From: an uncultured Eubacteriales bacterium
GTDB taxonomy: Bacteria; Acidobacteriota; Aminicenantia; Aminicenantales; Aminicenantaceae
NCBI GenBank assembly: GCA_964406575.1
Contig: CAYOSH010000003.1
Span: 64,447 to 128,446, forward strand
DNA length: 64,000 nucleotides
Direction of reading: 5' to 3'
The translations under genes were made by a program, and so were the position numbers. This document shows, piece by piece, positions 1 through 64,000 of this stretch (position 1 is the stretch's first letter; each line of letters starts with the position of its first letter). The notes under the pieces are model-generated. The model was given only the letters and a program-made list of their open reading frames with translations, did not search any database and had not been told where the DNA came from.

Positions 1-1283
1 TTTACACTCCCTCCGCTCAAGCTCTGTACGTAGAGGCCGTCCTTTGTAGAAGAAAGTATATCTTCCGGCTTATCCGTTCCATTATCTATAAAAGTATTGG
101 TCATCCTGGGAATCGGAATGTGACGGAAACTCTCGCGTCGCCCGTTGCCTGTGCGGTCCTGTTTTATCTGTTTGGCGGAAAGGATATCGCTCATGTATTT
201 CTGGAGCACGCCTTCCTTGATCAGAACATTCCGCTTCATCTGAGTCCCTTCATCATCGAAACTGGTCGTCCCTCTCATGTTGGGCAGGCTCCCGTCATCG
301 ACCATGGTGAACACATCACTGGCGATCTTCTGACCGAGTTTTCCGGTAAACGCCCCAACCTGTTTAGCGATATTGTCCGCCTCCAGCGGATGTCCCACGG
401 CTTCGTGCACGAGAACTCCGCCCCATCCGTTCTGCATGACAATATCCATGATCCCCGCAGGCGCATCCTTCGCCTCGAGCATGGCAACGGATTCCCGTGC
501 GCAGGTCCGTGCGACCTCCTCCGGAGTCACTTCATCAAACATCTCAAAGCCTGAATGCCGGCTCAGCCTCTCCCGCCCCATGTGGCGTGTGTTATTCCCT
601 ACTCCCAGGGTCTGCACGATAAAGAAGAGCAAAGGAAGCGCATCACTCAGGAGGAGTCCCTCACTGTTGGCGATCGTCCGGCCTCTCACCTCATCGTAAT
701 AACTGATGGACGCCATCTTGATCTTGGGATCATAGTCGAGTGCTGCCTGGTTCGCCCTCTTCATCACTTCCAGACGTTTTTCATCGGCAACATCCCGGAG
801 CGGAATCTCGACTGTGACATAAGACTCTCTTTCTGCCCGATGGATATCAACTGGAGGAACGGATTTTGTGCCTCTTGCCACATAAGAGGCGACCTCAGCT
901 GCCCGCAACAGGTTTTGTTCGTTGATGTCGTCTGTGTAGGCAAATCCTGTCTTATCTCCGGAGATAACTCTCACGCCTGCACCCTGGCTTATGCCAAAGA
1001 CCGCACTCTTGAATTTTGACTCTTCCATAAGGATCTCACGGGAAATCCTGTTCTCCACATAGACATCGGCGAATTCTCCTCCATTTTCCAGGGCTTTGCG
1101 AATCGTCCGATTCAGTAGATCGGGGTCTGCAGAAACACTCCCCGCGGACTGCTCTGCACCCCTGCAGGATAAAAGCTGGCTCATCAGCGCAGGAGTTGCG
1201 GCTAGGGCAACTCCACCTTTCAAGGCTATCTGAAGAAACTTCCTCCGAGGAATGTCCTTCACAAAATATCTTTTTTGTGTCAT
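1..1283 (-). CDS. tldD: TldD/PmbA-family metallopeptidase, N-terminal ~427 codons (3' end runs off the window start); twin-arginine signal and possible lipobox
   Basis: Absent from the ORF track because it is open to the window edge. My translation from the ATG at 1283-1281 (GAGAGG 6 nt upstream) gives MTQKRYFVKDIPRRKFLQIALKGG..LLSCRG. Further in come the HEAVGHPLEAD zinc motif and GNGRRESFRHIPIPRMTNT, both typical of TldD. Confidence 0.85.
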   Translation of the reverse strand, partial: MTQKRYFVKDIPRRKFLQIALKGGVALAATPALMSQLLSCRGAEQSAGSVSADPDLLNRTIRKALENGGEFADVYVENRISREILMEESKFKSAVFGISQGAGVRVISGDKTGFAYTDDINEQNLLRAAEVASYVARGTKSVPPVDIHRAERESYVTVEIPLRDVADEKRLEVMKRANQAALDYDPKIKMASISYYDEVRGRTIANSEGLLLSDALPLLFFIVQTLGVGNNTRHMGRERLSRHSGFEMFDEVTPEEVARTCARESVAMLEAKDAPAGIMDIVMQNGWGGVLVHEAVGHPLEADNIAKQVGAFTGKLGQKIASDVFTMVDDGSLPNMRGTTSFDDEGTQMKRNVLIKEGVLQKYMSDILSAKQIKQDRTGNGRRESFRHIPIPRMTNTFIDNGTDKPEDILSSTKDGLYVQSLSGGSV

Positions 1284-1356
1284 GGTCGACCTCTCAAAAA
1301 AAATTTCTCTCATTATATTCCTTCGGAATCCTGAATGCAAAATGAGATTGTCTAAC

Positions 1357-1525
1357 GTAAGCATCCTTATTTCCATGATAAGGGCATTAGAGGCAAAAAA
1401 GAGCGAGTCACTGTCCTTATGAGTCGGATGGTGGCGGGTGGGGGGGTATTCGACGAATATGGACTGTGACGAACTCCTGCTATTATTATTTGACTTGAGA
1501 GCATCACGGAAATAAGGATGCTTCC
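1357..1525 (+). mobile_element. MITE-like repeat, family A copy 1 (169 bp)
   Basis: Termini are GTAAGCATCCTTATTTCCATGAT ... ATCACGGAAATAAGGATGCTTCC. A perfect 9-bp direct repeat TTGTCTAAC lies at 1348-1356 and 1526-1534. Near-identical to the copies at 28932, 43808 and 55437. Confidence 0.85.
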
Positions 1526-1560
1526 TTGTCTAACAGATTTGAATAAGCTCCCTTGTCTGC

Positions 1561-1690
1561 TTAAGAATCCTTTTTTCCGCGATTTAGTCGTGTTTCTTTG
1601 CCAGAATGAAGGAACCGGGAAAAAACGACAATCACGAATCAGTGTTTGGAGTGAAGAAAGAGCGAGTGAGATGTTCAGAGGGATGAACAA
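1561..1690. repeat. Possible degenerate relic of the same repeat superfamily
   Basis: TTAAGAATCCTTTTTTCCGCGAT at 1561-1583 matches 19/23 of the family left terminus. GTTCAGAGGGATGAACAA near 1673-1690 resembles the right end of copy B3. No flanking duplication. Confidence 0.3.
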
Positions 1691-1707
1691 AGCAAAGAGT
1701 GCAACGA

Positions 1708-3261
1708 TTATCGGTCTGAAAACTGACGAAAACGGATGTTCCTGTTTTTCAAAGAAACGCCCATGGCTTTCTCCAATGCGGCCTGGGAAATGACATAATC
1801 GGCAATCGCCCGCAATTCATCGCTTCGCGCAGTAGCTAAATCCCTTTGGTGTTGAAGAACGATGTAGTTGGTGGTCAGGCCGACCTTCAGTTTTTTGTCC
1901 TCTGCCTCCAGTTTTTTCTCGGCCAGCTCTCTGGCTAAACGGTAGGCAGCGATTCGTTTGAAGTTAGTCTCAACGAGACGCGCAGCGCTCCTGATCTCAA
2001 GAAAAGCCTGTTGCTCCGTTCTCTTCAATGACAGTTGAGCCTGTTCAAGATTCACTCGCGCTTGGGCATATTCGGCTCGAGAAAATAGCGAACTGGTCGG
2101 TACCGTGAGTGTTAAACCGACGTACCAGTTGTTGTATTTGAATCCAAAGGCATCTTTCAAAGCTTCCGAGGCATTGCCTGGAGCAGTACCGATAATGATT
2201 TCCGAAAGGGGATTATCATCTTCATAATAAATTCGTGTTCCTGAAATTGCAGGACTCCAGTAAGCGGCATTTAATGACAGGTCAGGAAGTAATTGATTCT
2301 TGGCATAATTGACTTCGACATTCTTGTTCTTGAGGTCCCATTTCAACTCTTGAAGGTCCGGTCGATTTTCCATTCCGATCCGTAGGGCCTCATCCACGGT
2401 GATCTTGTATTCTTCATAGGTGGGTCTATCTGTGGGGATGATTTTCCCTGAAATATCCTGTCGTTCTTCTTGAAGGTTGATGAGCGTTCTTAATTGGTCT
2501 TCATAGTTCTGGATCTGCACTTCGGCCTGGAGGATATCCGCCTCACGGGTGGCCACCTCAGCCTGGGCGGTGAGAATTTCAATAGGAGCGAGTGTTCCCA
2601 CCTCCACCTCTCTCTTGTTCTTTGCCAATAAATCCTGGGCCAATTGCAATGACTGCTTCATAACATTAAGATAGGCGATGGTATACGCCAAATATAAGTA
2701 AGATTGCTCGACATTGTAGACGGTGTCCATGAGAACGCTTTGGAACTTGGCATCAGAAATCTCCAGATTGTTGTTGGCGACAATGATCTCTTTCCTGCTG
2801 GTGTTGAATCCGAAATTTTTGAGGAGAGGCTGGGTGAAATTGAAAGTCAATCGGCTACCATAACGGGGATTGATATACTGAAATTTGGCATTGGTATCGC
2901 TTTTGTAGGAATAGAGATTGATGTTGAAACTCCCTCCTGTCGGGATTTCCTGAACAAGCTGTGCTTGATAGTCCAGGAATGAGGCTGTGACGGAATCCGT
3001 TCCCTCCAGCCAGGAAATTGCAGGAGTATCCGTGTTCTGATTACCGAAGCCAAAAGAGAGTTGGGGCAGAAATTTTTCCTTGGCCCTGGAAACAGAAAGG
3101 TCTGAGATTTGGGGATTTAGGACTTCCACAGCCACATTCAGGTTGTTCCTCAACGCTATTTCTATACATTCAGACAAGGATAGGGGGATTTCTTTGTCCT
3201 GCCCCATCAGCCCGCATGTCAAAAATATTATGGTCAGAAGGCATACCGTCTTATTTTTCAT
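1708..3261 (-). CDS. TolC-family outer-membrane efflux protein
   Basis: 517-aa ORF with an N-terminal signal (MKNKTVCLLTIIFLTCG). The two-repeat coiled-coil/beta architecture and sequence style are typical of OEP/TolC. It is the last gene of the HlyD-ABC-ABC-TolC string. Confidence 0.85.
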   Translation of the reverse strand: MKNKTVCLLTIIFLTCGLMGQDKEIPLSLSECIEIALRNNLNVAVEVLNPQISDLSVSRAKEKFLPQLSFGFGNQNTDTPAISWLEGTDSVTASFLDYQAQLVQEIPTGGSFNINLYSYKSDTNAKFQYINPRYGSRLTFNFTQPLLKNFGFNTSRKEIIVANNNLEISDAKFQSVLMDTVYNVEQSYLYLAYTIAYLNVMKQSLQLAQDLLAKNKREVEVGTLAPIEILTAQAEVATREADILQAEVQIQNYEDQLRTLINLQEERQDISGKIIPTDRPTYEEYKITVDEALRIGMENRPDLQELKWDLKNKNVEVNYAKNQLLPDLSLNAAYWSPAISGTRIYYEDDNPLSEIIIGTAPGNASEALKDAFGFKYNNWYVGLTLTVPTSSLFSRAEYAQARVNLEQAQLSLKRTEQQAFLEIRSAARLVETNFKRIAAYRLARELAEKKLEAEDKKLKVGLTTNYIVLQHQRDLATARSDELRAIADYVISQAALEKAMGVSLKNRNIRFRQFSDR

Positions 3262-3333
3262 CGTTCGCTCTCCTTTGCTGGGATAAACGGTCTCACGCTC
3301 AGTCGCCGCCTTGAGGAAAAAAATTAGGCTGTA

Positions 3334-3996
3334 TTATTTCTGTACCCATCCATCCAAAAGACGGATGATCCTCTGCCCGTAGGATGCATTGAGCTCCGAA
3401 TGGGTCACCTGGATGATCGTTGTGCCGTTATTGTTCAATTCTTTGAACATCTCCATAATGTCCTTTCCCTCTGCGCTGTTCAGGTTCCCTGTCGGTTCAT
3501 CTGCCAGAATGAGTTTTGGATGTGTGATGATGGCTCTAGCTACAGCCACTCTTTGCTGCTGACCTCCAGATAATTGATTGGGGAAAAGGTCTTTTTTGGC
3601 AACGATCCCAAACTTATCGAGAGCGTCGCAAACCAATCCTTTTCTCTCTGAACCCTTGACTTTTTTGTACAGAAGCGGTGTTTCAAGGTTTTCATAAACA
3701 GTCAGTTCGTCTATCAAGTGGTAGGCCTGGAACACAAAACCTATGTGGTTCTTGTGAATATCCGACCTCTGTCTCTCGCTCAGCTTATGAACCGGTCTGT
3801 CATAGAAAGAATATTCTCCGCTCGACGGGGTATCCAACAACCCCAGGATATGGAGCAGAGTGGACTTTCCCGCTCCAGATGGCCCCATGATCGTCAGAAA
3901 TTCCCCTTCGTCCACATCAAGATCGATATTCCTGAGAACATATGTTTTGACAAAACCCGTTGAATAAAATTTGGTGATATCCCTTAATTTGATCAT
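3334..3996 (-). CDS. ABC transporter ATP-binding protein (MacB/LolD-type ATPase, no fused permease)
   Basis: Walker A GPSGAGKST, signature LSGGQQQRVAVARA, Walker B LILADEPTGNL. Start moved to MIKLRDITKFY, which parallels the paralog's start MIKTKNLTKIY. Confidence 0.9.
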   Translation of the reverse strand: MIKLRDITKFYSTGFVKTYVLRNIDLDVDEGEFLTIMGPSGAGKSTLLHILGLLDTPSSGEYSFYDRPVHKLSERQRSDIHKNHIGFVFQAYHLIDELTVYENLETPLLYKKVKGSERKGLVCDALDKFGIVAKKDLFPNQLSGGQQQRVAVARAIITHPKLILADEPTGNLNSAEGKDIMEMFKELNNNGTTIIQVTHSELNASYGQRIIRLLDGWVQK

Positions 3997-4114
3997 ACGT
4001 GTCTCCCTCCTGAGCAAAGCGCACAACCCTCATCCATCAAAAAATTCAGCCCTAGACAACGAAATAGGGGAAATTTTTCAGCATGAGACTCCGCGATTTG
4101 TTTCCTGCAAACAG

Positions 4115-4804
4115 CTAGATCTTGAACTCTCTCTGGATATTCTCGGAAACGACGTGGCCATCAAATAGGTGAATGATGCGATGGCTATACTCTGCATATG
4201 CGGGTGAGTGGGTGACCATAACGATCGTCGTTCCCTGCTCATGCAGTTCACCCATCATCTTCATTACTTCTTCGCCATGGGCCGAATCCAGGTTTCCCGT
4301 GGGTTCATCTGCAAGGATAAGCTTTGGATGAGCCACAACTGCACGCGCGACAGCCACGCGCTGTTGCTGACCTCCTGAGAGTTGCTGGGGAAAATGATTT
4401 TTCCGTGCCATAATCTCCATCTGCTCAAGGGCTTCTGAGACTCTCTTTTTTCTTTCCGCAGAAGAGTACCCAAGATACAGAAGGGGAAGCTCTACGTTCT
4501 CATAAACAGTCAGCTCATCGATGAGATTAAAGCTCTGGAACACGAAACCGATGTTGTTTTTTCTAAGGTTGGCTCTTTGCCTCTCTGAATACCCGGAGAC
4601 TTCCTCGTCAAAGAACAAGTAATCGCCACTGCTGGGCTGGTCAATCATACCGAGAACGTTCAGCAAGGTCGATTTACCGCAACCTGAAGGTCCCATGATG
4701 GCGACATACTCCCCCTCTTTAACTTCCAGATTGATGTTGTTCAGAGCCGTGGTTTCAACTTCTTCCGTGGTGTAGATCTTGGTGAGATTTTTTGTTTTTA
4801 TCAT
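4115..4804 (-). CDS. ABC transporter ATP-binding protein (paralog of 3334-3996)
   Basis: GPSGCGKST, LSGGQQQRVAVARA, LILADEPTGNL. More than half of positions match the downstream ATPase by eye. Confidence 0.9.
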   Translation of the reverse strand: MIKTKNLTKIYTTEEVETTALNNINLEVKEGEYVAIMGPSGCGKSTLLNVLGMIDQPSSGDYLFFDEEVSGYSERQRANLRKNNIGFVFQSFNLIDELTVYENVELPLLYLGYSSAERKKRVSEALEQMEIMARKNHFPQQLSGGQQQRVAVARAVVAHPKLILADEPTGNLDSAHGEEVMKMMGELHEQGTTIVMVTHSPAYAEYSHRIIHLFDGHVVSENIQREFKI

Positions 4805-4896
4805 TCTTTCCTCCTAATAGAAGCGGCCAGTGTGATCATTGGCCTTCGACTGAAACATGATATATTCAAATATGTATAAATCGTACACGTCATTTC

Positions 4897-6156
4897 CTAC
4901 TTCAAGACCAGTCTTTCGTGATTGCCAAAGCTTTCGTACGAAGATGTAATCACTTTTTCACCCGGTTGAAGACCTTCGAGGACTTCGTGGACATAAGCAT
5001 TGGACATTCCCAGCCTGATGGGCCTTTTTGTCGCAATTTTTCCGGAATGATCCAAGACATAAACCCAGTTACCTCCCGTGGTTTGAAAAAATCCACCCTT
5101 TGCCAGCAGGATGGCATCCTCTGAGATATCTCCCATTTCCAGACGAATATGCAAAGACATACCCCGTCTTATCCCCTGAGGCTCTTCACCCGGAAAAAGC
5201 ATGTCGATCTCGAATCTCCCATCGACGACCTCAAGATAGACCCTATCGACAATAAGATTGTAGGTGTTTCCAGCAAAATCAAAGGTTCCCCCTCTTCCTT
5301 TTTCAACACGTGCGATGTAGTGTTCGTCCACGGGGACTCTGACCTTGAAGGCATCCATGACATCGATCTGTCCGACGCGCTCTCCAGGAGTCTTCGACTG
5401 GCCGATCTCTGCATTCAGAGCCGTGAGATAGCCAGAGATAGGCGCTCTAATCGTCAGATTGTCTTGTTTCTGTTTCACGACTTCCAGATTGTCCTGCATG
5501 CGCGTGAGAGCGGATTCCAAAGCTTCGACCTGCAATTGTCTGAACTCGAGTTCGTTTTTTTGACTCTCCATAGTCAGTTCTCGACGTTTCACCAAATATT
5601 CGTATTGGTCTTTGGCCAGTTCAAACTCATGCTGTGAGATCAGATTGTCCTTCATCAACTCTTGGTATCTTTCGTAGGTGCGTTTCTGTTGCTGGAGTTG
5701 ATTATCGATATTTGCCACTTCTTGGCTAAGCGTCAGGCGGTATTGTTCCATTTGGAGGCGCGTATTCCGGAGGTTATTGCTCTGCTGGAACAATTCCGCT
5801 TCGCGCCACATGATATCTAAGAGGAGGTTCGTATTGCCCAATCTCAGAATTTTATCTCCTTCTTTCACCACAGAGCCCGCTTCAATAAAGATTTCCTCCA
5901 CCCGTCCGCCTTCCATTGCGTCGAGATGATAGGTATCGATAGGCATAACTTCACCGATAACAGGGATAAATTCCTGGAAAGGTCCTTTCGTAACCTCAGA
6001 GATCGTGATCCGCTCTTTTCTAACGTTTAAAGACGACTTGCTGAACTGAAAAACAAAGACATAAATAACAAATAAAACAAATAGCGCAATAGCTGCATAG
6101 GCTGCAATTCTTTTTGGGGGCCATTTCTTCTTTTTGATCTCACGATCCATTCCCAT
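4897..6156 (-). CDS. HlyD-family periplasmic adaptor (membrane fusion protein)
   Basis: N-terminal single TM (IAAYAAIALFVLFVIYVFVF), a long coiled-coil middle, and C-terminal beta-barrel-type sequence. First gene of the efflux string. Confidence 0.85.
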   Translation of the reverse strand: MGMDREIKKKKWPPKRIAAYAAIALFVLFVIYVFVFQFSKSSLNVRKERITISEVTKGPFQEFIPVIGEVMPIDTYHLDAMEGGRVEEIFIEAGSVVKEGDKILRLGNTNLLLDIMWREAELFQQSNNLRNTRLQMEQYRLTLSQEVANIDNQLQQQKRTYERYQELMKDNLISQHEFELAKDQYEYLVKRRELTMESQKNELEFRQLQVEALESALTRMQDNLEVVKQKQDNLTIRAPISGYLTALNAEIGQSKTPGERVGQIDVMDAFKVRVPVDEHYIARVEKGRGGTFDFAGNTYNLIVDRVYLEVVDGRFEIDMLFPGEEPQGIRRGMSLHIRLEMGDISEDAILLAKGGFFQTTGGNWVYVLDHSGKIATKRPIRLGMSNAYVHEVLEGLQPGEKVITSSYESFGNHERLVLK

Positions 6157-6255
6157 TTTCTTTCTCCCAACTCTGAACTCGCTCCGTCTCCGGAATTTTT
6201 AAGCGTATTTTGTACACGTTTTCTTCTGATCAAAACTGTTCACAGGATCATCTTT

Positions 6256-6272
6256 TTGCAATTATTATGCCA
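6256..6272 (-). promoter_or_regulatory. Sigma-54 (-24/-12) promoter candidate for the HlyD-ABC-ABC-TolC operon
   Basis: The minus strand reads TGGCATAATAATTGCAA, i.e. TGGCAT-N5-TTGCA with the canonical GG/GC spacing. It lies ~100 nt upstream of the HlyD start. A sigma-54-dependent activator is encoded divergently. Confidence 0.6.
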
Positions 6273-6348
6273 CATTGTTCTGACGGAGTATACACTCCAA
6301 AGGTTGGCGGGAATTGCAAAAAAAAGTGTACGCTGGTATAACAAAGCA

Positions 6349-6366
6349 TGTCCGAAATCGAACACT
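6349..6366 (+). promoter_or_regulatory. Candidate enhancer-binding-protein site (TGTCCG-N5-GAACACT)
   Basis: TGTCCGAAATCGAACACT. The same half-sites recur on the opposite strand at 6454-6472. It lies between the two sigma-54 promoters. Confidence 0.35.
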
Positions 6367-6453
6367 TCCCTCCAGAATAAAGAAAGAATATTACAGAAGA
6401 ATGTGGCGCAAAAATTAGAAAATGTTTACTATAGACTCGCAAAAATGGCAAAA

Positions 6454-6472
6454 AGTGTTCCAAAAGCGGACA
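6454..6472 (-). promoter_or_regulatory. Candidate enhancer-binding-protein site (TGTCCG-N6-GAACACT on the minus strand)
   Basis: The plus strand reads AGTGTTCCAAAAGCGGACA, which is the reverse complement of TGTCCGCTTTTGGAACACT. It pairs with the site at 6349-6366. Confidence 0.3.
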
Positions 6473-6474
6473 CA

Positions 6475-6490
6475 TGGCATGGATATTGCA
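6475..6490 (+). promoter_or_regulatory. Sigma-54 (-24/-12) promoter candidate for the response-regulator/kinase operon
   Basis: TGGCATGGATATTGCA, i.e. TGGCAT-N5-TTGCA, ~65 nt upstream of the regulator's ATG. Confidence 0.55.
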
Positions 6491-6553
6491 GCACAAGGAC
6501 AAGACACAAAAAATATTTTGTCATAAATAAGATGCCAATATAATTTAAGGATT

Positions 6554-7936
6554 ATGCCAATGAAAAAAAAGACAGGAAAAATACTTATCATTGATGATGA
6601 CGAAGACATCCTTCAGGCTGCCCGATTGTTCCTCAAACAACATGCAGCTCTTGTACACACGGAGAAATCTCCCACCTCCATTCCTGTACTTTTAAAGAAT
6701 GAAACATACGATGTCATATTCCTGGATATGAACTTTGCAAAGGGAGCCACGAGCGGTCAAGAAGGCTTCTTCTGGCTGGATAAAATCTTGGAAATGGACC
6801 CCTCAGCAGTTGTCGTTCTGATCACAGCTTTTGGCGATGTGGGAATGGCTGTCCGCGCCATAAAGGAAGGAGCGACTGATTTTGTCCTCAAACCTTGGCA
6901 GAATGAACAGTTCCTGGCCACATTCACTGCAACCATGAGCCTCCGCCAATCTCGAGTTGAGGCCAATAATCTGCGGACTCGCCAAAAGCAGTTGATCGCG
7001 GATCTCGATCAGCCCTTCCATGACTTCATCGGAAAAAGCAAAGCGATACAGGATGTCTTTGCGAACATCAATAAAGTCGCCAAAACCGACGCCAATGTCC
7101 TGATCCTGGGGGAGAACGGGACAGGAAAGGAGCTGGTCGCCCGCGCTCTGCACCGACAATCCTCCAGAGCAGAAGAGGTCTTTATCTCCGTCGACATGGG
7201 CGCCCTGAGTGAAACTCTTTTCGAGAGCGAGCTGTTCGGACACGTAAAGGGCGCTTTTACAGACGCCAAAGAAAACAGGGCCGGCCGGTTCGAAGTAGCC
7301 TCGGATGGGACGCTTTTTCTCGATGAAATCGGCAATCTCCCTCTGACGCTCCAGGCCAAACTTCTCGGTGTCATTGAAACGCGAACCGTAACACGGCTGG
7401 GTTCGAACAAAGCCATTCCCGTGGATGTCAGGCTCATCTGTGCAACAAATTTACCCATTCATGAGATGGTATCCAGCAACGAATTCCGACAGGACCTCCT
7501 CTACAGAATCAATACAGTCGAAATTCAGATCCCTCCCCTGCGTGACAGATCGAAAGATATCTCTTTGCTCGTTGACCATTTTCTAAAGGTCTACTCCAAA
7601 AAATATCATAAAACCCAGAAGAGGATTAATACCGGCACATTGAAGAAACTGGAAAAATACCACTGGCCCGGAAATGTCCGCGAGCTCCAACACGCCATCG
7701 AAAGAGCTGTGATCATGAGTGAAACAGCAATGCTCCAGCCAACAGATTTCTTCTTTTCTTCCCAGGAATCGAAAGAAGAAGGCCTCGTATTCGATACGTA
7801 CAATCTTGAGGAAGTGGAAAAGGCAACGATCCGAAGAGTTCTCAGCCGCTATGGCGGAAACATCAGTCAGGCATCCAAGGAACTGGGCCTGTCGCGGACA
7901 TCGCTCTATCGCAGGTTGGAAAAGTATGGTTTATAA
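6554..7936 (+). CDS. Sigma-54-dependent two-component response regulator (NtrC family: REC + AAA+ + Fis-type HTH)
   Basis: REC domain (ILIIDDDEDIL..DMNF), Walker A GENGTGKE, GAFTDA loop, ESELFGH, C-terminal HTH (SQASKELGLSRTSLYRRLEKYGL). Confidence 0.9.
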   Translation: MPMKKKTGKILIIDDDEDILQAARLFLKQHAALVHTEKSPTSIPVLLKNETYDVIFLDMNFAKGATSGQEGFFWLDKILEMDPSAVVVLITAFGDVGMAVRAIKEGATDFVLKPWQNEQFLATFTATMSLRQSRVEANNLRTRQKQLIADLDQPFHDFIGKSKAIQDVFANINKVAKTDANVLILGENGTGKELVARALHRQSSRAEEVFISVDMGALSETLFESELFGHVKGAFTDAKENRAGRFEVASDGTLFLDEIGNLPLTLQAKLLGVIETRTVTRLGSNKAIPVDVRLICATNLPIHEMVSSNEFRQDLLYRINTVEIQIPPLRDRSKDISLLVDHFLKVYSKKYHKTQKRINTGTLKKLEKYHWPGNVRELQHAIERAVIMSETAMLQPTDFFFSSQESKEEGLVFDTYNLEEVEKATIRRVLSRYGGNISQASKELGLSRTSLYRRLEKYGL

Positions 7937-9281
7937 ACGCTTCCGAACAAACATCACAGTCCGGATCATTCTGTTGAGCCTTTTCTTATGCCTGTTTTTC
8001 TATCTTTTGTTCAAGACTGAACTGTTTGCCGCTCTGTTTATCTCAGCTGTCTTGTGTATTTACCAGACCTACTCATTGGTTCGTTATGTAGAGACAACAA
8101 ACAGGGACCTTTCTCGATTCTTTGAAACCATCCGGTATGAAGATTTTTCTCAAACTTTTAAAGATGACGGGCGAGGCAAATCCTTCTCTGAATTGCGGGC
8201 TGCATTTAATGACGTGTGCAATGCTTTCCGGAAGGCACGATCCGAGAAGGAGGAGCACTATCACTATCTCCAGACTGTCGTTCAGCACATCGGAGTGGGC
8301 CTTATCGCCTTTCGAAGGGACGGTGAAGTCGAACTCATTAACACGGCGGCGAAGAGACTGCTCAATGTTCCTCGGCTGAAAAACGTTAAAAACTTGGAAA
8401 CCTTAAGCAAAAAACTGGTCGAAAAACTCCTTCAACTCCGCTCGAAGGAAAGAGCTCTTGTGAAAGTCTATGACAATGGTGAACTCCTCTATTTGGCTCT
8501 GTATGCCACTGAATTCAGGCTAGCAGGACAAGACATATCCCTGGTTTCTATCCAAAATATTCAGAGCGAATTGGAAAAAACGGAAATCGAAGCCTGGCAA
8601 AAGCTCATCCGAGTGCTCACGCACGAGATCATGAATTCCATCACTCCAATATCCTCACTCGCCTCAACCATGAATGAGTTGATCGGAGAGGCTTTCTCCG
8701 GTGTGACTTCAGATTCTGAATCCGATCAAGAAATCCTCGATGATATCCGCCAAGCGATCAAAACAATTCAAAAAAGAAGTCAGGGATTGCTTCATTTCGT
8801 CGATGCCTACAGGAACCTCACTCTTATTCCGCAGCCAAATTTTCAAATTTTTCCGCTACAAGAGCTTTTTGCAAGGGTAGAGAAGCTGATGCAAGCGAAC
8901 ATCGAAGAGAAAGGGATCGACTTCGAAGCCAAAGTGGAACCCGAAAGCCTGGAGTTGACAGCGGATCCCGAGCTCATCGAACAAGTGTTGATCAACCTAC
9001 TCCTGAACGCCCTCCAGGCTCTCGAGCAGCGACAAGAGGCTCAGATCCGGCTGGAAGCCCGTCTCGATGACAGGGGGAGAATCCTTATCCAAGTCAAAGA
9101 TAACGGGCCGGGAATATCCAGGGAGAATTTGGATAAGATATTCATCCCTTTTTTCTCGACAAAAGACGGAGGCTCTGGAATCGGATTGAGCTTATCCCGA
9201 CAGATTATGCGTCTGCATAAAGGAACGATAAGTGCTCTGTCTAATCCTGATATCCAAACGATCTTCACGCTCAGGTTCTGA
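7926..9281 (+). CDS. Sensor histidine kinase (2 TM, HisKA + HATPase_c)
   Basis: Start moved to the ATG at 7926, which overlaps the regulator's stop (ATGGTTTATAA). TM helices follow MVYKRFRTN. H-box LTHEIMNSITPI, then DNGPGI and GGSGIGLS boxes. Confidence 0.85.
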   Translation: MVYKRFRTNITVRIILLSLFLCLFFYLLFKTELFAALFISAVLCIYQTYSLVRYVETTNRDLSRFFETIRYEDFSQTFKDDGRGKSFSELRAAFNDVCNAFRKARSEKEEHYHYLQTVVQHIGVGLIAFRRDGEVELINTAAKRLLNVPRLKNVKNLETLSKKLVEKLLQLRSKERALVKVYDNGELLYLALYATEFRLAGQDISLVSIQNIQSELEKTEIEAWQKLIRVLTHEIMNSITPISSLASTMNELIGEAFSGVTSDSESDQEILDDIRQAIKTIQKRSQGLLHFVDAYRNLTLIPQPNFQIFPLQELFARVEKLMQANIEEKGIDFEAKVEPESLELTADPELIEQVLINLLLNALQALEQRQEAQIRLEARLDDRGRILIQVKDNGPGISRENLDKIFIPFFSTKDGGSGIGLSLSRQIMRLHKGTISALSNPDIQTIFTLRF

Positions 9282-9411
9282 TCTTCCGTTTCCCATACGG
9301 TCCATTCGGGGGATGAACTCTATATGCAATTCGTAATGGTCAGTTCAGGGAACTGACTCTACAGCCTAAATTATCCGACGTTCCTAGGACCACGGATATG
9401 GAAATGCGTCC
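9280..9411 (+). mobile_element. MITE-like repeat, family B short copy (B5, ~132 bp)
   Basis: The left part CCGTTTCCCATACGGTCCATTCGGGGGATGAACTC matches the B2 left end (CGTTTCCCAAACGGTCCGTTCGGGGAATGGACTC). The right terminus CCACGGATATGGAAATGCGTCC matches the family right end. It contains an 8-bp perfect hairpin at 9339-9357. Confidence 0.6.
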
Positions 9412-9427
9412 TGGTAAAATTCGCAGA

Positions 9428-10828
9428 TCAATCGAGCTCATATTTTTGCAGATACTCAGGGACTGTGACCGCCCACTGGAACTTTGACTTGATATCCTCG
9501 GCAAGGCTAAAGGCCGCCTGTTTTTCCCCGTGCGTGATAAAAAGTTTCTTTGGAGGCGACTTGATAAAGCCGATCCACTTGAGCAGCTCATCTCTATCGG
9601 CATGTGCAGAAAATCCTTGGATCTGCCGGATCTGTGCCCGGACAGGATAGGTGTTTCCATGAATCCGAACTTCTGCCGTTCCCTCCAGGATCGACCGTCC
9701 CAAAGTCCCGCTGGCCTGATATCCTACAAAAAGTATAGTGGATTCCGGCCGGGATATGTTGTGCACGAGATGATGTTTTATTCGTCCTCCTGTACACATG
9801 CCTGATCCTGCCATGATCACACAGGACCCTCTGATAGAATTGATCGCCTTGGATTGCTCGACAGTATGGATCAGACGAAGTCCGGGAAAACTGAATGGAG
9901 ACTGCCCCCTATTAAAAAGCGCCCGTGCTTCCTTGTCGAGGTACTTTTTATACCGTTCGAAAACATGAGTGATATCCACGGCCATCGGACTGTCTAGAAA
10001 CATCATCAGGTAAGGAATCCGGTCCTTGCGCGCGAGTCGGCTCAGGCAATACATCACCTCTTGTGCCCTTTCAATGGCAAAAGTGGGGACAACGATGTTG
10101 CCTCCCGCTTTTATGGTATCGAGGATGGACATCTTCAAAAGATTCTCAGTACTGTCATAGTCCTCGTGATTGCGGTTTCCGTATGTGGACTCCATGATCA
10201 CATAATCAGCCTGGTCAAAAACGGAAGGGTCTCGAACAAGAGGCTTATCCCACTGTCCGATGTCTCCTGAGAAGACGAGCCGTCTGCGATTTTTATCTTC
10301 TTCAACTAACAATTCAACCATAGCAGCGCCAAGGATATGGCCCGCATCGTGCAGGCGTAACATCACTTTATCGTTGAGCGGATAGAGGCCATCATAGGGA
10401 ACGCTTTTTACCAGAGGAAAGGTTTTTTCCACATCTTTGACAGTGTACAGTGGGATCTCAGGATAAGGCCCTTTTCTCCCCTCTTTTTTGTGGCGCTTCT
10501 TTTTGTAGGCCGCGTCTTCTTCCTGAATCTCTGCCGCATCCCTTAGCACGATCTCGAGCATTTCCTGGGATGGAGAAGTGGTCAGGATCTGGCCAGAAAA
10601 TCCATCCCTCACAAGCTTGGGTACAAGACCGGAATGATCGAGATGAACATGAGTGAGGATGACAAAATCGATGTGCTCAGGGAGCACAGGAAAGGGATTC
10701 CAGTTCCGGATGCGATATTCCCTCTCCTGAAATAATCCACAATCCACGAGTACAAGGAGTCCTCCAGCCTCTAAAAGATAGCAGGACCCTGTTACCTGTT
10801 GGGTTGCACCCAGGAATTGTAACCGCAT
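9428..10828 (-). CDS. Beta-CASP MBL-fold RNA-metabolising hydrolase (RNase J/CPSF-like)
   Basis: Start moved to MRLQFLGATQQVTGSCYLLE. HVHLDHSG motif, with beta-CASP and C-terminal RNA-specificity-type sequence (FSAHADRDELL). Confidence 0.8.
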   Translation of the reverse strand: MRLQFLGATQQVTGSCYLLEAGGLLVLVDCGLFQEREYRIRNWNPFPVLPEHIDFVILTHVHLDHSGLVPKLVRDGFSGQILTTSPSQEMLEIVLRDAAEIQEEDAAYKKKRHKKEGRKGPYPEIPLYTVKDVEKTFPLVKSVPYDGLYPLNDKVMLRLHDAGHILGAAMVELLVEEDKNRRRLVFSGDIGQWDKPLVRDPSVFDQADYVIMESTYGNRNHEDYDSTENLLKMSILDTIKAGGNIVVPTFAIERAQEVMYCLSRLARKDRIPYLMMFLDSPMAVDITHVFERYKKYLDKEARALFNRGQSPFSFPGLRLIHTVEQSKAINSIRGSCVIMAGSGMCTGGRIKHHLVHNISRPESTILFVGYQASGTLGRSILEGTAEVRIHGNTYPVRAQIRQIQGFSAHADRDELLKWIGFIKSPPKKLFITHGEKQAAFSLAEDIKSKFQWAVTVPEYLQKYELD

Positions 10829-10830
10829 GA

Positions 10831-11349
10831 CTATTTCATCCCTGAGAAGAATGTTTGCGCGATGAGGCCTGCGATGGGAGGAAAGAAAAACGTGCAGACG
10901 AACCTGACGAATGTGAATTTCCATCCCATGATCCCAACCTCCATGGGGACACGCGCGATCGCCCACAGGGACCATGCCGTGACATAAGCGACCATAGTCC
11001 CGAATCCAGCCCCGGCTTTGAGAAGGCCTGCAGCCAGGGGCAAGCTCACATAAGGCCCTCCGGGAGTGATGCCGCCAGCAATCGTTCCGATGACAATGCC
11101 TCTTATACCTGAGGCATCCCCGATCAATCGATTGATCTGGGCCTGAGGCAGCATAACTTGAACCATCCCCGCCAGGATAAAGGCAAAAATCAGGAGGGGA
11201 AGGATCTCCGCGATCATCTTGAAAGAAAGTTTCATTCCTGTTATGTACTGTCCCTCCCCCCGGAAGTAGGCATAGACAAGAACTGCTAAGGCGAGAACGG
11301 CCATAATCAAAGTTGGTCCTAACATGCTCGAACTCCTCTTTGTGTCCAT
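10831..11349 (-). CDS. Half-size integral membrane permease (COG0701/DUF318-like)
   Basis: 172 aa and polytopic. The GGITPGGPYVSLPLAAGLLKAGAG motif is typical of this permease family. Confidence 0.6.
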   Translation of the reverse strand: MDTKRSSSMLGPTLIMAVLALAVLVYAYFRGEGQYITGMKLSFKMIAEILPLLIFAFILAGMVQVMLPQAQINRLIGDASGIRGIVIGTIAGGITPGGPYVSLPLAAGLLKAGAGFGTMVAYVTAWSLWAIARVPMEVGIMGWKFTFVRFVCTFFFPPIAGLIAQTFFSGMK

Positions 11350-11733
11350 TTTATTTTGCTGTATAAAGAGCTTCTTTCAAAGTGATCACTCGTTACCCTC
11401 TGAATCCCTGATCCCACCTCTCTTTTGTCCCTTCATTACGCCCATAAACACATTACCCGTATATATAAACTCTCTCCACTACTGTGCGATAGTGCAAGAA
11501 ATACCCTTTTTTATGTTTTTTCCTCGCACACGATGATCACCTTGCTAATAAACCCGGCTGGCCTGCTCTTCTGCAAAGCATTTGCCGGAGAAAATTATAA
11601 TTCACTCCTCACGTTCCACCCTGAGTCGAAGTCCCATGAGCACAAGCTCGTCCTGCCAGTAATCCGGCTAGATCGAATGAACAACAGATTTTATAATATG
11701 AGCACTCGACTAAGCAAATTTTTCCTTACATAT

Positions 11734-11969
11734 GTAAACATCCTCAGAACCGTGATGGCACATGCCCAATCACGTTATTTGGTGTTCCAATTTTTTGGTG
11801 GAGAAAACCGTGAGAAGGGCTGGACGGGCATGGTGTATCTCCCGAGTGGGAGATGTGAGGGAAGCCCGGATCCGAGCGAAGTTTCCTCGCTGCGGAAACT
11901 AAGTGTGTTTTCGAAATCTCCAATTGGAACTTTCGGAACGCCATTCATTACAGTTTTGGGGATGCTTCC
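11734..11969 (-). mobile_element. MITE-like repeat, family B copy (B3, 236 bp)
   Basis: Plus-strand termini are GTAAACATCCTCAGAACCGTGATGG ... GGGGATGCTTCC. Flanking 9-mers CTTACATAT and CTTGCATAG match 7/9. The internal core GTCCAGCCCTTCTCACGGTTTTCTCCAC (minus strand) is shared with B1. Confidence 0.75.
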
Positions 11970-12099
11970 CTTGCATAGGAAAAGATATCCTTTGCATACT
12001 CACGGGACACTGATGATCTGGGGTGTGTTTTCAGTTTTTGTAATGGAGAAATAACACAAGCTATCTTGAAAAAATGCGAGTCCTCCAGAATAGTCTAAC

Positions 12100-12273
12100 T
12101 CAAGATTCTTCTGTTTTTTTGTTCTCTTTCTTCTTATCCTCTTCCCAAAAAGCCAAACAACTAGTATCACAGAAGTGGAGAACATATCCCCCTCCCTCTG
12201 CATTGAGGGCGGCCGCCTTGGGAATCATTTTTTTACACACATGACAGGCAATTTTTTCGTTATCTTCGCTCAT
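12100..12273 (-). CDS. Small Cys-rich protein, DUF3330-like (57 aa)
   Basis: Below the ORF-track size cutoff. My translation is MSEDNEKIACHVCKKMIPKAAALNAEGGGYVLHFCDTSCLAFWEEDKKKENKKTEES. The pattern CxVCxK.IP...A......YV.HFC...C...W matches my memory of DUF3330. Confidence 0.55.
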   Translation of the reverse strand: MSEDNEKIACHVCKKMIPKAAALNAEGGGYVLHFCDTSCLAFWEEDKKKENKKTEES

Positions 12274-12343
12274 TGTTTAACCTTTCGATAGTTTAACATC
12301 CTTTATAACATCCGAATGAGATGAATTCAAGTTCATGTGCCTA

Positions 12344-13198
12344 TTATGCCGGGAGAGGTTCAAAAGTGTACTTCTCTTTGATTTTTTTGACTCTTCCAAA
12401 ATAATAGTGGGGATCATGATCGAATGCGATGATCCAATTTTCTCTCACAGCTTGATCGAAAAACCAGGCCTTCGTTTCAAGGGTTGTGACCGGGAAGAGG
12501 TCATAGCTGGCGATATACCCTAATCCTAAATGGGCAGATGTGGGAACCATATCCCCGAAAAAGACGAGTGTATCGTTTCCCGACTGAACTTTCACACCTT
12601 GATGGGAGGATGTATGCCCGGGCATGAGTATAACATGAACACCGTTCACGATTTTTGTGTCGCCCTCCACCAGATGGAGTCGGCCATGTTCCTCGAGGGG
12701 CAAAAAAGTGTCTCTGAAATAGCTCACTCTATCCCTAGAAAGAGGATTCAAAGCGTATTTCCATTCGCCCTTTTGGATGATATAGGCAGCATTCGGGAAT
12801 GTGGGAACGACATCGCCTTGGGCGTTTTTACGCGTATTTCCTCCGCAATGGTCAAAATGGAGGTGGGTGTTTATCACATGCGTTACCTCTTCAGGGGTAA
12901 ATCCAATGGCTTTCAGCGATTCGAGCAGACCAGGTTCTCTCTCGATGGCATAGTATTGGGTGAACTTGGCAGGGATCAAAGTGCCAACCCCTGTATCGAT
13001 AAGGATCAGCTCTTTATCAGTTTTTATAAGGATGGAGTTAAGCCCCATTTGAATTCTGTTCGATTCATCCGCAGGGAACAGCCTTTCCCACAGAGGTTTG
13101 GGAACGACTCCGAACATGGCTCCCCCATCGAGATAGAAGAATCCATCTCTAAGTCCATAGACTTCAAATCGACCTAAGGTGATCTTATGGGGGGTCAT
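12344..13198 (-). CDS. MBL-fold metallo-hydrolase
   Basis: HLHFDHCGG (HxHxDH) motif, later PGHTSSH. The start overlaps the nuoI stop by 4 nt. Confidence 0.8.
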   Translation of the reverse strand: MTPHKITLGRFEVYGLRDGFFYLDGGAMFGVVPKPLWERLFPADESNRIQMGLNSILIKTDKELILIDTGVGTLIPAKFTQYYAIEREPGLLESLKAIGFTPEEVTHVINTHLHFDHCGGNTRKNAQGDVVPTFPNAAYIIQKGEWKYALNPLSRDRVSYFRDTFLPLEEHGRLHLVEGDTKIVNGVHVILMPGHTSSHQGVKVQSGNDTLVFFGDMVPTSAHLGLGYIASYDLFPVTTLETKAWFFDQAVRENWIIAFDHDPHYYFGRVKKIKEKYTFEPLPA

Positions 13199-13668
13199 CT
13201 AATGAGCTTGTCCAGATCGTAGATCAATGCCTCTCGCGAATACTCTGCGATCTCGACTTCGTCGGTATCCATTCGGATGGCATCTTCTGGACAAGCCTCA
13301 ACACAAAATCCGCAGAAACAGCACCGCGTGAGATCGATGATGAATGTGGAAGGGTATTTCTGGATTTGCGGATCGGGATCCTCTGTGGCCTCGATGTAGA
13401 TACACTCGGATGGACAAACTGTAGCACACAACATGCAGGCTACACAACGAGGCTTGCCGTCTTCACGCTTCATCAACCGATGGAGGCTGCGATGTCTGGT
13501 TGCGATTTTGACTCTCTCCTCCGGGTATTGTATGGTGACAGCCCCTTTCCTTTTGGTCTTGATCCGGAAGAGTTTGAGGATATGGAAATACATGTTCACG
13601 ACAAAATGCCGTGTGGTGATGATACTTCCCTTAATAAGTTCGATGAAATATCCAAGTGCTTTTATCAT
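13195..13668 (-). CDS. nuoI: NADH-quinone oxidoreductase subunit I
   Basis: Two 4Fe-4S motifs, CVACMLCATVCP and CCFCGFCVEACP. Position is after nuoH. Confidence 0.9.
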   Translation of the reverse strand: MIKALGYFIELIKGSIITTRHFVVNMYFHILKLFRIKTKRKGAVTIQYPEERVKIATRHRSLHRLMKREDGKPRCVACMLCATVCPSECIYIEATEDPDPQIQKYPSTFIIDLTRCCFCGFCVEACPEDAIRMDTDEVEIAEYSREALIYDLDKLIR

Positions 13669-13672
13669 TTGT

Positions 13673-14746
13673 TTATAAGCTCATCAGAATAGCTGTTGCC
13701 ACAATATTAAAGAGGCTCAATGGGATGAGCAATTTCCATCCCAAATCCATCAACTGGTCGTAGCGGAATCGCGGGTAGGTCCAGCGAACGAGAATCTGGA
13801 ACCAACAGAAAAAGAAAACTTTGAGATTGAAGGACAAAACCTGGAATGCCACTACGACCCCATGAGGGAGAAGCCACTGACCACCCCAGGGAAATTGGAA
13901 TCCATCCGGGTACAACCACGGGACTTGCCACCCACCAAAAAAGAGTGTTGTGAGCAGACAAGCGACGATCAGGACCTTCATAAAGTCCGTGAACATGTAA
14001 AGCCCCCACTTGAGGCCGCTGTATTCTGTAAAAAAACCGATGATTTCAGACTCCCCCTCCGGAAGGTCAAAGGGAACTCTCTCTGACTCAGCCACTGCTG
14101 CGAAGAGGAAGATGATGAATCCTAAGGGCTGAAGCAATATCCCCCACTTCGGCAACCATTCAAAAAGGAGCTGGCCCTGGTAGTGAACGAGATTGGACAG
14201 TGTGAGTGAGGGGAACACCATGATCAGACCAATCAGTGACAGCCCGAGAGCTACCTCATAAGAGACGAGTTGGGCAGCTCCTCTTAAGCCGCCCAAAAGG
14301 GTCCAGCGGCTGTTTGAGGCCCAACCGCTCAAAATGACACCGTAGATACTCATAGAAAGCATGGCCAAAATAAAGAGCAGGCCCACGTTGATATCCAGGA
14401 CCTGCAGTTTGATCTCTCTCCCCCCCAAGCGGAGGCTATCTCCAAAGGGGACAACCGCTACCGTAACCAACACAAAAAAGAATGACAGGAACGGAGATAG
14501 ATTGTGGATGAATCTTCTGGAGAAGACTGGAGTGAAATCCTCCTTGAAGAACATTTTTATCGCATCAGCAAAGGGCTGAAAAAGGCCGATGATCCGGAAC
14601 TTCCAGATGTTGGCCCTGTTCGCTCCAATCCTATCCTGCATGACAGCGCTTTCTTTCCGTTCGGCCCAAGTTAGATAGAGCGCGAGCACCAAAAACCACA
14701 TCATGGCAAAGACGACCTTGATCAACACGATAAGTATGTCTATCAT
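13673..14746 (-). CDS. nuoH: NADH-quinone oxidoreductase subunit H
   Basis: Polytopic, 357 aa. Sequences AERKESAVMQDRIGANR and AESERVPFDLPEGESE are hallmarks of NuoH/ND1. Confidence 0.9.
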   Translation of the reverse strand: MIDILIVLIKVVFAMMWFLVLALYLTWAERKESAVMQDRIGANRANIWKFRIIGLFQPFADAIKMFFKEDFTPVFSRRFIHNLSPFLSFFFVLVTVAVVPFGDSLRLGGREIKLQVLDINVGLLFILAMLSMSIYGVILSGWASNSRWTLLGGLRGAAQLVSYEVALGLSLIGLIMVFPSLTLSNLVHYQGQLLFEWLPKWGILLQPLGFIIFLFAAVAESERVPFDLPEGESEIIGFFTEYSGLKWGLYMFTDFMKVLIVACLLTTLFFGGWQVPWLYPDGFQFPWGGQWLLPHGVVVAFQVLSFNLKVFFFCWFQILVRWTYPRFRYDQLMDLGWKLLIPLSLFNIVATAILMSL

Positions 14747-16290
14747 TGTCTCTTCTTAAAGAACGCGATTTCTTTACCCATTTCTTCCAGAATCACAGCC
14801 GGCGACGTGAATGTTTTGACGCTGAAATCAGCATTCATCAATTTTGCCAAGTCGATGAGGATCTTCCATTCGGGTTGTGACTCCCCTATTCCTTCAAGGA
14901 CAGGCGCAAATTCCTGAACGATCCCGTCCACATTCGTTAAAGAGCCGGACTTTTCTGGAATCACAGCTGTCGGTAAGATAATATCCATGAGTGCATCCAA
15001 ATCACTGGAGTGAGGGGTTAAAAGGATTTTGGTCTCTATTTTATCGAGATGAGTCTTGACCTCCCCGGAATCTGTCTGTCCAGTTAAAAAGCTTCCGAAT
15101 ATCAAGAGTATATCTGTATTCCCTGAAAGTTCACTCCAATCCAGCGGCCTTAAATCAAAACCGATCTCTACTGCACCTTTTCTGTTTGGCGTGCGTTCCG
15201 CTGTTAGCAGCACGTCATCCGCTTCTCCATGGGGTGGATCTACAAAGAAGATATTCTCTGCCTGGAAGTAATCGACAAACAGCTTTTTCAAAAGGAACAA
15301 TTCCTCATTGGTCAACCACGTATTCATGATGATGGCTAAATGAGAGGTATTATCCATATCTTTGAGTCGCCTCATTTTCTTTGCGATCAAAGGAATTGCA
15401 CTTTCCCAAGAGAGTTGAGTGTTATCGTTATTGAAGATAATTTTATCGCACCGATTTTTATCAATGTAGGGGTATGCATATCGCCCGATATCACAGATCC
15501 AATAGCCATTGATATCCGGATTTGTCCTTGAATTGACCCGGAATACGCGCTTGGGCACAGGGAAACGGTGAAAAGCGCTGTTGTAATGGATCGAGACACT
15601 GCATCCGCGGCTGCAATGAGGACAGATGGAATCGCCTTCCGCAAGGAACCAGCTCCTTGTCTTGAACCGAAAATCAGAATCGGTAATGGCGCCCACGGGA
15701 CATATTTCAGCCAGGTTCCCCGAATAATTGTTATCAATATTTATCTCATCCAGGATATTGACCTCTGTATGGTTACCTCTCTCAAAAACACCCATTTCGC
15801 GGGTGCCCGTGACTTCCCGCAAAAACCGCACGCAACGCCTGCACAAAACACAGCGCTCCTGGTCGTGGATGAGATTTTTGGCGATCTGGGCTTTCTTACG
15901 CCTTTTCTCCTTGACTTCTCTGAACTGACTATCGAAAAGCCCATACTCCTCATAATAGTCTTGGAGTTTGCACTCTCCCGCTTGATCGCAGATGGGACAA
16001 TCCAGAGGATGTTCAGCGCAAAGGAACTCCAAAACACCTTTTCTCGCCTCGACGACTCTCTCGTTCCTGGTGAAGATCTTCATTCCTTCTCGGACTTGTG
16101 TTGAACAGGCCAGCTCGAGCTTGGGCACGCCTTCTATTTCGACCAAGCACATGCGACAGGTTCCCTCAGGCTCAAAGGCAGGGTGATAACAGAGATGGGG
16201 GATTGGAATTCCCGCTTCTTGGGCAGCCTTGAAGATAGTCGCACCCTCTTTGGTTTCAACCGGTTTTTCATCTATGAAAATCTTTACCAT
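14743..16290 (-). CDS. nuoG: NADH-quinone oxidoreductase subunit G, short form (515 aa)
   Basis: Start moved to MVKIFIDEKPVETKEG, 14 nt after the nuoF stop. N-terminal 2Fe-2S and 4Fe-4S Cys motifs (CYHPAFEPEGTCRMC, CPICDQAGEC) are followed by a truncated molybdopterin-like domain. Confidence 0.85.
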   Translation of the reverse strand: MVKIFIDEKPVETKEGATIFKAAQEAGIPIPHLCYHPAFEPEGTCRMCLVEIEGVPKLELACSTQVREGMKIFTRNERVVEARKGVLEFLCAEHPLDCPICDQAGECKLQDYYEEYGLFDSQFREVKEKRRKKAQIAKNLIHDQERCVLCRRCVRFLREVTGTREMGVFERGNHTEVNILDEINIDNNYSGNLAEICPVGAITDSDFRFKTRSWFLAEGDSICPHCSRGCSVSIHYNSAFHRFPVPKRVFRVNSRTNPDINGYWICDIGRYAYPYIDKNRCDKIIFNNDNTQLSWESAIPLIAKKMRRLKDMDNTSHLAIIMNTWLTNEELFLLKKLFVDYFQAENIFFVDPPHGEADDVLLTAERTPNRKGAVEIGFDLRPLDWSELSGNTDILLIFGSFLTGQTDSGEVKTHLDKIETKILLTPHSSDLDALMDIILPTAVIPEKSGSLTNVDGIVQEFAPVLEGIGESQPEWKILIDLAKLMNADFSVKTFTSPAVILEEMGKEIAFFKKRQ

Positions 16291-16304
16291 CGGCTCTTTT
16301 GATC

Positions 16305-17558
16305 CTATCCTTGACCCTTGATGTGAGATTCCAGTTCCTCCCTGAATTTCTGGGTGATCGAAAGTATGGGCATAGCTGCTGCATCCCCCAGAGGACACAG
16401 GGTTTTTCCCAATATATTGGATGCGACCCGGATGATGTTATCGATATCTCCTTTTTGGCCTGCGCCATTCGCCATACGATCAACTGTCTTCCGAATCCAG
16501 GCATTTCCGATCCGGCAAGGGGTGCACTGTCCGCATGATTCATGGGAATAAAACTTCGCCACAAGCCTCAACACTTCGAGCATAGAGGTATCCTGGTCAA
16601 TAACAATAATGGCGCCAGACCCGAGCATGGATTTTGCCTCCACGAGAGAATCAAAGTCCATGGCGACATTTATTTCATCAGCCGTCAACACGGGCGCCGA
16701 CATGCCGCCGGGGATGACCGCTTTCAGCTTTTTCCCCTTTTTCATGCCCCCAGCATGTTCAAAGATGATATCCTTGAGGGGCGTCCCAATCGGGAGTTCG
16801 TAAATCCCGGGCTTGGCGACCATCCCGCTCACACCAAAAATGCGTGTTCCTCCATCCTTGGGCAATCCCTTCTGTTTGAACCAATCTGCTCCATTCAAGA
16901 TGATGAGAGGGACATTGGCCAGGGTCTCGATGTTGTTGATCACCGTAGGACATTTAAAAAGGCCAATAGAAGCCGGGAACGGAGGCTTGAGCCGGGGATT
17001 CCCCCGCTTCCCTTCGAGGGATTCCAGCAAAGCCGTTTCTTCACCACAAATGTATGCGCCTGCTCCCCTATGGACATAAACATCGAGGTCAAAACCACTC
17101 CCCAGAATGTCTTTTCCGAGATATCCTTTTGCATAAGCTTCGGCTATCGCTTCTTCAAGTCTGAGCGCTATAACCTCATATTCTCCGCGGATGTAGATGT
17201 ACGCAGTGTGAATCCCAACACAATAGGAGCTGATGATGATCCCTTCCAGCAGCAGATGCGGATTATGCGTCATGATGTAGCGGTCTTTGAAGGTTCCAGG
17301 CTCGCCCTCATCGGCATTTACACATAGATACTTGGGTTTATCCACAGTTTTCGGGACAAATCCCCACTTGACTCCTGCAGGAAAGCCTGCGCCTCCTCTT
17401 CCTCGCAGATTCGCGGCTTTAACTTCCTCAAGGATCTGCTCAGGAGTCATTTCTTTCAGCGCTTTCTGAATAGCCCGGTATCCATTTTTTTGGATGTAGA
17501 TATCGATGGTGTGGGCGTTTTCCACGTCAAAAAGCTTTGTTAAAAGTTTCTCTGCCAC
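16305..17558 (-). CDS. nuoF: NADH-quinone oxidoreductase subunit F
   Basis: GRGGAGFPAGVKW (FMN/NADH site) and ESCGQCTPCR (N3 cluster). Confidence 0.92.
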   Translation of the reverse strand: MAEKLLTKLFDVENAHTIDIYIQKNGYRAIQKALKEMTPEQILEEVKAANLRGRGGAGFPAGVKWGFVPKTVDKPKYLCVNADEGEPGTFKDRYIMTHNPHLLLEGIIISSYCVGIHTAYIYIRGEYEVIALRLEEAIAEAYAKGYLGKDILGSGFDLDVYVHRGAGAYICGEETALLESLEGKRGNPRLKPPFPASIGLFKCPTVINNIETLANVPLIILNGADWFKQKGLPKDGGTRIFGVSGMVAKPGIYELPIGTPLKDIIFEHAGGMKKGKKLKAVIPGGMSAPVLTADEINVAMDFDSLVEAKSMLGSGAIIVIDQDTSMLEVLRLVAKFYSHESCGQCTPCRIGNAWIRKTVDRMANGAGQKGDIDNIIRVASNILGKTLCPLGDAAAMPILSITQKFREELESHIKGQG

Positions 17559-17567
17559 TGTTTTTTC

Positions 17568-18041
17568 TTACTCTAAATGATCCAAAATTTCATCGATTGT
17601 TTTTTTACTCAGTTTTCCGTAGTAGTCAAAATTGACCATCATACAAGGCGCATGCTCACAAGCACCCAGGCACTCAACTGTTGTGAGCGTGAATTTTTTA
17701 TCTGAGGTTGTCTCACCCAGATCGATTCCCAGCTTATCCTTCAAGTAGTCGATCAGAGATTGTGCTCCCAAGAGAGAGCAACTCAGGTTGGAACACACCT
17801 GGATGTGATACTTTCCAACTGGCTGACGGTTGTACATGGTGTAGAATGTGACGACTTCTCTCACTTGGATGGGTTTTAGCTCCAACAGGCCGGCGAGCTG
17901 AATTTCCTCCGCAGCAGAAATATGACCAATCTCTTGCTGGACAAGATGCAGAACTGGAAGGAGAGCCGCTTTTTTTTGAGGATAGCGAGCGATAACTTCT
18001 GCTATTTTCTGTTTTGTCTGATCTGAAAATTCAGGACTCAT
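17568..18041 (-). CDS. nuoE: NADH-quinone oxidoreductase subunit E
   Basis: Start moved to MSPEFSDQTKQ (ATGA overlap with the nuoD stop). Thioredoxin-like 2Fe-2S motifs CSNLSC and VECLGACEHAPC. Confidence 0.88.
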   Translation of the reverse strand: MSPEFSDQTKQKIAEVIARYPQKKAALLPVLHLVQQEIGHISAAEEIQLAGLLELKPIQVREVVTFYTMYNRQPVGKYHIQVCSNLSCSLLGAQSLIDYLKDKLGIDLGETTSDKKFTLTTVECLGACEHAPCMMVNFDYYGKLSKKTIDEILDHLE

Positions 18042-19363
18042 CTGTCCAATTCTCCTCCAATCATGTTCAGACCGCCAAATGTCGGTATAATATCCGCAAT
18101 ATAATGACCCCGGATCATCTCCTCTAGAGCAGCAACGATATGGAAACAAGGCCCTCTGAGGTGGAGACGGTAGGGCTTATCGGTCCCGTCAGAGACAATA
18201 TAATAGCCCACTTCGCCGCTTCCCCCTTCTACGGAGAAATAAACATCTCCTTTAGGAGGGCGGATCCCATGCCCTTTCATGAAAAACTTGAAGTGATTGA
18301 TCAGACCTTCAATGCTTGTATAGGTATCTTCTTTCGGAGGGACGATGTATTTTTTCCCTTTGGTCAGGATCCGAGGGTAAATATCTTTTTCAGATCCTTC
18401 GAGATTGGGTGAGAGTTTGATCTTGGCCTCTACCTTTTTCTCTCTTGATGCTTTGATGGCTTCAGCTGGCTCAAAGACATCAGCAATAACTGCGGGAGGG
18501 GATACGGGTACTTTTTTCCGCGCCTGTTCAATGATCCTGAGGCTCTGTTCCATCTCCTTCATGCGGACCATATACCTGTCAAAGTTATCGCCATTATCTC
18601 CAAGAGGAATTTCAAAACGCACTTGATCGTATGTGCAATACGGATGTGCTTTTCGCACATCATAAGAGACTCCGCTCGCCCTCAGACAAGGGCCGGTGAA
18701 TCCATAGTTGACGGCCATCTCCGGGCTCACCACAGCGACATCCCGTGTTCTGTTCAACCATATTTTATTCTTATCCAGCAGGCCGTGGCAGTCTTTGAGC
18801 AAGGCCCGGGCGGAATTTATGGCTTTGCCCAACAAAGGATTGATCTCAGGGTGCAAATCCGCACGAACGCCTCCGATACGGATGTAGGATGTCGTCATCC
18901 GGGCTCCGGTGGTCTGTTCGATGACATTCCAGATTTCTTCTCGCGCTTGAATATAATAGAGAAAAGCGGTGAACGCTCCACATTCCATGGTCATGGCGGC
19001 AAGCGCCGTGAGGTGGTCCGAGATTCTGGAAAGCTCACTCATGATCACACGGATGAACTGAGCCCGCTCTGGGGCCTGGATGCCAAGCATCTTCTCCATG
19101 GTCATCACATAGCCCAGGTTATTGATCAAAGGAGATACATAATTCAACCTATCTGTGTAGGGGAGTAAATTGAAATATGTTTTGTGCTCGCACGTTTTCT
19201 CAAAACCTCTGTGAAGATACCCCACTTCCAACTCAGCGTTCAGGACTTTTTCGCCGTCGAGTTCGAGCATGATCCGTATCGTTCCGTGCATGGCGGGGTG
19301 CGAAGGTCCCATATTGATGAGCATACTCTCTTTGCTTGCTTCTTTCTGAATTCGGTATGTCAT
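18038..19363 (-). CDS. nuoD: NADH-quinone oxidoreductase subunit D (441 aa, with an extra Lys-rich segment)
   Basis: NMGPSHPAMHGT, LHRGFEK, and a C-terminal IPTFGGLNMIGGELDR. Confidence 0.9.
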   Translation of the reverse strand: MTYRIQKEASKESMLINMGPSHPAMHGTIRIMLELDGEKVLNAELEVGYLHRGFEKTCEHKTYFNLLPYTDRLNYVSPLINNLGYVMTMEKMLGIQAPERAQFIRVIMSELSRISDHLTALAAMTMECGAFTAFLYYIQAREEIWNVIEQTTGARMTTSYIRIGGVRADLHPEINPLLGKAINSARALLKDCHGLLDKNKIWLNRTRDVAVVSPEMAVNYGFTGPCLRASGVSYDVRKAHPYCTYDQVRFEIPLGDNGDNFDRYMVRMKEMEQSLRIIEQARKKVPVSPPAVIADVFEPAEAIKASREKKVEAKIKLSPNLEGSEKDIYPRILTKGKKYIVPPKEDTYTSIEGLINHFKFFMKGHGIRPPKGDVYFSVEGGSGEVGYYIVSDGTDKPYRLHLRGPCFHIVAALEEMIRGHYIADIIPTFGGLNMIGGELDR

Positions 19364-19845
19364 TCTTTTCTTCTCATCGGGATAATGGGCTGCCGTTTGC
19401 GCAGAGGATAATCCTTGCGCAGGGGATGTCCCTCGAAACCGTCGTACATGAAAAGCCGGACCAAATAGGGATGCCCTTCAAAGTGGACACCGAACATATC
19501 GTAGACCTCTCTCTCCAGCCAGTTGGCATTTTTCCAGAGGGGCGTTAACGAATCGATCCGGAGGTCCTTTTCTGACAGTCGAATCTTGATCCGCAATCTG
19601 TCGTTACTGGCCAAGGAGAAAAGATGGTAGACCATCTCAAAGCGCATTTCATCCCTGATATAATCCACACAGGTCAGATCCAGAAGCATAGTGAAGGAAT
19701 GGGGCGTTTTCATCAAATAGACACACAAATCCTGCAGGAATTCTCTTTCAATAATGACAGTCTCATCCCCCAACAGGGCAGAAATCTCTTTAATCTCCTC
19801 GGGAAATTTTTCTTTGAGAATTTCGGTTATTTTCTTCTTTTCCAT
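19360..19845 (-). CDS. nuoC: NADH-quinone oxidoreductase subunit C
   Basis: 161 aa. ERE(V)[12 protein letters not shown] motif. Lies between nuoB and nuoD. Confidence 0.88.
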
Positions 19846-20300
19846 CGGAATTCTTGCTCTTGATTCTGGATCTTTTCCTGGAGTTTAACGATCGCATCCA
19901 AGAACGTCTCAGGGCGAGGAGGACAGCCCGGGACATAGACATCCACGGGGATAATGTTGTCGATGCCCTGGACGACGGCATAGTTGTCATAGATGCCCCC
20001 GCTCAGGGTGCACGCCCCAACTGCAAGCACCCACTTCGGCTCACACATCTGGTCATATATGGTTTTCAACACCGGAGCTTCTTTCTGCGAGATCGTTCCA
20101 ACAACCATGATCAGGTCCGCTTGCCGGGGGGAGAACGTCGTCAATCCGCAGCCGAAGCGGTCAAAATCCCAGTGGGCACATGCTGTAGACATGTACTCCA
20201 TACCACAACAGGCTGTGATGAAGGGATAGTGAAACAGCGAGAACTTGCGCCCCCAACCAATCACATAATTGAGTTTTGTGGTGATCCAGCCGCCGCTCAT
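19827..20300 (-). CDS. nuoB: NADH-quinone oxidoreductase subunit B
   Basis: N2-cluster motifs [15 protein letters not shown] and PGCPPRPE. Confidence 0.92.
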
Positions 20301-20348
20301 TTTACTCTTTCTCTAAAACCCGCATAAAAATTTTCGTAGATGTGAACT

Positions 20349-20696
20349 TTATTTTTCCCAGTGAAAGGCTCCTTTTTTCCATGCATAGATAAATCCAATA
20401 AGAAGAATAAAGATGTACACGAACATCAAGATGACACCAGTCGTACCGACCTCCTTGAACACGAGGGCCCAAGGGAAAAAGAACACGACCTCTATATCAA
20501 ACAAGAGGAAAAGGAATGCCGTAAGATAATATTTGATGGGGAAAGGATTGATCCCCTCTTGGAGAAATGGGCTTCCACATTCATAGGGCTTTTCCTTTGT
20601 GGGATTGCTCCTTTTGACACCCAAGATCTTATTGACGACGACCATAAGGGCACCTACAAAACCAAACACGAGAAAAACCAAGAAAAGTTCGATCAT
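20349..20696 (-). CDS. nuoA: NADH-quinone oxidoreductase subunit A
   Basis: 115 aa with 3 TM. YECG..P and the FDIEVVFFFPWA motif. Confidence 0.88.
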   Translation of the reverse strand: MIELFLVFLVFGFVGALMVVVNKILGVKRSNPTKEKPYECGSPFLQEGINPFPIKYYLTAFLFLLFDIEVVFFFPWALVFKEVGTTGVILMFVYIFILLIGFIYAWKKGAFHWEK

Positions 20697-20938
20697 TGTC
20701 TTTTTATAAAGGCATAGATTTTATAAAAATAAAATGAACAATGCAATCATTTTGATATTTTTTTTACAAAAAAATTGTGGACTGCCATACAGGCGTCTTG
20801 ATAGACGCTGACAGAGCCATTTTGGACCGGAGAGATTCGACCGCTATAGAAAAAAGGCTGGAGAATTTGTTAAAATGGATGAGATCTATTCAAAGGTTGG
20901 AGTATGTTGAGTGAGAAGGATTGACCTCATCAATCGGA

Positions 20939-22558
20939 ATGAAAGATAAAGTTACGGCATTCCTTTGGCTTATCGGGCTGCTTCTCTGCGGAACTCTTTC
21001 CTCCCAGAAGTGTTCGCCGTCGAAGCAAGCTTATCCTGAGAATGTCATTCTTGTCACTCTCGATACACAGAGGCCAGATTTCATTGGCGCCTATAATCCA
21101 ACAAAGGCCTCAACACCCAATATAGACAGTCTAGCTGCAAACGGGATTTTGTTCGATAACTGTTACAGCCCTATTCCTATCACCCTCCCTGCTCATGCCT
21201 CGCTCTTTTATTCCCTCCCTCCGCATGAACTCGCACTCTACAACAACGGGCAAGTATTTAAAAACGAAAGAGATCTTGTGTCCCTTGCACAAGTATTCAA
21301 AAAAAAGGGCTTCCAAACCGCAGGATTCGTTTCTCTGGGAGTGCTCAAATCCAAATTTCGTCTGGCTGAGGGATTCGATGATTACGAGGACAAACACCCT
21401 GAAAATCGTTGGTACCTCCATGCGGAAGAGGTGAACGCAAGAGTATTTCCATGGCTGGACAAGAACAAGGAAAATCGCTTTTTCATCTGGATTCACTATT
21501 CTGATCCACATGATCCCTATGCGATCCCAAGCTTGCCTCCCGATCTTCGAATCCGTTTCAATGGCAAACCCATCTGGGATATCTGTGTCCAACGAGAAGA
21601 ACGCCTGTCCCTGCGGTTTATGCTGCACGCGGGGAAGAACACGATCGAATGCGTCACCTTGAATCCCTATCCCGATTCCCAGGACGAATTTCGCATAAGT
21701 TTAAACGAAGTTTATTATGCGCCATCAGAAGACATCAAGATCATTTATGAAGGGATGAATGTGGTCAAAAAAGACGAGCAGACCAGCCTCCTGATCAAAG
21801 AAAGAGGCAGGATCTTGATCGACAACCCCGGAAACACCCAAGAACTCCGAATGGAAGCCACCGGGAAAATATACCTGTTGGCGCAGGAAAAAGTACACGC
21901 TTATAAAGAGGAAGTGGAGTATTTGGACCGCCAGATCGGGCTGTTACTCAAGAAACTCGATCAGAGCGAGCTATTGGACAAAAGCTTGATCGTTTTGGTG
22001 GGGGACCATGGCGAGGGATTGGGTGATCATAGGACTCTTCTCGGAGAACCACACTTTGGACACATCCACTATCTGTATACAGAATATCTGAAGATCCCCC
22101 TTATCTTCTATAATCCCTATTGGGAAGAAAAAGGATCAAGAAATAGTGAGCAGACGACGATCCTCGATATTGCCCCTACGATTCTGGCCATCATGGGTTG
22201 GAAAAAAATGCCCTTTCACAAGGGATTTAACCTTCTCAAAACAGGCGAAGAGAGAACTCCGATCATATTTGGTGAAACTTACAGGCCAGAATCCACAAGA
22301 GATAGGTTTTCAGGGCTCCAATACCCATGGCATCTCATTTTCACACCTAGCCGGGATAGATTCGAGCTTTACAATATCAGGGATGATCCGGCTGAACAAA
22401 CAAATGTTTTTGTTCAAGAAAGAGAAAACCCAGATGTTGTCAAATTCCGGAAAATCGTTAAAAAGTACGCGCTCGAAATACTGAGTACAAAAAAGGATAT
22501 CGAACTAGATCCCAAAAGCCTGGAGATGTTAAGGTCCCTCGGCTACATCAAAAAATAA
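20939..22558 (+). CDS. Sulfatase-fold (alkaline-phosphatase superfamily) lipoprotein, Thr-nucleophile variant, paralog 1
   Basis: Start moved to the ATG giving MKDKVTAFLWLIGLLLCG (lipobox). LVTLDTQRPD metal site. PITLPAHASLF occupies the position of the C/S-x-P-x-R motif, with Thr codon at 21182-21184. GDHGE is present. C-terminal LRSLGYIKK. Confidence 0.8.
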   Translation: MKDKVTAFLWLIGLLLCGTLSSQKCSPSKQAYPENVILVTLDTQRPDFIGAYNPTKASTPNIDSLAANGILFDNCYSPIPITLPAHASLFYSLPPHELALYNNGQVFKNERDLVSLAQVFKKKGFQTAGFVSLGVLKSKFRLAEGFDDYEDKHPENRWYLHAEEVNARVFPWLDKNKENRFFIWIHYSDPHDPYAIPSLPPDLRIRFNGKPIWDICVQREERLSLRFMLHAGKNTIECVTLNPYPDSQDEFRISLNEVYYAPSEDIKIIYEGMNVVKKDEQTSLLIKERGRILIDNPGNTQELRMEATGKIYLLAQEKVHAYKEEVEYLDRQIGLLLKKLDQSELLDKSLIVLVGDHGEGLGDHRTLLGEPHFGHIHYLYTEYLKIPLIFYNPYWEEKGSRNSEQTTILDIAPTILAIMGWKKMPFHKGFNLLKTGEERTPIIFGETYRPESTRDRFSGLQYPWHLIFTPSRDRFELYNIRDDPAEQTNVFVQERENPDVVKFRKIVKKYALEILSTKKDIELDPKSLEMLRSLGYIKK

Positions 22559-22596
22559 ATTTTTCTTGCCACACAGGCCGGGAGGGTGTCTATAGT

Positions 22597-22668
22597 GTAA
22601 GCGCAACCTTATCTGAGCTGGCACATCACAGACCGTATCCCTAACGCCTCCGGATTAGAGATGCTTTC
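22597..22668. repeat. Possible 72-bp mini-copy of the repeat superfamily
   Basis: GTAAGCGCAACCTTATCT... at the left end and ...CCGGATTAGAGATGCTTTC at the right end resemble the family termini. The flanking 9-mers do not match. Confidence 0.35.
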
Positions 22669-22724
22669 GACCTAAAGAGAGCTCTTTGACTTATCCAGAA
22701 TTGCCAGTATAATTGGAAGTTGAA

Positions 22725-24752
22725 ATGAAGCCCGATAGACAAGAAAAAAAAATTTTTGGACAGGATTTGGACCGGGACTGTTGCCATTTACTTTTGCTGA
22801 TCCTACTTCTGCTTGTGTCCCTAAAGTTCCAGTCTTGCACGAGAGGCCCAAAAACCGAGGGCAACCTGTTCCGGATCATAGACCATTTCGAAGCTCTAGA
22901 CTTTCACGAAACTGCTATCGATGCATCCGTACTCATGCGGGGACCCAAAGATGAGCAAACACCCCTTCCCTCCCCTATTGATCCTGAATTAGCAAAATTC
23001 ATCACGGAAAACCTGAACTGGGACAACACTAACGGAAGTCCCGTCCACCCAAACAAACTCAAAATTAAAAAACGCCCCGCAAAAGGCTCAGCAAGAGGCC
23101 TCCGCTCCAAAAATGTCATTCTCGCCCCTCCTCCGACTTCCTTTTCTATCACCAAGAAAATATCCAAAAATTCGGCGCTCGAGTTTGGCTACGGAATTGT
23201 GAATGAACAGTGGGAGAACGTTAAAGGTGAAGTCTCTTTCACAATAGATATTGCAGATATCAAAACACAGACCAAACAACGTTTGTTCCACACAACACTG
23301 AATCCAGAGCTAAGAGACATGGACAAACAATGGTTTGCCGAAGAGATTGATTTGGGAGAATATGCCAAACAAAATATGACCATCACCTTCAGCACCTCTT
23401 TCAAAAATGCCGACACAAACAATTGCTATTCGGCTTGGGTGAATCCGTTATTCCGGGAAAAACAGAATAAAAAGCTAAAAATTAATGTGATACTGATATC
23501 TATGGATACACTCAGAGCCGATCACCTTGGATGTTATGGCTACACGAGGAACACGAGCCCCAATCTGGATGCGATAGCCAGGGAAAGCGTCCTTTTTAAA
23601 CAAGTTATTTCCCAGGCCCCCTACACAGTCTCATCCCACATGTCGATGCTCACATCCCTCTATCCATCCTTCCACAAAGTCAATCTGATCCAAGAAAGCA
23701 CCATGAATCCAAAAATCAACACCCTTGCCGAACTCCTCTACAACAACGGGTACCGGACATGGGCCATTGTGGGTGGCGGCCAGGTCAGCTCGGATTATGG
23801 ATTCTCTGAGGGCTTCGAAACATACATCGAATTCACCTCTCCCCACCGGGATGTTTGGAGAAAAATCCAAGAAACTATCGGCTTTATCGAAAAAGAAAAG
23901 GCCAACAATTTTTTTGTTTTTATTCATTCCTATAAACCCCATGCACCTTACAATCCTATCCCTCCGTTCGACACCATGTTCGACCCGGAATATGATGGTC
24001 CCGTATCTGGGAGCATCGAGCAGATCGAGGCCATCAACTCAGGTGAGATCGAAGTGACCCCGGATGACATCGCCCACCTTATGGCTCTGTATGACGGGGA
24101 TATTCGAGAAATGGATGACCAAATCGTGGAGCTGTATGACTACTTAAAAAAAGAAGGTTTGGATCGAAGGACTCTGGTCGTTTTCACCTCTGACCACGGA
24201 GAAGAATTCGGAGAGCACGGAAAGGTCGGGGTGCACAGCCATACAGTGTACGACGAACTCCTCCGCGTCCCTTTAATCCTCCGGCTTCCGGATAAATTGC
24301 CCCCAGGAACGACCTGGGAAGACCAAGTCCGATCGATAGACATCCTCCCTACCATATTCGACTTGATCGGGATTGATTTGAAAGAGACCCCTATCCAAGG
24401 AGAATCCCTTCTTCCTCTCATAAAGAAAAGACAAGAGGGGACGAATAGACATGCCTTTAGCGAGAGATTAGCAGCTGACGGCAATCACTACAGATCTCTG
24501 CGCACTCCTCAATTCAAGTACATTATGCAAGACAATAAAAAGAAGGGTATCGTGGACCATTTCTATTATGATCTCACAGATGATCCCCGGGAACAGAACT
24601 CGCTCAAACTTTCCCCGGACAAACTTCGAGAGATGTTCAATCAAATTCTTTTCCTAGTCGAAGAGGGAAAAAAAGTGGACACATTTCAACGGGGGAAGAA
24701 AATCGACGAAGACACGCTGGAAACCCTTAAAGCACTGGGATATATTAAATGA
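22725..24752 (+). CDS. Sulfatase-fold protein with ~250-aa N-terminal extension, Thr-nucleophile variant, paralog 2
   Basis: Signal/lipobox-like LLLLVSLKFQSC. SMDTLRADHLGCYGY. PYTVSSHMSMLTSLYP at the nucleophile position. SDHGEEFGEHG. C-terminal LKALGYIK. Confidence 0.8.
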   Translation: MKPDRQEKKIFGQDLDRDCCHLLLLILLLLVSLKFQSCTRGPKTEGNLFRIIDHFEALDFHETAIDASVLMRGPKDEQTPLPSPIDPELAKFITENLNWDNTNGSPVHPNKLKIKKRPAKGSARGLRSKNVILAPPPTSFSITKKISKNSALEFGYGIVNEQWENVKGEVSFTIDIADIKTQTKQRLFHTTLNPELRDMDKQWFAEEIDLGEYAKQNMTITFSTSFKNADTNNCYSAWVNPLFREKQNKKLKINVILISMDTLRADHLGCYGYTRNTSPNLDAIARESVLFKQVISQAPYTVSSHMSMLTSLYPSFHKVNLIQESTMNPKINTLAELLYNNGYRTWAIVGGGQVSSDYGFSEGFETYIEFTSPHRDVWRKIQETIGFIEKEKANNFFVFIHSYKPHAPYNPIPPFDTMFDPEYDGPVSGSIEQIEAINSGEIEVTPDDIAHLMALYDGDIREMDDQIVELYDYLKKEGLDRRTLVVFTSDHGEEFGEHGKVGVHSHTVYDELLRVPLILRLPDKLPPGTTWEDQVRSIDILPTIFDLIGIDLKETPIQGESLLPLIKKRQEGTNRHAFSERLAADGNHYRSLRTPQFKYIMQDNKKKGIVDHFYYDLTDDPREQNSLKLSPDKLREMFNQILFLVEEGKKVDTFQRGKKIDEDTLETLKALGYIK

Positions 24753-26365
24753 GACGAGATGGTGCATTCATATTCACTGTCATTGTTTTGATTTTTTTTA
24801 TGCTGGTCTTGAGCGCTTGTGCACCTTCCGAGAGTCCAAATGTTATCCTTATCACACTCGATACTTATCGTGCCGACTATATGAGCGCTTACAGCGCGGA
24901 GCTCGTGTCAACACCGAACCTCGATTTTCTGGCTAAAGAAGGAATTCTCTTCATCAACTGTTTCAGTCCGATCCCCATCACATTTCCCGCCCATTCCGCT
25001 CTTTTCTATTCTCAACCACCACACGAACTCAAAATATACAATAATGGAGACACTCTGAGCACTGTTGATCTCAAGTCATTGGCAGAGATCTTCAAGGACA
25101 ACGGCTACGCTACAGGTGCCTTTGTTTCACTGGGAGTGTTATTGGAACGATATGGATTGAGCAAAGGATTCAAAACGTACAGTGACCAATTTCCCAAAAC
25201 GCGCTGGTATCTGACAGCAGGGGAGGTCAATTCCCGGGTATTCCCCTGGCTGGGGAAACAGGGAGAAGGGCATTTCTTTGCATGGATCCATTATTCTGAC
25301 CCGCATGATCCTTACGCACCACCGGATCTCGCCAACGATCTGAAGCTCAGCCTGAATGGCAGCCCTTTCAAAGAGCTTTGTTTGCAAAAAAACCAAGTGG
25401 AAGACATCGCCCTCTCCTTGCATAAAGGAGAAAATATCCTCCGTTTGGAAGTGGCAAACGAATTTGTTCAAAAAGAGGATGCTTTCCTGGCCAGATTAGT
25501 CCAACTTGAGTTGGTTCCCTCTTCACACGTGGAGGAGACGACTCTCCATTTCGGTCGAGGATGGCACAACACCAATAAGGGAAAGCGGATGATGCATTTC
25601 AGGAACAACGCCATTCTGAAGATCCAGAGCCCTAAAGATCAAGAGGGAGTGATCCTGAGGCTTAGGGGCAAGCTGGACATGAGAACAGAAGGAAACAGAG
25701 CATTGTACAGACGGGAGGTGGAATATCTTGACCGTGAGATCGGATCTCTGTTCGATGAGCTCAAAAGACTCGATCTTTTTGACAAAACGATCATCGTCGC
25801 CGTAGGCGATCACGGGGAAGGGTTGGGCGAATATCTCTCATCAAATGGAGCCCCCCATTTCGGTCATATCCACTATCTATATTCGGTCTATCTCAAGGTG
25901 CCGTTGGCCATCTGGAATCCTTCTTCGAAGCGCAAAAACCAGGTCATCTCACGTCCAGCCACCTTGATGGATATCTCTCCGACTGTGCTCGCCCTCATGG
26001 ATTGGAGTATTCCCTCCCAGATGAGGGGGAGAAACTTGCTGGGTGGAAAAAATGGAGACAACACGCCCAGAGAATTATTCTTCGAGACCTATGCACCTGA
26101 AGCCGACTTCAATAGATTTGCCATCCTTGCCTTTCCGCATCATTTGATCTACACGCTGGAGACAAATGTCTATGAACTCTACGATATGTCCAGCGACCCC
26201 AAGGAAAAGACAGATCTCTTTTCCATTCAGGAGCAAAATCCCAAAATTAGGGATCTCAAGCAGAGACTGGACATCTATACGCGAACAGCCCTCGCCAACA
26301 GATCCGTCCAAAAAAAAGACGAGAAGACTCTCGAGATATTGAAAGCTCTAGGGTACATCAAGTGA
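24749..26365 (+). CDS. Sulfatase-fold lipoprotein, Thr-nucleophile variant, paralog 3
   Basis: ATGA overlap with paralog 2. Lipobox LVLSAC. ITLDTYRADY, PITFPAHSALF, GDHGE. C-terminal LKALGYIK. Collinear with paralog 1, including a ~120-aa insert. Confidence 0.8.
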   Translation: MRRDGAFIFTVIVLIFFMLVLSACAPSESPNVILITLDTYRADYMSAYSAELVSTPNLDFLAKEGILFINCFSPIPITFPAHSALFYSQPPHELKIYNNGDTLSTVDLKSLAEIFKDNGYATGAFVSLGVLLERYGLSKGFKTYSDQFPKTRWYLTAGEVNSRVFPWLGKQGEGHFFAWIHYSDPHDPYAPPDLANDLKLSLNGSPFKELCLQKNQVEDIALSLHKGENILRLEVANEFVQKEDAFLARLVQLELVPSSHVEETTLHFGRGWHNTNKGKRMMHFRNNAILKIQSPKDQEGVILRLRGKLDMRTEGNRALYRREVEYLDREIGSLFDELKRLDLFDKTIIVAVGDHGEGLGEYLSSNGAPHFGHIHYLYSVYLKVPLAIWNPSSKRKNQVISRPATLMDISPTVLALMDWSIPSQMRGRNLLGGKNGDNTPRELFFETYAPEADFNRFAILAFPHHLIYTLETNVYELYDMSSDPKEKTDLFSIQEQNPKIRDLKQRLDIYTRTALANRSVQKKDEKTLEILKALGYIK

Positions 26366-26401
26366 AAAATTCATCTTTCATATGGATGATTCACAGAGCA
26401 G

Positions 26402-26836
26402 TTATTTTTTAGAGAGGGAATGATAGATTTTTGATGGAATCCGGAAGAGCAGCCTGTTGAGAAGCCTGAAGACGAATGGGCGTTGTTTTAAGGCGGGAAT
26501 CTCCAATTCATGCTCGGCAAGATACCTTTGCACGATAGGACATCCCAGGCATTCCAAGCAGTAAGAGCTGAGTTTTCCCCGGCTCAAATAACGCCGAATT
26601 TCCTGGACCTCCGGCGAATTCCAAGCTTTCGCATATTCAGGAAAAGAATAACCCACGGGATTTCCATAACAACAGGGAAGGATCCCCCGTCTCAAAATAT
26701 AGAGATTTTCCCAAGGCTCCCGGCAGAGGGGCATGCCGGATTCACTGATATCACTATCGAATTCTTCACCATTTACACTTTGGCTCTGTTCCATTCGATC
26801 TGTATCCTCAAATAGGCTTTTTTTTTCTTTGACCAT
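26402..26836 (-). CDS. SPASM/twitch-like Cys-rich domain protein (144 aa). Likely the detached C-terminal domain of the upstream radical-SAM gene.
   Basis: LCREPWENLYILRRGILPCCYG and YCLECLGCP fit the SPASM pattern (CxxPW...G.v.PCC ... CxxCxxC). The start is 14 nt after the radical-SAM stop, in the -1 frame. An A9 run follows codon 3. Confidence 0.6.
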   Translation of the reverse strand: MVKEKKSLFEDTDRMEQSQSVNGEEFDSDISESGMPLCREPWENLYILRRGILPCCYGNPVGYSFPEYAKAWNSPEVQEIRRYLSRGKLSSYCLECLGCPIVQRYLAEHELEIPALKQRPFVFRLLNRLLFRIPSKIYHSLSKK

Positions 26837-26850
26837 CGATTCGATCTTTT

Positions 26851-28869
26851 TTAAAACCGCTGAGTTTCCAAATCCACAGCTTCTTTTCCTCTAAATCGGT
26901 CCTCATCACGCGTTCCAAAACTGAACTGATTGGCGACAGGAACGCCATACTTTTTCGAGTAGATCTCGCACTTTTTAAAGATATCCTCCAGTTCCTCGCG
27001 CGACAGAAGCTCATTCTTGTAATCGAAGAGATACCCCCCCCTTTCGTGCTCGATTTTGGGTTTATTCAAGACGAGCAAAGGACGCAGGATCAATGCATCG
27101 GCTTCGATCTTCTGGCACAAACGGAAATAGTCCTCCAGGTCATCCCTGTTCACCCTCATGGGCATAAAAACCATATGTATCTTGGGGAGATTCCCCTTAT
27201 TTTTCCTTTCTTGGTTCAAGAGAACGAGGTTGGGGATAATCGATTCCCACCGGTCATTCCTTATCTTGGCATAGGTCTCCTTTGTCGCAGCGTCCAGGGA
27301 TATATACAGATATATGGGTTTTCCTGCCAGAGCTTTGATCGTTCTTTGTGTGAATGCCTGGCCGTTTGTGGATATTTCCATGATTTTTTTGTGTCTCGTG
27401 CAATGCTCCAAGATCTGCTCGAACCTCGGATGTAAAAGCGGTTCACCGATGGAGCAGTTGATGAGGAGGCGAGCTGACCGGAAAAAAGGCCCGTACTCCT
27501 CGAAGGTCTTCTCGTCGACGACGGTTTCGATATGCCCTTCTTCTTCCTCCTTCATCCAATCCCAGAGACAGTACACACACGGTGGCTTCATGTTGCATTT
27601 GGCAAGAAGATCTATTCCCAGGTTGAGCGGATAGGAGTTCAACGCTGTTTTTCCCTGTTTCCGTTCCTCATAATTCAACATGGCATTTTTGTGGAAAAAG
27701 CGGAATTCCTCATGGATCTCGTCCTCATCATGGAACTGGATCGGCGAGACCTTGATGCCCAATTCTCTCGGATCCTCGTTGTGGTATTTTTCTGGGAACA
27801 CTCTGTTCAACGACAAAACAAGCTCATGCCCGCTGTGTTCCTTCGGAATAGTCGGGATGGAAGGAAGAGGGAAACTGTAGAAATTCCAGCTTTTGATGAG
27901 AGGATAAGCCCCAAGCTCCTTGCCATCCAGCTCTATTTGGAGGGCCTGTTTGTAATTGGCGTATTCGGAGAAGGCGTAGACAGAGATGAATTTGTGTGAT
28001 TGCAACTGGCACGTGGGCAAAAACACGCGGGCCCTTTGTTTCATCCATGCGTAAGGGAAGAATTCATCATGCTCCCATTCATGCCACCCAAAGTCGTAGA
28101 GCGAACCCTCCTGGTCGGGCAGAACAACCTTAATATTTTTGAGGAAGATACCCAATTTTCTCGAATCGCCACTGAGATCTGGCGGGAAAACACGGTTCAG
28201 CCGCAGTTCTATTTCGAAAGATGTCGAGGAAAAATCGAGAAGGAAATAGTACTTCGTTTCCCCGGGCAGGATCTCTCTCGAGCTGACGGATTTGCCCTCT
28301 GATAAAATCGTCAAGACAGGATTCTCGGCGCCTTCATAAGGGTGCCCTGCCTCGATGAGTAAGTATTTCTCTGTATCTTTGGGGAGGTCGGAAAAAAGAC
28401 ATTTCGCCTTTTTCTTCATCCAGCGGGACGCAATACGGTTTGGGTCTTCACTAGGAGTTTCGGGCAAATACCACCCATCCAGGAAGACTCCGACTTCCGA
28501 AGGGGTGAGAACCTCGACATCTCTCACCATTATTCCCATGTCTCTGGGATCGCCTTCAACCTGGAACGTGCGGTCCAGTTTGATATCGACGTTGAGATCG
28601 CCTGATTCGCTAAAGGCAAATATATATGGGCTGAATGCTGCTTCGACCTCCCGGCTCCCGATCTTCCGGTTGTTCACAAAAACGTCCATGACCGGGATCT
28701 TTTTGCCCGGGAAAGAATGGCCCGCCGTGATGCGAAGGAATTGCTTGCCTGGGTTTGGATAGTCTTTAAGAGATACCGCCGCCTCCTTCGACATCCACCT
28801 GAACGGGCCCTTGTCATCCCGTTCTTCTACATACCAACCGTCAAGGTACTCTTTGTGTGGGGCTTTCAT
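26851..28869 (-). CDS. Radical-SAM-like protein with three N-terminal ~120-aa repeats and a Cx5Cx2C cluster motif
   Basis: Residues 11-121, 131-249 and 260-379 each carry GW(Y/H)..E...(F)RWM.K.A ... D.R.(M/L)G(I). Then come CNMKPPCVYC (nt 27568-27597), IGEPLLHP, ISTNGQ and ISLDAATKETYAKIR, which are typical radical-SAM core motifs. Confidence 0.7.
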   Translation of the reverse strand: MKAPHKEYLDGWYVEERDDKGPFRWMSKEAAVSLKDYPNPGKQFLRITAGHSFPGKKIPVMDVFVNNRKIGSREVEAAFSPYIFAFSESGDLNVDIKLDRTFQVEGDPRDMGIMVRDVEVLTPSEVGVFLDGWYLPETPSEDPNRIASRWMKKKAKCLFSDLPKDTEKYLLIEAGHPYEGAENPVLTILSEGKSVSSREILPGETKYYFLLDFSSTSFEIELRLNRVFPPDLSGDSRKLGIFLKNIKVVLPDQEGSLYDFGWHEWEHDEFFPYAWMKQRARVFLPTCQLQSHKFISVYAFSEYANYKQALQIELDGKELGAYPLIKSWNFYSFPLPSIPTIPKEHSGHELVLSLNRVFPEKYHNEDPRELGIKVSPIQFHDEDEIHEEFRFFHKNAMLNYEERKQGKTALNSYPLNLGIDLLAKCNMKPPCVYCLWDWMKEEEEGHIETVVDEKTFEEYGPFFRSARLLINCSIGEPLLHPRFEQILEHCTRHKKIMEISTNGQAFTQRTIKALAGKPIYLYISLDAATKETYAKIRNDRWESIIPNLVLLNQERKNKGNLPKIHMVFMPMRVNRDDLEDYFRLCQKIEADALILRPLLVLNKPKIEHERGGYLFDYKNELLSREELEDIFKKCEIYSKKYGVPVANQFSFGTRDEDRFRGKEAVDLETQRF

Positions 28870-28931
28870 CGTTTAACCGGAGGCTTATTGTAATTCGCAC
28901 CTATTCCTTTGTCAATTTTCAGAATTGGCAC

Positions 28932-29099
28932 GGAAGAATCCTTATTTCCGTGATAAAGGCATTAGACGCAAAAAGGAGCGAGTCACTGTCCTTATGAGTC
29001 GGATGGTGGTGGGTGGGGGGTCTTCGACGAATATGGACTGAGACGAACTCCTGCTATTATCATTTGACTTGATAGCATCACGGAAATAAGGATGCTTCC
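28932..29099 (+). mobile_element. MITE-like repeat, family A copy 2 (168 bp)
   Basis: GGAAGAATCCTTATTTCCGTGAT ... ATCACGGAAATAAGGATGCTTCC. A perfect 9-bp duplication AATTGGCAC lies at 28923-28931 and 29100-29108. Confidence 0.88.
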
Positions 29100-29108
29100 A
29101 ATTGGCAC

Positions 29109-29355
29109 GTAATCATTTCCAAATCCGTGAACGTCTGAACAATATTGCGTTATGGAGTGTCTCAATTGTGTCTAGAAAGAAACCGGGTGCCGGGCTGGAC
29201 AGCCCTAGCACTTCTTCCTGAAAAAGATAAGCGGAAAATCCGGAAGCGAATCTAAGAAGACTAGGAAATCTCCCTTTGGTGTAGAGTCCATCCTCCGAAT
29301 GGAGCGGCCAGATTTTGAGTCCATTCCCCGAACGGACCGTTTGGGAAACGATCCC
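29109..29355 (-). mobile_element. MITE-like repeat, family B copy (B2, ~247 bp)
   Basis: The plus strand starts GTAATCATTTCCAAATCCGTGAACG and ends CCGTTTGGGAAACGATCCC, an imperfect inverted repeat. Internal ACACAATTGAGACACTCCATAACGCAA (minus strand) is identical to B1. The last base overlaps the lpd stop codon. Confidence 0.75.
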
Positions 29356-30758
29356 TACGAATTGAGCATATGGATGGCCTCGCCTTTGGCATTCATGGCC
29401 GACTCCATGACAGCTTCGGATAATGTTGGATGAATATGTATGGACGAGGCAACATCTCTGAGAGTGAGTTTCAGTTTCACGGCGAGCGTCAATTCTGCAA
29501 TGAATTCACTCGCATTAGGAGCAAGGATCTGTGCGCCGATGATCCTGTCCTTGTCATCCGCCACAACCTTAACGGAGCCCTCCAGCTTTCCCATCGTCAT
29601 CGCTCTGCCGGAAGCTTGTAAGGAAAACACTCCAACCTGCGTTTTTATTCCTCGGTCTTCCGCCTCTTCCTCGGTGATTCCGACACAAGAAAATTCCGGA
29701 TCCGTAAAGACAGCCATGGGAAGGGCGTTGTTATTTATCACATTATTCGCCCCCAGGGCATTCTCAACAGCAAAAATGCCTTCGTGCGAGGCTTTGTGGG
29801 CAAGGAGTTTTCCACCGATGAGATCCCCTATGGCATAAATCCCAGGAATGTCTGTCTCAAGATAATCATTCACCTTTACGAAGCCAGCCTTATCCTGGGT
29901 GAACACGCCTCCTCCCCCCTCGCATATCTCCGCATTGGGCGCTCGGCCCGTGGCGAAAAGCACCATTTCCCCCTCAAAAGTGAAGGGCTTATTGGTCTTC
30001 AAACAGACTCCTCTCAAGGTGACTTGCCCGGTGCGGACATCGCTCTTCTCTATCTTCATGTCTGTATAGATATCCATGCCTTGTTTTTTGAGGATTCGTT
30101 GCAGCCGCCTGGCCATTTGTGAATCTATACCCGGAAGAATGGTGGAAAGGATCTCCAGGACAACAATTTCTGTCCCCAACCTTTGAAAAATGGTGCCGAT
30201 CTCAAGACCAATAGCCCCTGCACCGATAATTAACATTTTTTTCGGGACCTTACCCAACCCGAGGGCCAGTTTGCTATCGATCACCTCCGTGCCGTTTCCT
30301 TGTAAAAATGGAAGCTCCTTCGGCCGACTTCCGGTGGCCAGGATGATCTTTTCCGCTTCGATAACACTCTCCCCTTCTTCTGTGTCGATGCGTATCTGTC
30401 TTTCATTCCGCAAAGAGGCTACTCCCCGGATGACGTGAACGCCGTTCTGTTTCAGTAAAAACTCTATTCCTTTCACCAACCTCTGGACAACAGCATCCTT
30501 TTCCTTTTGCATGTGCTGCCAGTTGCATGAGAGTTCGGTTCTGGGACCGTCAATGTTTGTGTTTTCTCTGACATCTTTAAATAGCTTGGTCTGTTGGAGA
30601 AGATACTTAGTGGGTATACATCCCCAATTCATGCACGTCCCGCCAATCTTCTCTTTCTCGATCAGGACGAGCTTCTTTTTGCACTGTGCGCCTCTGAGTG
30701 CCGCCACATATCCGCCCGGCCCACCCCCAACCACTGCAATGTCATACTTGTCTACCAT
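29355..30758 (-). CDS. lpdA: Dihydrolipoyl dehydrogenase
   Basis: GGGPGGY FAD motif, redox disulfide GGTCMNWGCIPTK, and a C-terminal HIHPTLSE interface motif. Confidence 0.9.
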   Translation of the reverse strand: MVDKYDIAVVGGGPGGYVAALRGAQCKKKLVLIEKEKIGGTCMNWGCIPTKYLLQQTKLFKDVRENTNIDGPRTELSCNWQHMQKEKDAVVQRLVKGIEFLLKQNGVHVIRGVASLRNERQIRIDTEEGESVIEAEKIILATGSRPKELPFLQGNGTEVIDSKLALGLGKVPKKMLIIGAGAIGLEIGTIFQRLGTEIVVLEILSTILPGIDSQMARRLQRILKKQGMDIYTDMKIEKSDVRTGQVTLRGVCLKTNKPFTFEGEMVLFATGRAPNAEICEGGGGVFTQDKAGFVKVNDYLETDIPGIYAIGDLIGGKLLAHKASHEGIFAVENALGANNVINNNALPMAVFTDPEFSCVGITEEEAEDRGIKTQVGVFSLQASGRAMTMGKLEGSVKVVADDKDRIIGAQILAPNASEFIAELTLAVKLKLTLRDVASSIHIHPTLSEAVMESAMNAKGEAIHMLNS

Positions 30759-30932
30759 ATTTTTTTACCTTATATTTTTTTCTGTATTATACATGTTCCT
30801 TATGTCCTTGGAAATATGCCATTACTCCCATTTTATTGTTGACAGCAAGTCGTGAAAAGTAAAAAATATGGGACGCACGAATAGAAGGAACATCCACTGA
30901 ATACCCTGCGATACCGAAAGCCATTTTCTCCT

Positions 30933-33707
30933 TTGACCCTTTCTATATTCCTGTTCGTTATTTTCTTCGGATATAAAGCACGGGCAGATGAATGGGGAGC
31001 CATCCGGGGAAAAATTCTATCGATTGGCTTCGATGTCATCGCCGATGCCACTGTCCGCATCTCAGGAATGGACCAGTCTTTTGAGAAAACGCTCATCAGC
31101 GATCCAGAAGGCGTTTTTAACATTGTTGGACTCCCTGCCGGCTTTTACACTGTCCGATTCGAAAAACTGGGTTACAAAACCTCCGAACTAGTGGATGTCT
31201 TTGTCCTCCCCTCTCAATCTCTGTACATCAAAGTCCATCTCACCAAAGAAGACAGAGAAGGTGTGTCCTCTGCAGAAGTCATACGCACCGATTTTAATCA
31301 ATGTTTGCAGCAAACCGTACTCGACATCTTCCACATCCATATTCTTCCTTCAGCACACAATCTCTGGTCGCTAGTGGAAAATCAGGATCTCTCTGCTACG
31401 ACCAACCACATCGATGTCGGAGGCTTGTGGAGCAATATCCCTGCTGTTTTGAGTGCTAGAGGGGGTGGTTCCTGGACACAGACAGCCTATTTGTTGAACG
31501 GCTTCGATGTGACGGATCCCTATTGGACAGGATTGCCTTTGTTTTTCCCCGATTATTACGCCTTGCGCTACACTCAACTCATCAATGCCGCTCTTCCAGC
31601 CTACGCTCTTTCGCCGGGCGGATACGTCAACCTCATTACCCAGGAAGAGCGCTCATTCACCCATGGAGGAGTTTCGGTATTCTATATCCAGCGATCCTTA
31701 CAGAGTTCAAACATCACTCCGAATTTGCAAGAAGAAGGAATTTCTGAAGCCAATACCTTTGACTATTTTCTTGACGGCAACGTTCACATAACCGGACCTT
31801 TGATAAAAGATAAACTCTCCTTCTTCGCTTCTGTGACGGCTAATGATCTTTCGCGGGATATGGCCGAATTTGATGAAATGGATAAATCGTCTCTATTGTC
31901 AGGACTTGCCAGCCTGCGTTATGATTTTTCCCAGAGTTTCCTGAAGCTGCTCTGGACAGGTCAGAGAATTTCCTATGACTCTTTTGGCGCAGACAGAGGA
32001 GTCCCCTTTTCAGTCACCACCGATCGCCGGGACACCTATGACACGTTCCAGGCGCTCTGGACCGGATGGATCCAGAAGAATCACGTCCTCAGAGCAGGTC
32101 TCAATTACACATCCGGACACATACGATCCGATTTCCAGGATGACATCACGGGGCCATACGGAGAAGAAAAATTCCGAAAAACACCAACTGGGGCCGCTCC
32201 CCTGGCTTACGATGACACAAGGAAATCTTTCGCCCTTCTTTTAAGAGGCGATTCCTTTCTGGGGGACTTATTCCTTGGTGACCACAGACTCCAATATGGC
32301 TTGCAACTGCAAAAATCCCAATCTTCCTCTTCAAAAACCATCTACGAAAACCTGCATCTTTTTTTCTACGACGGGAATCCTCTTGAAGTCGTCAAGTACA
32401 ACACCCCTGTTGACCATGAAGAATCCTCGCTACAAATTAATTTTTATGTCCAGGACAGTCTGACTTTTTCCAGCCTTCTCTCGTTATACTTCGGACTGAA
32501 CTTCGATTACAGCAAAGGGTGGGTTCCTGGAAACGGAGAGGATCCCTCTCGGCTGGACATTCCCATTGAGGATAATCGCATCCAGTGGTTCAACATTTCT
32601 CCCCGAATAGGCATCATCATACCTCTGTCAGCTTCGAAACGGTCCGCTTTGAAGCTGTCTCTTTCCCGATACTATTTCCGCTTGCCCCTAAACTATCTCA
32701 CTTATGGCAATCCAAGAGCTCTTGGAGGTCTTGCTTATGCTTGGAACGACAGGAATAGAGACAACCAGTTTCAAGAGAACGAAACAGGAAAACTCCTCAG
32801 GCGTGATGGGCCCCTCTATGCACGTATTGATGCTGACCTCAAAAGGCCTTACACTGATGAATACGCCATCGTCTTCACTTCCGCTTTCGGGTCCGATTGG
32901 CATATCTCCCTGGGGGGATTTTACCGCGGCACCAGAAACCTCATCAATACCTTGAATATCGGAGTCCCTTTTTCTGCATATGACCCAAGGTATGTTCTGG
33001 ACCTTGGCGACGATGATATCCGCTTTACCGAGGATGACCAGATATTCACTGTCTATGACCAGAGGAATGAGTCACTCGGGCAAGATTTTTTCCTCCTTAC
33101 AAACCATTCTGAAGACCCCAAGACAAGCCATTACTTTGGAGTAGACCTGAATCTGGTCAAGAGATTCAGTGCCAATTTCGCATTTTTCCTCTCGATGACT
33201 GCAACACAGGCAGAAGGGACCACCAACCCAGGAAACACGGAGTGGGAGAACGACGACGGCCTCCTCGGGACACTCTATGATAATCCCAATACACTGATCA
33301 ACGCTAAGGGGCGTCTCCGCTTCGACAGGGCCTACACCATCCGGTTGGGATTGAACTATATGGCTCCTTTTGGCATTAATCTCGGTTGTATCATCAAGTA
33401 CTATGACGGTCAGCCTTTTTCCAGAAAGATTATCGTCGAGAACTTGAACCAAGGTCCGTTTTATATCCAGGCCCACTCGCGCGGTGCTGTCCGCTACGAG
33501 TTCAACCTCACGGTGGACCTCCGTGTTGAGAAAGCCTTCCGTATTGGAACTTCCAAACTGAGATTCATGATCGACGGATTCAACATGCTCAACAGCGGGC
33601 TCGCTACGGCAGAAAATCCATGGACAGGCCCTGAGTTCAAGCTTCGTTATGCCACAGAGATCCAGTCTCCAAGGGTCTTTCGTTTAGGTTTGGCTTACGA
33701 ATTCTGA
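30933..33707 (+). CDS. Large outer-membrane beta-barrel protein with an N-terminal CarboxypepD_reg-like domain (TonB-dependent-receptor-like/Oar-like)
   Basis: TTG start and a short signal peptide. The Ig-like domain reads GKILS..VRISG..DPEGVFNIVGLPAGFYTVRFEKLGYKT. A long beta-rich body ends in LGLAYEF, with the terminal aromatic typical of OMPs. Confidence 0.7.
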   Translation: MTLSIFLFVIFFGYKARADEWGAIRGKILSIGFDVIADATVRISGMDQSFEKTLISDPEGVFNIVGLPAGFYTVRFEKLGYKTSELVDVFVLPSQSLYIKVHLTKEDREGVSSAEVIRTDFNQCLQQTVLDIFHIHILPSAHNLWSLVENQDLSATTNHIDVGGLWSNIPAVLSARGGGSWTQTAYLLNGFDVTDPYWTGLPLFFPDYYALRYTQLINAALPAYALSPGGYVNLITQEERSFTHGGVSVFYIQRSLQSSNITPNLQEEGISEANTFDYFLDGNVHITGPLIKDKLSFFASVTANDLSRDMAEFDEMDKSSLLSGLASLRYDFSQSFLKLLWTGQRISYDSFGADRGVPFSVTTDRRDTYDTFQALWTGWIQKNHVLRAGLNYTSGHIRSDFQDDITGPYGEEKFRKTPTGAAPLAYDDTRKSFALLLRGDSFLGDLFLGDHRLQYGLQLQKSQSSSSKTIYENLHLFFYDGNPLEVVKYNTPVDHEESSLQINFYVQDSLTFSSLLSLYFGLNFDYSKGWVPGNGEDPSRLDIPIEDNRIQWFNISPRIGIIIPLSASKRSALKLSLSRYYFRLPLNYLTYGNPRALGGLAYAWNDRNRDNQFQENETGKLLRRDGPLYARIDADLKRPYTDEYAIVFTSAFGSDWHISLGGFYRGTRNLINTLNIGVPFSAYDPRYVLDLGDDDIRFTEDDQIFTVYDQRNESLGQDFFLLTNHSEDPKTSHYFGVDLNLVKRFSANFAFFLSMTATQAEGTTNPGNTEWENDDGLLGTLYDNPNTLINAKGRLRFDRAYTIRLGLNYMAPFGINLGCIIKYYDGQPFSRKIIVENLNQGPFYIQAHSRGAVRYEFNLTVDLRVEKAFRIGTSKLRFMIDGFNMLNSGLATAENPWTGPEFKLRYATEIQSPRVFRLGLAYEF

Positions 33708-33897
33708 ATCCCAGAGATGCGTGAAAGACTATCATATAATAAAGCCGCTGAAGGAGTGGACTTGGGCTTTTCTTGACATCAAAGGCACATTATGTTACCA
33801 AATCTTGTTCTGTATCAATGACAAGCGTGGAGGCCACGCTCTTTCTAAAAGTCATGGTGTTGACAGAAAGAATCCCCAAAAGGGTCCTTTGGGAGGT

Positions 33898-34911
33898 ATG
33901 AAGAACACAAGAATCATACTCATGCTTCTTTTCCTTGGATTGGGTATTGGACTCCATTCCTTTCCGAAACCACAGCCGTACTCTGACCAAGAATGTCTGA
34001 CCTGTCACGCTAAAATTAACCTTGCCCAGGTGCTTGGAGACGGTTCCGTCCGATCTCTATTCGTGGATCCCGAGAAATGGTCACAGGATGTGCATCAAAA
34101 AGGGCACCTCTCCTGCGTGGACTGTCACACTGCAGCCAATCCCTATGTGCATTTTCGCGAAGGTTTTCTCGATGTCGACTGCGCCAAATGCCACCCCGAA
34201 CAAGCCGAAGAATACCTCAAGAATGTCCATTATGAATTTACGCCCATATCTCCAGATAAGGAGCTTCCTCTTTGTTATGACTGCCACACCAAACATCATA
34301 TCCTGCGTCACGACGATCCGTCCGCATCCATAAACAAAAAAAACATCGAAGCCACTTGCGGAGAATGCCATCCGGAAGTGATGGTCAAAAGTATTCTCAA
34401 AGGCGCTTCTTTAGGAAAAATCTCGGGTCATCGAAAGGGTGATATTTCAGAAAAATTCGACATGGCCACTTGTATCAAATGTCATAATCCAGCGCATGGA
34501 ACCAATACGGTTTACCAAGACTTCTGCACGCGCTGCCATAATCCGGAAAAAACAGCGGACATCGCACTAGGCCCCACTCACTTGAATTCGGCCAAGTGGA
34601 TGGGATTCAACACCGCAGGAGATAGCTTATCTCTCCTTCTTATTCTGGGGACTTTTGTCTTCCTAGGCTACAAATCTCGGAAAACCTTTGCAGGGAAATT
34701 GAGAGATTGGCACGACTCCATGAAAATCGAGAAGGAACCGAGGCAAGGCGACAAGGAAGAGGCGAATCGGGATAACATCCATGAAGGAGACGAGATCAAA
34801 GAGGAAAAAGAAGGAGACGCAGAAAGAGAAGAAAAAAAGGCGGAAGAAAAAGGAAGCGAACTCGATAGCGCTGCTAACACAGAGCACAAACAAGAAAACG
34901 ATGAGCACTAA
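33898..34911 (+). CDS. Heptahaem c-type cytochrome with a C-terminal TM anchor and an acidic/Lys-rich tail
   Basis: Start moved to MKNTRIILMLLFLGLGIG (GGGAGG RBS). Seven CxxCH motifs: CLTCH, CVDCH, CAKCH, CYDCH, CGECH, CIKCH, CTRCH. The TM helix is LSLLLILGTFVFLGY. Confidence 0.85.
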   Translation: MKNTRIILMLLFLGLGIGLHSFPKPQPYSDQECLTCHAKINLAQVLGDGSVRSLFVDPEKWSQDVHQKGHLSCVDCHTAANPYVHFREGFLDVDCAKCHPEQAEEYLKNVHYEFTPISPDKELPLCYDCHTKHHILRHDDPSASINKKNIEATCGECHPEVMVKSILKGASLGKISGHRKGDISEKFDMATCIKCHNPAHGTNTVYQDFCTRCHNPEKTADIALGPTHLNSAKWMGFNTAGDSLSLLLILGTFVFLGYKSRKTFAGKLRDWHDSMKIEKEPRQGDKEEANRDNIHEGDEIKEEKEGDAEREEKKAEEKGSELDSAANTEHKQENDEH

Positions 34912-35491
34912 ATTGAAGAAATATGGGATGCTTTTTGACCTCAGGAAGTGTATCGGCTGCAACACATGTGCCATCGTGTGCAAGAGTGAAAACGATGTCC
35001 CCCTCAGTGTTTGGCGATCTTGGGTCAAAAAGGTAGAAAAGGGGCTGTATCCCCATGTGGCAGAAGTTGCTCTACCTATCGTGTGTAACAACTGTGAGAA
35101 TCCGATCTGTGTCACAGTCTGTCCTGTCAATGCAGGGATCAAACGCGCTGACGGCATTGTGTATATCGATCCGCACCGGTGCATAGGCTGTCGCTATTGC
35201 ATGGCATCCTGCCCCTACGGAGTGAGGTATATCAATCCTCGGAAAAAGATCGCAGAGAAGTGTTATTGGTGCCATCACAGAGTCGATGCAGGCCTTCTGC
35301 CAGCATGCGTTTCTGCCTGTCCCACCGGCGCCATCCTGTTCGGCGATCTGAACGATCCCGAGAGTGAGATCACTCGGGCGATTGCCAAAAATGCCGTTCA
35401 GGTCATCAAACCCGAAATGGGAACGCAACCCCAGACATATTACATCGGCTTGGATATCGAAGCCGTAGAGGCGGTGAAGAAAGAGGAGTGA
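34901..35491 (+). CDS. 4Fe-4S ferredoxin-type subunit (PsrB/NrfC/DmsB family)
   Basis: Start moved to MSTKLKKYGMLFDLRKCIGCNTC. Cluster motifs CIGCNTCAIVC, CNNCENPICVTVCP, CIGCRYCMASCP and CYWC...CVSACP. Confidence 0.88.
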   Translation: MSTKLKKYGMLFDLRKCIGCNTCAIVCKSENDVPLSVWRSWVKKVEKGLYPHVAEVALPIVCNNCENPICVTVCPVNAGIKRADGIVYIDPHRCIGCRYCMASCPYGVRYINPRKKIAEKCYWCHHRVDAGLLPACVSACPTGAILFGDLNDPESEITRAIAKNAVQVIKPEMGTQPQTYYIGLDIEAVEAVKKEE

Positions 35492-36387
35492 TGGAGATAC
35501 AGGTCCTTTACAACATCAATCACCAGGAGGCTTTTGGCCTTTTTATAGCGATTTATTTCTACCTCACCGGCTTGAGCGCCGGCTCTTTCATACTCTCTAC
35601 CCTGTCTTATGGCTTCGGCATGGAGCAGTACAAACCTCTGGGAAAAGTGGGCGTTGTTCTCGCTACGGTCCTTTTGGTGATCGCTCCTTTCTTCCTGCTC
35701 TTCCATATCGGAGCCCCATACAGAGCCTGGCATCTTTTTGTCTATCTTAACTGGTCCTCACCGATAACCTGGGGTTCTTTTTTACTGGTGCTTTATCCCA
35801 TTAACTGCATCATCTACGGCTTTTTTATGTTCAAGAACAATCTCAAGCTCACTCGGCTGTTTGGCTTCATCGGCATTCCTCTGGCTATTTCTGTCCATGG
35901 ATACACGGGATTCATCCTGGCCTTCGGGAAAGCCAGAGCTCTTTGGAATACAGCCTTAATGCCCATTCTTTTCCTTGCATCAGCCATCGTGTCTGGGATA
36001 GCCCTAATGATCCTTGTCTGTATCATCAAAGGCCGTTATTTTTCCAAGGAAAAAAAGATCGACCGGTCATTGATATTCAACCTGGCTCGACTGCTGGCAT
36101 GGATGATCGTCTTTGATCTATTCCTGGTTGTGAGCGATCTTCTCGTCTTGTCTATCTCTCACTCGGATGCGCAGGCCGTTTATCAGCTTCTTCTCGGAGG
36201 AAATTTCAGCATTCTTTTCATAATCGTGGAGAATGTATTGGGCAAGATCATCCCGTTCATTCTCCTTGTCGTCCCCAGGTTCAGGACAATGTTCACCGTT
36301 ACCGTGGCCTCCATCTTGGTGGTCATCGGCATCTTTGTCATGAGATATGTTGTTGTTTTAGCTGGCGAATTTCTTCCTCTGTTATAG
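35488..36387 (+). CDS. NrfD/PsrC-family integral membrane quinone-interacting subunit
   Basis: 299 aa and ~8 TM. Position and overlaps are typical of the membrane subunit of complex iron-sulfur molybdoenzymes. Confidence 0.8.
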   Translation: MMEIQVLYNINHQEAFGLFIAIYFYLTGLSAGSFILSTLSYGFGMEQYKPLGKVGVVLATVLLVIAPFFLLFHIGAPYRAWHLFVYLNWSSPITWGSFLLVLYPINCIIYGFFMFKNNLKLTRLFGFIGIPLAISVHGYTGFILAFGKARALWNTALMPILFLASAIVSGIALMILVCIIKGRYFSKEKKIDRSLIFNLARLLAWMIVFDLFLVVSDLLVLSISHSDAQAVYQLLLGGNFSILFIIVENVLGKIIPFILLVVPRFRTMFTVTVASILVVIGIFVMRYVVVLAGEFLPLL

Positions 36388-36395
36388 ATAAAAAA

Positions 36396-38699
36396 ATGCT
36401 GCGAAAAAGGTACTCACGGCGACGGTTCATGAGAACCGGAATCACATGGACTATGGGTTTATCGGCCGGGCATCACCTCATGTCCGGACCAAACAAACAG
36501 AAAATGGATGCGGTCTCTCGCACATCGCTCAAATCCCTGGCATCGATCCCGACCACATGTACACAGTGCGCTGCTGGATGTGGAGTTCTGGCCTACTTAA
36601 ACGGCAGCGAGCTCGTCCAGGTTCTGGGAAATCCTGAGCATCCGATCAATCATGGAGGAATCTGTGCCAGAGGAGTCGCGGGGATAAACCTTGCCAACGA
36701 TCCCGAACGATTGCTATATCCCTTGAAAAGAATCGGTCCCAGAAATGACGGCCCCTGGACACGCATCACCTGGGATGAAGTGTACACTGTCTTGAGCCGC
36801 CGGGTCAAAGAATCCAACCGAGAAAACCGGGCCAATGAATGTGTTTGGGACATTGGCGAAAGCGATCCCCTTCTCAGCCGTTTTATGACCGCTATGGGAT
36901 CACACAACATCATCGATAGAAATCTCCTTAAGAATAGAAATCGAGATCTTGCCTTGCGCTCCATGACAACCCATACCTCTCTCCTCGAAGATGTGGGACA
37001 GAGTCGGACTATCTTAAACTTTGGAGCCAATCCCTATGCAAATCACGAACGTTTTCTGCCCATAAGCCGACAGCTCGTAGATGCCCGCATCAATAAAGGC
37101 GCAAGGCTCATCACCTTTGATGTCAGGATGTCGGAAACCGCCGCACAGAGCGACGAATGGCTTCCCATTCGGCCGGGAACAGACGCCCTGGTCGCTTTGG
37201 CGATGGCACGTGTCATCCTGGAAAAGAATCTCGCCGATAACACATTTATCCGTTCAAGGACAAACGTCTCCATAGATCAGCTGAGCCGTCATCTTGCTCC
37301 ATATTCACCGGAAGTCGCGGAGCGGGAAAGTGGTGTGAAAGCTGCGGTGATCGAGAGACTTGCTGTAGCATTTGCATCTCAGAAACCCTCTGTGGCCATA
37401 TTTGGAGGGGGTATCTGCGATCACGAAAACGGAACTCAAAACGTCAGGTGTATCTCACTCCTCAATTGGATCACAGGGAATTTGGGAAAAGAAGGGGGTG
37501 TCCTTGTTCCCTCTGCGCCAGGACCTCTTTCGAATAACTCATGGAACGAACAAAACTTTTCGAGGAAAACAGAAGACGGGAGTGTGACCTTTTCCGACCT
37601 CTTCGGAAAACAACTCAAGGTGAATACCTATATTGCATACAAGGCCAATCCTGCTTACTCAGAGCCAGACAACACAAAAGCAACGCGTTTTCTTATGGAC
37701 CAAAACAATGTGCCCTTTCTTGTCGTGATCGACACTCACTTCACAGAAACAGCCAAACTTGCTGACCTCGTTCTCCCTGCAGCTTCCTATCTTGAAGGAT
37801 GGGGAGTGGAGATCAGATCTCTCATCGATGGGAGGCATGTCCTTAATCTCAGACAGCCGGTTGTCTCACTCCTGAGCAGCGCCCAAACTCTACGTTTACC
37901 TGACTTTGAACCAGGAAAACTTCTCGAACCTTCCTTTCGTCCCAGAGGCGAAGCCAAGGAAATCGGAAACGTGTGTCTAGAGCTTGCCCGAAGAGTGGGA
38001 GAAGACATAAAACATCATTTGCCTTTTAAAGACACAAAAGATTTTATCACACACCTTGTCACATCCCTTCCCGATTGTGATTTCAACACCTTAAAAACGA
38101 AGGGCTACTGGATGGACAGACCCTCTAAAACCGACTCCCGAATACCACAGATGAATAAGTCAAATGGCACATTGAACAGTGTCTCGATCTATTCTCAATC
38201 CCTTGAAGATAAATTCGGTGGTTCATTGCCTTCCTATGTTCCACTCAAGTCACTCAAGGGGTTAAAACCCCATGAGTTCATCCTTACGACGTACAAATCA
38301 AACCTCTGGGCTAGAGGAGCAGCGAACAGCAAGTGGGCACGGGAAATATTTCACGAAAACTGCCTGTGGATCAATCATCAGGCAGCGGAAAAACTCGGTG
38401 TCGCTAACGGAGAGAGAGTGCGTGTCGTTTCGTCTCTGGGAGCGCTTGAGGTCCGCGTGTGTACCACCGGGCGCATCCATCCCCAATCACTGGCTCTTGC
38501 GGAAGGGTTGGGGCATGATGCCATCGGGAATGTTGCCAAAGCCAGACGTTTCAAGAGTTCTGATCTGGACACAACTCTCATCTGGTGGACGAAAGCTGGC
38601 CATGGCGTAAATCCCTTTAGTATCATCGAAAACGAAAGGGACCCCTTTGGGGGCGGTTATGCCCTCAAGGATACAGTCGTCCGTATAGAAAAGATATAA
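36396..38699 (+). CDS. Tat-exported molybdopterin-oxidoreductase catalytic-type subunit (Psr/Phs/Ttr-like); substrate unknown
   Basis: Twin-arginine signal SRRRFMRTG. FS0 motif CTQCAAGCG...GGICARG. MopB-type segments LNFGANPYANH and EWLPIRPGTDALVALAMA. C-terminal beta-barrel-type domain (GERVRVVSSLGALEVRV). Confidence 0.82.
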   Translation: MLRKRYSRRRFMRTGITWTMGLSAGHHLMSGPNKQKMDAVSRTSLKSLASIPTTCTQCAAGCGVLAYLNGSELVQVLGNPEHPINHGGICARGVAGINLANDPERLLYPLKRIGPRNDGPWTRITWDEVYTVLSRRVKESNRENRANECVWDIGESDPLLSRFMTAMGSHNIIDRNLLKNRNRDLALRSMTTHTSLLEDVGQSRTILNFGANPYANHERFLPISRQLVDARINKGARLITFDVRMSETAAQSDEWLPIRPGTDALVALAMARVILEKNLADNTFIRSRTNVSIDQLSRHLAPYSPEVAERESGVKAAVIERLAVAFASQKPSVAIFGGGICDHENGTQNVRCISLLNWITGNLGKEGGVLVPSAPGPLSNNSWNEQNFSRKTEDGSVTFSDLFGKQLKVNTYIAYKANPAYSEPDNTKATRFLMDQNNVPFLVVIDTHFTETAKLADLVLPAASYLEGWGVEIRSLIDGRHVLNLRQPVVSLLSSAQTLRLPDFEPGKLLEPSFRPRGEAKEIGNVCLELARRVGEDIKHHLPFKDTKDFITHLVTSLPDCDFNTLKTKGYWMDRPSKTDSRIPQMNKSNGTLNSVSIYSQSLEDKFGGSLPSYVPLKSLKGLKPHEFILTTYKSNLWARGAANSKWAREIFHENCLWINHQAAEKLGVANGERVRVVSSLGALEVRVCTTGRIHPQSLALAEGLGHDAIGNVAKARRFKSSDLDTTLIWWTKAGHGVNPFSIIENERDPFGGGYALKDTVVRIEKI

Positions 38700-38727
38700 A
38701 ATCGCGAGGTTTTGGAAAACTAGGAGT

Positions 38728-40020
38728 ATGAAAGACATGACAAAAAAGTTCATACCCATAACGCTTGTTCTGGTTTTCGTTTGCGGTCTAAGCGCTGCAA
38801 CCATGACGATGATCGAAGGCTCTCAGGGAAGCATCAAAAGATTGACCCACTCGGGGAATGACGTGGCCAAGTACCCCAGTATGAGCAACGATGGCCGAAA
38901 AATCATATACACTCTAGAGCTCAAGGAAAGTGAAGAGCAAGCCAAAGCTATCCTTTTTATGGACTTGGACGATGGCCAGACAAAGGAGCTATTTCGCGAC
39001 GGGACGATAAAGGCACCAGCTCCTTATGACAAATACGACTTGTGCGTCGGATCAAAGCCTCCGTTGCTGAACGCAAACGGAAAAGTCGCAGTGTTTACCA
39101 TGAGTATAGGTGAACCCATAAACCTCGAGGATCATTATTTGGCGGTGATATCTACGGAGAAAACAAGACTCTGGATGACGTCCTTCCCCATCTCGAAATT
39201 GGAAGGTAAAGACATAAAATCGCTGGAGTTTAAGGGGGGCGATTGGGAGAGAGTGGCCAATTATGCCATCAGTGCAGATGGGAACAGGATCGCGTGCCTT
39301 GTCAAAGGGCACTTGGGCCCCAGGAGATACGGAAGCGCGAGTGGCATCATACTCCTGGATATTCCTGGACAAAAACAGTCCACTCTTCTCGCACCGGACT
39401 TCAAAGACAACGAATGGATCTGGACCTCATTCCCCCGGAGGCCCGCCGCAGGGGGAGCTTGGGCGTTTTGTATGAGCGGAGACGGCGAAAAGATTCTCTT
39501 TGGAGCTCAATTCTCTGAAAACCCGAATGATTATGACCTTTTTATTGCTGAATGGACGAATCGAAACATTCAACGATTGACGGATTTTGCGGACCGGTGG
39601 TTCAGTCTTGCCGACATAAGCCAAAACGGAGAGGCGATCGTTTTCTTCTATTCAGGGCAAAAAAAGGAAGGCATCGGAACTTACCGAGTTCAGAGTGATG
39701 GGACCGGACTCACTTACATCGAATCTCAAACAGTGCCAAAAATAGATTTTTTTGACCTGTCAGGAGACGGACGATTTCTCCTGTACAAAAATATCTATCA
39801 AGGAATAAGGCTTGATCTCATATCAGGCCAAGAAACTCTCGCATATTCAGAGAAGACAGACGGTTATATCACAGGTCTGATGCCCATGGATTTCCCCAAT
39901 TATCCATCGTTTTGGATGCCCCATATCATGAATTTCTCAGGGGATAGAATTCTGCTCGTTGGCCCCCCTCCAGGTAAAGAAAGTCCGGAAATATACCTCT
40001 TATCACTCGATGAAAGATAA
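38728..40020 (+). CDS. Periplasmic TolB-like (PD40/WD40-like) beta-propeller protein
   Basis: Signal peptide, then about seven S.DG..I.F-type blades: SNDGRKIIYT, NANGKVAVFT, SADGNRIACL, SGDGEKILFG, SQNGEAIVFF, SGDGRFLLYK. Confidence 0.7.
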   Translation: MKDMTKKFIPITLVLVFVCGLSAATMTMIEGSQGSIKRLTHSGNDVAKYPSMSNDGRKIIYTLELKESEEQAKAILFMDLDDGQTKELFRDGTIKAPAPYDKYDLCVGSKPPLLNANGKVAVFTMSIGEPINLEDHYLAVISTEKTRLWMTSFPISKLEGKDIKSLEFKGGDWERVANYAISADGNRIACLVKGHLGPRRYGSASGIILLDIPGQKQSTLLAPDFKDNEWIWTSFPRRPAAGGAWAFCMSGDGEKILFGAQFSENPNDYDLFIAEWTNRNIQRLTDFADRWFSLADISQNGEAIVFFYSGQKKEGIGTYRVQSDGTGLTYIESQTVPKIDFFDLSGDGRFLLYKNIYQGIRLDLISGQETLAYSEKTDGYITGLMPMDFPNYPSFWMPHIMNFSGDRILLVGPPPGKESPEIYLLSLDER

Positions 40021-40021
40021 A

Positions 40022-40627
40022 ATGCCCCTAACAAAGTACAGAAAACGATTTTGGGTGGTTGTCTCCCTCGGAATTACCGTGGTCCTTCTCACAAGTGTGG
40101 GACTTGGTATTTATCTTGTCCGTATCTCTGCCACGAGTGACCGCGTGTGTCTCCAATGCCATCCGAAGCTTTTTGCACGCTGGCAAGAATCCAAGGGTCA
40201 TCCTGCAGCGACAACGTCATGCCATGAATGCCACTCCAAAGGTCGAAAAATCATTCCCCCGGATTGGAACATAACCAGGCACTTGCGCGACCAAATCGCC
40301 CCTCCAGAATATTTGGCCGATGACCTATTGACATCGCAACGCTGCCTGGATTGTCATACCGATGTGCTTGATCTTGGTTATGAAGTCAAAAAGAAAGTCA
40401 TAAAATTCACACATCGCATTCACATCGATGAGGGGCTGGCGTGTGTGGATTGCCACCGAAATGCTGGACACTCATACCAAACGGGGGGCACCAACCGGCC
40501 TTCCATCGAAGAATGCCGAGACTGTCATATCAAGGAATTCACAGGCCCCCCGAAGTCCCAGAAGTGCTTGAGCTGTCACGATGTGATACTGACTCCAGGA
40601 AAGACTTGGTACCTACAAAGGCCATAG
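40022..40627 (+). CDS. Membrane-anchored hexahaem c-type cytochrome (NapC/NirT-like quinol dehydrogenase type)
   Basis: Start moved to MPLTKYRKRFWVVVSLGITVVLL (N-terminal TM). Six CxxCH motifs: CLQCH, CHECH, CLDCH, CVDCH, CRDCH, CLSCH. Confidence 0.8.
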   Translation: MPLTKYRKRFWVVVSLGITVVLLTSVGLGIYLVRISATSDRVCLQCHPKLFARWQESKGHPAATTSCHECHSKGRKIIPPDWNITRHLRDQIAPPEYLADDLLTSQRCLDCHTDVLDLGYEVKKKVIKFTHRIHIDEGLACVDCHRNAGHSYQTGGTNRPSIEECRDCHIKEFTGPPKSQKCLSCHDVILTPGKTWYLQRP

Positions 40628-40724
40628 GCGATGCACGTAAGGTTTGAGCTAGCAGGATTGCAAAAAAAGGATTCAAAGGAGTTTAGGAGAGAAAAGAAAC
40701 GACTGGGAATACGGATGCTTTGAG

Positions 40725-42698
40725 ATGATCAAGACACTCGATTTTTTCTTTATTCTCTGTCTCCTTGTAACACTTTTCTGGGGAATAAACAGGCGTTTCC
40801 GGTTGTGGCATACGGGAGTGGAAGACAACCGCTCCGACAAAATGGGATTCCGTCTAAAATCTCTATTCTCAGAAGTCATATTTCACCGTTCTATTCTTCG
40901 AGATACCTATCCAGGGACTTTGCATCTTTTCATATTCTTCGGTTTTTTCATTCCTCTAGCCGTGATTTTTATCGTCCAGTTCATGTTCACTCTCCCCCAA
41001 CCCATTGCCCGCCTTTTTTCATTCTTACTGGATATTGTCGGGTTTGCTGCATTCATCTCTCTCTGTCTAGTCCTCTACCGCCGCTATGTCACACGTCCAT
41101 CACGGTTATCAAACAAACCTGAGGACCTGGTTGTTGTCCTTTTGCTCCTTTGCGTTATTCTGACTGGTTTCCTTGTCGAGAGCTTGCGCCTTTCTATCAT
41201 CGGAAAGGATACGCAAGTTTGGGCACCCATCGGTCATGTATTGGCTTCTTTGTGGAACACAACGGGCCTGGATAATCAAGTCAAAAGCACATTGACCGCG
41301 CTCTTTTTCAGAATACATTTTTTTCTTGTCCTCGCCACGATCGCTACTATGCCCTTCTCCAAGCTTTTCCACTTGATCTCTTCACCGTTGAATATCCTTT
41401 ACCGCTCCCTTGAACCGAAGGGCGCTTTGAGCCACATGGATCTCGAAGATGAGGCGGCTGAAAGCTTTGGGATCAGTACGATCGCAGAATTCTCATGGAA
41501 ACATCTCCTGGACCTTGATGCCTGCACACAATGCGGAAGGTGCCAGGACCACTGCCCCGCTTTTCTCACCGACAAACCCCTATCTCCGAAAGTGTTGATC
41601 AATGATCTCAAGAATCACATGCACCTCCAGATCCCTCAACAGTTCAAGCAAAAAGCAAAAAAAAGGGAGGCCCCAGAAAGTTCGCCTCTTGTTGGGACTG
41701 TCATTGCCGAAGATGTCCTGTGGGCATGCACGACCTGCCGATCGTGCATGGAGCACTGCCCCGTATATGTGGAACATGTGGATAAGATCGTCGACGTGAG
41801 ACGGTATCAAGTGCTGATGGAAAGTAAGTTTCCAGATGAGCTCACTGCGGCTTTCCGCGGATTGGAAAAAAATTCAAATCCCTGGGGTCTTGGGTTCGAT
41901 GCGCGTGCCGACTGGGTGGGAGAAATGAAGGTCCCCATTCTATCAGAGGTCGGCAGTAAGGCAATAGAATATCTGTTCTTTGTGGGATGTATCCGCTCCT
42001 ACGATGACCGCAATAAAAAAGCCTCGCTGGCTATGATCAAAATCCTCAACCACCTGGGTGTCAAGTTCGCTATTCTGGGGATGGAGGAAGGATGTTGCGG
42101 GGATCCAGCTCGACGGGTCGGAAACGAGTATCTCTACCAGATCCTTGCGCAGACTAATATCGAGACATTCCAGCGATACAACATCCAAAAAATCCTGACG
42201 ACCTGTCCGCACTGTTATAACATGCTCAAGAACGAGTACCCTCAATTGGGTTTTTCAAGCGAAGTCGTCCACCACACAACCTTTCTGTGGGAAAGCTTGA
42301 AAAAGGGTCAACTCAATCTTAAAGAAAACCGGGCCGGGACAATCACCTATCATGATCCCTGTTACCTTGGCAGGTACAGTGATATATACGAGCCGCCGAG
42401 GCACATCCTTCGATCCATCCCCTCTCTGGATGTCCAGGAGATGAAACGTTCAAGGGGTGATTCCTTGTGCTGTGGCGCGGGGGGCGGTTGGATGTGGATG
42501 GATGAGAAGATAGGGAAAAGGATCAACATCGAGCGCCTCGAAGATGCCCTCGCCACTCATTGCAAAGGCGTGGCAACAGCATGCCCGTTCTGTGTCACGA
42601 TGTTCAACGATGCGATCAAAGACAAAGGGCTGGAGGACGATTTCAAGATTTGGGATATCGCTGAGATCATTGCTGATTCCATCGCTGATGCCGATTAG
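40725..42698 (+). CDS. Fused membrane b-type-cytochrome-like (NarI/DsrM-like) plus HdrD/DsrK-like Fe-S/CCG-domain oxidoreductase
   Basis: N-terminal ~230 aa with 5-6 TM and conserved His in the helices (TLHLFIFFGF, RIHFFLV, LFHLISS). Then CTQCGRCQDHCP and CTTCRSCMEHCP, and two CCG motifs (GCCGDPARR, LCCGAGGG). Confidence 0.78.
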   Translation: MIKTLDFFFILCLLVTLFWGINRRFRLWHTGVEDNRSDKMGFRLKSLFSEVIFHRSILRDTYPGTLHLFIFFGFFIPLAVIFIVQFMFTLPQPIARLFSFLLDIVGFAAFISLCLVLYRRYVTRPSRLSNKPEDLVVVLLLLCVILTGFLVESLRLSIIGKDTQVWAPIGHVLASLWNTTGLDNQVKSTLTALFFRIHFFLVLATIATMPFSKLFHLISSPLNILYRSLEPKGALSHMDLEDEAAESFGISTIAEFSWKHLLDLDACTQCGRCQDHCPAFLTDKPLSPKVLINDLKNHMHLQIPQQFKQKAKKREAPESSPLVGTVIAEDVLWACTTCRSCMEHCPVYVEHVDKIVDVRRYQVLMESKFPDELTAAFRGLEKNSNPWGLGFDARADWVGEMKVPILSEVGSKAIEYLFFVGCIRSYDDRNKKASLAMIKILNHLGVKFAILGMEEGCCGDPARRVGNEYLYQILAQTNIETFQRYNIQKILTTCPHCYNMLKNEYPQLGFSSEVVHHTTFLWESLKKGQLNLKENRAGTITYHDPCYLGRYSDIYEPPRHILRSIPSLDVQEMKRSRGDSLCCGAGGGWMWMDEKIGKRINIERLEDALATHCKGVATACPFCVTMFNDAIKDKGLEDDFKIWDIAEIIADSIADAD

Positions 42699-43729
42699 AG
42701 GAGGATCTCGCGAATGGCAGCGATAGCCCGTTCCACATCCTCGTCATCAACATCCTTGTGCGTCACGAAACGGATATCCTTTGCAGGAGTGACTAAAGCG
42801 AGCACGCCCCTTTCCTCAAGTTTGGCAATGAATTCATCGGCCGACATGCCGGGATGATCGAATCCAAAAATAATGATATCCGTCTCAACATGTTCAACGT
42901 TGAGATCAATTCCCGGCAGATCATATATTCCATGGGCAAGCTTTTTCGCGCGTTCGTGATCCTCACCTAAACGAGACACCATTTCATCCAGAGCCACGAT
43001 CCCTGCTGCTGCTAAAATTCCAACTTGTCTCATCCCCCCGCCAAGAGCTTTTCTAACCCTGCGTGCCTGGTCGATAAAATCCTGAGGCCCGACAAGAACA
43101 GACCCGACGGGAGCTGACAGCCCCTTTGAAAGACAGAACATGATCGAATCCCCGATAGAGGCATACTCATAAACGGGGATACCCGACGCTTGACTGGCGT
43201 TGAACACTCTAGCCCCATCATAATGGATCTTGACATCATGTCTGTCCGCCACGTCTCGAATGGACTTCAAGTTCTCTATAGGCACGACTGCGCCTCCCCA
43301 CCCATTGTGTGTGTTTTCTACACAGATGAGCGAGGTCCGGGGAAGGTGAACAGACGGTATCTTGATATTGCGCTCCACTTCCGAGGGGTCCATAGCGCCT
43401 CTTTGGGACTGTAAGGGCCTCGGATTTATTCTGGATACAAAGGTGATGCTCGTCGATTCCATGTTATATATATGGGCTTTGGCCTCTAGGATGACTTCAT
43501 CCAATTCACGTGTCCAGACTTTCACCGCGATGGAGTTCCCCATTGTCCCAGAGGGAACGTAGAGGGCCGCCTCCTTCCGCATCATGACCGCTGCCTTGGA
43601 TTCCAACTCCTGGACCGTGGGGTCATCACCCAAAACATCGTCTCCGACTATGGCTTCTGCCATGGCTTTTCTCATCTTTGCAGTAGGACGTGTCACTGTG
43701 TCGCTCCTGAAATCTGAGGTTTTATGCAT
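42695..43729 (-). CDS. ltaE: Low-specificity L-threonine aldolase
   Basis: Start moved to MHKTSDFRSDTVTRPT. GDDVLGDDPTV and PSGTMGN motifs. Confidence 0.85.
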   Translation of the reverse strand: MHKTSDFRSDTVTRPTAKMRKAMAEAIVGDDVLGDDPTVQELESKAAVMMRKEAALYVPSGTMGNSIAVKVWTRELDEVILEAKAHIYNMESTSITFVSRINPRPLQSQRGAMDPSEVERNIKIPSVHLPRTSLICVENTHNGWGGAVVPIENLKSIRDVADRHDVKIHYDGARVFNASQASGIPVYEYASIGDSIMFCLSKGLSAPVGSVLVGPQDFIDQARRVRKALGGGMRQVGILAAAGIVALDEMVSRLGEDHERAKKLAHGIYDLPGIDLNVEHVETDIIIFGFDHPGMSADEFIAKLEERGVLALVTPAKDIRFVTHKDVDDEDVERAIAAIREILL

Positions 43730-43807
43730 CTCTCTTACCTCCTCATGGACATGGGAAGGCACATTATAATTAAATTGCACCAAGTGGGCAAATGCTTTCA
43801 CGGAAAC

Positions 43808-43975
43808 GTAAGCAACTTTAATTCCATGATAAAGGCATTAGACGTAAACAAGAGCGAGTCACTGTCCTTATGAGTCGGATGCTGGTGGGTGGGGGGGTCT
43901 TCGACGAATATGGACTGTGACGAGCTCCTCTATTATCATTTGACTTGAGAGCATCACGAAAAAAAGGATGCTTCC
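43808..43975 (+). mobile_element. MITE-like repeat, family A copy 3 (168 bp)
   Basis: GTAAGCAACTTTAATTCCATGAT ... ATCACGAAAAAAAGGATGCTTCC. Flanking 9-mers CACGGAAAC (43799-43807) and CAGGGAAAC (43976-43984) match 8/9. Confidence 0.85.
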
Positions 43976-44242
43976 CAGGGAAACGTAGGCACATTCACAA
44001 TCGTAAGAAACGACGTCGGAATGCCCCAATAGATGATTACAAACGTCACTCAATACGGGTGTGGAAATGTGTCCGGGGAACTTTTTTAATGTTTACTTGG
44101 TTATAAAACTGTGGTATTTATATTTGTTGAACTTGAGTTACCGAATCGAGGTGGCCACAGCAGTTAGTGACCCGGTATTAGAGACTGCTCCCTTGGCCGC
44201 ACATGTCGGATTTATCGGGTCATACTCAATTGTTTATAAATA

Positions 44243-44959
44243 ATGACAATCAACAGAGCTTTTAAATACAGCGTTTTTGCACTCTCAGCACTCATTCTCT
44301 TCTTCCTTAGCGCTCTCGTCTCCTATCAAACAACTCTCAAAGGGGAAATGGTCACCATCCCCGACCTCACAGACAGAACTTTAGATGAAGCCAGAGAGAT
44401 CTTAGCGAATAAGAAACTCTCCGTGATCAAAAGCGGGATAGCGCTCCATGAAAGCATAGAAAAAGACAGGATCATCCAGCAGGATCCGCTATCGGGGTCG
44501 AAGATCAAGATCAATAATGTTGTGAAAGTCGTTCTGAGTGCAGGGAAAGAAAAGGTCATCGTGCCCCGTTTCGTCGGACGGACTCTTCAATCCATAAATC
44601 CATCGCTCCTCAAGGCCGGATTGATGAAAGGGAAAATTTCGCATGTCCACACATCCGCTTATGCTGCGGGAAAGATCATCTCCCAGTATCCGGCTGAAAA
44701 CGAGGAAGTAGCCCGCGGCTCACAGATCAGCTTTCTCGTGAGTCAAGGAGAGAGAGAAAAAAAATTCTTGATGCCCGATTTGATCGGAAAACGCTCTTCC
44801 GTGGTTATCAAAAAATTGAAACAAATGGAATTCAACATCGGGCAGATCCGCTACTCCTACTACCCGGGTTTGGATTCAGGGATCATCATCAACCAATACC
44901 CTGAACCTGGTTCCCGGATCCAAAAAAGAAATCTCATCACCATGGAGGTTAGCAAATAA
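44243..44959 (+). CDS. Membrane-anchored PASTA-domain protein (three PASTA repeats, no kinase or transpeptidase domain)
   Basis: N-terminal TM (VFALSALILFFLSALVSY), then three ~65-aa repeats with PASTA-like V.VPDL.G......A...L...gL. Confidence 0.75.
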   Translation: MTINRAFKYSVFALSALILFFLSALVSYQTTLKGEMVTIPDLTDRTLDEAREILANKKLSVIKSGIALHESIEKDRIIQQDPLSGSKIKINNVVKVVLSAGKEKVIVPRFVGRTLQSINPSLLKAGLMKGKISHVHTSAYAAGKIISQYPAENEEVARGSQISFLVSQGEREKKFLMPDLIGKRSSVVIKKLKQMEFNIGQIRYSYYPGLDSGIIINQYPEPGSRIQKRNLITMEVSK

Positions 44960-45627
44960 TGATCCAAATCGCTCCGTCGATCCTTTCCGCTGATTTTACA
45001 AGAATCGCAGACGCCGTGAAGATGGCCGAAGATGCCGGGGCAGATCTCATCCACGTGGATGTCATGGATGGCCACTTTGTGCCCAACCTCACCTTCGGTC
45101 CACAGGTGGTCGCTGCTCTGAAAGGCAAAACAACTCTCCCTCTGGATGTCCATCTCATGGTTGAAGATCCAGGCTTATTCATTCCCCTCTTTCAGGAAGC
45201 AGGCGCGGACTGGATATCGATCCAAATCGAGGCTTCCGTCCACCTCCAAAAGCACATCCAGCGCATCAAAGATAAAGGCCAGCGGGCAGGTCTTGCGCTC
45301 AATCCAGCCACCCCCATCCATTTCATGAACGAAATCATCCAGGAGCTCGACTTCGTTCTCCTAATGACAGTCAACCCGGGCTGGGGAGGCCAGGAATTCA
45401 TCGAATTTTGTCACAAAAAGATAGCCAATTTGAAGAATTGGCTCACAGGGCAGAAGCTGGAAATCCCGATAGAAGTCGACGGCGGGATCAAAATGAACAA
45501 TTTGGAAGAAGTCGTCCACGATGGGGCTGACATCATCGTCATGGGCTCTGGAATTTACAAAGAGGCAAATCCTCTGGAAGTCATCAAGACTGCGAAAGCT
45601 CTGGCGCGAAAGTGCGAAGAATCATGA
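44959..45627 (+). CDS. rpe: Ribulose-phosphate 3-epimerase
   Basis: IAPSILSADF, HVDVMDGHFVPNLTFG, MTVNPGWGGQ. Confidence 0.93.
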   Translation: MIQIAPSILSADFTRIADAVKMAEDAGADLIHVDVMDGHFVPNLTFGPQVVAALKGKTTLPLDVHLMVEDPGLFIPLFQEAGADWISIQIEASVHLQKHIQRIKDKGQRAGLALNPATPIHFMNEIIQELDFVLLMTVNPGWGGQEFIEFCHKKIANLKNWLTGQKLEIPIEVDGGIKMNNLEEVVHDGADIIVMGSGIYKEANPLEVIKTAKALARKCEES

Positions 45628-46568
45628 ATTGTCTAGTCACAGGTGCAGCCGGATTCATCGGGTCCCATCTGTCTCAACGGCTTATCCAAGAGGGATTTTC
45701 GGTTCTTGGCATCGACAGTCTTACCGATTATTATCCCAAATGGATCAAGGAAAAAAATCTCTCTCCCCTGAAGAAAGAGAACAATTTTTCCTTCCTCGAG
45801 GAAGACATCAACACTCTCGACCTGAGCCGACTTCTGCAAAAAACTGATTACGTATTTCACCTCGCGGCCCAAGCTGGGGTGAGAGCAAGCTGGGGACAGA
45901 ATTTTTGCGAATATATCCGCAACAACATCGAGGCTACCCAGAGACTCCTTGAAGAATCGAAGGATCTGCCCCTAAAAAAATTTATTTACGCCTCTTCCTC
46001 TTCGGTTTATGGGTATTGTCCTGAACTCCCTATGTCAGAAACAAGTCCTCTCCACCCCTATTCTCCCTATGGAGTCACCAAGCTCGCTGCAGAAAACCTA
46101 TGCTATCTTTACTTCAAAAACTACTGTGTCCCCACCGTATCTTTACGTTTTTTCACAGTCTATGGACCAGGACAACGTCCAGACATGGCATTTCATAAAT
46201 TTTTCAAATCTGCAATAGACAACAAGCCCATCACTGTTTTTGGTACAGGAAAACAAACAAGAGATTTCACCTATATCGATGATATCATAGACGCTATTTT
46301 TTCCTGTATCGAGCATGGTCCAACAGGAGAAACCTACAACCTGGGCGGAGGGAGCAGAAAAATATTGGAGGATCTCTTCCCTCTTTTCGAAGAGATCTGT
46401 GCAAAAAAAAATCGTATCAAATGGGAAGAACAACAAAAGGGAGACGTCCTTCATACATTGGCGGATATCCAGAAAGCGAGGAAAAATCTGGGGTACAACC
46501 CACAGACACGGATCGATGAGGGACTGCGCGAAGAATGGAAGTGGGTTAAAAATCTCTATTCTCCCTAA
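45624..46568 (+). CDS. NAD-dependent epimerase/dehydratase (extended SDR; UDP-sugar epimerase/decarboxylase-like)
   Basis: Start moved to MNCLVTGAAGFIGSHL (ATGA overlap with rpe). Catalytic YGVTKLAAE (YxxxK). Confidence 0.85.
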   Translation: MNCLVTGAAGFIGSHLSQRLIQEGFSVLGIDSLTDYYPKWIKEKNLSPLKKENNFSFLEEDINTLDLSRLLQKTDYVFHLAAQAGVRASWGQNFCEYIRNNIEATQRLLEESKDLPLKKFIYASSSSVYGYCPELPMSETSPLHPYSPYGVTKLAAENLCYLYFKNYCVPTVSLRFFTVYGPGQRPDMAFHKFFKSAIDNKPITVFGTGKQTRDFTYIDDIIDAIFSCIEHGPTGETYNLGGGSRKILEDLFPLFEEICAKKNRIKWEEQQKGDVLHTLADIQKARKNLGYNPQTRIDEGLREEWKWVKNLYSP

Positions 46569-46580
46569 GGAAATAGGATT

Positions 46581-47381
46581 ATGCTATTGAAAAACAACAC
46601 ATTCAGATTTGGAAAAATCATACCCTATGGGATTCTCATCCTGTGTATCCTCTTTTCAGTGAGCTGCAAAAAAAACGAGGTAGCGATCGATCCTGAGATC
46701 GCTTCGAACGATGAGCTTCTCTTCAATTTGGGAATGGAATCCATCGAAAAAGACCCCGAAAAAGGGCGGCTTTACCTGCGACAAGTCATCGACTCCTTTC
46801 CAAAGAGTTTTTATGCACAGAGAGCCAAATTGGCTATTGCCGATTCGTATTATGAAAAGGGAGACGAGGGAAGCATGATCATCGCAGCCTCTGAATACAG
46901 AGAATTCATTTCTCTGTTTCCTCTCAGTCCCTCTGCATCTTATGCCCAATACCAGATCGGAATGACATTCTACAAAAAGGCCTTGAAGCCCGGCCGGGAC
47001 CAGACCAAAACAGAACAGGCATTGGCCGAATTCAAGAAAGTCATCACCACTTACCCTTTGAGTGACGAAGCCAAACAGACAGAGGAAAAGATCAAGGACT
47101 GTGAGGAGCGTTTGGCCGCACACACACTCAGTATCGGTGAGCTGTATTATAAGAGAGCCGCTTACAAAGCAGCGACAAGCCGTTTGATCGAGTTACTCAC
47201 AGCGTATCCGAGTTATTCAGAGATGGATAAAGTCTATTTTTATCTCGGTGATTCCTATTACAAATGGAATAAAATCGAAGAAAGTATCCCCTATTTTCGG
47301 AAACTTATAACAGATTTCCCTCAGAGCGAGTACGCGAAAAAAGCCACCGAAAGAATGGAGGAGATCGAAAAACAAACATAA
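46581..47381 (+). CDS. bamD: Outer-membrane protein assembly factor BamD-like TPR lipoprotein
   Basis: Signal peptide with Cys (LFSVSCKK). TPR-like repeats with BamD-style motifs (FPKSFYAQRAKLAIADSYY, FPLSPSASYAQYQIGMTFY, YPLSDEA, FPQSEYAKKA). Confidence 0.7.
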   Translation: MLLKNNTFRFGKIIPYGILILCILFSVSCKKNEVAIDPEIASNDELLFNLGMESIEKDPEKGRLYLRQVIDSFPKSFYAQRAKLAIADSYYEKGDEGSMIIAASEYREFISLFPLSPSASYAQYQIGMTFYKKALKPGRDQTKTEQALAEFKKVITTYPLSDEAKQTEEKIKDCEERLAAHTLSIGELYYKRAAYKAATSRLIELLTAYPSYSEMDKVYFYLGDSYYKWNKIEESIPYFRKLITDFPQSEYAKKATERMEEIEKQT

Positions 47382-47427
47382 GGGGAAAGTGTCAAAGTTG
47401 TGAATCTTGTGTAATGTGGAGGTCAAA

Positions 47428-48225
47428 ATGAATTTAAAACGCTGTATTTTTATTGCCATTCTGATGCTGTTTGTATTCTCCAGCATATCTTATTCCCAAG
47501 TTGAAACGCCGGAATATTCAAACAGCAAAAAGTGGAGTACAGGGCTGGGCTTCGAATATTTCAAAAGCACTATAAGTTGGGAAGATGACAGTCTTGTCTC
47601 GCCACTCAAGTCGTATTTGATGAGCTTCCATATCAACTATGAGATCATAGATGGATTGAATCTGGGTGCGATCGTCGGCTATGCGTCATCCGATTACGAA
47701 TCCCTCATCTTTAGTGAATTGCCCGTATCCTTGGAGCTGGATAAAGGAGCAATCGGAGGGTTCCTTTTTGGTGGAGAAGTGGTATTCACCTTCTACAGGA
47801 CAGATAATTTTGATGTTAGCGTGATGGGTCAGTACATCTATTACAAAGGCGGACAAAAGCAATGGGAGATCCCAGGGCTTGCAGTCGATGGGACCGCCAC
47901 TGGAAAACCAAAATGGTCGAGAGTGATCCTGGGGGGGACCTTCAGATTTTTGGCTACGGAACCCTTTTATCCCTACCTATCCCTCGCTTACAGCCCCCTC
48001 TGGGGAACATTTTCGATGGAAGAATCCATCCAGACCCTGAACAGGACAGAAGAAAAGAAAATATCCCGCAAAGGCAATTTATTGATAGGTCTAGGCGGGA
48101 TCTACGAATTCTCGGATTCCTTCAGCCTTATACTGGAAGCCGATCTCGTCCCCTACAGCGGCGGCGATAATTATAATGGGGGCGTTGATTTTGGCGCAGC
48201 ACTCAGGATTATGTATTCATTCTAA
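47428..48225 (+). CDS. Small outer-membrane beta-barrel protein
   Basis: Signal MNLKRCIFIAILMLFVFSSISYSQ, alternating beta-strand pattern, and C-terminal ...RIMYSF. Confidence 0.6.
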   Translation: MNLKRCIFIAILMLFVFSSISYSQVETPEYSNSKKWSTGLGFEYFKSTISWEDDSLVSPLKSYLMSFHINYEIIDGLNLGAIVGYASSDYESLIFSELPVSLELDKGAIGGFLFGGEVVFTFYRTDNFDVSVMGQYIYYKGGQKQWEIPGLAVDGTATGKPKWSRVILGGTFRFLATEPFYPYLSLAYSPLWGTFSMEESIQTLNRTEEKKISRKGNLLIGLGGIYEFSDSFSLILEADLVPYSGGDNYNGGVDFGAALRIMYSF

Positions 48226-48243
48226 TGTGAACCGGAGGAGACT

Positions 48244-49605
48244 ATGAGAAAGAAAAAACTGATCTTTGTGGGTACCATACTGTTTATCCTTTCCATGTCA
48301 ATGAGTTTCACAGATGTCACGAAGGATAAACGCATTCGGAGAATCATCAACCCTTCCCGTCAAGATATCTCTTCATCAAAACACAGTTATCATCACCGAA
48401 GTAACCGGCACCTGTATGCCTCCGGCGAGGTCCTTGTCAAGTTCAGGCCGACTCTTTCTGACAACGAAGCGGAAGCTCTCATCGGAGTCTATCAATCCCG
48501 AAAGATAAAAAAGATTCTAGGACTGAATGTCTATCAGATCCAGATCCCTGAGAACATAACTGTCGCAGAAATGGTCGAGACGCTCCACCGAAATCCTGAT
48601 GTAGAATTCGTAGAGCCGAACTACATTGCGCGGATAACAGCGACACCCAATGATTCTTTGTTCCAATACCAGTACGCTCTCCACAACACTGGCCAGTCCA
48701 TTGGTGTCCCCGGCAGTCCCTCTGGCACAGAAAGGGCTGATATCAAAGCTCCAGAAGGCTGGGAAGGAACAAAAGGCACAGGAGACACAGTGATCGCTAT
48801 CCTGGATACGGGTGTTGACCTCCTTCATCCAGACCTGCAAAGTAAAGTTGTATCCGGGGGACGAGACTTCGTCAACGACGACTTTGATGCCACGGACGAC
48901 CACTGGCATGGAACCCATGTTGCGGGGATCGCTGCCGCAGAGACAAACAACACGGAAGGGATCGCCGGAGTCGCTTGGAACTGTAAAATTCTCCCCGTAA
49001 AAGTCTTGGATGAAGATGGGCAGGGTTACTACTCTTGGATCGCAGAAGGAATCCGATGGGCCACTGATGAGGGAGCCGATGTCATCAACATGAGCTTTGG
49101 TGGCTCTTCTGAAGCCTCTATACTAGCCCAAGCTCTGTCCTATGCCAAGAGTGCCGGAGTTGTCTGTGTCGCTTCGGCCGGAAACGATGATGATTTTGTA
49201 TATTATCCCGCGGCTTACGACGAGTACTGCCTTGCTGTTGCTGCCACCGACTATGACGATTTACGGCCAGACTGGTCTAATCCTGGACCCGAGGTCGATG
49301 TGGCGGCTCCAGGAACAAGGATCATCAGTTGTGTTCCCACTTGGTATTGGGGACCCGGTTCTCTGCCCTACGGATATGCAGGCGGAACGTCCCAGGCAGC
49401 CCCGCATGTGGCCGGCCTGGCTGCGCTGATCAAAGACCTCAAGCCCTGGTTGCGCGTAGATGAGATCATGGATGTCATCCGCTACACAGCCGAGGACATC
49501 AACAGCGGAAGCGCCCCTGGATTCGATAATTATATCGGATACGGCCGCATAAACATGGACACTGCTCTGGTTCCCATTAAGCTCACAGCCTCTACCAGGA
49601 AGTGA
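48244..49605 (+). CDS. Secreted S8 (subtilisin-family) serine peptidase
   Basis: Signal peptide and inhibitor-I9-like propeptide. Catalytic triad motifs AILDTGV, HGTHVAGIAAA and GGTSQAAPHVAG. Confidence 0.88.
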   Translation: MRKKKLIFVGTILFILSMSMSFTDVTKDKRIRRIINPSRQDISSSKHSYHHRSNRHLYASGEVLVKFRPTLSDNEAEALIGVYQSRKIKKILGLNVYQIQIPENITVAEMVETLHRNPDVEFVEPNYIARITATPNDSLFQYQYALHNTGQSIGVPGSPSGTERADIKAPEGWEGTKGTGDTVIAILDTGVDLLHPDLQSKVVSGGRDFVNDDFDATDDHWHGTHVAGIAAAETNNTEGIAGVAWNCKILPVKVLDEDGQGYYSWIAEGIRWATDEGADVINMSFGGSSEASILAQALSYAKSAGVVCVASAGNDDDFVYYPAAYDEYCLAVAATDYDDLRPDWSNPGPEVDVAAPGTRIISCVPTWYWGPGSLPYGYAGGTSQAAPHVAGLAALIKDLKPWLRVDEIMDVIRYTAEDINSGSAPGFDNYIGYGRINMDTALVPIKLTASTRK

Positions 49606-49743
49606 TGCTCTTTTTGAGACAGCAACCTGACTCAAAATCCGGATATTCGGAATGTGCAGTTCTCATAATGCGCAGAGGGTGAAGTTTATTCATCATTTAA
49701 ATCACCCTTTACTCGAAATGCCTTACGATTTACGATATATACA

Positions 49744-51435
49744 ATGATCAGGTCGCTCCGCATCCAGAATCTCGCAACGATCGAAGACCTGGAACTGGAT
49801 TTCGAAGAGGGTTTTTCTATACTCACCGGGGAAACAGGCGTGGGAAAATCCATCATTATCGGAGGCATCCTGCTCGTCCTTGGAGAAAAGGGTACCAAGG
49901 ACATGATCCGGACAGGTGAGAAGGAGATATCCGTCGAGGCTATTTTCCAGGGAGAGGAAAAAAGCAAGCCCTTTCACTCTCAATTTCCAGAATCAGAAGA
50001 AGGAATCTTTATTCAGCGCAAAATATCAGAGAAGAAAGCGGGAAAGGGTTATATCAACGGAACGTTAATTCCTATTAAAAGACTCAAGGATATCAGCCAT
50101 TTCCTGGTCGATATCTACGGCCAGAACGATCATGTTTTTCTTCAAAAGACCGAGTATCAATTGGATTATCTCGATTCTTACGCAAACGCATTTCCTCTCA
50201 GAAGGGAACTCTCTCTGTTGACAAACGAACTCAAGCGTCTTGTGAAAGAGAAAAGGGAGCTCGAACAGAAGGAAAGAGATAGAGAACAGCGCCTCGATTT
50301 TCTCGAATTCCAGATCAATGAAATCGAGAAGGCCCAGCTCGTTCGCGGAGAGGAAGAAGAGCTCCGCCAAGAACGGAATATCCTAAAAAATGCGGAAAAA
50401 ATCCGTGTCCTCGTTGAAGAGGCAATGGAGATCGCCGACAACGAGGAGAACTCCATATCTTCATTGCTTTCTCGACTCCAGAGCATATCCCAAGAGCTCA
50501 GCGCTTACGCTCAGGAGTTCAAGGAGACACATGATGCCATCAGCCAATTTGCCATCACGATCAGGGAATTTTCCAATTTCTTGATAGACTTCAACGATAA
50601 GCAATCAGCACCGGCAGAGACTCTGGAAACACTGGAAGAGCGCCTCAGCAAAATCGAAGACCTGAAACGTAAATACGGCAACAGCATCGAAGAGATCCTT
50701 TCACACCTCGAGCGGGCCAAAAGAGAGTGCGAGGAACTGAGCAAGAGTCAAGAAAAATTGGATGGTTTGGAAAAAAAGGTCTTCTCGATATTTGATGAAT
50801 ACAAAAACAAAGCCCACGAACTGTGTTCTCTGAGAAGCCAATGCGCCCATGACTTGGAGAAGAAGATCGAAGTTGAGATCGGCAATCTGGGTATGAGGAA
50901 AGCGAAGTTCAAGATCGCGATCACCTCACACACTCCAGATTCCACACAAAAACATGCTTTAAAAAATACAGGAACAGAGGACATAGAATTTCTCATGAGT
51001 ACAAATCCTGGCGAGAACCCGAAGCCTCTCCGCAAGATCGCCTCGGGGGGAGAGCTCTCCCGTATCATGCTCGCGCTCAAATCCATCGGGAAAGATACAG
51101 AGATAAACAAGACTCTGATCTTCGATGAAATCGATTCGGGTATCGGCGGCAAGACAGCAGAGTTTATCGCAAAAAAACTCAAAGATCTATCCAAAGCGAA
51201 TCAGGTCATCTGTATTACTCATCTCCCCCAGATCGCCTCCTTCGCCACACACCAATATAAGATTGAGAAGACTATCAAGAAAGATAGGACATTCACCACA
51301 GTGAAAAAGCTCTCCTTTGAGGAAAGGATCAGAGAGATCGCAAGATTATCAGCGGGAAGCCACATCACACAGGCTGCTCTTCAAAACGCAAAGGAGATGC
51401 TCCGGCGCAACCTCCAGTTGAATAGGAGGGAATAG
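49744..51435 (+). CDS. recN: DNA repair protein RecN
   Basis: N-terminal Walker A TGETGVGKS, a long coiled coil, and a C-terminal ASGGELSRIMLALK signature followed by LIFDEIDSGIGG. Confidence 0.92.
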   Translation: MIRSLRIQNLATIEDLELDFEEGFSILTGETGVGKSIIIGGILLVLGEKGTKDMIRTGEKEISVEAIFQGEEKSKPFHSQFPESEEGIFIQRKISEKKAGKGYINGTLIPIKRLKDISHFLVDIYGQNDHVFLQKTEYQLDYLDSYANAFPLRRELSLLTNELKRLVKEKRELEQKERDREQRLDFLEFQINEIEKAQLVRGEEEELRQERNILKNAEKIRVLVEEAMEIADNEENSISSLLSRLQSISQELSAYAQEFKETHDAISQFAITIREFSNFLIDFNDKQSAPAETLETLEERLSKIEDLKRKYGNSIEEILSHLERAKRECEELSKSQEKLDGLEKKVFSIFDEYKNKAHELCSLRSQCAHDLEKKIEVEIGNLGMRKAKFKIAITSHTPDSTQKHALKNTGTEDIEFLMSTNPGENPKPLRKIASGGELSRIMLALKSIGKDTEINKTLIFDEIDSGIGGKTAEFIAKKLKDLSKANQVICITHLPQIASFATHQYKIEKTIKKDRTFTTVKKLSFEERIREIARLSAGSHITQAALQNAKEMLRRNLQLNRRE

Positions 51436-51439
51436 AGAT

Positions 51440-51642
51440 GGGACCGTTGGCGGCGGGCTCAATACAAAGACCGTTTTCCGAACAATTGGTTCGAGGACGG
51501 ATCACTAAATCGGATCTGTTCATTCGGAGAAGGGAGATGATCTATTGCCGTCCAGCCCTTCTCGCAGTTTTCTCCACTACACAATTGAGACACTCCATAA
51601 CGCAACTTGTGTTCATACGATCATGGATTTAGGGATGCTTGC
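51440..51642 (+). mobile_element. MITE-like repeat, family B copy (B1, ~203 bp; left boundary approximate)
   Basis: Starts 5 nt after the recN stop with GGGACCGTTGG (compare B2 GGGATCGTTTCC). Shares the cores GTCCAGCCCTTCTCGCAGTTTTCTCCAC and ACACAATTGAGACACTCCATAACGCAA with other B copies. Ends GATCATGGATTTAGGGATGCTTGC. Confidence 0.7.
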
Positions 51643-51727
51643 AATGTTTTTTCACTTCTTGTGTTTCTAGCAATCTGCGAGTAATTATATTATATTAGTG
51701 GACCTGTTGCAGAGAAAACACACCTCA

Positions 51728-53059
51728 ATGAAAATACAACACCCACGATTGGGCAATAAAAAATTCACCATCCATACTTTTGGATGCCAGATGAACGAAA
51801 ACGATTCCGAGCGGATATCGGGGATGCTAAAGGCAGAAGGCGCTCATCTAGAGGAATCGGTCGAAAACAGTGATATCGTCATCATCAACACCTGCGCAGT
51901 TCGTCAAAAATCCGAAGAAAAACTCTACTCTTTTCTGGGACGCTTGGGAGACCTCAAAAGAAAAAGAGACATCGCAGTCGGAGTTGTGGGGTGTGTGGCA
52001 CAGCTCTATCGCGCTGGACTGCTCGATCAGAGTCCCGCTATAGATTTTGTTATGGGCCCAGACAACTATGGACACATCCCGGATATCCTCATAAACCAGA
52101 CAAATGAAAAGATCGTCTCCACTCAGTGGAGTAGAGCATGGCAAGAAATCCCATTTTCCAAGATCCACAGAAAAGGAAAAACAAGCGCTTATGTGACCAT
52201 CATGGAGGGATGCAACAATTTTTGTACCTATTGCGTTGTCCCTTTTACAAGAGGAGGTGAAAAACATCGTCCAGAACGGAACATCATTGACGAGATCAGG
52301 CAATTGGCGCAGGAGGGGTATCTTGAAATTCAACTCCTCGGTCAGAATGTGAACTCTTACAAAGACCCTGAAACAGGCACAAGTTTTGAGCACCTTCTCA
52401 AAGAAGTAAACTCCGTGGAAGCGATTCAATGGATCCGGTTTCTGACATCTCATCCCAAAGATCTGCCATTCAGTCTTGCCCAGACCATGCGGAAAATCCC
52501 AAAGATCTGCCGCCAGCTTCATCTCCCCTTACAATCTGGTTCCTCTGCCATCCTCAAAAAGATGAACAGAGGATACACAAAAGAAGAATATCTCGAACGA
52601 ATCCAGATGTTACGCTCTGAAATGCCAGATATGAGCTTCAGCACGGATATCATTGTCGGTTTTCCGGGAGAGACAGAGAATGACTTTGAGCAGACTCTCG
52701 AAGTCCTCAAAAAAGTCCATTTCACCAACATCTTTTCTTTCCGCTATTCTCCCCGTCCGCTCACGGCGGCCGCCAAGATCGAAGACTCTGTTCCTTTTGA
52801 AGTTAAAAAGCAAAGGCTTTTGGATGTCCAGGATGTTCAAAGGCAAATCCAACTGGAAAACAACTCCTCCTTAATCGGGAAAACGATCAAAGTACTCTGT
52901 CTAGGGAAAAGTAAAAAAGACACGCAAAGATATTCAGGACGGACAGAAGCCTATAAAGTGGTGAATTTCCACTCCAAACACGATGTCATCGGCCAATTTG
53001 TCGAAGTTCATGTTACCTCATGCGGGCCGTACTCGCTCCACGGTGAAATCCCATCATGA
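51728..53059 (+). CDS. miaB: tRNA-2-methylthio-N6-dimethylallyladenosine synthase
   Basis: Start moved to MKIQHPRLGNKKFTIHTFGCQMN. Radical-SAM motif CNNFCTYC and a C-terminal TRAM domain. Confidence 0.9.
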   Translation: MKIQHPRLGNKKFTIHTFGCQMNENDSERISGMLKAEGAHLEESVENSDIVIINTCAVRQKSEEKLYSFLGRLGDLKRKRDIAVGVVGCVAQLYRAGLLDQSPAIDFVMGPDNYGHIPDILINQTNEKIVSTQWSRAWQEIPFSKIHRKGKTSAYVTIMEGCNNFCTYCVVPFTRGGEKHRPERNIIDEIRQLAQEGYLEIQLLGQNVNSYKDPETGTSFEHLLKEVNSVEAIQWIRFLTSHPKDLPFSLAQTMRKIPKICRQLHLPLQSGSSAILKKMNRGYTKEEYLERIQMLRSEMPDMSFSTDIIVGFPGETENDFEQTLEVLKKVHFTNIFSFRYSPRPLTAAAKIEDSVPFEVKKQRLLDVQDVQRQIQLENNSSLIGKTIKVLCLGKSKKDTQRYSGRTEAYKVVNFHSKHDVIGQFVEVHVTSCGPYSLHGEIPS

Positions 53060-53166
53060 TCCTCCCGGCTCAAGATGTTCTTCAAAGAGAAGCCTATTCA
53101 AGTCAAAAAATCAGCTAATCTACAAGTCGATGGGGAGACCATCACTATGGATGTCTATAAAAAGTA

Positions 53167-53246
53167 GGAAGAATTTTTAATTCCTTGATTGTATGAATAT
53201 AAATGCGTTATTGAGCGTCCCTCTTCACGGATTTGGAAATGCTTCC
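53167..53246. mobile_element. 80-bp mini-copy of the repeat superfamily
   Basis: GGAAGAATTTTTAATTCCTTGAT (compare A2 GGAAGAATCCTTATTTCCGTGAT) ... TTCACGGATTTGGAAATGCTTCC (identical over 18 nt to the B2 terminus). Flanking 9-mers match only 5/9. Confidence 0.6.
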
Positions 53247-53262
53247 CTGATAGTAAATTTGA

Positions 53263-53291
53263 TTGAAAAGTCCTTGCATTTGTGCTATAAA
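53263..53291 (+). promoter_or_regulatory. Sigma-70-type promoter candidate for hppA
   Basis: TTGAAA-17 nt-TATAAA, ~30 nt upstream of the hppA ATG and immediately downstream of the mini-repeat. Confidence 0.45.
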
Positions 53292-53320
53292 GTTTTAAAT
53301 TTTTTTTAAAGGAACTGAAT

Positions 53321-55285
53321 ATGCCGTTACTCGATTTGATCCCCTATTCCTTCATCATCGGGCTCATCGGCTTGATGATCGCGATTTCCATATATTTTTT
53401 AGTCAAAAGCTACCCCAAGGGCAGTGTAACCATGCAAGAGATCGCGGAAGCCATTCATTCCGGAGCGATGGTTTTTCTAAGGAGAGAATATCTTTTTATT
53501 TCAATTTTTGTTGTGGTTGTGTTTCTTGTCCTTTGGAGACTCTTTTCCGTATACACAAGCCTGGCTTTCATCACTGGGGCCAGTTGCTCGATGCTGGCAG
53601 GATTTATAGGGATGAAGGCCTCAACACGGGCAGCCGTAAGGGTGACTCAAGCAGCCATATCCGATGGAGCTGCAAAAGCGCTGACTATTGCTTTTCAAGG
53701 TGGGGCGGTCATGGGAATATCTGTTGCCGCCCTGGGAGTTGCAGGAATCAGCATCTTCTATTTTTTCACTAGAAATCCCATTATTATTAATGGTTTCGCT
53801 ATGGGAGCCAGTTCTGTCGCTCTGTTCGCTCGCGTGGGAGGAGGGATCTTCACAAAAAGCGCCGATGTGGGCGCGGACCTTGTCGGCAAAGTAGAGGCTG
53901 GCATTCCGGAAGATGATCCCCGAAATCCGGGAGTTATTGCAGATAACGTGGGGGATAACGTGGGTGATACAGCGGGCATGGGTGCAGACCTCTTCGAATC
54001 CTATGTGGGATCAGTCATTGCATCGATGGCCCTTGGCGCAACACTAACGCCCGCGTTGAACCATATGTCCCTGCCTCTTCTCCTTATTGTCGTAGGGCTT
54101 TTCAGCTCACTCATCGGGGTATTTTCTATAAAAATATTGAAGAATTTCCACCCCCAATCCGCTTTAAGGAATTCAACATACATCAGTGCTCTCCTGTTTG
54201 TTGCGGGAGCTTTTTTCTGTGTGAAAGCCCTTTTGGGAAATCTGGATATATTCTTCGCGGTTGTGAGTGGCATGTTCGCTGGGGTGCTTATCGGACTCGA
54301 GAGCGAATACTTCACTTCCGGTCCTCCCATAAAAACTCTGGCGAAAACCGCTCAAACGGGCAGTGCCCCCACCATCATCATGGGATTGGCCATCGGTTTT
54401 CAGAGTACAATTCTTCCCCTTCTCACCATCGCTGCAGCGATATTTGTATCCTATAGACTCGGTGGACTTTACGGAATAGCCCTCGCTGCTGTGGGGATGC
54501 TCTCGACCATTGGGATCGTCATGACGACCGACTCTTACGGACCCATAGCAGACAATGCCGGTGGAATAGCCGAAATGTCGCATGCCGGCACTGAAATCCG
54601 AAAGATCACAGATAAGCTTGATGCTTCTGGAAACACGACTGCGGCCGTAGGGAAGGGTTTCGCTATAGGGTCTGCGGCTCTCACCGCACTCGCCCTTTTC
54701 TCGGCGTATCAAAAAACGACCGGCCTTTCATCCATAAGCTTGACGAATGTGGAAACAGTCATTGGTCTCCTCATCGGCGCACTAATGCCTTTTGCCATCT
54801 CCTCTTTCACTTTAAAAGCTGTAGGACGGGCGGCGGATAAAATGGTGACAGAGATCCGAAGACAGTTCAGAGAAACCAAGGGGCTCATGGAAGGTGATGT
54901 CAAACCTGATTCTGACCGCTGTATCAATATTGTAACCCACAGCGCTTTGATCGAGATGATCCTTCCCGGCCTTCTCGCTGTGATTACGCCTCTTCTTATC
55001 GGATTCCTCATAGGACCGGAATCACTGGGTGGTTTCCTAGCAGGAGCGACAGCCACCGGTGTGCTCTTAGCCATTTTTATGGCGAACGCAGGCGCGGCAT
55101 GGGATAACGCCAAAAAGTGGATCGAAGAAGGAAATCTGGGCGGGAAAGGGACCGCGGTTCACGCCGCTGCTGTAATCGGTGATACCGTAGGAGACCCCTT
55201 GAAGGATACCTCCGGTCCTTCCATGAATATATTGATTAAGCTCATGGCTGTTGTCAGCCTTGTCTTTGCTCCACTCATTCTTTAA
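53321..55285 (+). CDS. hppA: Membrane-integral pyrophosphate-energised cation pump (K+-dependent signature)
   Basis: 654 aa and polytopic. GGG(I)[25 protein letters not shown], and [10 protein letters not shown], where Ala (not Lys) sits in the GNTT(A/K)A motif. Confidence 0.92.
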
Positions 55286-55286
55286 A

Positions 55287-55427
55287 AAACATCTCCACTC
55301 CCACGCTCTGATGAATATTCATTGACTCTATTGAATGATCAGATTGTGTGATGGAGAAAACCGAAGGGAAGTTCTGGTCGGGCTTGGATACTCGGATATT
55401 TCTCATCACGGATTTATCGATACTTCC
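55287..55427 (-). mobile_element. MITE-like repeat, family B short copy (B4, ~140 bp; hppA-side boundary approximate)
   Basis: Plus-strand GATGGAGAAAACCGAAGGGAAGTTCTGGTCGGGC matches the plus strand of B3 (GGTGGAGAAAACCGTGAGAAGGGCTGGACGGGC). It ends CATCACGGATTTATCGATACTTCC at 55427. Confidence 0.6.
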
Positions 55428-55436
55428 TCCATCCTA

Positions 55437-55604
55437 GGAAGCATCCTTATTTCCGTGATGCTCTCAAGTCAAATGATAATAGCAGGAGTTCGTTACAGTC
55501 CACATTCGTCAAATACCCCCCACCCACCATCATCCGACTCATAAGGACAGTGACTCGCTCTTTTTTGCCTCTAATGCCCTTATCACGGATATAAGGATGC
55601 TGAC
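55437..55604 (-). mobile_element. MITE-like repeat, family A copy 4 (168 bp, inverted relative to copies 1-3)
   Basis: GGAAGCATCCTTATTTCCGTGATG ... TATCACGGATATAAGGATGCTGAC. Flanking 9-mers TCCATCCTA and TTCCTCCTA match 7/9. Confidence 0.85.
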
Positions 55605-55620
55605 TTCCTCCTAGGATAAT

Positions 55621-55649
55621 TTGATATTCTTCAGGTTTTCAGTTATAAT
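55621..55649 (+). promoter_or_regulatory. Sigma-70-type promoter candidate for the nusA-infB operon
   Basis: TTGATA-17 nt-TATAAT (near-consensus), 17 nt downstream of MITE A4 and ~50 nt upstream of nusA. Confidence 0.55.
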
Positions 55650-55697
55650 TCACGCCTCTTTGTTTCCAATTTTTGGATATACACTGGGACTTTAAAT

Positions 55698-56726
55698 ATG
55701 AAGGTAAACGTCTGGAACACGATCGTTCAACTGAGCAAAGAGAGAGGTGTGGAGACAGGGGTAATCGTCAACGCTATCGAAGAATCTCTCCGTGTCGCCT
55801 CATCGAAGTACTTCAACCATAATGAGAAAATCAATGTGATCTTCAAGCCGGAAAAAGGTGACCTGCGTGTCTATTCCATCAAACTCATTTCCAAGAGCCC
55901 AAAGGACCTATCTAAAGAGATTCCTGTCGAAGAAGCGAGGAAAATCGATGCCAGTGCAAACGTCGGCGATTATATTGAAATAGACCTCCCATCAGAAACT
56001 TTAGGCCGCATCGCCGCTCAAGCAGCCAAACAGGTTATCTTTCAAAAAGTCAGGGATGCCGAGCAAGAAAAAATCTACAAAACATTTGCACCTCATTTAG
56101 GGGAAATTGTTACAGGAGTGTTGCGAAGGTTTGAATCCAATAAAAACATGATCCTCGAGATCAACAAAACAGAGATCCTGTTTCCATACCGCGAAAATCT
56201 TCCCCAGGAAGACTTCAGGAGGGGCGATCGAGTCAAAGCAGTCATCATCCAAGTCATCAAAGATACGAAGGGCCCTCAAGTCATTGTTTCCAGGAGAGAT
56301 CCGAAGTTTTTGGCAAAGCTTTTGGAGCTGGAGACGCCCGAGATCGCCAATGGGAATATCGCCATCAAGGACATCGTCCGTCAACCCGGTGAAAGAGCCA
56401 AAGTCGCTGTCTCAACCAATGAGAAAGATATTGACCCTGTTGGGGCATGTATCGGAGTGAAAGGAAATAGGATTCTAGCCATAAGCAACGAATTATCTGG
56501 AGAAAAAATCGATGTCATCGAGTGGTCAGACAATCCTCTTATCTATGCAAAATCTGCACTGAGCCCCGCCAAAGTGGAAAAAGTCTTCATTATGAATAAA
56601 CAGATGCAGACTTTGCAGGCTATTGTCTCCAAGGACAATCTTTCCCTTGCCATCGGCAAAAAGGGCATCAATGTTCGTCTCGCTTCAAGACTCGTGGGCT
56701 GGAAGATTGAAATTAAAAATCAGTAA
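55698..56726 (+). CDS. nusA: Transcription termination/antitermination factor NusA (short form without AR repeats)
   Basis: N-terminal domain, then S1 (GEIVTGVLRRFE..) and two KH domains (ACIGVKGNRI, LAIGKKGINVRLASRL). Confidence 0.92.
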   Translation: MKVNVWNTIVQLSKERGVETGVIVNAIEESLRVASSKYFNHNEKINVIFKPEKGDLRVYSIKLISKSPKDLSKEIPVEEARKIDASANVGDYIEIDLPSETLGRIAAQAAKQVIFQKVRDAEQEKIYKTFAPHLGEIVTGVLRRFESNKNMILEINKTEILFPYRENLPQEDFRRGDRVKAVIIQVIKDTKGPQVIVSRRDPKFLAKLLELETPEIANGNIAIKDIVRQPGERAKVAVSTNEKDIDPVGACIGVKGNRILAISNELSGEKIDVIEWSDNPLIYAKSALSPAKVEKVFIMNKQMQTLQAIVSKDNLSLAIGKKGINVRLASRLVGWKIEIKNQ

Positions 56727-56759
56727 TTTTTTTTGCGTACAGATGGAGATACACAAATC

Positions 56760-58562
56760 ATGAATACGGAACCTAAAAAGAAGACAAAAAAACTTTCGAA
56801 GAAAACGGCCACAGACGATCTTCAAAAAGTACAGGTCAGAGAAGGGATAAATCTCAAGGAAATAAGTGAAATGGTCGGGATCAAAACCAAAGATCTTATT
56901 TACGCACTTAGAGATAAAGGTTTTAATGTAGGCGCTAGCGATACACTGAACGCAGCTTTGATTAATGCGACCTCTCAAATCACACACGTGGATATGGATT
57001 TGATCTCTTTAGAAGAAGAGATAAGGAATCAAGCGGAGAGCCATCCTGAAAACTTAGTTGAGAGGCCACCAGTTGTAACAATCATGGGACATGTGGACCA
57101 TGGAAAAACAACACTCCTCGATGCATTCAGAAAGTCTAATCTGGTCCAAAAGGAATCGGGTGGCATCACGCAGCACATAGGGGCTTACCAGATTCTGTTC
57201 CATGATAAAAAAATCACATTTGTTGACACTCCCGGCCATGAAGCATTCACCCAGTTAAGGGCTCGGGGAGCGAAAGTCACGGATATCGTTATTCTTATTG
57301 TTGCTGCGGACGATGGCGTGATGCCCCAAACCAAAGAAGCCATTAACCACGCCAGAGCGGCTGGTGTCCCGATCATCGTAGCGATCAATAAGATCGATAA
57401 ATCCGACGCCGATCTGGACAGGACGAAGAAACAGCTGTCGCAGGAAGGACTTTTGATCGAAGAATGGGGAGGGGACGTGGTGAGCGTGGACATCTCTGCG
57501 ACTGAGAAATCCAATCTGAATGAGCTCTTGGAGATGATCCTGCTCCTCAGCGAAATGATGGAGATTAAGGGAAATCCAAAAGTCCCTGCCCAAGGTGTTA
57601 TCCTGGAGGCTCGGTTGGACGCCCAAAAAGGGCCTGTCGCCACGATCATTATTCTGCAAGGAACATTGAAACAGGGAGAAGCCTATGTTTCCGGGACCTG
57701 CTTTGGGAAAGCCAGAGCCCTGTTTGACGAACATGGAAAATCACTGAAGAGAACGGAACTCTCCATGCCTGTCGAAGTCCTGGGATTTTCCGAGGTCCCC
57801 AATGCCGGAGACTATTTTCAAGTCCTCGATGATTTGGAAATGGCCAAAAGGATCGCCCAGTATCGCTCCTCCCAGATCAAAAAGGAAGAACCAACAAGAC
57901 CAGAACATCTGACCCTCGACCAGCTCTTCAAGAGAATTGAGGAAGGCGACGTGAAGGAACTTCCTCTAATCATCAAGGGTGATGTCCATGGATCGGTCGA
58001 AGTTTTGAAAGATACACTCCCCAATCTGAGCACGGATAAGGTGAAGATAAAGATTTATCATGCGGCTACAGGGACGATTTCCGACTCTGATATAATGCTT
58101 GCTTCCGCTTCAAATGCCATCATAATCGGATACAATGTCAAACCTCAACAGGCTGTATTGGATCTGGCGAAAGAAGAAAATGTCGAGATCCGCAGTTACA
58201 ATGTCATATACCAACTGATCGATGACATCAAAAAAGCCATGACCGGACTACTCGAACCCGTTATCAAAGAGACCTACTTGGGTAGAGCGGAAGTGAGAAG
58301 GATATTTCATATCCCTCGCATTGGAGTTATCGCCGGATGTTTAGTGACCGATGGTAAAGTCACACGCAACTCTCAGATCCGGATAATCCGGAACAAGGAT
58401 ATCATCCACACAGGAAAAATCACCTCCCTCAAACACCTGAAAAACAATGTTACAGAAGTCAAAAAAGACTATGAATGCGGTATCGGCATTGATAAATTCA
58501 AGGATCTCCAAGAAGGAGATCTGATAGAGGCTTTCATCACCGAAAAAGTTAAGCCAGAGTAA
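56760..58562 (+). CDS. infB: Translation initiation factor IF-2 (short N-terminus)
   Basis: Start moved to MNTEPKKK (GGAGAT RBS). G domain GHVDHGKTTLLD, DTPGHEAF, NKID. Confidence 0.93.
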   Translation: MNTEPKKKTKKLSKKTATDDLQKVQVREGINLKEISEMVGIKTKDLIYALRDKGFNVGASDTLNAALINATSQITHVDMDLISLEEEIRNQAESHPENLVERPPVVTIMGHVDHGKTTLLDAFRKSNLVQKESGGITQHIGAYQILFHDKKITFVDTPGHEAFTQLRARGAKVTDIVILIVAADDGVMPQTKEAINHARAAGVPIIVAINKIDKSDADLDRTKKQLSQEGLLIEEWGGDVVSVDISATEKSNLNELLEMILLLSEMMEIKGNPKVPAQGVILEARLDAQKGPVATIIILQGTLKQGEAYVSGTCFGKARALFDEHGKSLKRTELSMPVEVLGFSEVPNAGDYFQVLDDLEMAKRIAQYRSSQIKKEEPTRPEHLTLDQLFKRIEEGDVKELPLIIKGDVHGSVEVLKDTLPNLSTDKVKIKIYHAATGTISDSDIMLASASNAIIIGYNVKPQQAVLDLAKEENVEIRSYNVIYQLIDDIKKAMTGLLEPVIKETYLGRAEVRRIFHIPRIGVIAGCLVTDGKVTRNSQIRIIRNKDIIHTGKITSLKHLKNNVTEVKKDYECGIGIDKFKDLQEGDLIEAFITEKVKPE

Positions 58563-58677
58563 TGACGCGTTCGCTATTTCAGGCCCTCAATCATTCGCAG
58601 AACGACACGATTCGTCGTAATGATAGTTTAGCTTTGAATCGATATTTTCTATAAAGAATACAGGTTAGTTAGATAGA

Positions 58678-58959
58678 ATGGTTATCGGCTTCCTCTCATT
58701 GGAGATCTACCTCCCCTATTCCCACTCCTTGAAAGAAAAACGAAAAACAATCCTCAGCTTCAAAGATCGTGTAAGAAAAAAATTCAATGTGGCTTTTGCT
58801 GAACTCGAATACCATGACAAATGGCAACGGTCCAAAATAGGGATAGTCACTCTGAACAATCAGAAAACAATGGTCGATTCCATATTCTATAAGATCATCA
58901 GCGATGCCGAAGAAAACATCGAGGGAGAGATCATCAAAACAGAGATCCACTACTTCTAG
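58678..58959 (+). CDS. DUF503 (YlxP-like) protein
   Basis: 93 aa. The sequence L.I.LP.SHSLKEKR and its position between infB and rbfA are typical of DUF503. Confidence 0.7.
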   Translation: MVIGFLSLEIYLPYSHSLKEKRKTILSFKDRVRKKFNVAFAELEYHDKWQRSKIGIVTLNNQKTMVDSIFYKIISDAEENIEGEIIKTEIHYF

Positions 58960-59168
58960 TATGAATGATTTTTACCGCTTCCGATGCTTTCATTCCATCC
59001 CTTGGTTTTAATAGCGGCTGAATTAAGCTTTTGTGCTCTTTCTGTCGGGAACGATATTTTGTCAGCATTAGGGCTAAAAATAAGTTATTTATCGTTGATA
59101 AAATCAACGGGATAGAGTAAAAATATGTGTTCTGTAGCATAAAAACACAACGGAAAAGAAAAAAGAAA

Positions 59169-59528
59169 ATGACAGAAAATCGAAGACAGAAAAGGGTTTC
59201 GAGCCTCATCAAAGAGGTGCTCAGTCTACTCCTCATTGACGCGGTCCAGGATTTGCACTCCACCGGCCTCATCTCCATCACTCGAATAGAGATGACGAAG
59301 GACTTAAAGACCGCATACGTCTACCTTAGCTTCTATGGTGCAGAGCACAGAGAGGAGATATTGGAGGGGCTGAATGAACGAGTGGGATATTTCAGAAAAT
59401 CTATTGCCTCTGAAATAAATTTAAAGTATAATCCGATGCTCATTTTTTCATATGATCCAATCCTCAGCTACGAAGAAAAAATTGATTCTTTATTAGCTAA
59501 GATAAAAAAAGATGAAAAAACAAGTTGA
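59169..59528 (+). CDS. rbfA: Ribosome-binding factor A
   Basis: Start moved to MTENRRQKRVSSLIKEVLS. Also ITRIEMTKDLKTAYVYLS. Confidence 0.88.
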   Translation: MTENRRQKRVSSLIKEVLSLLLIDAVQDLHSTGLISITRIEMTKDLKTAYVYLSFYGAEHREEILEGLNERVGYFRKSIASEINLKYNPMLIFSYDPILSYEEKIDSLLAKIKKDEKTS

Positions 59529-60492
59529 TCTGATAAGCCAAAAAATCCTTCAAAGCCAACGGATCGCTATCACATCACACCTGCGTCCTGATGGGGATTC
59601 CATATGCACAGCACTTGCACTGTACTTCATGGGAAAATCCCTGGGAAAGGACGTCTCTCTTATAAACAAAGACAAGACACCCGTCCCCTTTAACAGTGTC
59701 CCTGACGTCGAGAACATCACGATTGGCCAGATTCCTCCGAATGTCTATGATAGCGTCATTCTGTTGGAATGTGCGAATGTTTCCCGGTCCGGCCAGAATC
59801 ATCTAGACGACTACTTTAAAATCAACATTGATCACCATCACTCCAATGACTATTACGGAGATATCAACTGGGTGAATCCAGAGGCAGCCGCTGTGGCGTG
59901 TTTGGCCTTCGAGTTGGGAGAGCACATGGACATCGAATTTACGCCAAAGATCGCCAGTCATCTCTACTGTGCAGTCGTCTCGGACACCGGGTCCTTCCAG
60001 TTCTCAAACACAAAAGCGCAAGCATTCGAGATCTCCTACAAGTTGATCAAATACGGAGCGAGTCCGATAAAAGTTTCAGAACTTCTCTTCAACAATAATT
60101 CTCCAGAAAAAATCAAGCTTCTCGGTCAGGTCCTCTCAACACTCACCATGAATGAGAAAGGAAACATAGCTGTCATCAGTATGTTCAAAAAGAATCTGGA
60201 TGACCTCAACCTCAAGCAAATCGATACAGAAGACATCACTACATTGGCCCGGTCAATCCAAGGTGTTGAGATCGTTCTCTTTTTTAAAGAGATGGACAAA
60301 AATACATATCGTGTCAGTCTCAGGTCTAAGGGAAATGCCAATTCTGCCATGGTTGCAGAGCATTTTGGAGGAGGAGGGCATCTTCATGCTGCAGGATTTA
60401 CTGTCACAGGCCATTACGAACAACTATTAAAGGAGATTCCAAAGACTGTCGAGAAGCTCATTAAATCAAGCACAGATATCCCCTCCACTTAA
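59512..60492 (+). CDS. DHH/DHHA1-family phosphoesterase (NrnA-like)
   Basis: HLRPDGDS, NIDHHHSN and GGGGHLHAAG motifs. Confidence 0.85.
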   Translation: MKKQVDLISQKILQSQRIAITSHLRPDGDSICTALALYFMGKSLGKDVSLINKDKTPVPFNSVPDVENITIGQIPPNVYDSVILLECANVSRSGQNHLDDYFKINIDHHHSNDYYGDINWVNPEAAAVACLAFELGEHMDIEFTPKIASHLYCAVVSDTGSFQFSNTKAQAFEISYKLIKYGASPIKVSELLFNNNSPEKIKLLGQVLSTLTMNEKGNIAVISMFKKNLDDLNLKQIDTEDITTLARSIQGVEIVLFFKEMDKNTYRVSLRSKGNANSAMVAEHFGGGGHLHAAGFTVTGHYEQLLKEIPKTVEKLIKSSTDIPST

Positions 60493-60526
60493 GCCCGAAT
60501 TTTCTTTAGAGCCAGACATAGTTTCC

Positions 60527-61468
60527 ATGGATGGACTGATCCTTATCAACAAACCCCAAAGACTCACCTCACATGATGTCGTCCAAAATGTTAGAAAACT
60601 TCTGGGCATCCAAAGGGTGGGCCATTTCGGAACGCTCGATCCCCTTGCCACAGGTCTTATGATCGTTGCTTTGGGAAAAGCAACGCGGTTTTTCCCCTTC
60701 TATTCCAAGCTCGATAAAGTATATCTGGGTCAGATCAGGTTGGGCTTTTCCACAAATACTTATGATGCAGATGGCAGTCCTTCTTCTGTCGAAAAGACAG
60801 ATTATCCATCCGAGCAACTCCTCTTGAAAACCATGGAGAAATTTGTGGGGGAGATCGAACAGATCCCTCCGGTCTTCTCAGCAAAAAAATTCAAAGGAAA
60901 ACCCCTCTATATATTCGCGAGAAAAAACAGAGAGGTGAAACCGAAGTCTGTACGAATCCACATCCACCAATTCCAATTGGAAGCCTACGATCCTCCATTT
61001 ATCAAATTCTGCGCGGCATGTTCATCGGGGACCTATATTCGCTCCCTGGCTCATGATCTCGGACAAGCGTTGCAGTGTGGAGCGCATCTCTCCCGACTCG
61101 AGAGAATTGCCATAGGAAACTTTGCTATCCAATCGAGCTGTCCCCTGGATACGCTCGAAAATCTCGTGAGAGAGAACAAAATCGAGGATGTCCTCATCCC
61201 TCTCGAATCTGTCCTTCCCGAAATCCCAAAAATCACACTCACCGATGAGGGGGTTGCTTTGGCAGAAAACGGAAATTTGATTCTTGCGGAACACATTTGC
61301 TCCGCTTTTCCAGGAGAACGCGATTGTTTAAACGGCGGATCGGACAGGGCAGACATCACCAGGATGTTCACTCAAGACGGAAAGCTTGTTGCACTGGGGA
61401 GGGCCCAAACTGACAGAGTTGGAATACACCCTTTTCTGGTTATTGACTCTAGAGAGTCCGAAATGTAA
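60527..61468 (+). CDS. truB: tRNA pseudouridine(55) synthase
   Basis: GHFGTLDPLATG catalytic motif, then YIRSLAHDLG and a C-terminal PUA-like extension. Confidence 0.92.
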   Translation: MDGLILINKPQRLTSHDVVQNVRKLLGIQRVGHFGTLDPLATGLMIVALGKATRFFPFYSKLDKVYLGQIRLGFSTNTYDADGSPSSVEKTDYPSEQLLLKTMEKFVGEIEQIPPVFSAKKFKGKPLYIFARKNREVKPKSVRIHIHQFQLEAYDPPFIKFCAACSSGTYIRSLAHDLGQALQCGAHLSRLERIAIGNFAIQSSCPLDTLENLVRENKIEDVLIPLESVLPEIPKITLTDEGVALAENGNLILAEHICSAFPGERDCLNGGSDRADITRMFTQDGKLVALGRAQTDRVGIHPFLVIDSRESEM

Positions 61469-61480
61469 AGTAAGGCCAGA

Positions 61481-62953
61481 ATGCAGAGAAGAGAATCCTT
61501 CGCCTCCAAGTGGGGAATCATTTTTGCCGGCTTAGGTATGGCTGTTGGAACCGGGAACATTTGGCGATTTCCTCGAATTGTATCTCAACAGGGTGGCGGC
61601 GCTTTTATTATCGCATGGCTTCTATTCCTTTGTCTCTGGTCGATCCCTCTTCTTACGATAGAGATCTCCATAGGAAAAAAGACGCGTCTGGGAGTTATCG
61701 GTTCATTTAGAGAGATTATCGGCGAGAAGTTTGCATGGATGGGCACATTTGTCGCTTTTGTGACAACAGCCATCATGTTTTACTATTCCGTGGTCACAGG
61801 ATGGTGTATCAAGTACTTTCTGGCTGCCTCTTTGCAGGGATTGATCAAAAAAGAGTCCTCAGAATTCTGGCAATCCTTTACCAGCTCTTGGGAGCCGGTG
61901 ATCTTTCACTTCCTCGCTATCAGCGTGGGCGCTTTAATCATTTATCGTGGAGTCGTCAAAGGCATCGAGCGTGTCAATAAAATCCTCATCCCTTCACTGT
62001 TCATCCTTTTAATCATTGCAGGCATTCGGGCCATCACCTTACCCGGGGCCTTTCACGGCCTGGATTTTCTGTTTTCCCCTAACCTCGCCAGGCTTACGGA
62101 TTATAAAGTGTGGTTAAATGCACTGACTCAGTCGGCATGGTCGAATGGAGCAGGGTGGGGATTAATCCTCACTTATGCGGTCTACACACGCAAAAAAGAA
62201 AATCCTTTCCTGACAGCCACCACTTTGGGTTTCGGAAACTCACTGGCTTCACTGCTGGCTGCATGTGCAATCATCCCCACTGTATTTGCCTACTTTTCCA
62301 CACAGAATTTCTCTCAAGAAAAAGTGCTGGATGTTATGAGATCCGACAACCAAGGGCTGACATTCATCTGGATACCCAAACTCTTTTCTGGTGTTCCAGC
62401 GGGTTCCTTCTTTCTGGCGCTGTTTTTTTTGGCGCTCACTTTTGCCGCTTTTTCCTCTCTAATTTCCATGATAGAACTTGTGACTCGCCTATTCATGGAT
62501 ACGGGGATGACACGAAAAAAGGCGGCCCTGCTTGTGGCCGTTTTTGCGTTTCTCTTCGGTCTTCCGTCCGCCATTAGCATGGGATTTTTCAACAATCAGG
62601 ATTGGGTCTGGAGCATAGGTCTCATGTTGAGCGGTTTCTTTTTCGTCATAGCCGTCTTCAAATTCGGACCGCAGAGATTTCGCAGAGAGGTTGTCTCTTT
62701 ACCGGAAAAAGCTGTGAAAGTTGGCAGATGGTTCGACATTATTGTTTTTGTCTTCCTTCCCCTCCAATTTTTCGCTATGATATTCTGGTGGTTTTGGCAA
62801 AGTTATTCTGCAGATCCGGATAACTGGCTCAAGATCAATGCTGAGTTCTCGGTGGGCACTGTTTTGTTTCAGCTGACAGTCGCCATTGTGATCTTTATCC
62901 TTTTGAATCGAATCATCACAAAAAATATAGAACGATCGACCGATGAGTATTGA
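61481..62953 (+). CDS. Sodium-dependent (NSS/SNF family) transporter
   Basis: GMAVGTGNIWRFP motif and ~11-12 TM. Confidence 0.88.
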   Translation: MQRRESFASKWGIIFAGLGMAVGTGNIWRFPRIVSQQGGGAFIIAWLLFLCLWSIPLLTIEISIGKKTRLGVIGSFREIIGEKFAWMGTFVAFVTTAIMFYYSVVTGWCIKYFLAASLQGLIKKESSEFWQSFTSSWEPVIFHFLAISVGALIIYRGVVKGIERVNKILIPSLFILLIIAGIRAITLPGAFHGLDFLFSPNLARLTDYKVWLNALTQSAWSNGAGWGLILTYAVYTRKKENPFLTATTLGFGNSLASLLAACAIIPTVFAYFSTQNFSQEKVLDVMRSDNQGLTFIWIPKLFSGVPAGSFFLALFFLALTFAAFSSLISMIELVTRLFMDTGMTRKKAALLVAVFAFLFGLPSAISMGFFNNQDWVWSIGLMLSGFFFVIAVFKFGPQRFRREVVSLPEKAVKVGRWFDIIVFVFLPLQFFAMIFWWFWQSYSADPDNWLKINAEFSVGTVLFQLTVAIVIFILLNRIITKNIERSTDEY

Positions 62954-63038
62954 TGCCATAGTTTTTATGGTTTTTGCCTTCGCCATCTGTATCGGTGGTT
63001 TCTCATATTCTCTGTACTTTTCCTCCAAAAACAAATAG
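62943..63038 (+). CDS. MetS-like small membrane subunit of the NSS transporter (31 aa)
   Basis: Below the ORF-track cutoff. The ATG overlaps the transporter's 3' end. It encodes MSIDAIVFMVFAFAICIGGFSYSLYFSSKNK: a single TM and a basic tail, as in the small subunits I recall next to NSS genes. Confidence 0.6.
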   Translation: MSIDAIVFMVFAFAICIGGFSYSLYFSSKNK

Positions 63039-63236
63039 GTCATAATTCTTTGACTCTTCTATCCCGTTACCCAGAAGAGTCTGTCTCACCCCGCATCTCT
63101 TGTGTCTCTCTTTGCGTGGTATTGTTAAGAATTTTTACAATTTTGCTGAAATTTATACTTTTTTGGAGTACAGGAAGCTGCATTCGGGGGGTAAAGTCTT
63201 GAATTTTGGGGAGAGGTATTGTATTGTAGATAGGAA

Positions 63237-63515
63237 ATGAGATTAAACAAGAACCAGATCGAACACATGGCATTCAATATCGTCAGGAATCTGCTCAAAG
63301 AGGAAAAAATCATCGCAGAGAGCAAGAACGATCTCATTGCAGAAATATCCCATCTCCTCACAGATGAATTTCTGAAAGAGGATAAATTGGACCAAGAAGT
63401 GAGGGAGATCCTTAACCAGCACATGGAGAAAATCCGGAAAGAAAACATCGAATACCAGACCATGTTCCGAATGATTAAGACTAAGCTAGCCAAAGAAAGG
63501 AATTTAGTCCTGTGA
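63237..63515 (+). CDS. DUF507 family protein
   Basis: 92 aa. MRLNKNQIEHMAFNIVRNLLKEEKI... has the DUF507-type N-terminus. Paired with a paralog that overlaps it by 4 nt. Confidence 0.6.
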   Translation: MRLNKNQIEHMAFNIVRNLLKEEKIIAESKNDLIAEISHLLTDEFLKEDKLDQEVREILNQHMEKIRKENIEYQTMFRMIKTKLAKERNLVL

Positions 63516-63799
63516 GTATTCGTCTTTCAAGAGAAAAGGTAAATTTCCTGGCGCGCCAGATCCTCAATCAGCTGTTCGAAAATGACGATATTGAATTCCT
63601 CGACGAGCCGAACGAGATCAGGCTTACTGTCGTGAAGAGCATCGAAGAAGAGATGAAACTCTATGATCTGATAGATAAACGTGCTGTAGAAAAGATCGAA
63701 TCTCAGAAAAAGGCTATCAAAGAAGGAAGCCGAGAGTGGGAAATTCTGTATCGCAAATATTATAACGATGAAATCACAAAACTCGGAAAGTTTTTTTAG
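63512..63799 (+). CDS. DUF507 family protein (paralog)
   Basis: 95 aa. MSIRLSREKVNFLARQILNQLFENDDIEF. Confidence 0.6.
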   Translation: MSIRLSREKVNFLARQILNQLFENDDIEFLDEPNEIRLTVVKSIEEEMKLYDLIDKRAVEKIESQKKAIKEGSREWEILYRKYYNDEITKLGKFF

Positions 63800-64000
63800 C
63801 TAGATACACATCCCTTCTTCTTCAAATACACTTCGAGCGCTGTTTTCCAATGTGAAAAATGGGTGATGCCAATTTTTTCGGCATTCCTGTTTTGGAGGAC
63901 GGAATAGCCTGGACGGGGCGCCTTGGCACCAAACGTCCGGGAATCCACAGCTTCTGGACGCACATCAGAATCCAGTAACTCAAAAACCGCCTCCGCAAAC
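63800..64000 (-). CDS. rfbD: dTDP-4-dehydrorhamnose reductase-like protein, C-terminal fragment (5' part beyond the window end)
   Basis: My minus-strand translation is ..FAEAVFELLDSDVRPEAVDSRTFGAKAPRPGYSVLQNRNAEKIGITHFSHWKTALEVYLKKKGCVS*. The RP.YSVL motif is typical of the RfbD C-terminus. Confidence 0.55.

Follow-up and report, generated by a model that had tools for sequence, protein, structure and literature searches.

A conserved seven-gene operon of uncultured Aminicenantes that may carry electrons from ETF to a periplasmic MopB, propeller and multihaem cytochrome module

The seven co-directional, closely packed genes at positions 33898-42698 of the analysed DNA (a 64-kb stretch, hereafter the window) form a real, strongly conserved operon of uncultured Aminicenantes. 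We propose, with a probability of roughly 0.55, that its products supply a periplasmic complex with electrons from fatty-acid or amino-acid oxidation by way of ETF and menaquinone. The ORF coordinates (Table 1) bore out the layout given by an earlier, sequence-only reading, with one strand, tight packing and a space of about 100 nt before the last gene. Pfam and NCBIfam searches confirmed Fer4_11, NrfD, three MopB domains, and Nitrate_red_gam with two CCG domains. The hexahaem gene most likely starts at the tabulated ATG, in agreement with the gene call in locus L003; the mechanical ORF begins at TTG 39959. No description of the seven-component combination was found in the literature searched.

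Table 1. The operon genes and the upstream beta-barrel gene in the window.
Feature	Position	Strand	Remark
c7 (heptahaem cytochrome c)	33898-34911	+	ORF
FeS	34901-35491	+	11-nt overlap with c7
NrfD	35488-36387	+	4-nt overlap with FeS gene
MopB	36396-38699	+	8-nt gap after NrfD gene
Propeller	38728-40020	+	28-nt gap after MopB gene
Hexahaem cytochrome c	40010-40627	+	11-nt overlap with propeller gene
NarI+CCG fusion	40725-42698	+	97-nt gap after hexahaem gene
Outer-membrane beta-barrel, upstream	30933-33707	+	Pfam CarboxypepD_reg + OMP_b-brl_4

Seventy-eight Aminicenantes metagenomic loci were retrieved through the propeller, and all 35 that were long enough to show seven genes kept both the gene order and the full set. 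The seven genes were also present in the complete Aminicenantes genome CP070825.1 (MopB 54% identity), and conservation is thus far above chance. Orthologues of all seven components, 23-63% identical, occurred in unrelated lineages, including Gemmatimonadota, sometimes in another order: EtfD-c7-NrfD-FeS-MopB-propeller-hexahaem at locus L091 and FeS-hexahaem-NrfD-MopB-propeller-c7 at L005. Because the content is kept across lineages while the gene order changes, the set appears to be a functional unit. The B-C-A order, previously held to be unusual, equals ttrBCA and is common among relatives, including those with the canonical Cys. The upstream beta-barrel gene was observed in L002-L004 and many of the 78 Aminicenantes loci and was absent from the non-Aminicenantes modules examined (L005, L007, L089-L092). 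It lies outside the conserved core as a syntenic neighbour in Aminicenantes only, and its membership of the module is uncertain.

The link to ETF comes from the last gene. Its 657-aa product, with Pfam domains Nitrate_red_gam, Fer4_8 and two CCG, had been described as DsrMK-like. It aligned with M. smegmatis EtfD (PDB 9OJN_A) at 416 bits (E 2.4e-123), as opposed to 73 bits with the DsrK model (cut-off 400). The EtfD alignment matched every cluster-ligating Cys and the haem residues His78 and His241, and the soluble domain was ~50% identical. Across 50 orthologues, H54, H67, H198, H216 and 17 cluster Cys residues were invariant, the eighteenth cluster Cys being kept in 46; the orthologues in L007, L090 and L091 were 46-50% identical. 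The four invariant His residues suggest a dihaem, membrane-spanning b domain. By homology, the protein is assigned to the EtfD/EMO family of ETF:menaquinone oxidoreductases, with a predicted 5-TM NarI-like dihaem b part, two cubane [4Fe-4S] clusters and two CCG domains for non-cubane clusters. In consequence, the cytoplasmic partner is most likely ETF and not a thiol/disulfide. In the solved structure of M. smegmatis EtfD the protein acts as a wire from ETF to menaquinone (PMC13083937), and a study of Syntrophus EMO describes ETF binding and the use of transmembrane haems b (bioRxiv 10.64898/2026.08.18.745454).

Gene neighbourhoods in other lineages point the same way. Beta-oxidation genes adjoined the module in four of the six non-Aminicenantes loci, two of which also had etfBA. 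At L090, TetR-HADH-ECH-ACAD-ETFb-ETFa are followed after 40 nt by the module, all on the same strand, and at L007 (Gemmatimonadota) ACAD-ETFb-ETFa precede it. At L089 (a deltaproteobacterial MAG) the module comes after genes for acyl-CoA synthetase, thiolase, HADH and ACAD, and thiolase and HADH genes lie upstream of and divergent from the module at L092. At L005, six periplasmic-module genes stand among methyltransferase genes, and the EtfD gene is not adjacent. Neither the window nor a span of ±10 kb in the 78 Aminicenantes loci contained etf or acyl-CoA dehydrogenase genes, so for this organism the proposed ETF link is drawn from homology and from the other lineages. Complex I subunits are encoded in the window, which implies a quinone-based chain.

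The two cytochromes carry seven and six CxxCH motifs, for 13 haems in total. The heptahaem protein (Pfam Cytochrome_C7/c3_2) begins with a signal peptide and has, at its C-terminal end, a TM helix (about residues 239-257; hydropathy segments at residues 4-22 and 239-257) and a Lys/Glu-rich charged tail. Seven motifs were kept in 39/42 orthologous ORFs, and seven-haem orthologues in L005, L090 and L091 were 34-39% identical. The hexahaem protein has an N-terminal TM anchor (residues 16-34), and six motifs were present in 60/70 orthologous ORFs. Against the PDB, its family profile ranked ACIII ActA first (8K9E_A, 3.6e-10, followed by 6LOD_A and 6F0K_A) and then NrfH (2J7A_C, 8.4e-7); scores with the NCBIfam models QrcA, NrfH and NapC were far below the cut-offs. 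We describe it as NapC/NrfH/ActA-like: these scores give the earlier label "NapC-like" partial support, and they do not establish the quinone-interacting site attributed to this cytochrome.

The propeller had no Pfam match above threshold, and its homologues gave faint Tricorn_N matches. The AlphaFold2 model had seven blades (pLDDT 78.6), with generic Foldseek matches to oligogalacturonate lyase, S9-peptidase propellers and TolB. Named proteins among the 253 homologues at E<=1e-5 were all "hypothetical" or bore a generic Tol-system label. The gene lies directly 3' of MopB in all Aminicenantes loci and also in L005, L007, L089, L090, L091 and L092. The propeller protein bears a signal peptide, is assigned to the periplasm and belongs to a family restricted to this module.

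MopB contains a twin-arginine motif (SRRRFMR) and three MopB Pfam domains, consistent with a TAT-exported subunit of the Mo/W-bisPGD type that would hold Mo or W. The FS0 [4Fe-4S] cysteines C55, C58, C62 and C90 are invariant. Lys179, present in 116/120 homologues, aligns with PsrA Cys173 and with the ArrA Cys and FdhF Sec positions, and the stretch L-K-N-x-N-R at this former active site is strongly conserved. In related propeller-linked MopBs the Mo-ligand position is variable (K, G, R, A, H or E). Residues D242, R244, T262, D263 and R351 are kept, as in Cys-bearing relatives, and are taken as pterin-cofactor binding; of these, D242, D263 and R351 are missing from a QrcB-like group. In the AlphaFold2 model (pLDDT 81.5), the top Foldseek matches were ArrA, Fdh and PsrA (TM about 0.75). 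The source annotation (JGI) reads "thiosulfate/polysulfide reductase chain A". MopB fell outside any characterised clade, which leaves the sequence-only reading of a possibly novel enzyme standing: its best NCBIfam match was PhsA (260 bits, cut-off 694), TtrA (102/1750) and ArrA (129/1600) were likewise below cut-off, and PsrA, the best solved relative, was about 22% identical. No TorD-type chaperone or Mo-cofactor genes were found among the window ORFs scanned; a related cluster with a Cys-bearing MopB has a TorD-like chaperone and the B-C-A order. Replacement of the Mo-ligating Cys by Lys179 argues against a plain Psr/Phs/Ttr/Arr-type reductase, and with that ligand missing MopB may be non-catalytic.

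A non-catalytic MopB is central to the most serious alternative, an ACIII/Qrc-type complex in which MopB, like ActB and QrcB, would serve as a scaffold. The assembly would then simply work as an oxidoreductase in one direction or the other (menaquinol:cytochrome c or cytochrome c:menaquinone). Through its 13 haems the quinone pool would exchange electrons with other redox partners in the periplasm or outer membrane, for instance in extracellular electron transfer (EET), and the propeller would be a structural or docking subunit. Besides the absent Cys/Sec ligand, the variable residue at that position in related propeller-linked proteins and the ActA-like hexahaem cytochrome, this alternative agrees with the lack of a TorD-like chaperone gene in the cluster, present in one Cys-bearing relative, and with the surroundings of a related MopB at L009, where bc complexes and many multihaem cytochromes are encoded. 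Modules of NrfD, FeS and multihaem subunits have been widely proposed as MK:cytochrome c oxidoreductases (PMC7327174; PMC9386147), and propellers recur in multihaem EET operons (PMC5539420). We nevertheless consider it unlikely. QrcB is reported to be without cofactors (PMC13059093) and ActB without Mo/W-bisPGD (PMC10100899), whereas the module MopB retains FS0 and the five residues named above. The MopB family profile scored 322 bits to PsrA versus 59-71 bits to ActB chains, and the conservation of L-K-N-x-N-R would be unexpected for a dead site.

The FeS subunit (Pfam Fer4_11) has 16 Cys in four motifs and matched PsrB (2VPW_B) over its full length at 184 bits; it was 53-63% identical in distant loci. 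We assign it as a PsrB-type ferredoxin subunit that holds four [4Fe-4S] clusters. Lacking a signal peptide, it presumably leaves the cytoplasm together with the TAT-dependent MopB. Its nearest NCBIfam models, all below cut-off, were TtrB (218 bits, cut-off 416) and DsrO (198.6 bits, cut-off 200). The 299-aa NrfD subunit matched PF03916 at 155.8 bits and had about 8 hydrophobic segments, as predicted for an NrfD/PsrC-type, quinone-interacting integral membrane protein with about 8 TM helices; its best NCBIfam scores, DsrP (80.8 bits, cut-off 350) and NrfD (79.3 bits), were far under the cut-offs.

The DsrO and DsrP matches bear on the earlier proposal of a Dsr/Hmc-like system. Such a complex would span the membrane, with a DsrMK-like module linking redox reactions in the periplasm to a thiol/disulfide acceptor (DsrC-like or heterodisulfide) in the cytoplasm. 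The composition of cytochrome c, FeS, NrfD, NarI-like and HdrD-like parts does parallel DsrMKJOP and HmcABCDEF, and behind a related B-C-A-cytochrome cluster at L008 NarI and CCG are encoded by separate genes, like DsrMK. Such a system is improbable in view of the low DsrK and DsrP scores, the EtfD match of the fusion protein, and the orthologous modules behind acyl-CoA dehydrogenase and etfBA genes; moreover, dsrAB and dsrC were not found among the window ORFs scanned or in the fetched loci. What survives of the idea of a novel periplasmic reductase or oxidase is a conserved CISM/NrfD-type module with cytochromes, a propeller and a NarI+HdrD fusion, but not the thiol/disulfide acceptor.

In the ETF-linked reading that we prefer, electrons would run along a dedicated chain from ETF through the EtfD-type protein, menaquinone and NrfD/FeS to MopB-propeller and the haems, and on to an acceptor. 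Reduced ETF, charged by acyl-CoA dehydrogenases in fatty-acid or amino-acid breakdown, would dock on the cytoplasmic HdrD-like domain. From there electrons would reach the two membrane-spanning haems b by way of four FeS clusters, two of them non-cubane and two cubane. The EtfD-type protein would then reduce menaquinone or, alternatively, hand electrons directly to a neighbouring membrane-anchored cytochrome. On the periplasmic side, the 8-TM NrfD and its four-cluster PsrB-like partner would re-oxidise menaquinol, and the FeS subunit would pass electrons to FS0 and the pterin site of MopB and to the membrane-anchored six- and seven-haem cytochromes. MopB with its obligate propeller partner may be the reduction site for a periplasmic or extracellular acceptor, and the 13 haems may connect with it or with further partners in the periplasm or outer membrane. 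We infer the assembly into a single complex, menaquinone as intermediate, the direction of flow, Mo or W, and the substrate; by analogy with Qrc or Hmc, the same parts could run in reverse.

The acyl-CoA/enoyl-CoA couple lies near -10 mV, so an oxyanion, metal oxide or humic-type acceptor, with a potential above or close to zero, is likelier than polysulfide or thiosulfate. The latter two had been suggested as acceptors and, judged by standard potentials, would be thermodynamically poor sinks for ETF-level electrons. A conventional Psr/Phs/Ttr-type reductase, in which menaquinol would reduce a sulfur compound and the cytochromes and EtfD-like gene would be accessory or mere neighbours, is very improbable: the nearest relatives (PhsA/PsrA for MopB, PsrB/TtrB for FeS), the 8-TM PsrC-like anchor, the ttrBCA-like order and the source annotations agree with it, but the defining Cys is replaced, the scores fall far below equivalog cut-offs, four extra conserved subunits co-vary with MopB across lineages, and the transfer would not be exergonic.

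Among known systems, gene 7 shares the single-chain architecture of EtfD (M. smegmatis, and Rv0338c of M. tuberculosis) and of EMO from Syntrophus aciditrophicus. It conserves all of the aligned cluster ligands as well as the two proximal haem His residues, and its orthologues adjoin etfBA. Unlike mycobacterial EtfD, it has no disordered C-terminal extension of roughly 30 kDa; its four invariant His imply two haem sites, whereas MsEtfD has one haem and SaEMO three. It also differs from both in lying within a MopB/NrfD/cytochrome operon; in Syntrophus, quinol is thought to be re-oxidised by formate dehydrogenase or hydrogenase.

The periplasmic part resembles PsrABC of Thermus thermophilus (PDB 2VPW) and the Phs, Ttr and Arr CISM enzymes in its TAT-exported MopB with FS0, closest to PsrA among solved structures, its four-cluster PsrB-like subunit and its 8-TM NrfD/PsrC anchor. 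It departs from them in the conserved Lys and the low MopB identity, in the addition of two multihaem cytochromes, the propeller and EtfD, and in the missing TorD-like chaperone gene. With ACIII (ActABCDEF) and QrcABCD it has in common an anchored multihaem cytochrome, a MopB-type protein without the Cys ligand, FeS and NrfD. However, ActB and QrcB lost the pterin cofactor (QrcB reportedly all cofactors), whereas the module MopB keeps FS0 and the residues of Cys-bearing enzymes. MopB and FeS are fused in ActB and separate here; ACIII has two NrfD subunits and Qrc a 10-TM one, compared with a single 8-TM NrfD in the module, which has the propeller, a second cytochrome and EtfD in addition.

DsrMKJOP and HmcABCDEF, transmembrane complexes known from sulfate reducers, likewise join a periplasmic module of cytochrome c, FeS and NrfD to a NarI-like/HdrD-like one, but contain neither MopB nor propeller. 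In our operon the HdrD-like part is of the EtfD/EMO family and not DsrK, its likely partner is ETF and not DsrC, and no dsr genes are near. Finally, the operons of syntrophic/EET Desulfobacterota reported by Skennerton et al. 2017 (PMC5539420), likened to ours by description, also conserve a periplasmic propeller beside multihaem cytochromes. Their six-bladed propellers stand beside a PPIase and soluble cytochromes with 16 and 26 haems; unlike the module, these operons are without MopB, NrfD or EtfD.

The seven co-directional genes, spaced as the sequence-only reading had described, were borne out by ORF spacing, Pfam, NCBIfam and motif counts (table). Pfam and NCBIfam confirmed the parts of the module, and the CxxCH motifs numbered seven in the heptahaem cytochrome (c7) and six in the hexahaem cytochrome (c6). 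The c7 and FeS genes overlap by 11 nt and the FeS and NrfD genes by 4 nt, followed by gaps of 8 nt before MopB, 28 nt before the propeller and 97 nt before gene 7. The propeller and c6 genes overlap by 11 nt with the c6 start at ATG 40010, the start also called in a locus of 88% identity. Simple hydropathy indicated a signal peptide and a C-terminal anchor in c7, an N-terminal anchor in c6, a signal peptide in the propeller, and about eight TM helices in NrfD and five in gene 7. No TM helices were indicated in the FeS protein or in MopB, which carries the twin-arginine motif SRRRFMR. The FeS protein, with 16 Cys in four ferredoxin motifs, matched PsrB over its full length (184 bits); phmmer searches of the PDB with NrfD and c7 gave none or marginal matches only. 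A promoter and terminator scan of 30.5-44.3 kb found nothing above the shuffled expectation and was silent on operon boundaries. The c7 orthologue in the complete Aminicenantes genome CP070825.1 is ~40 aa shorter overall (297 vs 337 aa), and the upstream extension of the FeS gene (table) is probably not real.

Positions and gene content of features in the window and in loci fetched for relatives
Source	Position	Strand	Feature
Window	1708-6156 (left end)	-	OEP/ABC/ABC/HlyD efflux-type cluster
Window	13195-19845	-	Part of complex I operon (Pfam: NuoI-like ferredoxin, NuoH, NuoG with degenerate MopB domain, NuoF, NuoE, NuoD, NuoC)
Window	20921-26365	+	Three consecutive sulfatase-family genes (545, 679, 538 aa)
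Window	30933-33707	+	924-aa outer-membrane beta-barrel with CarboxypepD_reg domain, 190 nt upstream of c7 gene
Window	33898-42698	+	Module: c7, FeS, NrfD, MopB, seven-bladed beta-propeller, c6, gene 7 (657 aa)
Window	34600-34911		Low-complexity Lys/Glu-rich tail of c7, beyond C-terminal TM helix
Window	34781-35491		Out-of-frame ORF mechanically lengthening FeS gene upstream, adding poly-Lys stretch
Window	53321-55285	+	Membrane H+-pyrophosphatase (852 bits to PF03030)
L007 (Gemmatimonadota, complete genome)			ACAD-ETFb-ETFa-c7-FeS-NrfD-MopB-propeller-c6-EtfD
L090 (no assigned source)			TetR-HADH-ECH-ACAD-ETFb-ETFa, 40 nt, then c7-FeS-NrfD-MopB-propeller-c6-EtfD, one strand throughout
L089 (deltaproteobacterial MAG)			Acyl-CoA synthetase-MerR-thiolase-HADH-ACAD-FeS-NrfD-MopB-propeller-c6 (contig end)
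L092 (no assigned source)			Divergent thiolase and HADH upstream; FeS-NrfD-MopB-propeller-cytochrome
L091 (no assigned source)			EtfD-c7-NrfD-FeS-MopB-propeller-c6; EtfD/c7 overlap 4 nt
L005 (no assigned source)			FeS-c6-NrfD-MopB-propeller-c7, without adjacent EtfD
L005	4555-8136		Second MopB (704 aa, signal-less) and NarI-like gene, upstream of module
L009	950-19322		Cys-less MopB relative P0132 flanked by two Rieske/cytochrome b complexes and five or more large multihaem cytochromes; two of the latter paired with Ni_hydr_CYTB-type b subunits (one fused, one neighbouring gene)

Gene 7 had been read as a DsrMK-like fusion. This identity did not hold; the sequence-only reading was confirmed as an observation and partly right as an interpretation. 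The protein scored 73 bits against the NCBIfam DsrK cut-off of 400, whereas a search of all PDB sequences matched it at 416 bits (E 2e-123) to EtfD of Mycobacterium smegmatis, solved by cryo-EM (9OJN), with ~50% identity in the soluble domain. The cluster and haem ligands of that structure, including haem His78/His241, have been described (PMC13083937). All are matched in gene 7, namely four Cys for each of the two cubanes, both CCG-domain Cys/His sets, and H67 and H216, which align with the proximal haem b ligands His78 and His241. These two residues are invariant in 50 orthologues, as are H54 and H198 and 17 of the 18 cluster Cys; the remaining Cys is present in 46/50. Pfam matched PF02665 and two CCG domains (118.6 bits), with about five hydrophobic segments. 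Judged by its five-TM NarI-like domain with the haem His pair, two cubane motifs and two CCG domains, gene 7 is a member of the EtfD/EMO family of ETF:menaquinone oxidoreductases. Its second His pair is spaced by 18 residues, presumably as in E. coli NarI, which makes two haems b spanning the membrane likely. The M. smegmatis enzyme has one haem b and Syntrophus EMO three, compared to the two predicted here.

The nearest organism-named MopB homologues belonged to Candidatus Aminicenantes MAGs (53-88% identity). CP070825.1 (MopB 54% identical) and two 88%-identical contigs carry all seven genes between flanks like those in the window. A metagenome scan with the propeller alignment gave 78 loci, onto whose ORFs the window proteins were mapped; the order c7-FeS-NrfD-MopB-propeller-c6-EtfD was kept in every one of the 35 loci of sufficient length, usually between a divergent dihydrolipoamide-dehydrogenase-like gene and a convergent threonine-aldolase-like gene. 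This constancy of order and flanks identifies the module as a settled part of the chromosome in this phylum rather than a genomic island or an artefact of assembly. When genome contigs were scanned with MopB alone as the query, the sole hit was an irrelevant Verrucomicrobiae fragment. The beta-barrel gene upstream of c7 is syntenic in Aminicenantes loci, but modules in other lineages lack it; CP070825.1 has an additional 275-aa gene between the barrel and the cytochrome. A part for the barrel in a porin-cytochrome conduit was rejected, since its synteny is confined to Aminicenantes, where housekeeping flanks are syntenic too.

Outside this phylum, we looked up the contigs of MopB proteins with 35-40% identity (L005, L007, L089, L090, L091 and L092; table). 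The complete Gemmatimonadota genome CP070758.1 is among the carriers of the module. The components were recognisably orthologous (23-63% identity), with seven and six haem motifs in the cytochromes where gene calls were complete. Gene content was kept while the order was shuffled, which argues for a single functional unit. Moreover, ACAD, ETF or other beta-oxidation genes adjoin the module in four of the six independent contexts, tying the whole module, and not just EtfD, to ETF-dependent oxidation. No etf or ACAD genes were found in the 64-kb window or within ±10 kb of the module in the 78 Aminicenantes loci, and tblastn for ETF, ACAD, HADH and ECH over the window and ~1.08 Mb of fetched loci was positive only in L007, L089 and L090. 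The region upstream of the module in L005 is rich in corrinoid methyltransferase genes (MTTB, B12-binding, URO-D, RACo), an odd setting for respiratory genes. Relatives that have no propeller are wired in other ways: B-C-A-cytochrome precedes separate NarI and CCG genes in L008, L009 lies among bc complexes and many multihaem cytochromes, ferredoxins and a flavoprotein come after the genes in L093, and L010 combines the canonical Cys with TatA and a TorD-like chaperone. The propeller-linked set thus forms a distinct sub-family. The listed region of L009 looks like an extracellular electron transfer locus.

In MopB, Lys179 occupied the column of the Mo-ligating Cys/Sec, both in pairwise alignments with PsrA (Mo ligand Cys173) and the formate dehydrogenase FdhF and in a profile alignment with these two and ArrA. 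The column holds Lys in 116 of 120 close homologues, within a conserved L-K-N-x-N-R motif. In this set, none of the neighbouring Cys, Ser or Asp residues is invariant; D174 and S189 were rejected as alternative ligands (D in 86/120, S in 95/120), and the alignments identified no metal ligand. A formate dehydrogenase or CO2 reductase role, considered by analogy with the EMO-FDH loop, was also rejected because the Sec/Cys-His pair is K-N in MopB. The four cysteines of the [4Fe-4S] cluster FS0 are invariant, as are the D-x-R, P-G-T-D, N-P and A-D-x-x-L-P motifs, which we take to line the pterin pocket of the MopB fold. As a control, conserved columns were taken from 35 relatives that have the Cys; 84% of these columns are retained in the query clade, including D242, R244, T262, D263 and R351. 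Within that alignment, D242, D263 and R351 are mostly gone from a second group without the Cys, which has QrcB as its best or near-best NCBIfam match (320-331 bits, below the cut-off), whereas the query MopB and its neighbours resemble the Cys-bearing proteins, having PhsA as best match and just 150-180 bits to QrcB in this comparison. QrcB and ActB are the textbook MopB proteins without a cofactor (PMC13059093; PMC10100899). The AF2 model of MopB (pLDDT 81.5) superposed on ArrA, PsrA and formate dehydrogenases with TM ~0.75. These sequence features suggest that MopB probably still binds the pterin cofactor, with a metal that has no protein ligand; a scaffold role may also be considered. The second Cys-less group (representatives P0212-P0268) is large and keeps the full FS0 CxxCxxxC...C motif, even though QrcB itself is reported to be free of cofactors, and may be a further uncharacterised MopB lineage.

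No curated family claims MopB, all NCBIfam scores being below the cut-offs. Across 1.84 billion cluster representatives searched, scores fell steeply between the Aminicenantes clade (60% identity) and the next homologues, at 39% identity or less. A rough neighbour-joining tree, built without curated references, placed the query among Cys-less proteins, apart from the canonical TSIC/SLC-motif clades. The 2023 survey of the MopB superfamily gives Nqo3, ActB and FhcB as cofactor-loss families and names novel lineages that all use Cys; a Psr-like, FS0-keeping, Lys-bearing lineage is absent from it (PMC10100899). Among the window ORFs scanned, there were no Moco or chaperone genes.

The propeller is conserved to the same degree as MopB. 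Its family comprised 253 homologues at E≤1e-5, and those with a name are all "hypothetical" or carry generic labels; Pfam returned nothing, and Foldseek against the PDB matched generic propellers alone, with no functional clue. Propellers of unknown role beside multihaem cytochromes have a precedent in EET operons (PMC5539420). One 64%-identical homologue (P0294) is labelled "Candidatus Heimdallarchaeota archaeon" at NCBI; as the family is otherwise bacterial, its source is probably a mis-binned Aminicenantes contig. For c6, the proposed NapC-like character survived only as a loose likeness. A profile of seven orthologues matched ActA subunits of alternative complex III best (3.6e-10 to 6.7e-7) and then NrfH (2J7A_C, E 8.4e-7) over nearly the whole length, but the NCBIfam scores were 25.2/134 bits (score/cut-off) for NrfH and 17.8/310 for NapC/NirT. 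NapC/NirT/NrfH quinol dehydrogenases have a tetrahaem fold with a quinol site at haem 1; the first haem motif of c6 is CLQCHPK, without Met after the His.

The organism has a quinone-dependent chain and a quinone-linked NADH dehydrogenase, as nuoCDEFGHI is encoded in the window. In the scheme that we infer, in which the assembly, the direction of electron flow, the metal content and the substrate are proposed around steps observed at the sequence level, acyl-CoA dehydrogenases would reduce ETF, which would in turn reduce the EtfD-type protein at its CCG/FeS domain. The electrons would cross the membrane through the two haems b and reach menaquinone or, possibly, go straight to an anchored cytochrome. 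Menaquinol would be re-oxidised by the NrfD/FeS pair, with electrons passing to FS0 and the pterin site of MopB and to the 13-haem cytochrome pair, and the acceptor would be reduced at the MopB-propeller site or by the haems. The acyl-CoA/enoyl-CoA couple lies at about -10 mV, so that polysulfide or thiosulfate reduction would need energy input; higher-potential acceptors are more plausible. A more tentative reading, to which we give about three chances in ten, is that MopB and the propeller form a new ligand-less Mo/W-bisPGD enzyme class at the catalytic end of a dedicated ETF-to-periplasm respiratory chain that has so far gone unrecognised. Lys-Asn-x-Asn-Arg would then replace the Cys, loosely resembling the ligand-less arsenite oxidase/iodate reductase type. 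If so, anaerobes of several uncultured lineages (Aminicenantes, Gemmatimonadota, deltaproteobacterial MAGs) that oxidise fatty acids or amino acids could respire an acceptor outside the known anaerobic respirations, or send the electrons of beta-oxidation out of the cell.

Anoxic sediments harbour abundant, uncultured heterotrophic Aminicenantes (OP8), commonly called fermenters. If their conserved chromosomal module can drain ETF-level electrons into a respiratory complex, models of their energy metabolism would have to change. To our knowledge, the solved EtfD/EMO enzymes have so far been linked only to the aerobic chain (mycobacteria) or to formate/H2 production (syntrophs); the module offers these recently solved enzymes a new downstream partner. 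For molybdoenzymes, it adds a sizeable Psr-like MopB lineage with FS0 and pterin-pocket residues, Lys at the metal-ligand site, and always a dedicated beta-propeller beside it. Automatic annotation of these genes as "thiosulfate/polysulfide reductase" is probably mistaken, with consequences for what metagenomes are taken to say about the sulfur cycle. Elsewhere in the window, the sulfatase genes suggest degradation of sulfated polysaccharides or glycans.

We found no description of the seven-gene cluster in the searchable literature; related clusters could be mentioned in Duarte et al. 2021 (BBA 1862:148416), a survey of the NrfD family. Psr/Phs systems share with the module FS0, a four-cluster B subunit, an 8-TM NrfD-type C subunit and TAT export, but the Cys ligand to Mo is replaced by Lys179, and MopB did not reach the PhsA cut-off (260.1 bits vs 694). 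TtrBCA has the same B-C-A order, yet the equivalog scores fell short (TtrA 101.8/1750, TtrB 218/416, TtrC 42.6/314). The similarity to QrcABCD was also below family level (QrcB 182.6/440, QrcA 26.9/180, QrcD 53.9/570). There, QrcB is cofactor-less, QrcA hexahaem and QrcD 10-TM, compared to ~8 TM in the module NrfD, and MopB keeps FS0, D242, D263 and R351, unlike the QrcB-like group. In alternative complex III, ActB is a fusion of MopB-like and FeS parts, which are separate genes in the module; it has two NrfD-type subunits (ActC, ActF) rather than one, and a pentahaem ActA and a monohaem ActE instead of 6- and 7-haem cytochromes. ActB chains scored merely 59-71 bits against the MopB family profile, and the hexahaem-ActA similarity is weak (3.6e-10). 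For DsrMKJOP, the scores were below cut-off (DsrK 73/400, DsrP 80.8/350, DsrO 198.6/200), and DsrJ is trihaem, whereas the module cytochromes have seven and six haems. The module is a new variant of CISM/NrfD-type respiratory complexes. Its distinguishing marks are a MopB with Lys in place of Cys, an obligate propeller, a pair of anchored multihaem cytochromes and an EtfD/EMO enzyme, which couples it to beta-oxidation.

Follow-up and report, generated by a model that had tools for sequence, protein, structure and literature searches.

The window, by which we mean the whole 64-kb stretch of DNA that was analysed, harbors short non-coding repeats between its genes, five of which (B1 to B5) had been grouped as family B in a preliminary description and interpreted as mobile elements with termini of the kind seen in a neighbouring family A. 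All strings quoted there were recovered in their places, and the mobile, non-coding nature of the element, the likeness of its termini to family A and a high density of elements in the window were borne out. B1 to B4 share a module of ~100-150 nt that ends in a terminal repeat (TIR), and their relatedness is not due to chance (pairwise single-sequence nhmmer comparisons, E 1.2e-13 to 8.7e-5). The genes adjoining these four copies are unrelated to one another.

The sole complete B element within the 64-kb window is B3 (11734..11969, minus strand, 236 nt), which matches positions 2-236 of an element profile that was derived from copies found elsewhere than in this genome and then run on the window (E 5.7e-73). 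On the minus strand its TIRs, with a length of 24 nt as in the consensus, read GGAAGCATCCCCAAAACTGTAATG at the 5' end and CATCACGGTTCTGAGGATGTTTAC at the 3' end. The reported termini GTAAACATCC...GGATGCTTCC were confirmed, and so were the flanking 9-mers, which represent an imperfect target-site duplication with agreement at 7/9 positions, i.e. CTTACATAT on the plus strand at 11725..11733, on the promoter side, and CTTGCATAG on the plus strand at 11970..11978. B4 (55287..55427, minus strand, 141 nt; profile positions 137-235, E 6.5e-9) directly abuts the stop codon of an H+-pyrophosphatase gene; it retains the 5' TIR and arm (GGAAGTATCGATAAATCCGTGATGAGAAATATCCGAGTATCC), the central ~92 nt are gone, and it is an internal-deletion derivative of the B element.

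For B1 and B2 only the 3' part belongs to the element, namely 51530..51642 on the plus strand in B1 (profile positions 125-236, E 5.5e-24; end ...ATCATGGATTTAGGGATGCTTGC) and the diverged 29109..29249 on the minus strand in B2 (profile positions 96-236, E 5.8e-17; end ...TCACGGATTTGGAAATGATTAC). The 5' bounds originally given, 51440 and 29355, proved to be the ends of the upstream genes, and homology to the element starts at ~51530 and ~29249. As described before, the 27-mer ACACAATTGAGACACTCCATAACGCAA is the same in B1 and B2, and the block GTCCAGCCCTTCTC(G/A)C(A/G)GTTTTCTCCAC occurs in B1 and B3, with diverged versions in B2 and B4. Shared termini at both ends had been proposed for the family; this applies to B3, whereas in B1 and B2 arrays of GTAG hairpin units take the place of the 5' TIR and arm.

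In B2 the 5' module consists of three such REP-like units (29281..29358), and the sequence CGTTTGGGAAACGATCCC, previously read as the imperfect complement of the other terminus, is not a terminal repeat; it forms the hairpin of a distinct short repeat, GTAGGGATCGTTTCCCAAACGGTCC, and the GTAG of this short repeat overlaps the TAG stop of a dihydrolipoamide-dehydrogenase-like gene (29355..30758). The left portion of B1 (51440..51529, plus strand) is degenerate GTAG-hairpin-like material with weak similarity to the B2 module (nhmmer E 1.6e-4); the element profile gave no match to it, and it has no homology with the canonical element. B5 (9280..9411, plus strand), located between convergent genes, comprises two GTAG-hairpin units and one TIR-like 3' end (CCACGGATATGGAAATGCGTCC) that stops at 9411. 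Its assignment to family B could not be upheld, with no match to the element profile and both shared blocks missing, and its overlap with B2 is limited to the array of hairpin units (nhmmer E 6.9e-6) and the TIR-like 3' end, so that it looks like a B2-type mosaic minus the core. Individual units lie at 29334-29358, 29314-29338, 29281-29305, 9338-9362 and 9299-9323, and the GTAG-palindrome pattern had 49 matches across Aminicenantes loci. REP and REPIN elements, which are mobilised by RAYT transposases, likewise combine GTAG with a palindrome, and the units of the B2, B5 and B1 modules resemble them in beginning with GTAG, in the ~21-nt hairpin that follows and in their arrangement as inverted doublets; the resemblance is limited to these foreign modules, whereas the B element itself differs. 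In B1 and B2, an old 3' part of a B element is thus fused with an array of this unrelated repeat.

Family B in Aminicenantes and its partner insertion sequence

Searching with the exact core pattern yielded 78 loci, which without exception belong to six Candidatus Aminicenantes bins (two of which carry the label Eubacteriales) and in many cases lie at contig ends. The profile found 113 distinct places on those loci, 49 of them full length, and B3 was aligned with 45 copies from Aminicenantes bins. The intact unit is ~237 bp long and non-coding, with 24-nt TIRs (GGAAGCATCTCCAAAACCGTGATG ... CATCACGGTTTTGGAGATGCTTAC) and complementary subterminal arms that flank a highly conserved centre of ~130 nt. 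A 9-bp target duplication is supported family-wide: among 43 flank pairs taken from profile matches, with a few copies counted on both strands, identity in the 9-nt register was 0.50 compared to 0.26 for mismatched pairs, and it was 0.23-0.30 in all other registers. No clean empty B site was found among orthologous locus pairs, since the differences in the two pairs L006/L024 and L035/L060 are larger indels that include genes and are therefore not clean excisions or insertions.

B-type termini also bound a longer element with a transposase gene, the partner insertion sequence (IS). The copy at L104:91-1475 (1385 bp; IRL GGAAGCATCCCCAAAACCGTGATGG, IRR ...CCATCACGGAAATAAGGATGCTTAC) is flanked by the perfect duplication CAGGTATGA and contains a single ORF of 423 aa. 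Four more copies (L192-L195) were identified, and the five range from 1379 to 1392 bp, each with one transposase gene encoding 422-426 aa; all were taken from metagenome contigs without taxonomic assignment. The L104 transposase matches UPF0236 (PF06782) with 85.7 bits (E 3.7e-24), exceeding the cut-off of 24.3. Its best two matches are the ISKra4 model (171.8 bits, E 2.5e-50) and the ISLre2 model (155.9 bits, E 1.8e-45), both scores lying below the respective NCBIfam cut-offs of 205 and 200, and its homologs form 216 clusters at E <= 1e-10. The GTAAGC terminus had suggested a parentage in IS66, which was dropped because the duplication is 9 bp instead of 8 and the partner transposase is of the UPF0236 type.

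Family B and the IS have in common only the terminal ~24-27 nt at each end, which are 96% identical, and we therefore conclude that the B interior is not IS-derived and that B is no deletion series of the IS. A tblastn search with the partner transposase gave no match, either in the window or across the 470 kb of Aminicenantes loci, and 1.3 Mb of loci contained no longer element in which a B interior and a transposase gene are collinear. L041, L050 and L016, in which distant TIR pairs were considered as places for a transposase, have ordinary genes only between these TIRs.

Being non-coding and dispersed, with TIRs, a 9-bp duplication and IS-matching termini, family B is very likely, as a whole explanation, a MITE family. 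Judged by its identical termini, it would be mobilised in trans in this host by a UPF0236 DDE transposase, i.e. the prokaryotic Mutator-like enzyme, probably of the ISKra4/ISLre2 group, of an IS of ~1.38 kb; each insertion duplicates 9 bp of the target.

The conserved centre

A plain MITE model leaves it unaccounted for that the ~130-nt centre is conserved better than the ends. Mean pairwise identity, which for the centre was measured outside the stretch used for finding the loci, reaches 0.91-0.96 there compared to 0.72-0.77 in the TIRs, 0.73-0.81 in the arms and 0.38 in the apical 4-nt loop. This raises the idea, which adds to the MITE explanation, that B is mobile and also functional, with a centre that is brought to a set distance from many promoters and kept by selection as a structured RNA or a protein-binding platform; we regard it as doubtful. 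In its favor, the block GTCCAGCCC...GTTTTCTCCAC is present in all internal-deletion and mosaic copies, and B3 has a predicted fold of -81.5 kcal/mol (z = -4.65). In the hairpin CATCTCCC-loop-GGGAGATG the loop is free to vary, while the stem is kept, including two CG-to-UA double changes, and the complementarity of the arms is likewise kept by double changes (22 cells vs 7.0 +/- 2.1 after shuffling, with 0/500 shuffles reaching 22).

However, the central helices are near-invariant, and no strand preference is apparent because G-U and A-C mismatch counts are similar; a strand-specific RNA structure, which we had looked for as an asymmetry between these two counts, was not favored by any clear bias. 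Copies occur both ways round relative to the promoter (13 with it on the right only, 8 on the left only), and the same TIR is used by many unrelated interiors. Moreover, copies of one subfamily share their loops, and the pattern may partly reflect a constraint that acts on lineages competent for transposition and not on every single copy. Rfam gave no matches when the window was scanned at gathering thresholds, and for two loci that contain canonical copies nothing relevant was obtained even at the permissive E <= 1. Neither tRNA nor tmRNA genes were seen, and an intrinsic-terminator scan of the B centre revealed no convincing terminator. A micro-ORF in the centre (GGGAGAT, then ATG, 18 codons, MPVQPFSRFSPPHNWNTQ) was rejected as a likely gene: its changes are mostly non-synonymous, an earlier stop occurs in about half of the copies, 1-nt indels are found in the 3' part, the ATG is absent from B1, B2 and B4, and the Shine-Dalgarno-like sequence is missing in the 'type 2' copies of other genomes. 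The more specific proposal is that the centre acts in cis, either as a structured RNA or by docking a regulator, which might itself derive from a transposase, and that the promoter-seeking transposase places this module at a constant position upstream of many sigma70 promoters; we consider it unlikely.

Insertion relative to promoters

The preliminary description had suggested an outward promoter inside the conserved block. None was seen there; instead, promoter-like sites, inferred here from sequence motifs, are located in the flanking host DNA at a constant 16 nt from the element end. In the genome loci, 19/74 right flanks and 12/62 left flanks have a TTG that begins at offset 16, with a background of ~1.6 per other flank position, and most of these sites are followed by a TAnnnT -10 element at 16-18 nt spacing. 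In an independent metagenome set, a sigma70-type -35 element starts at offset 16 in 43/106 unique ends (background ~2.5), and 30 of the 43 also have a -10 element. The distribution, seen in three data sets, is a single-nucleotide spike with no tail at larger distances.

In the window itself, at least 7 promoter-like sites have their -35 element exactly 16 nt from an element end. One lies next to the family-A copy A4 (55437..55604), where TTGATA at offset 16, a 17-nt spacer and TATAAT (55621..55649, plus strand) form a predicted promoter with 11/12 consensus matches, which was independently recovered by a consensus scan and has nusA (55698..56726) downstream. Next to A2 (28932..29099), TTGACA at offset 16 is followed after 17 nt by TACAAT (28887..28915, minus strand), and the start codon of a radical-SAM gene (26851..28869) is located 63 nt from the element end. 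B1 is followed by TTGTGT at offset 16, a 17-nt spacer and TAATTA (51659..51687, plus strand) upstream of a MiaB-like radical-SAM gene (51698..53059), and B3 by TTGCTT at offset 16 from the 3' TIR, a 16-nt spacer and TATAAA (11690..11717, minus strand), with the start of a permease gene (10831..11349) ~385 nt away. In a stricter consensus scan the B1 and B3 sites fail, matching the -35 consensus at only 3/6 positions, and both are therefore called weak.

Which end faces the promoter depends on the terminus. The offset signal was present at 38/62 ends in ...GCTTAC compared to 5/44 ends in ...GCTTCC (Fisher p = 1.3e-7), and a co-directional gene start lies ahead of the former in 43/55 cases at a median of ~90 nt. 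The IRR of the IS is its ...TAC end, and at offset 16 from it four copies have TTGAAA, TTGACT (two copies) and TTGATT, and L104 a weaker TTTTAA. In B, whose TIRs are near-symmetric, the signal was found at 10/25 AC ends and 9/46 CC ends, and copies are placed both ways round, as stated above.

In agreement with what is published for this transposase group, these results suggest that insertion is aimed at DNA immediately 5' of sigma70-type promoters; the 16 nt that then separate the element end from the first T of the -35 element are made up of the 9-bp duplication and 7 further nt. Targeting may act via the transcription initiation complex, as has been proposed in the literature. Recognition of a symmetric target, CAA-N7-N9-N7-TTG, by the transposase on its own would probably not be a full explanation, since a correctly spaced -10 element accompanies most of the TTG sites at offset 16.

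The neighbourhood of A2 and A4 points to repeated use of the same target. A2 is inserted in a 9-bp target by its promoter and displaces B2 upstream, and A4 is stacked between B4 and its promoter; the gap between B2 and A2 and that between B4 and A4 are both exactly 9 nt. The former (29100..29108, AATTGGCAC) is the perfect target duplication of A2, with its second copy at 28923-28931, and the latter (55428..55436, TCCATCCTA) is the target duplication of A4, 7/9 identical to 55605-55613; perfect 9-bp duplications are found for A1 as well as for A2. Repeated insertions use one 9-bp target, and because of this re-use older copies are shifted upstream and decay, as with B2 behind A2 and B4 behind A4.

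Alternatively, the fixed distance could result from selection after random insertion, with no choice of target. Insertions within genes or promoters would indeed be purged, and elements do lie upstream of the housekeeping genes nusA, H+-PPase and the MiaB-like gene. Yet a survival filter predicts a lower bound with a tail, whereas a tail-less spike was observed, the very same 9 bp was used by two independent insertions, and autonomous IS copies show the identical offset. Related transposases have the same specificity, including in de novo TnGBS transposition (PMC3942029). We judge this explanation very improbable compared to targeted insertion.

Origin of the copies and relation to known systems

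Length heterogeneity had been taken to indicate that B1-B5 form a series of internal deletions from one longer parent. This holds for B4, which equals B3 minus ~92 central nt, and B5 resembles a core-less B2. Against a single parent, the autonomous IS and B share 24-27 nt per end only, no 5' TIR is present in B1 and B2, which bear GTAG hairpin repeats of foreign origin, and in the 'type 2' copies of other genomes the centre is replaced rather than deleted. A deletion series from one parent is accordingly a most improbable origin. The idea that the shared blocks are immobile leaders or regulatory sequences of particular genes, which would suit intergenic copies often located just 5' of genes, can be dismissed almost entirely, given unrelated neighbour genes, copies in both orientations, 9-bp duplications, many contig-end copies in six bins and the identity of the termini with the ends of an IS that has a transposase gene.

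Classical bacterial MITEs include Correia/NEMIS of Neisseria, ERIC, RUP, Nezha and MIC231. Family B, as a MITE family, resembles them in being short and non-coding with many intergenic copies, in its IS-matching TIRs, target duplications and fold-back, and in an interior unrelated to the IS. It differs in that its centre is conserved better than its TIRs, and we know of no classical MITE family with a fixed distance from the -35 box.

Elements of the TnGBS/ISLre2 and ISKra4 group insert 15-17 bp upstream of sigmaA -35 elements, most frequently at 16 bp as counted from IRR. Their direct repeats are 8-9 bp long, their IRs span 18-39 bp and terminate in C, and they are oriented by the dissymmetry of these IRs, near-perfect IRs leading to both orientations (PMC3942029). 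Further traits of the group are a signature motif of the transposase, located between domains N1 and N2 and linked to promoter targeting (PMC3942029), and a circular transposition intermediate. The partner IS and family B match this picture with a UPF0236-type DDE transposase, 9-bp repeats, IRs of 24-25 nt ending in ...TAC or ...TCC, a position 16 bp upstream of sigma70-type -35 elements, a promoter-proximal IRR and near-symmetric IRs found both ways round. However, the window copies are gene-less and non-autonomous, the partner transposase scores under both NCBIfam family cut-offs, Aminicenantes is not among the host phyla in that study, and it makes no mention of MITE derivatives or of stacked insertions at one promoter (PMC3942029). 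Our literature search revealed nothing relevant on MITEs in Aminicenantes or on MITEs linked to TnGBS. Promoter targeting is already documented for this transposase group, and B is a new family. The same study draws analogies to Ty3 at Pol III start sites and Pack-MULEs at gene 5' ends (PMC3942029), in which integration is likewise placed by the transcription initiation machinery and coding sequence is avoided; the enzymes and hosts are different ones, and the parallel is confined to mechanism.

An unexplained repeat in an uncultured phylum is turned by these results into a defined system, comprising a MITE, a partner IS, a transposase family and an insertion rule. The rare promoter targeting by Mutator-like bacterial transposases would extend to Aminicenantes and to gene-less hitch-hikers, which can accumulate upstream of a sizeable share of promoters. 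Where transcription data are absent, element ends would flag promoter positions to the nucleotide, and contig breaks in Aminicenantes bins are explained by these repeats. In its unusually conserved centre, the element offers a concrete candidate for a regulatory module borne by a MITE; if this unlikely proposal were true, the MITE family would link housekeeping operons of Aminicenantes that are otherwise unrelated, making them members of a single regulatory set.

Distribution and structure of family B

An exact pattern derived from the core shared by the copies, GTCCAGCCCNNCNCNCNGTTTNNTNNNNNANANAATTG, was scanned against a set of bacterial and archaeal genomes in which each species is represented once. 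All of the 78 loci found are located in six Candidatus Aminicenantes bins, with many of the matches at contig ends. Two of the six bins carry the label 'uncultured Eubacteriales' (CAZXJE01 and CAZIMJ01; L002, L003, L007, L008 and other loci) and harbor dozens of copies of the otherwise Aminicenantes-only element. Locus L043 from one of them is 77-81% identical to window 62345-63984, which assigns the window to a related Aminicenantes genome, and the label of both bins is probably wrong. The consensus of the aligned copies comprises about 237 nt, with 24-nt terminal inverted repeats (TIRs; GGAAGCATCTCCAAAACCGTGATG ... CATCACGGTTTTGGAGATGCTTAC), subterminal arms that are complementary to each other and a central hairpin, CATCTCCC-nnnn-GGGAGATG. 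The corresponding profile identified 113 distinct places across the 78 loci, 49 of which are full length.

In the window, the profile matches B3 over its full length (11735-11969, profile positions 2-236, E 5.7e-73), and further B1 (51530-51641, positions 125-236, E 5.5e-24), B2 (29110-29249, positions 96-236, E 5.8e-17) and B4 (55287-55387, positions 137-235, E 6.5e-9). The preliminary description had grouped these four with B5 (about 9280-9411) as a mobile family akin to family A and resembling miniature inverted-repeat transposable elements (MITEs). In essence this was right, and every string quoted for the five stretches is present. When each copy was compared with the window by single-sequence nhmmer, significant similarity among B1, B2, B3 and B4 covered 100-150 nt at their 3' ends (E 1.2e-13 to 8.7e-5). 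B5 matched the 5' part of B2 alone (E 6.9e-6), lacks both of the quoted shared blocks and has no match to the consensus profile, so that it is no core member. B4 additionally retains the 5' TIR and arm, which identifies it as an internal-deletion derivative (about 141 nt).

B1 and B2 lack the 5' TIR with its arm and carry in this place units of a separate small repeat, consisting of GTAG followed by a hairpin of about 21 nt and often arranged as inverted doublets, GTAGGGACCGTTTCCCAAACGGTCCGTTCGGGGAACGGACCCTAC. In this respect it resembles REP/REPIN sequences. The repeat is found at window 29281-29358, 9299-9362 and about 51440-51529, with 49 matches in the Aminicenantes loci, and in other genomes this doublet takes the place of the left half of the centre, in 'type 2' B copies (L006, L009, L015, L031, L056, L068, L069). 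B5 is composed of two such units and a single TIR-like end, and the 5' terminus formerly assigned to B2 is the first GTAG hairpin, its GTAG overlapping with the stop codon of the gene upstream; the supposed 5' termini of B2 and B5 thus belong to another repeat.

All five stretches are intergenic, in mixed orientation relative to their neighbors, which are unrelated housekeeping genes (RecN-like and MiaB-like; dihydrolipoamide-dehydrogenase-like and radical-SAM; beta-CASP nuclease and permease; H+-pyrophosphatase and nusA). Neither Rfam families nor tRNA genes were detected in the window. B3 and the start of the permease gene (10831..11349) are about 385 nt apart (11350-11733), with no convincing ORF in between; this gap contains a second promoter-like site (11380-11353) and may represent a long leader or conceal a small feature that was missed. 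When called as longest ORFs, the nuclease (9428..10975) and the upstream permease, both on the minus strand, overlap by 145 nt, and the true nuclease start is probably a later codon.

Insertion next to predicted promoters

Target duplication was assessed with 43 pairs of TIR-anchored flanks of full-length profile matches, a few copies being counted on both strands. The 9-nt left and right flanks share 50% identity, compared to 26% between mismatched pairs; the increase extends over all nine positions, and in each of the other registers identity remains at 23-30%. Perfect or 8/9 duplications occur at several B copies, the 7/9 match noted earlier at B3 was confirmed, and the family-A copies A1 (1357-1525) and A2 (28932-29099) are flanked by perfect 9-bp duplications, TTGTCTAAC and AATTGGCAC. 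A clean empty site was not found among the orthologous locus pairs compared.

TTGAC-like hexamers are located at a constant spacing from the element ends, with the TTG starting exactly 16 nt out, i.e. after the 9-bp duplication and 7 further nt (offset 16). In the genome loci, this applies to 19 of 74 right flanks and 12 of 62 left flanks (background per position about 1.6 each), 14 and 9 of which, respectively, show TAnnnT at a spacing of 16-18 nt. A scan of metagenome contigs with the family-A type TIR, covering ends of many different interiors, gave 43 of 106 unique ends (background about 2.5; 30 with TAnnnT at this spacing). The signal was present at 38 of 62 ends in ...GCTTAC and at 5 of 44 in ...GCTTCC (Fisher p = 1.3e-7), from which we conclude that the two element ends are not equivalent. 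Of 55 ...GCTTAC ends, 43 point towards the start of a co-directional gene, with a median distance of about 90 nt. The TIRs of B are nearly symmetric, and B occurs both ways relative to the promoter signal (full copies: 13 right only, 8 left only, 6 both sides), with the same but weaker trend by terminal dinucleotide (10/25 vs 9/46).

In the window, offset 16 is also seen at A1 to A4, at an 83-bp mini-copy (53167-53246), at B1 and at B3. The family-A copies, including A3 (43808-43975) and A4 (55437-55604), and the mini-copy have a -35/-10 pair at this distance from one end, which is the same end of the element in each of A1 to A4. At A4, the site TTGATA-17-TATAAT was recovered independently by a consensus scan, which the weak promoter-like sites beside B1 and B3 do not pass.

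The gaps between B2 and A2 and between B4 and A4 are exactly 9 nt each and correspond to the duplication that arose on insertion of the A copy. The younger A element re-used the target beside the promoter and displaced the older B copy upstream. The same stacking, by an insertion sequence (IS), is found in L195, and at several element ends in the metagenome contigs (L174, L187, L191) the TIR of a further element begins after exactly 9 nt. The junction of the window itself, A2 then AATTGGCAC then B2, recurs in contig Ga0315534_1025066 (L124) of a public metagenome, which thus contains the window's lineage or one very closely related to it.

The partner insertion sequence

Within 1.3 Mb of locus sequence, a search for TIR pairs in inverted orientation flanked by matching 9-mers yielded a single long candidate, L104:91-1475 (1385 bp), with left and right inverted repeats (IRL GGAAGCATCCCCAAAACCGTGATGG; IRR ...CCATCACGGAAATAAGGATGCTTAC) and a perfect flanking duplication, CAGGTATGA. 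Its one ORF encodes 423 aa; the protein exceeds the curated cut-off of Pfam UPF0236 (E 3.7e-24) and stays under those of NCBIfam ISKra4 (E 2.5e-50, 171.8 bits, cut-off 205) and ISLre2 (E 1.8e-45, 155.9 bits, cut-off 200). Homologs form 216 clusters at E <= 1e-10 in a large protein collection, many from contigs of about 1.4 kb, as expected of repeated ISs in assemblies. Four further copies of 1379-1392 bp with B-type termini, one of them with a perfect duplication, were identified (L192:2917-4308, L193:2919-4297, L194:643-2021, L195:94-1472); the five transposases comprise 422-426 aa. No transposase copy was detected in the window or the Aminicenantes loci. The IRR is the ...TAC end, downstream of the transposase gene, and a hexamer lies at offset 16 from it in all five copies, beginning with TTG in four (TTTTAA of L104 is weaker); L192 and L193 are located upstream of ssb and rpsP, respectively.

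B and the ISs have 24-27 nt at each end in common and nothing more. This identifies B as a MITE whose interior is unrelated to the ISs, not as an IS deletion derivative, and the proposed deletion series of one parent applies to B4 and loosely to B5, not to the remainder. L104 combines an IRL of the family-B type with an IRR of the family-A type, suggesting that both MITE families are served by a single enzyme lineage. Moreover, an identical TIR, ATCACGGAAATAAGGATGCTT(A/C)C, occurs on at least eight unrelated interiors in the metagenome contigs (L079-L191), and the terminal repeat is therefore a shared key for many MITE families.

The conserved centre and relation to known elements

Mean pairwise identity in a 46-copy alignment is 0.91-0.96 in the centre (columns 60-197; about 11780-11910 in B3 of the window), counted outside the stretch used for finding the loci, compared to 0.72-0.77 in the TIRs, 0.73-0.81 in the arms and 0.38 in the nearly free apical 4-nt hairpin loop. 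A centre conserved above the TIRs is not accounted for by a plain MITE model. Arm complementarity is kept via double changes (22 cells vs 7.0 +/- 2.1 after shuffling; none of 500 shuffles reached the observed value); the central helices are nearly invariant, and G-U versus A-C mismatches revealed no strand bias. The centre may be required for propagation of the element, while its takeover by the host as a cis-acting module appears improbable. A micro-ORF in the centre was also considered and judged unlikely.

Guerillot et al. 2014 (PMC3942029) described promoter targeting by TnGBS ICEs, the ISLre2 family (p-MULT 3) and several ISKra4-group ISs (p-MULT 4), which insert 15-17 bp upstream of the -35 element of sigmaA promoters (peak 16 bp from the IRR), with direct repeats of 8-9 bp and IRs of 18-39 bp with a terminal C. 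IR dissymmetry sets the orientation, near-perfect IRs lead to insertion both ways, and the authors proposed an interaction with the RNA polymerase initiation complex, in analogy with Ty3 (PMC3942029). Every testable feature of these elements is found in the present system, but its transposase falls below both NCBIfam family cut-offs. MITEs are not mentioned in that study (PMC3942029), and our literature searches retrieved nothing on such MITEs or on repeats in Aminicenantes. The promoter-targeting behavior is thus already published; new within the literature searched are the non-autonomous families, the host phylum and the stacking, and the system is a new family of an already known type of element.
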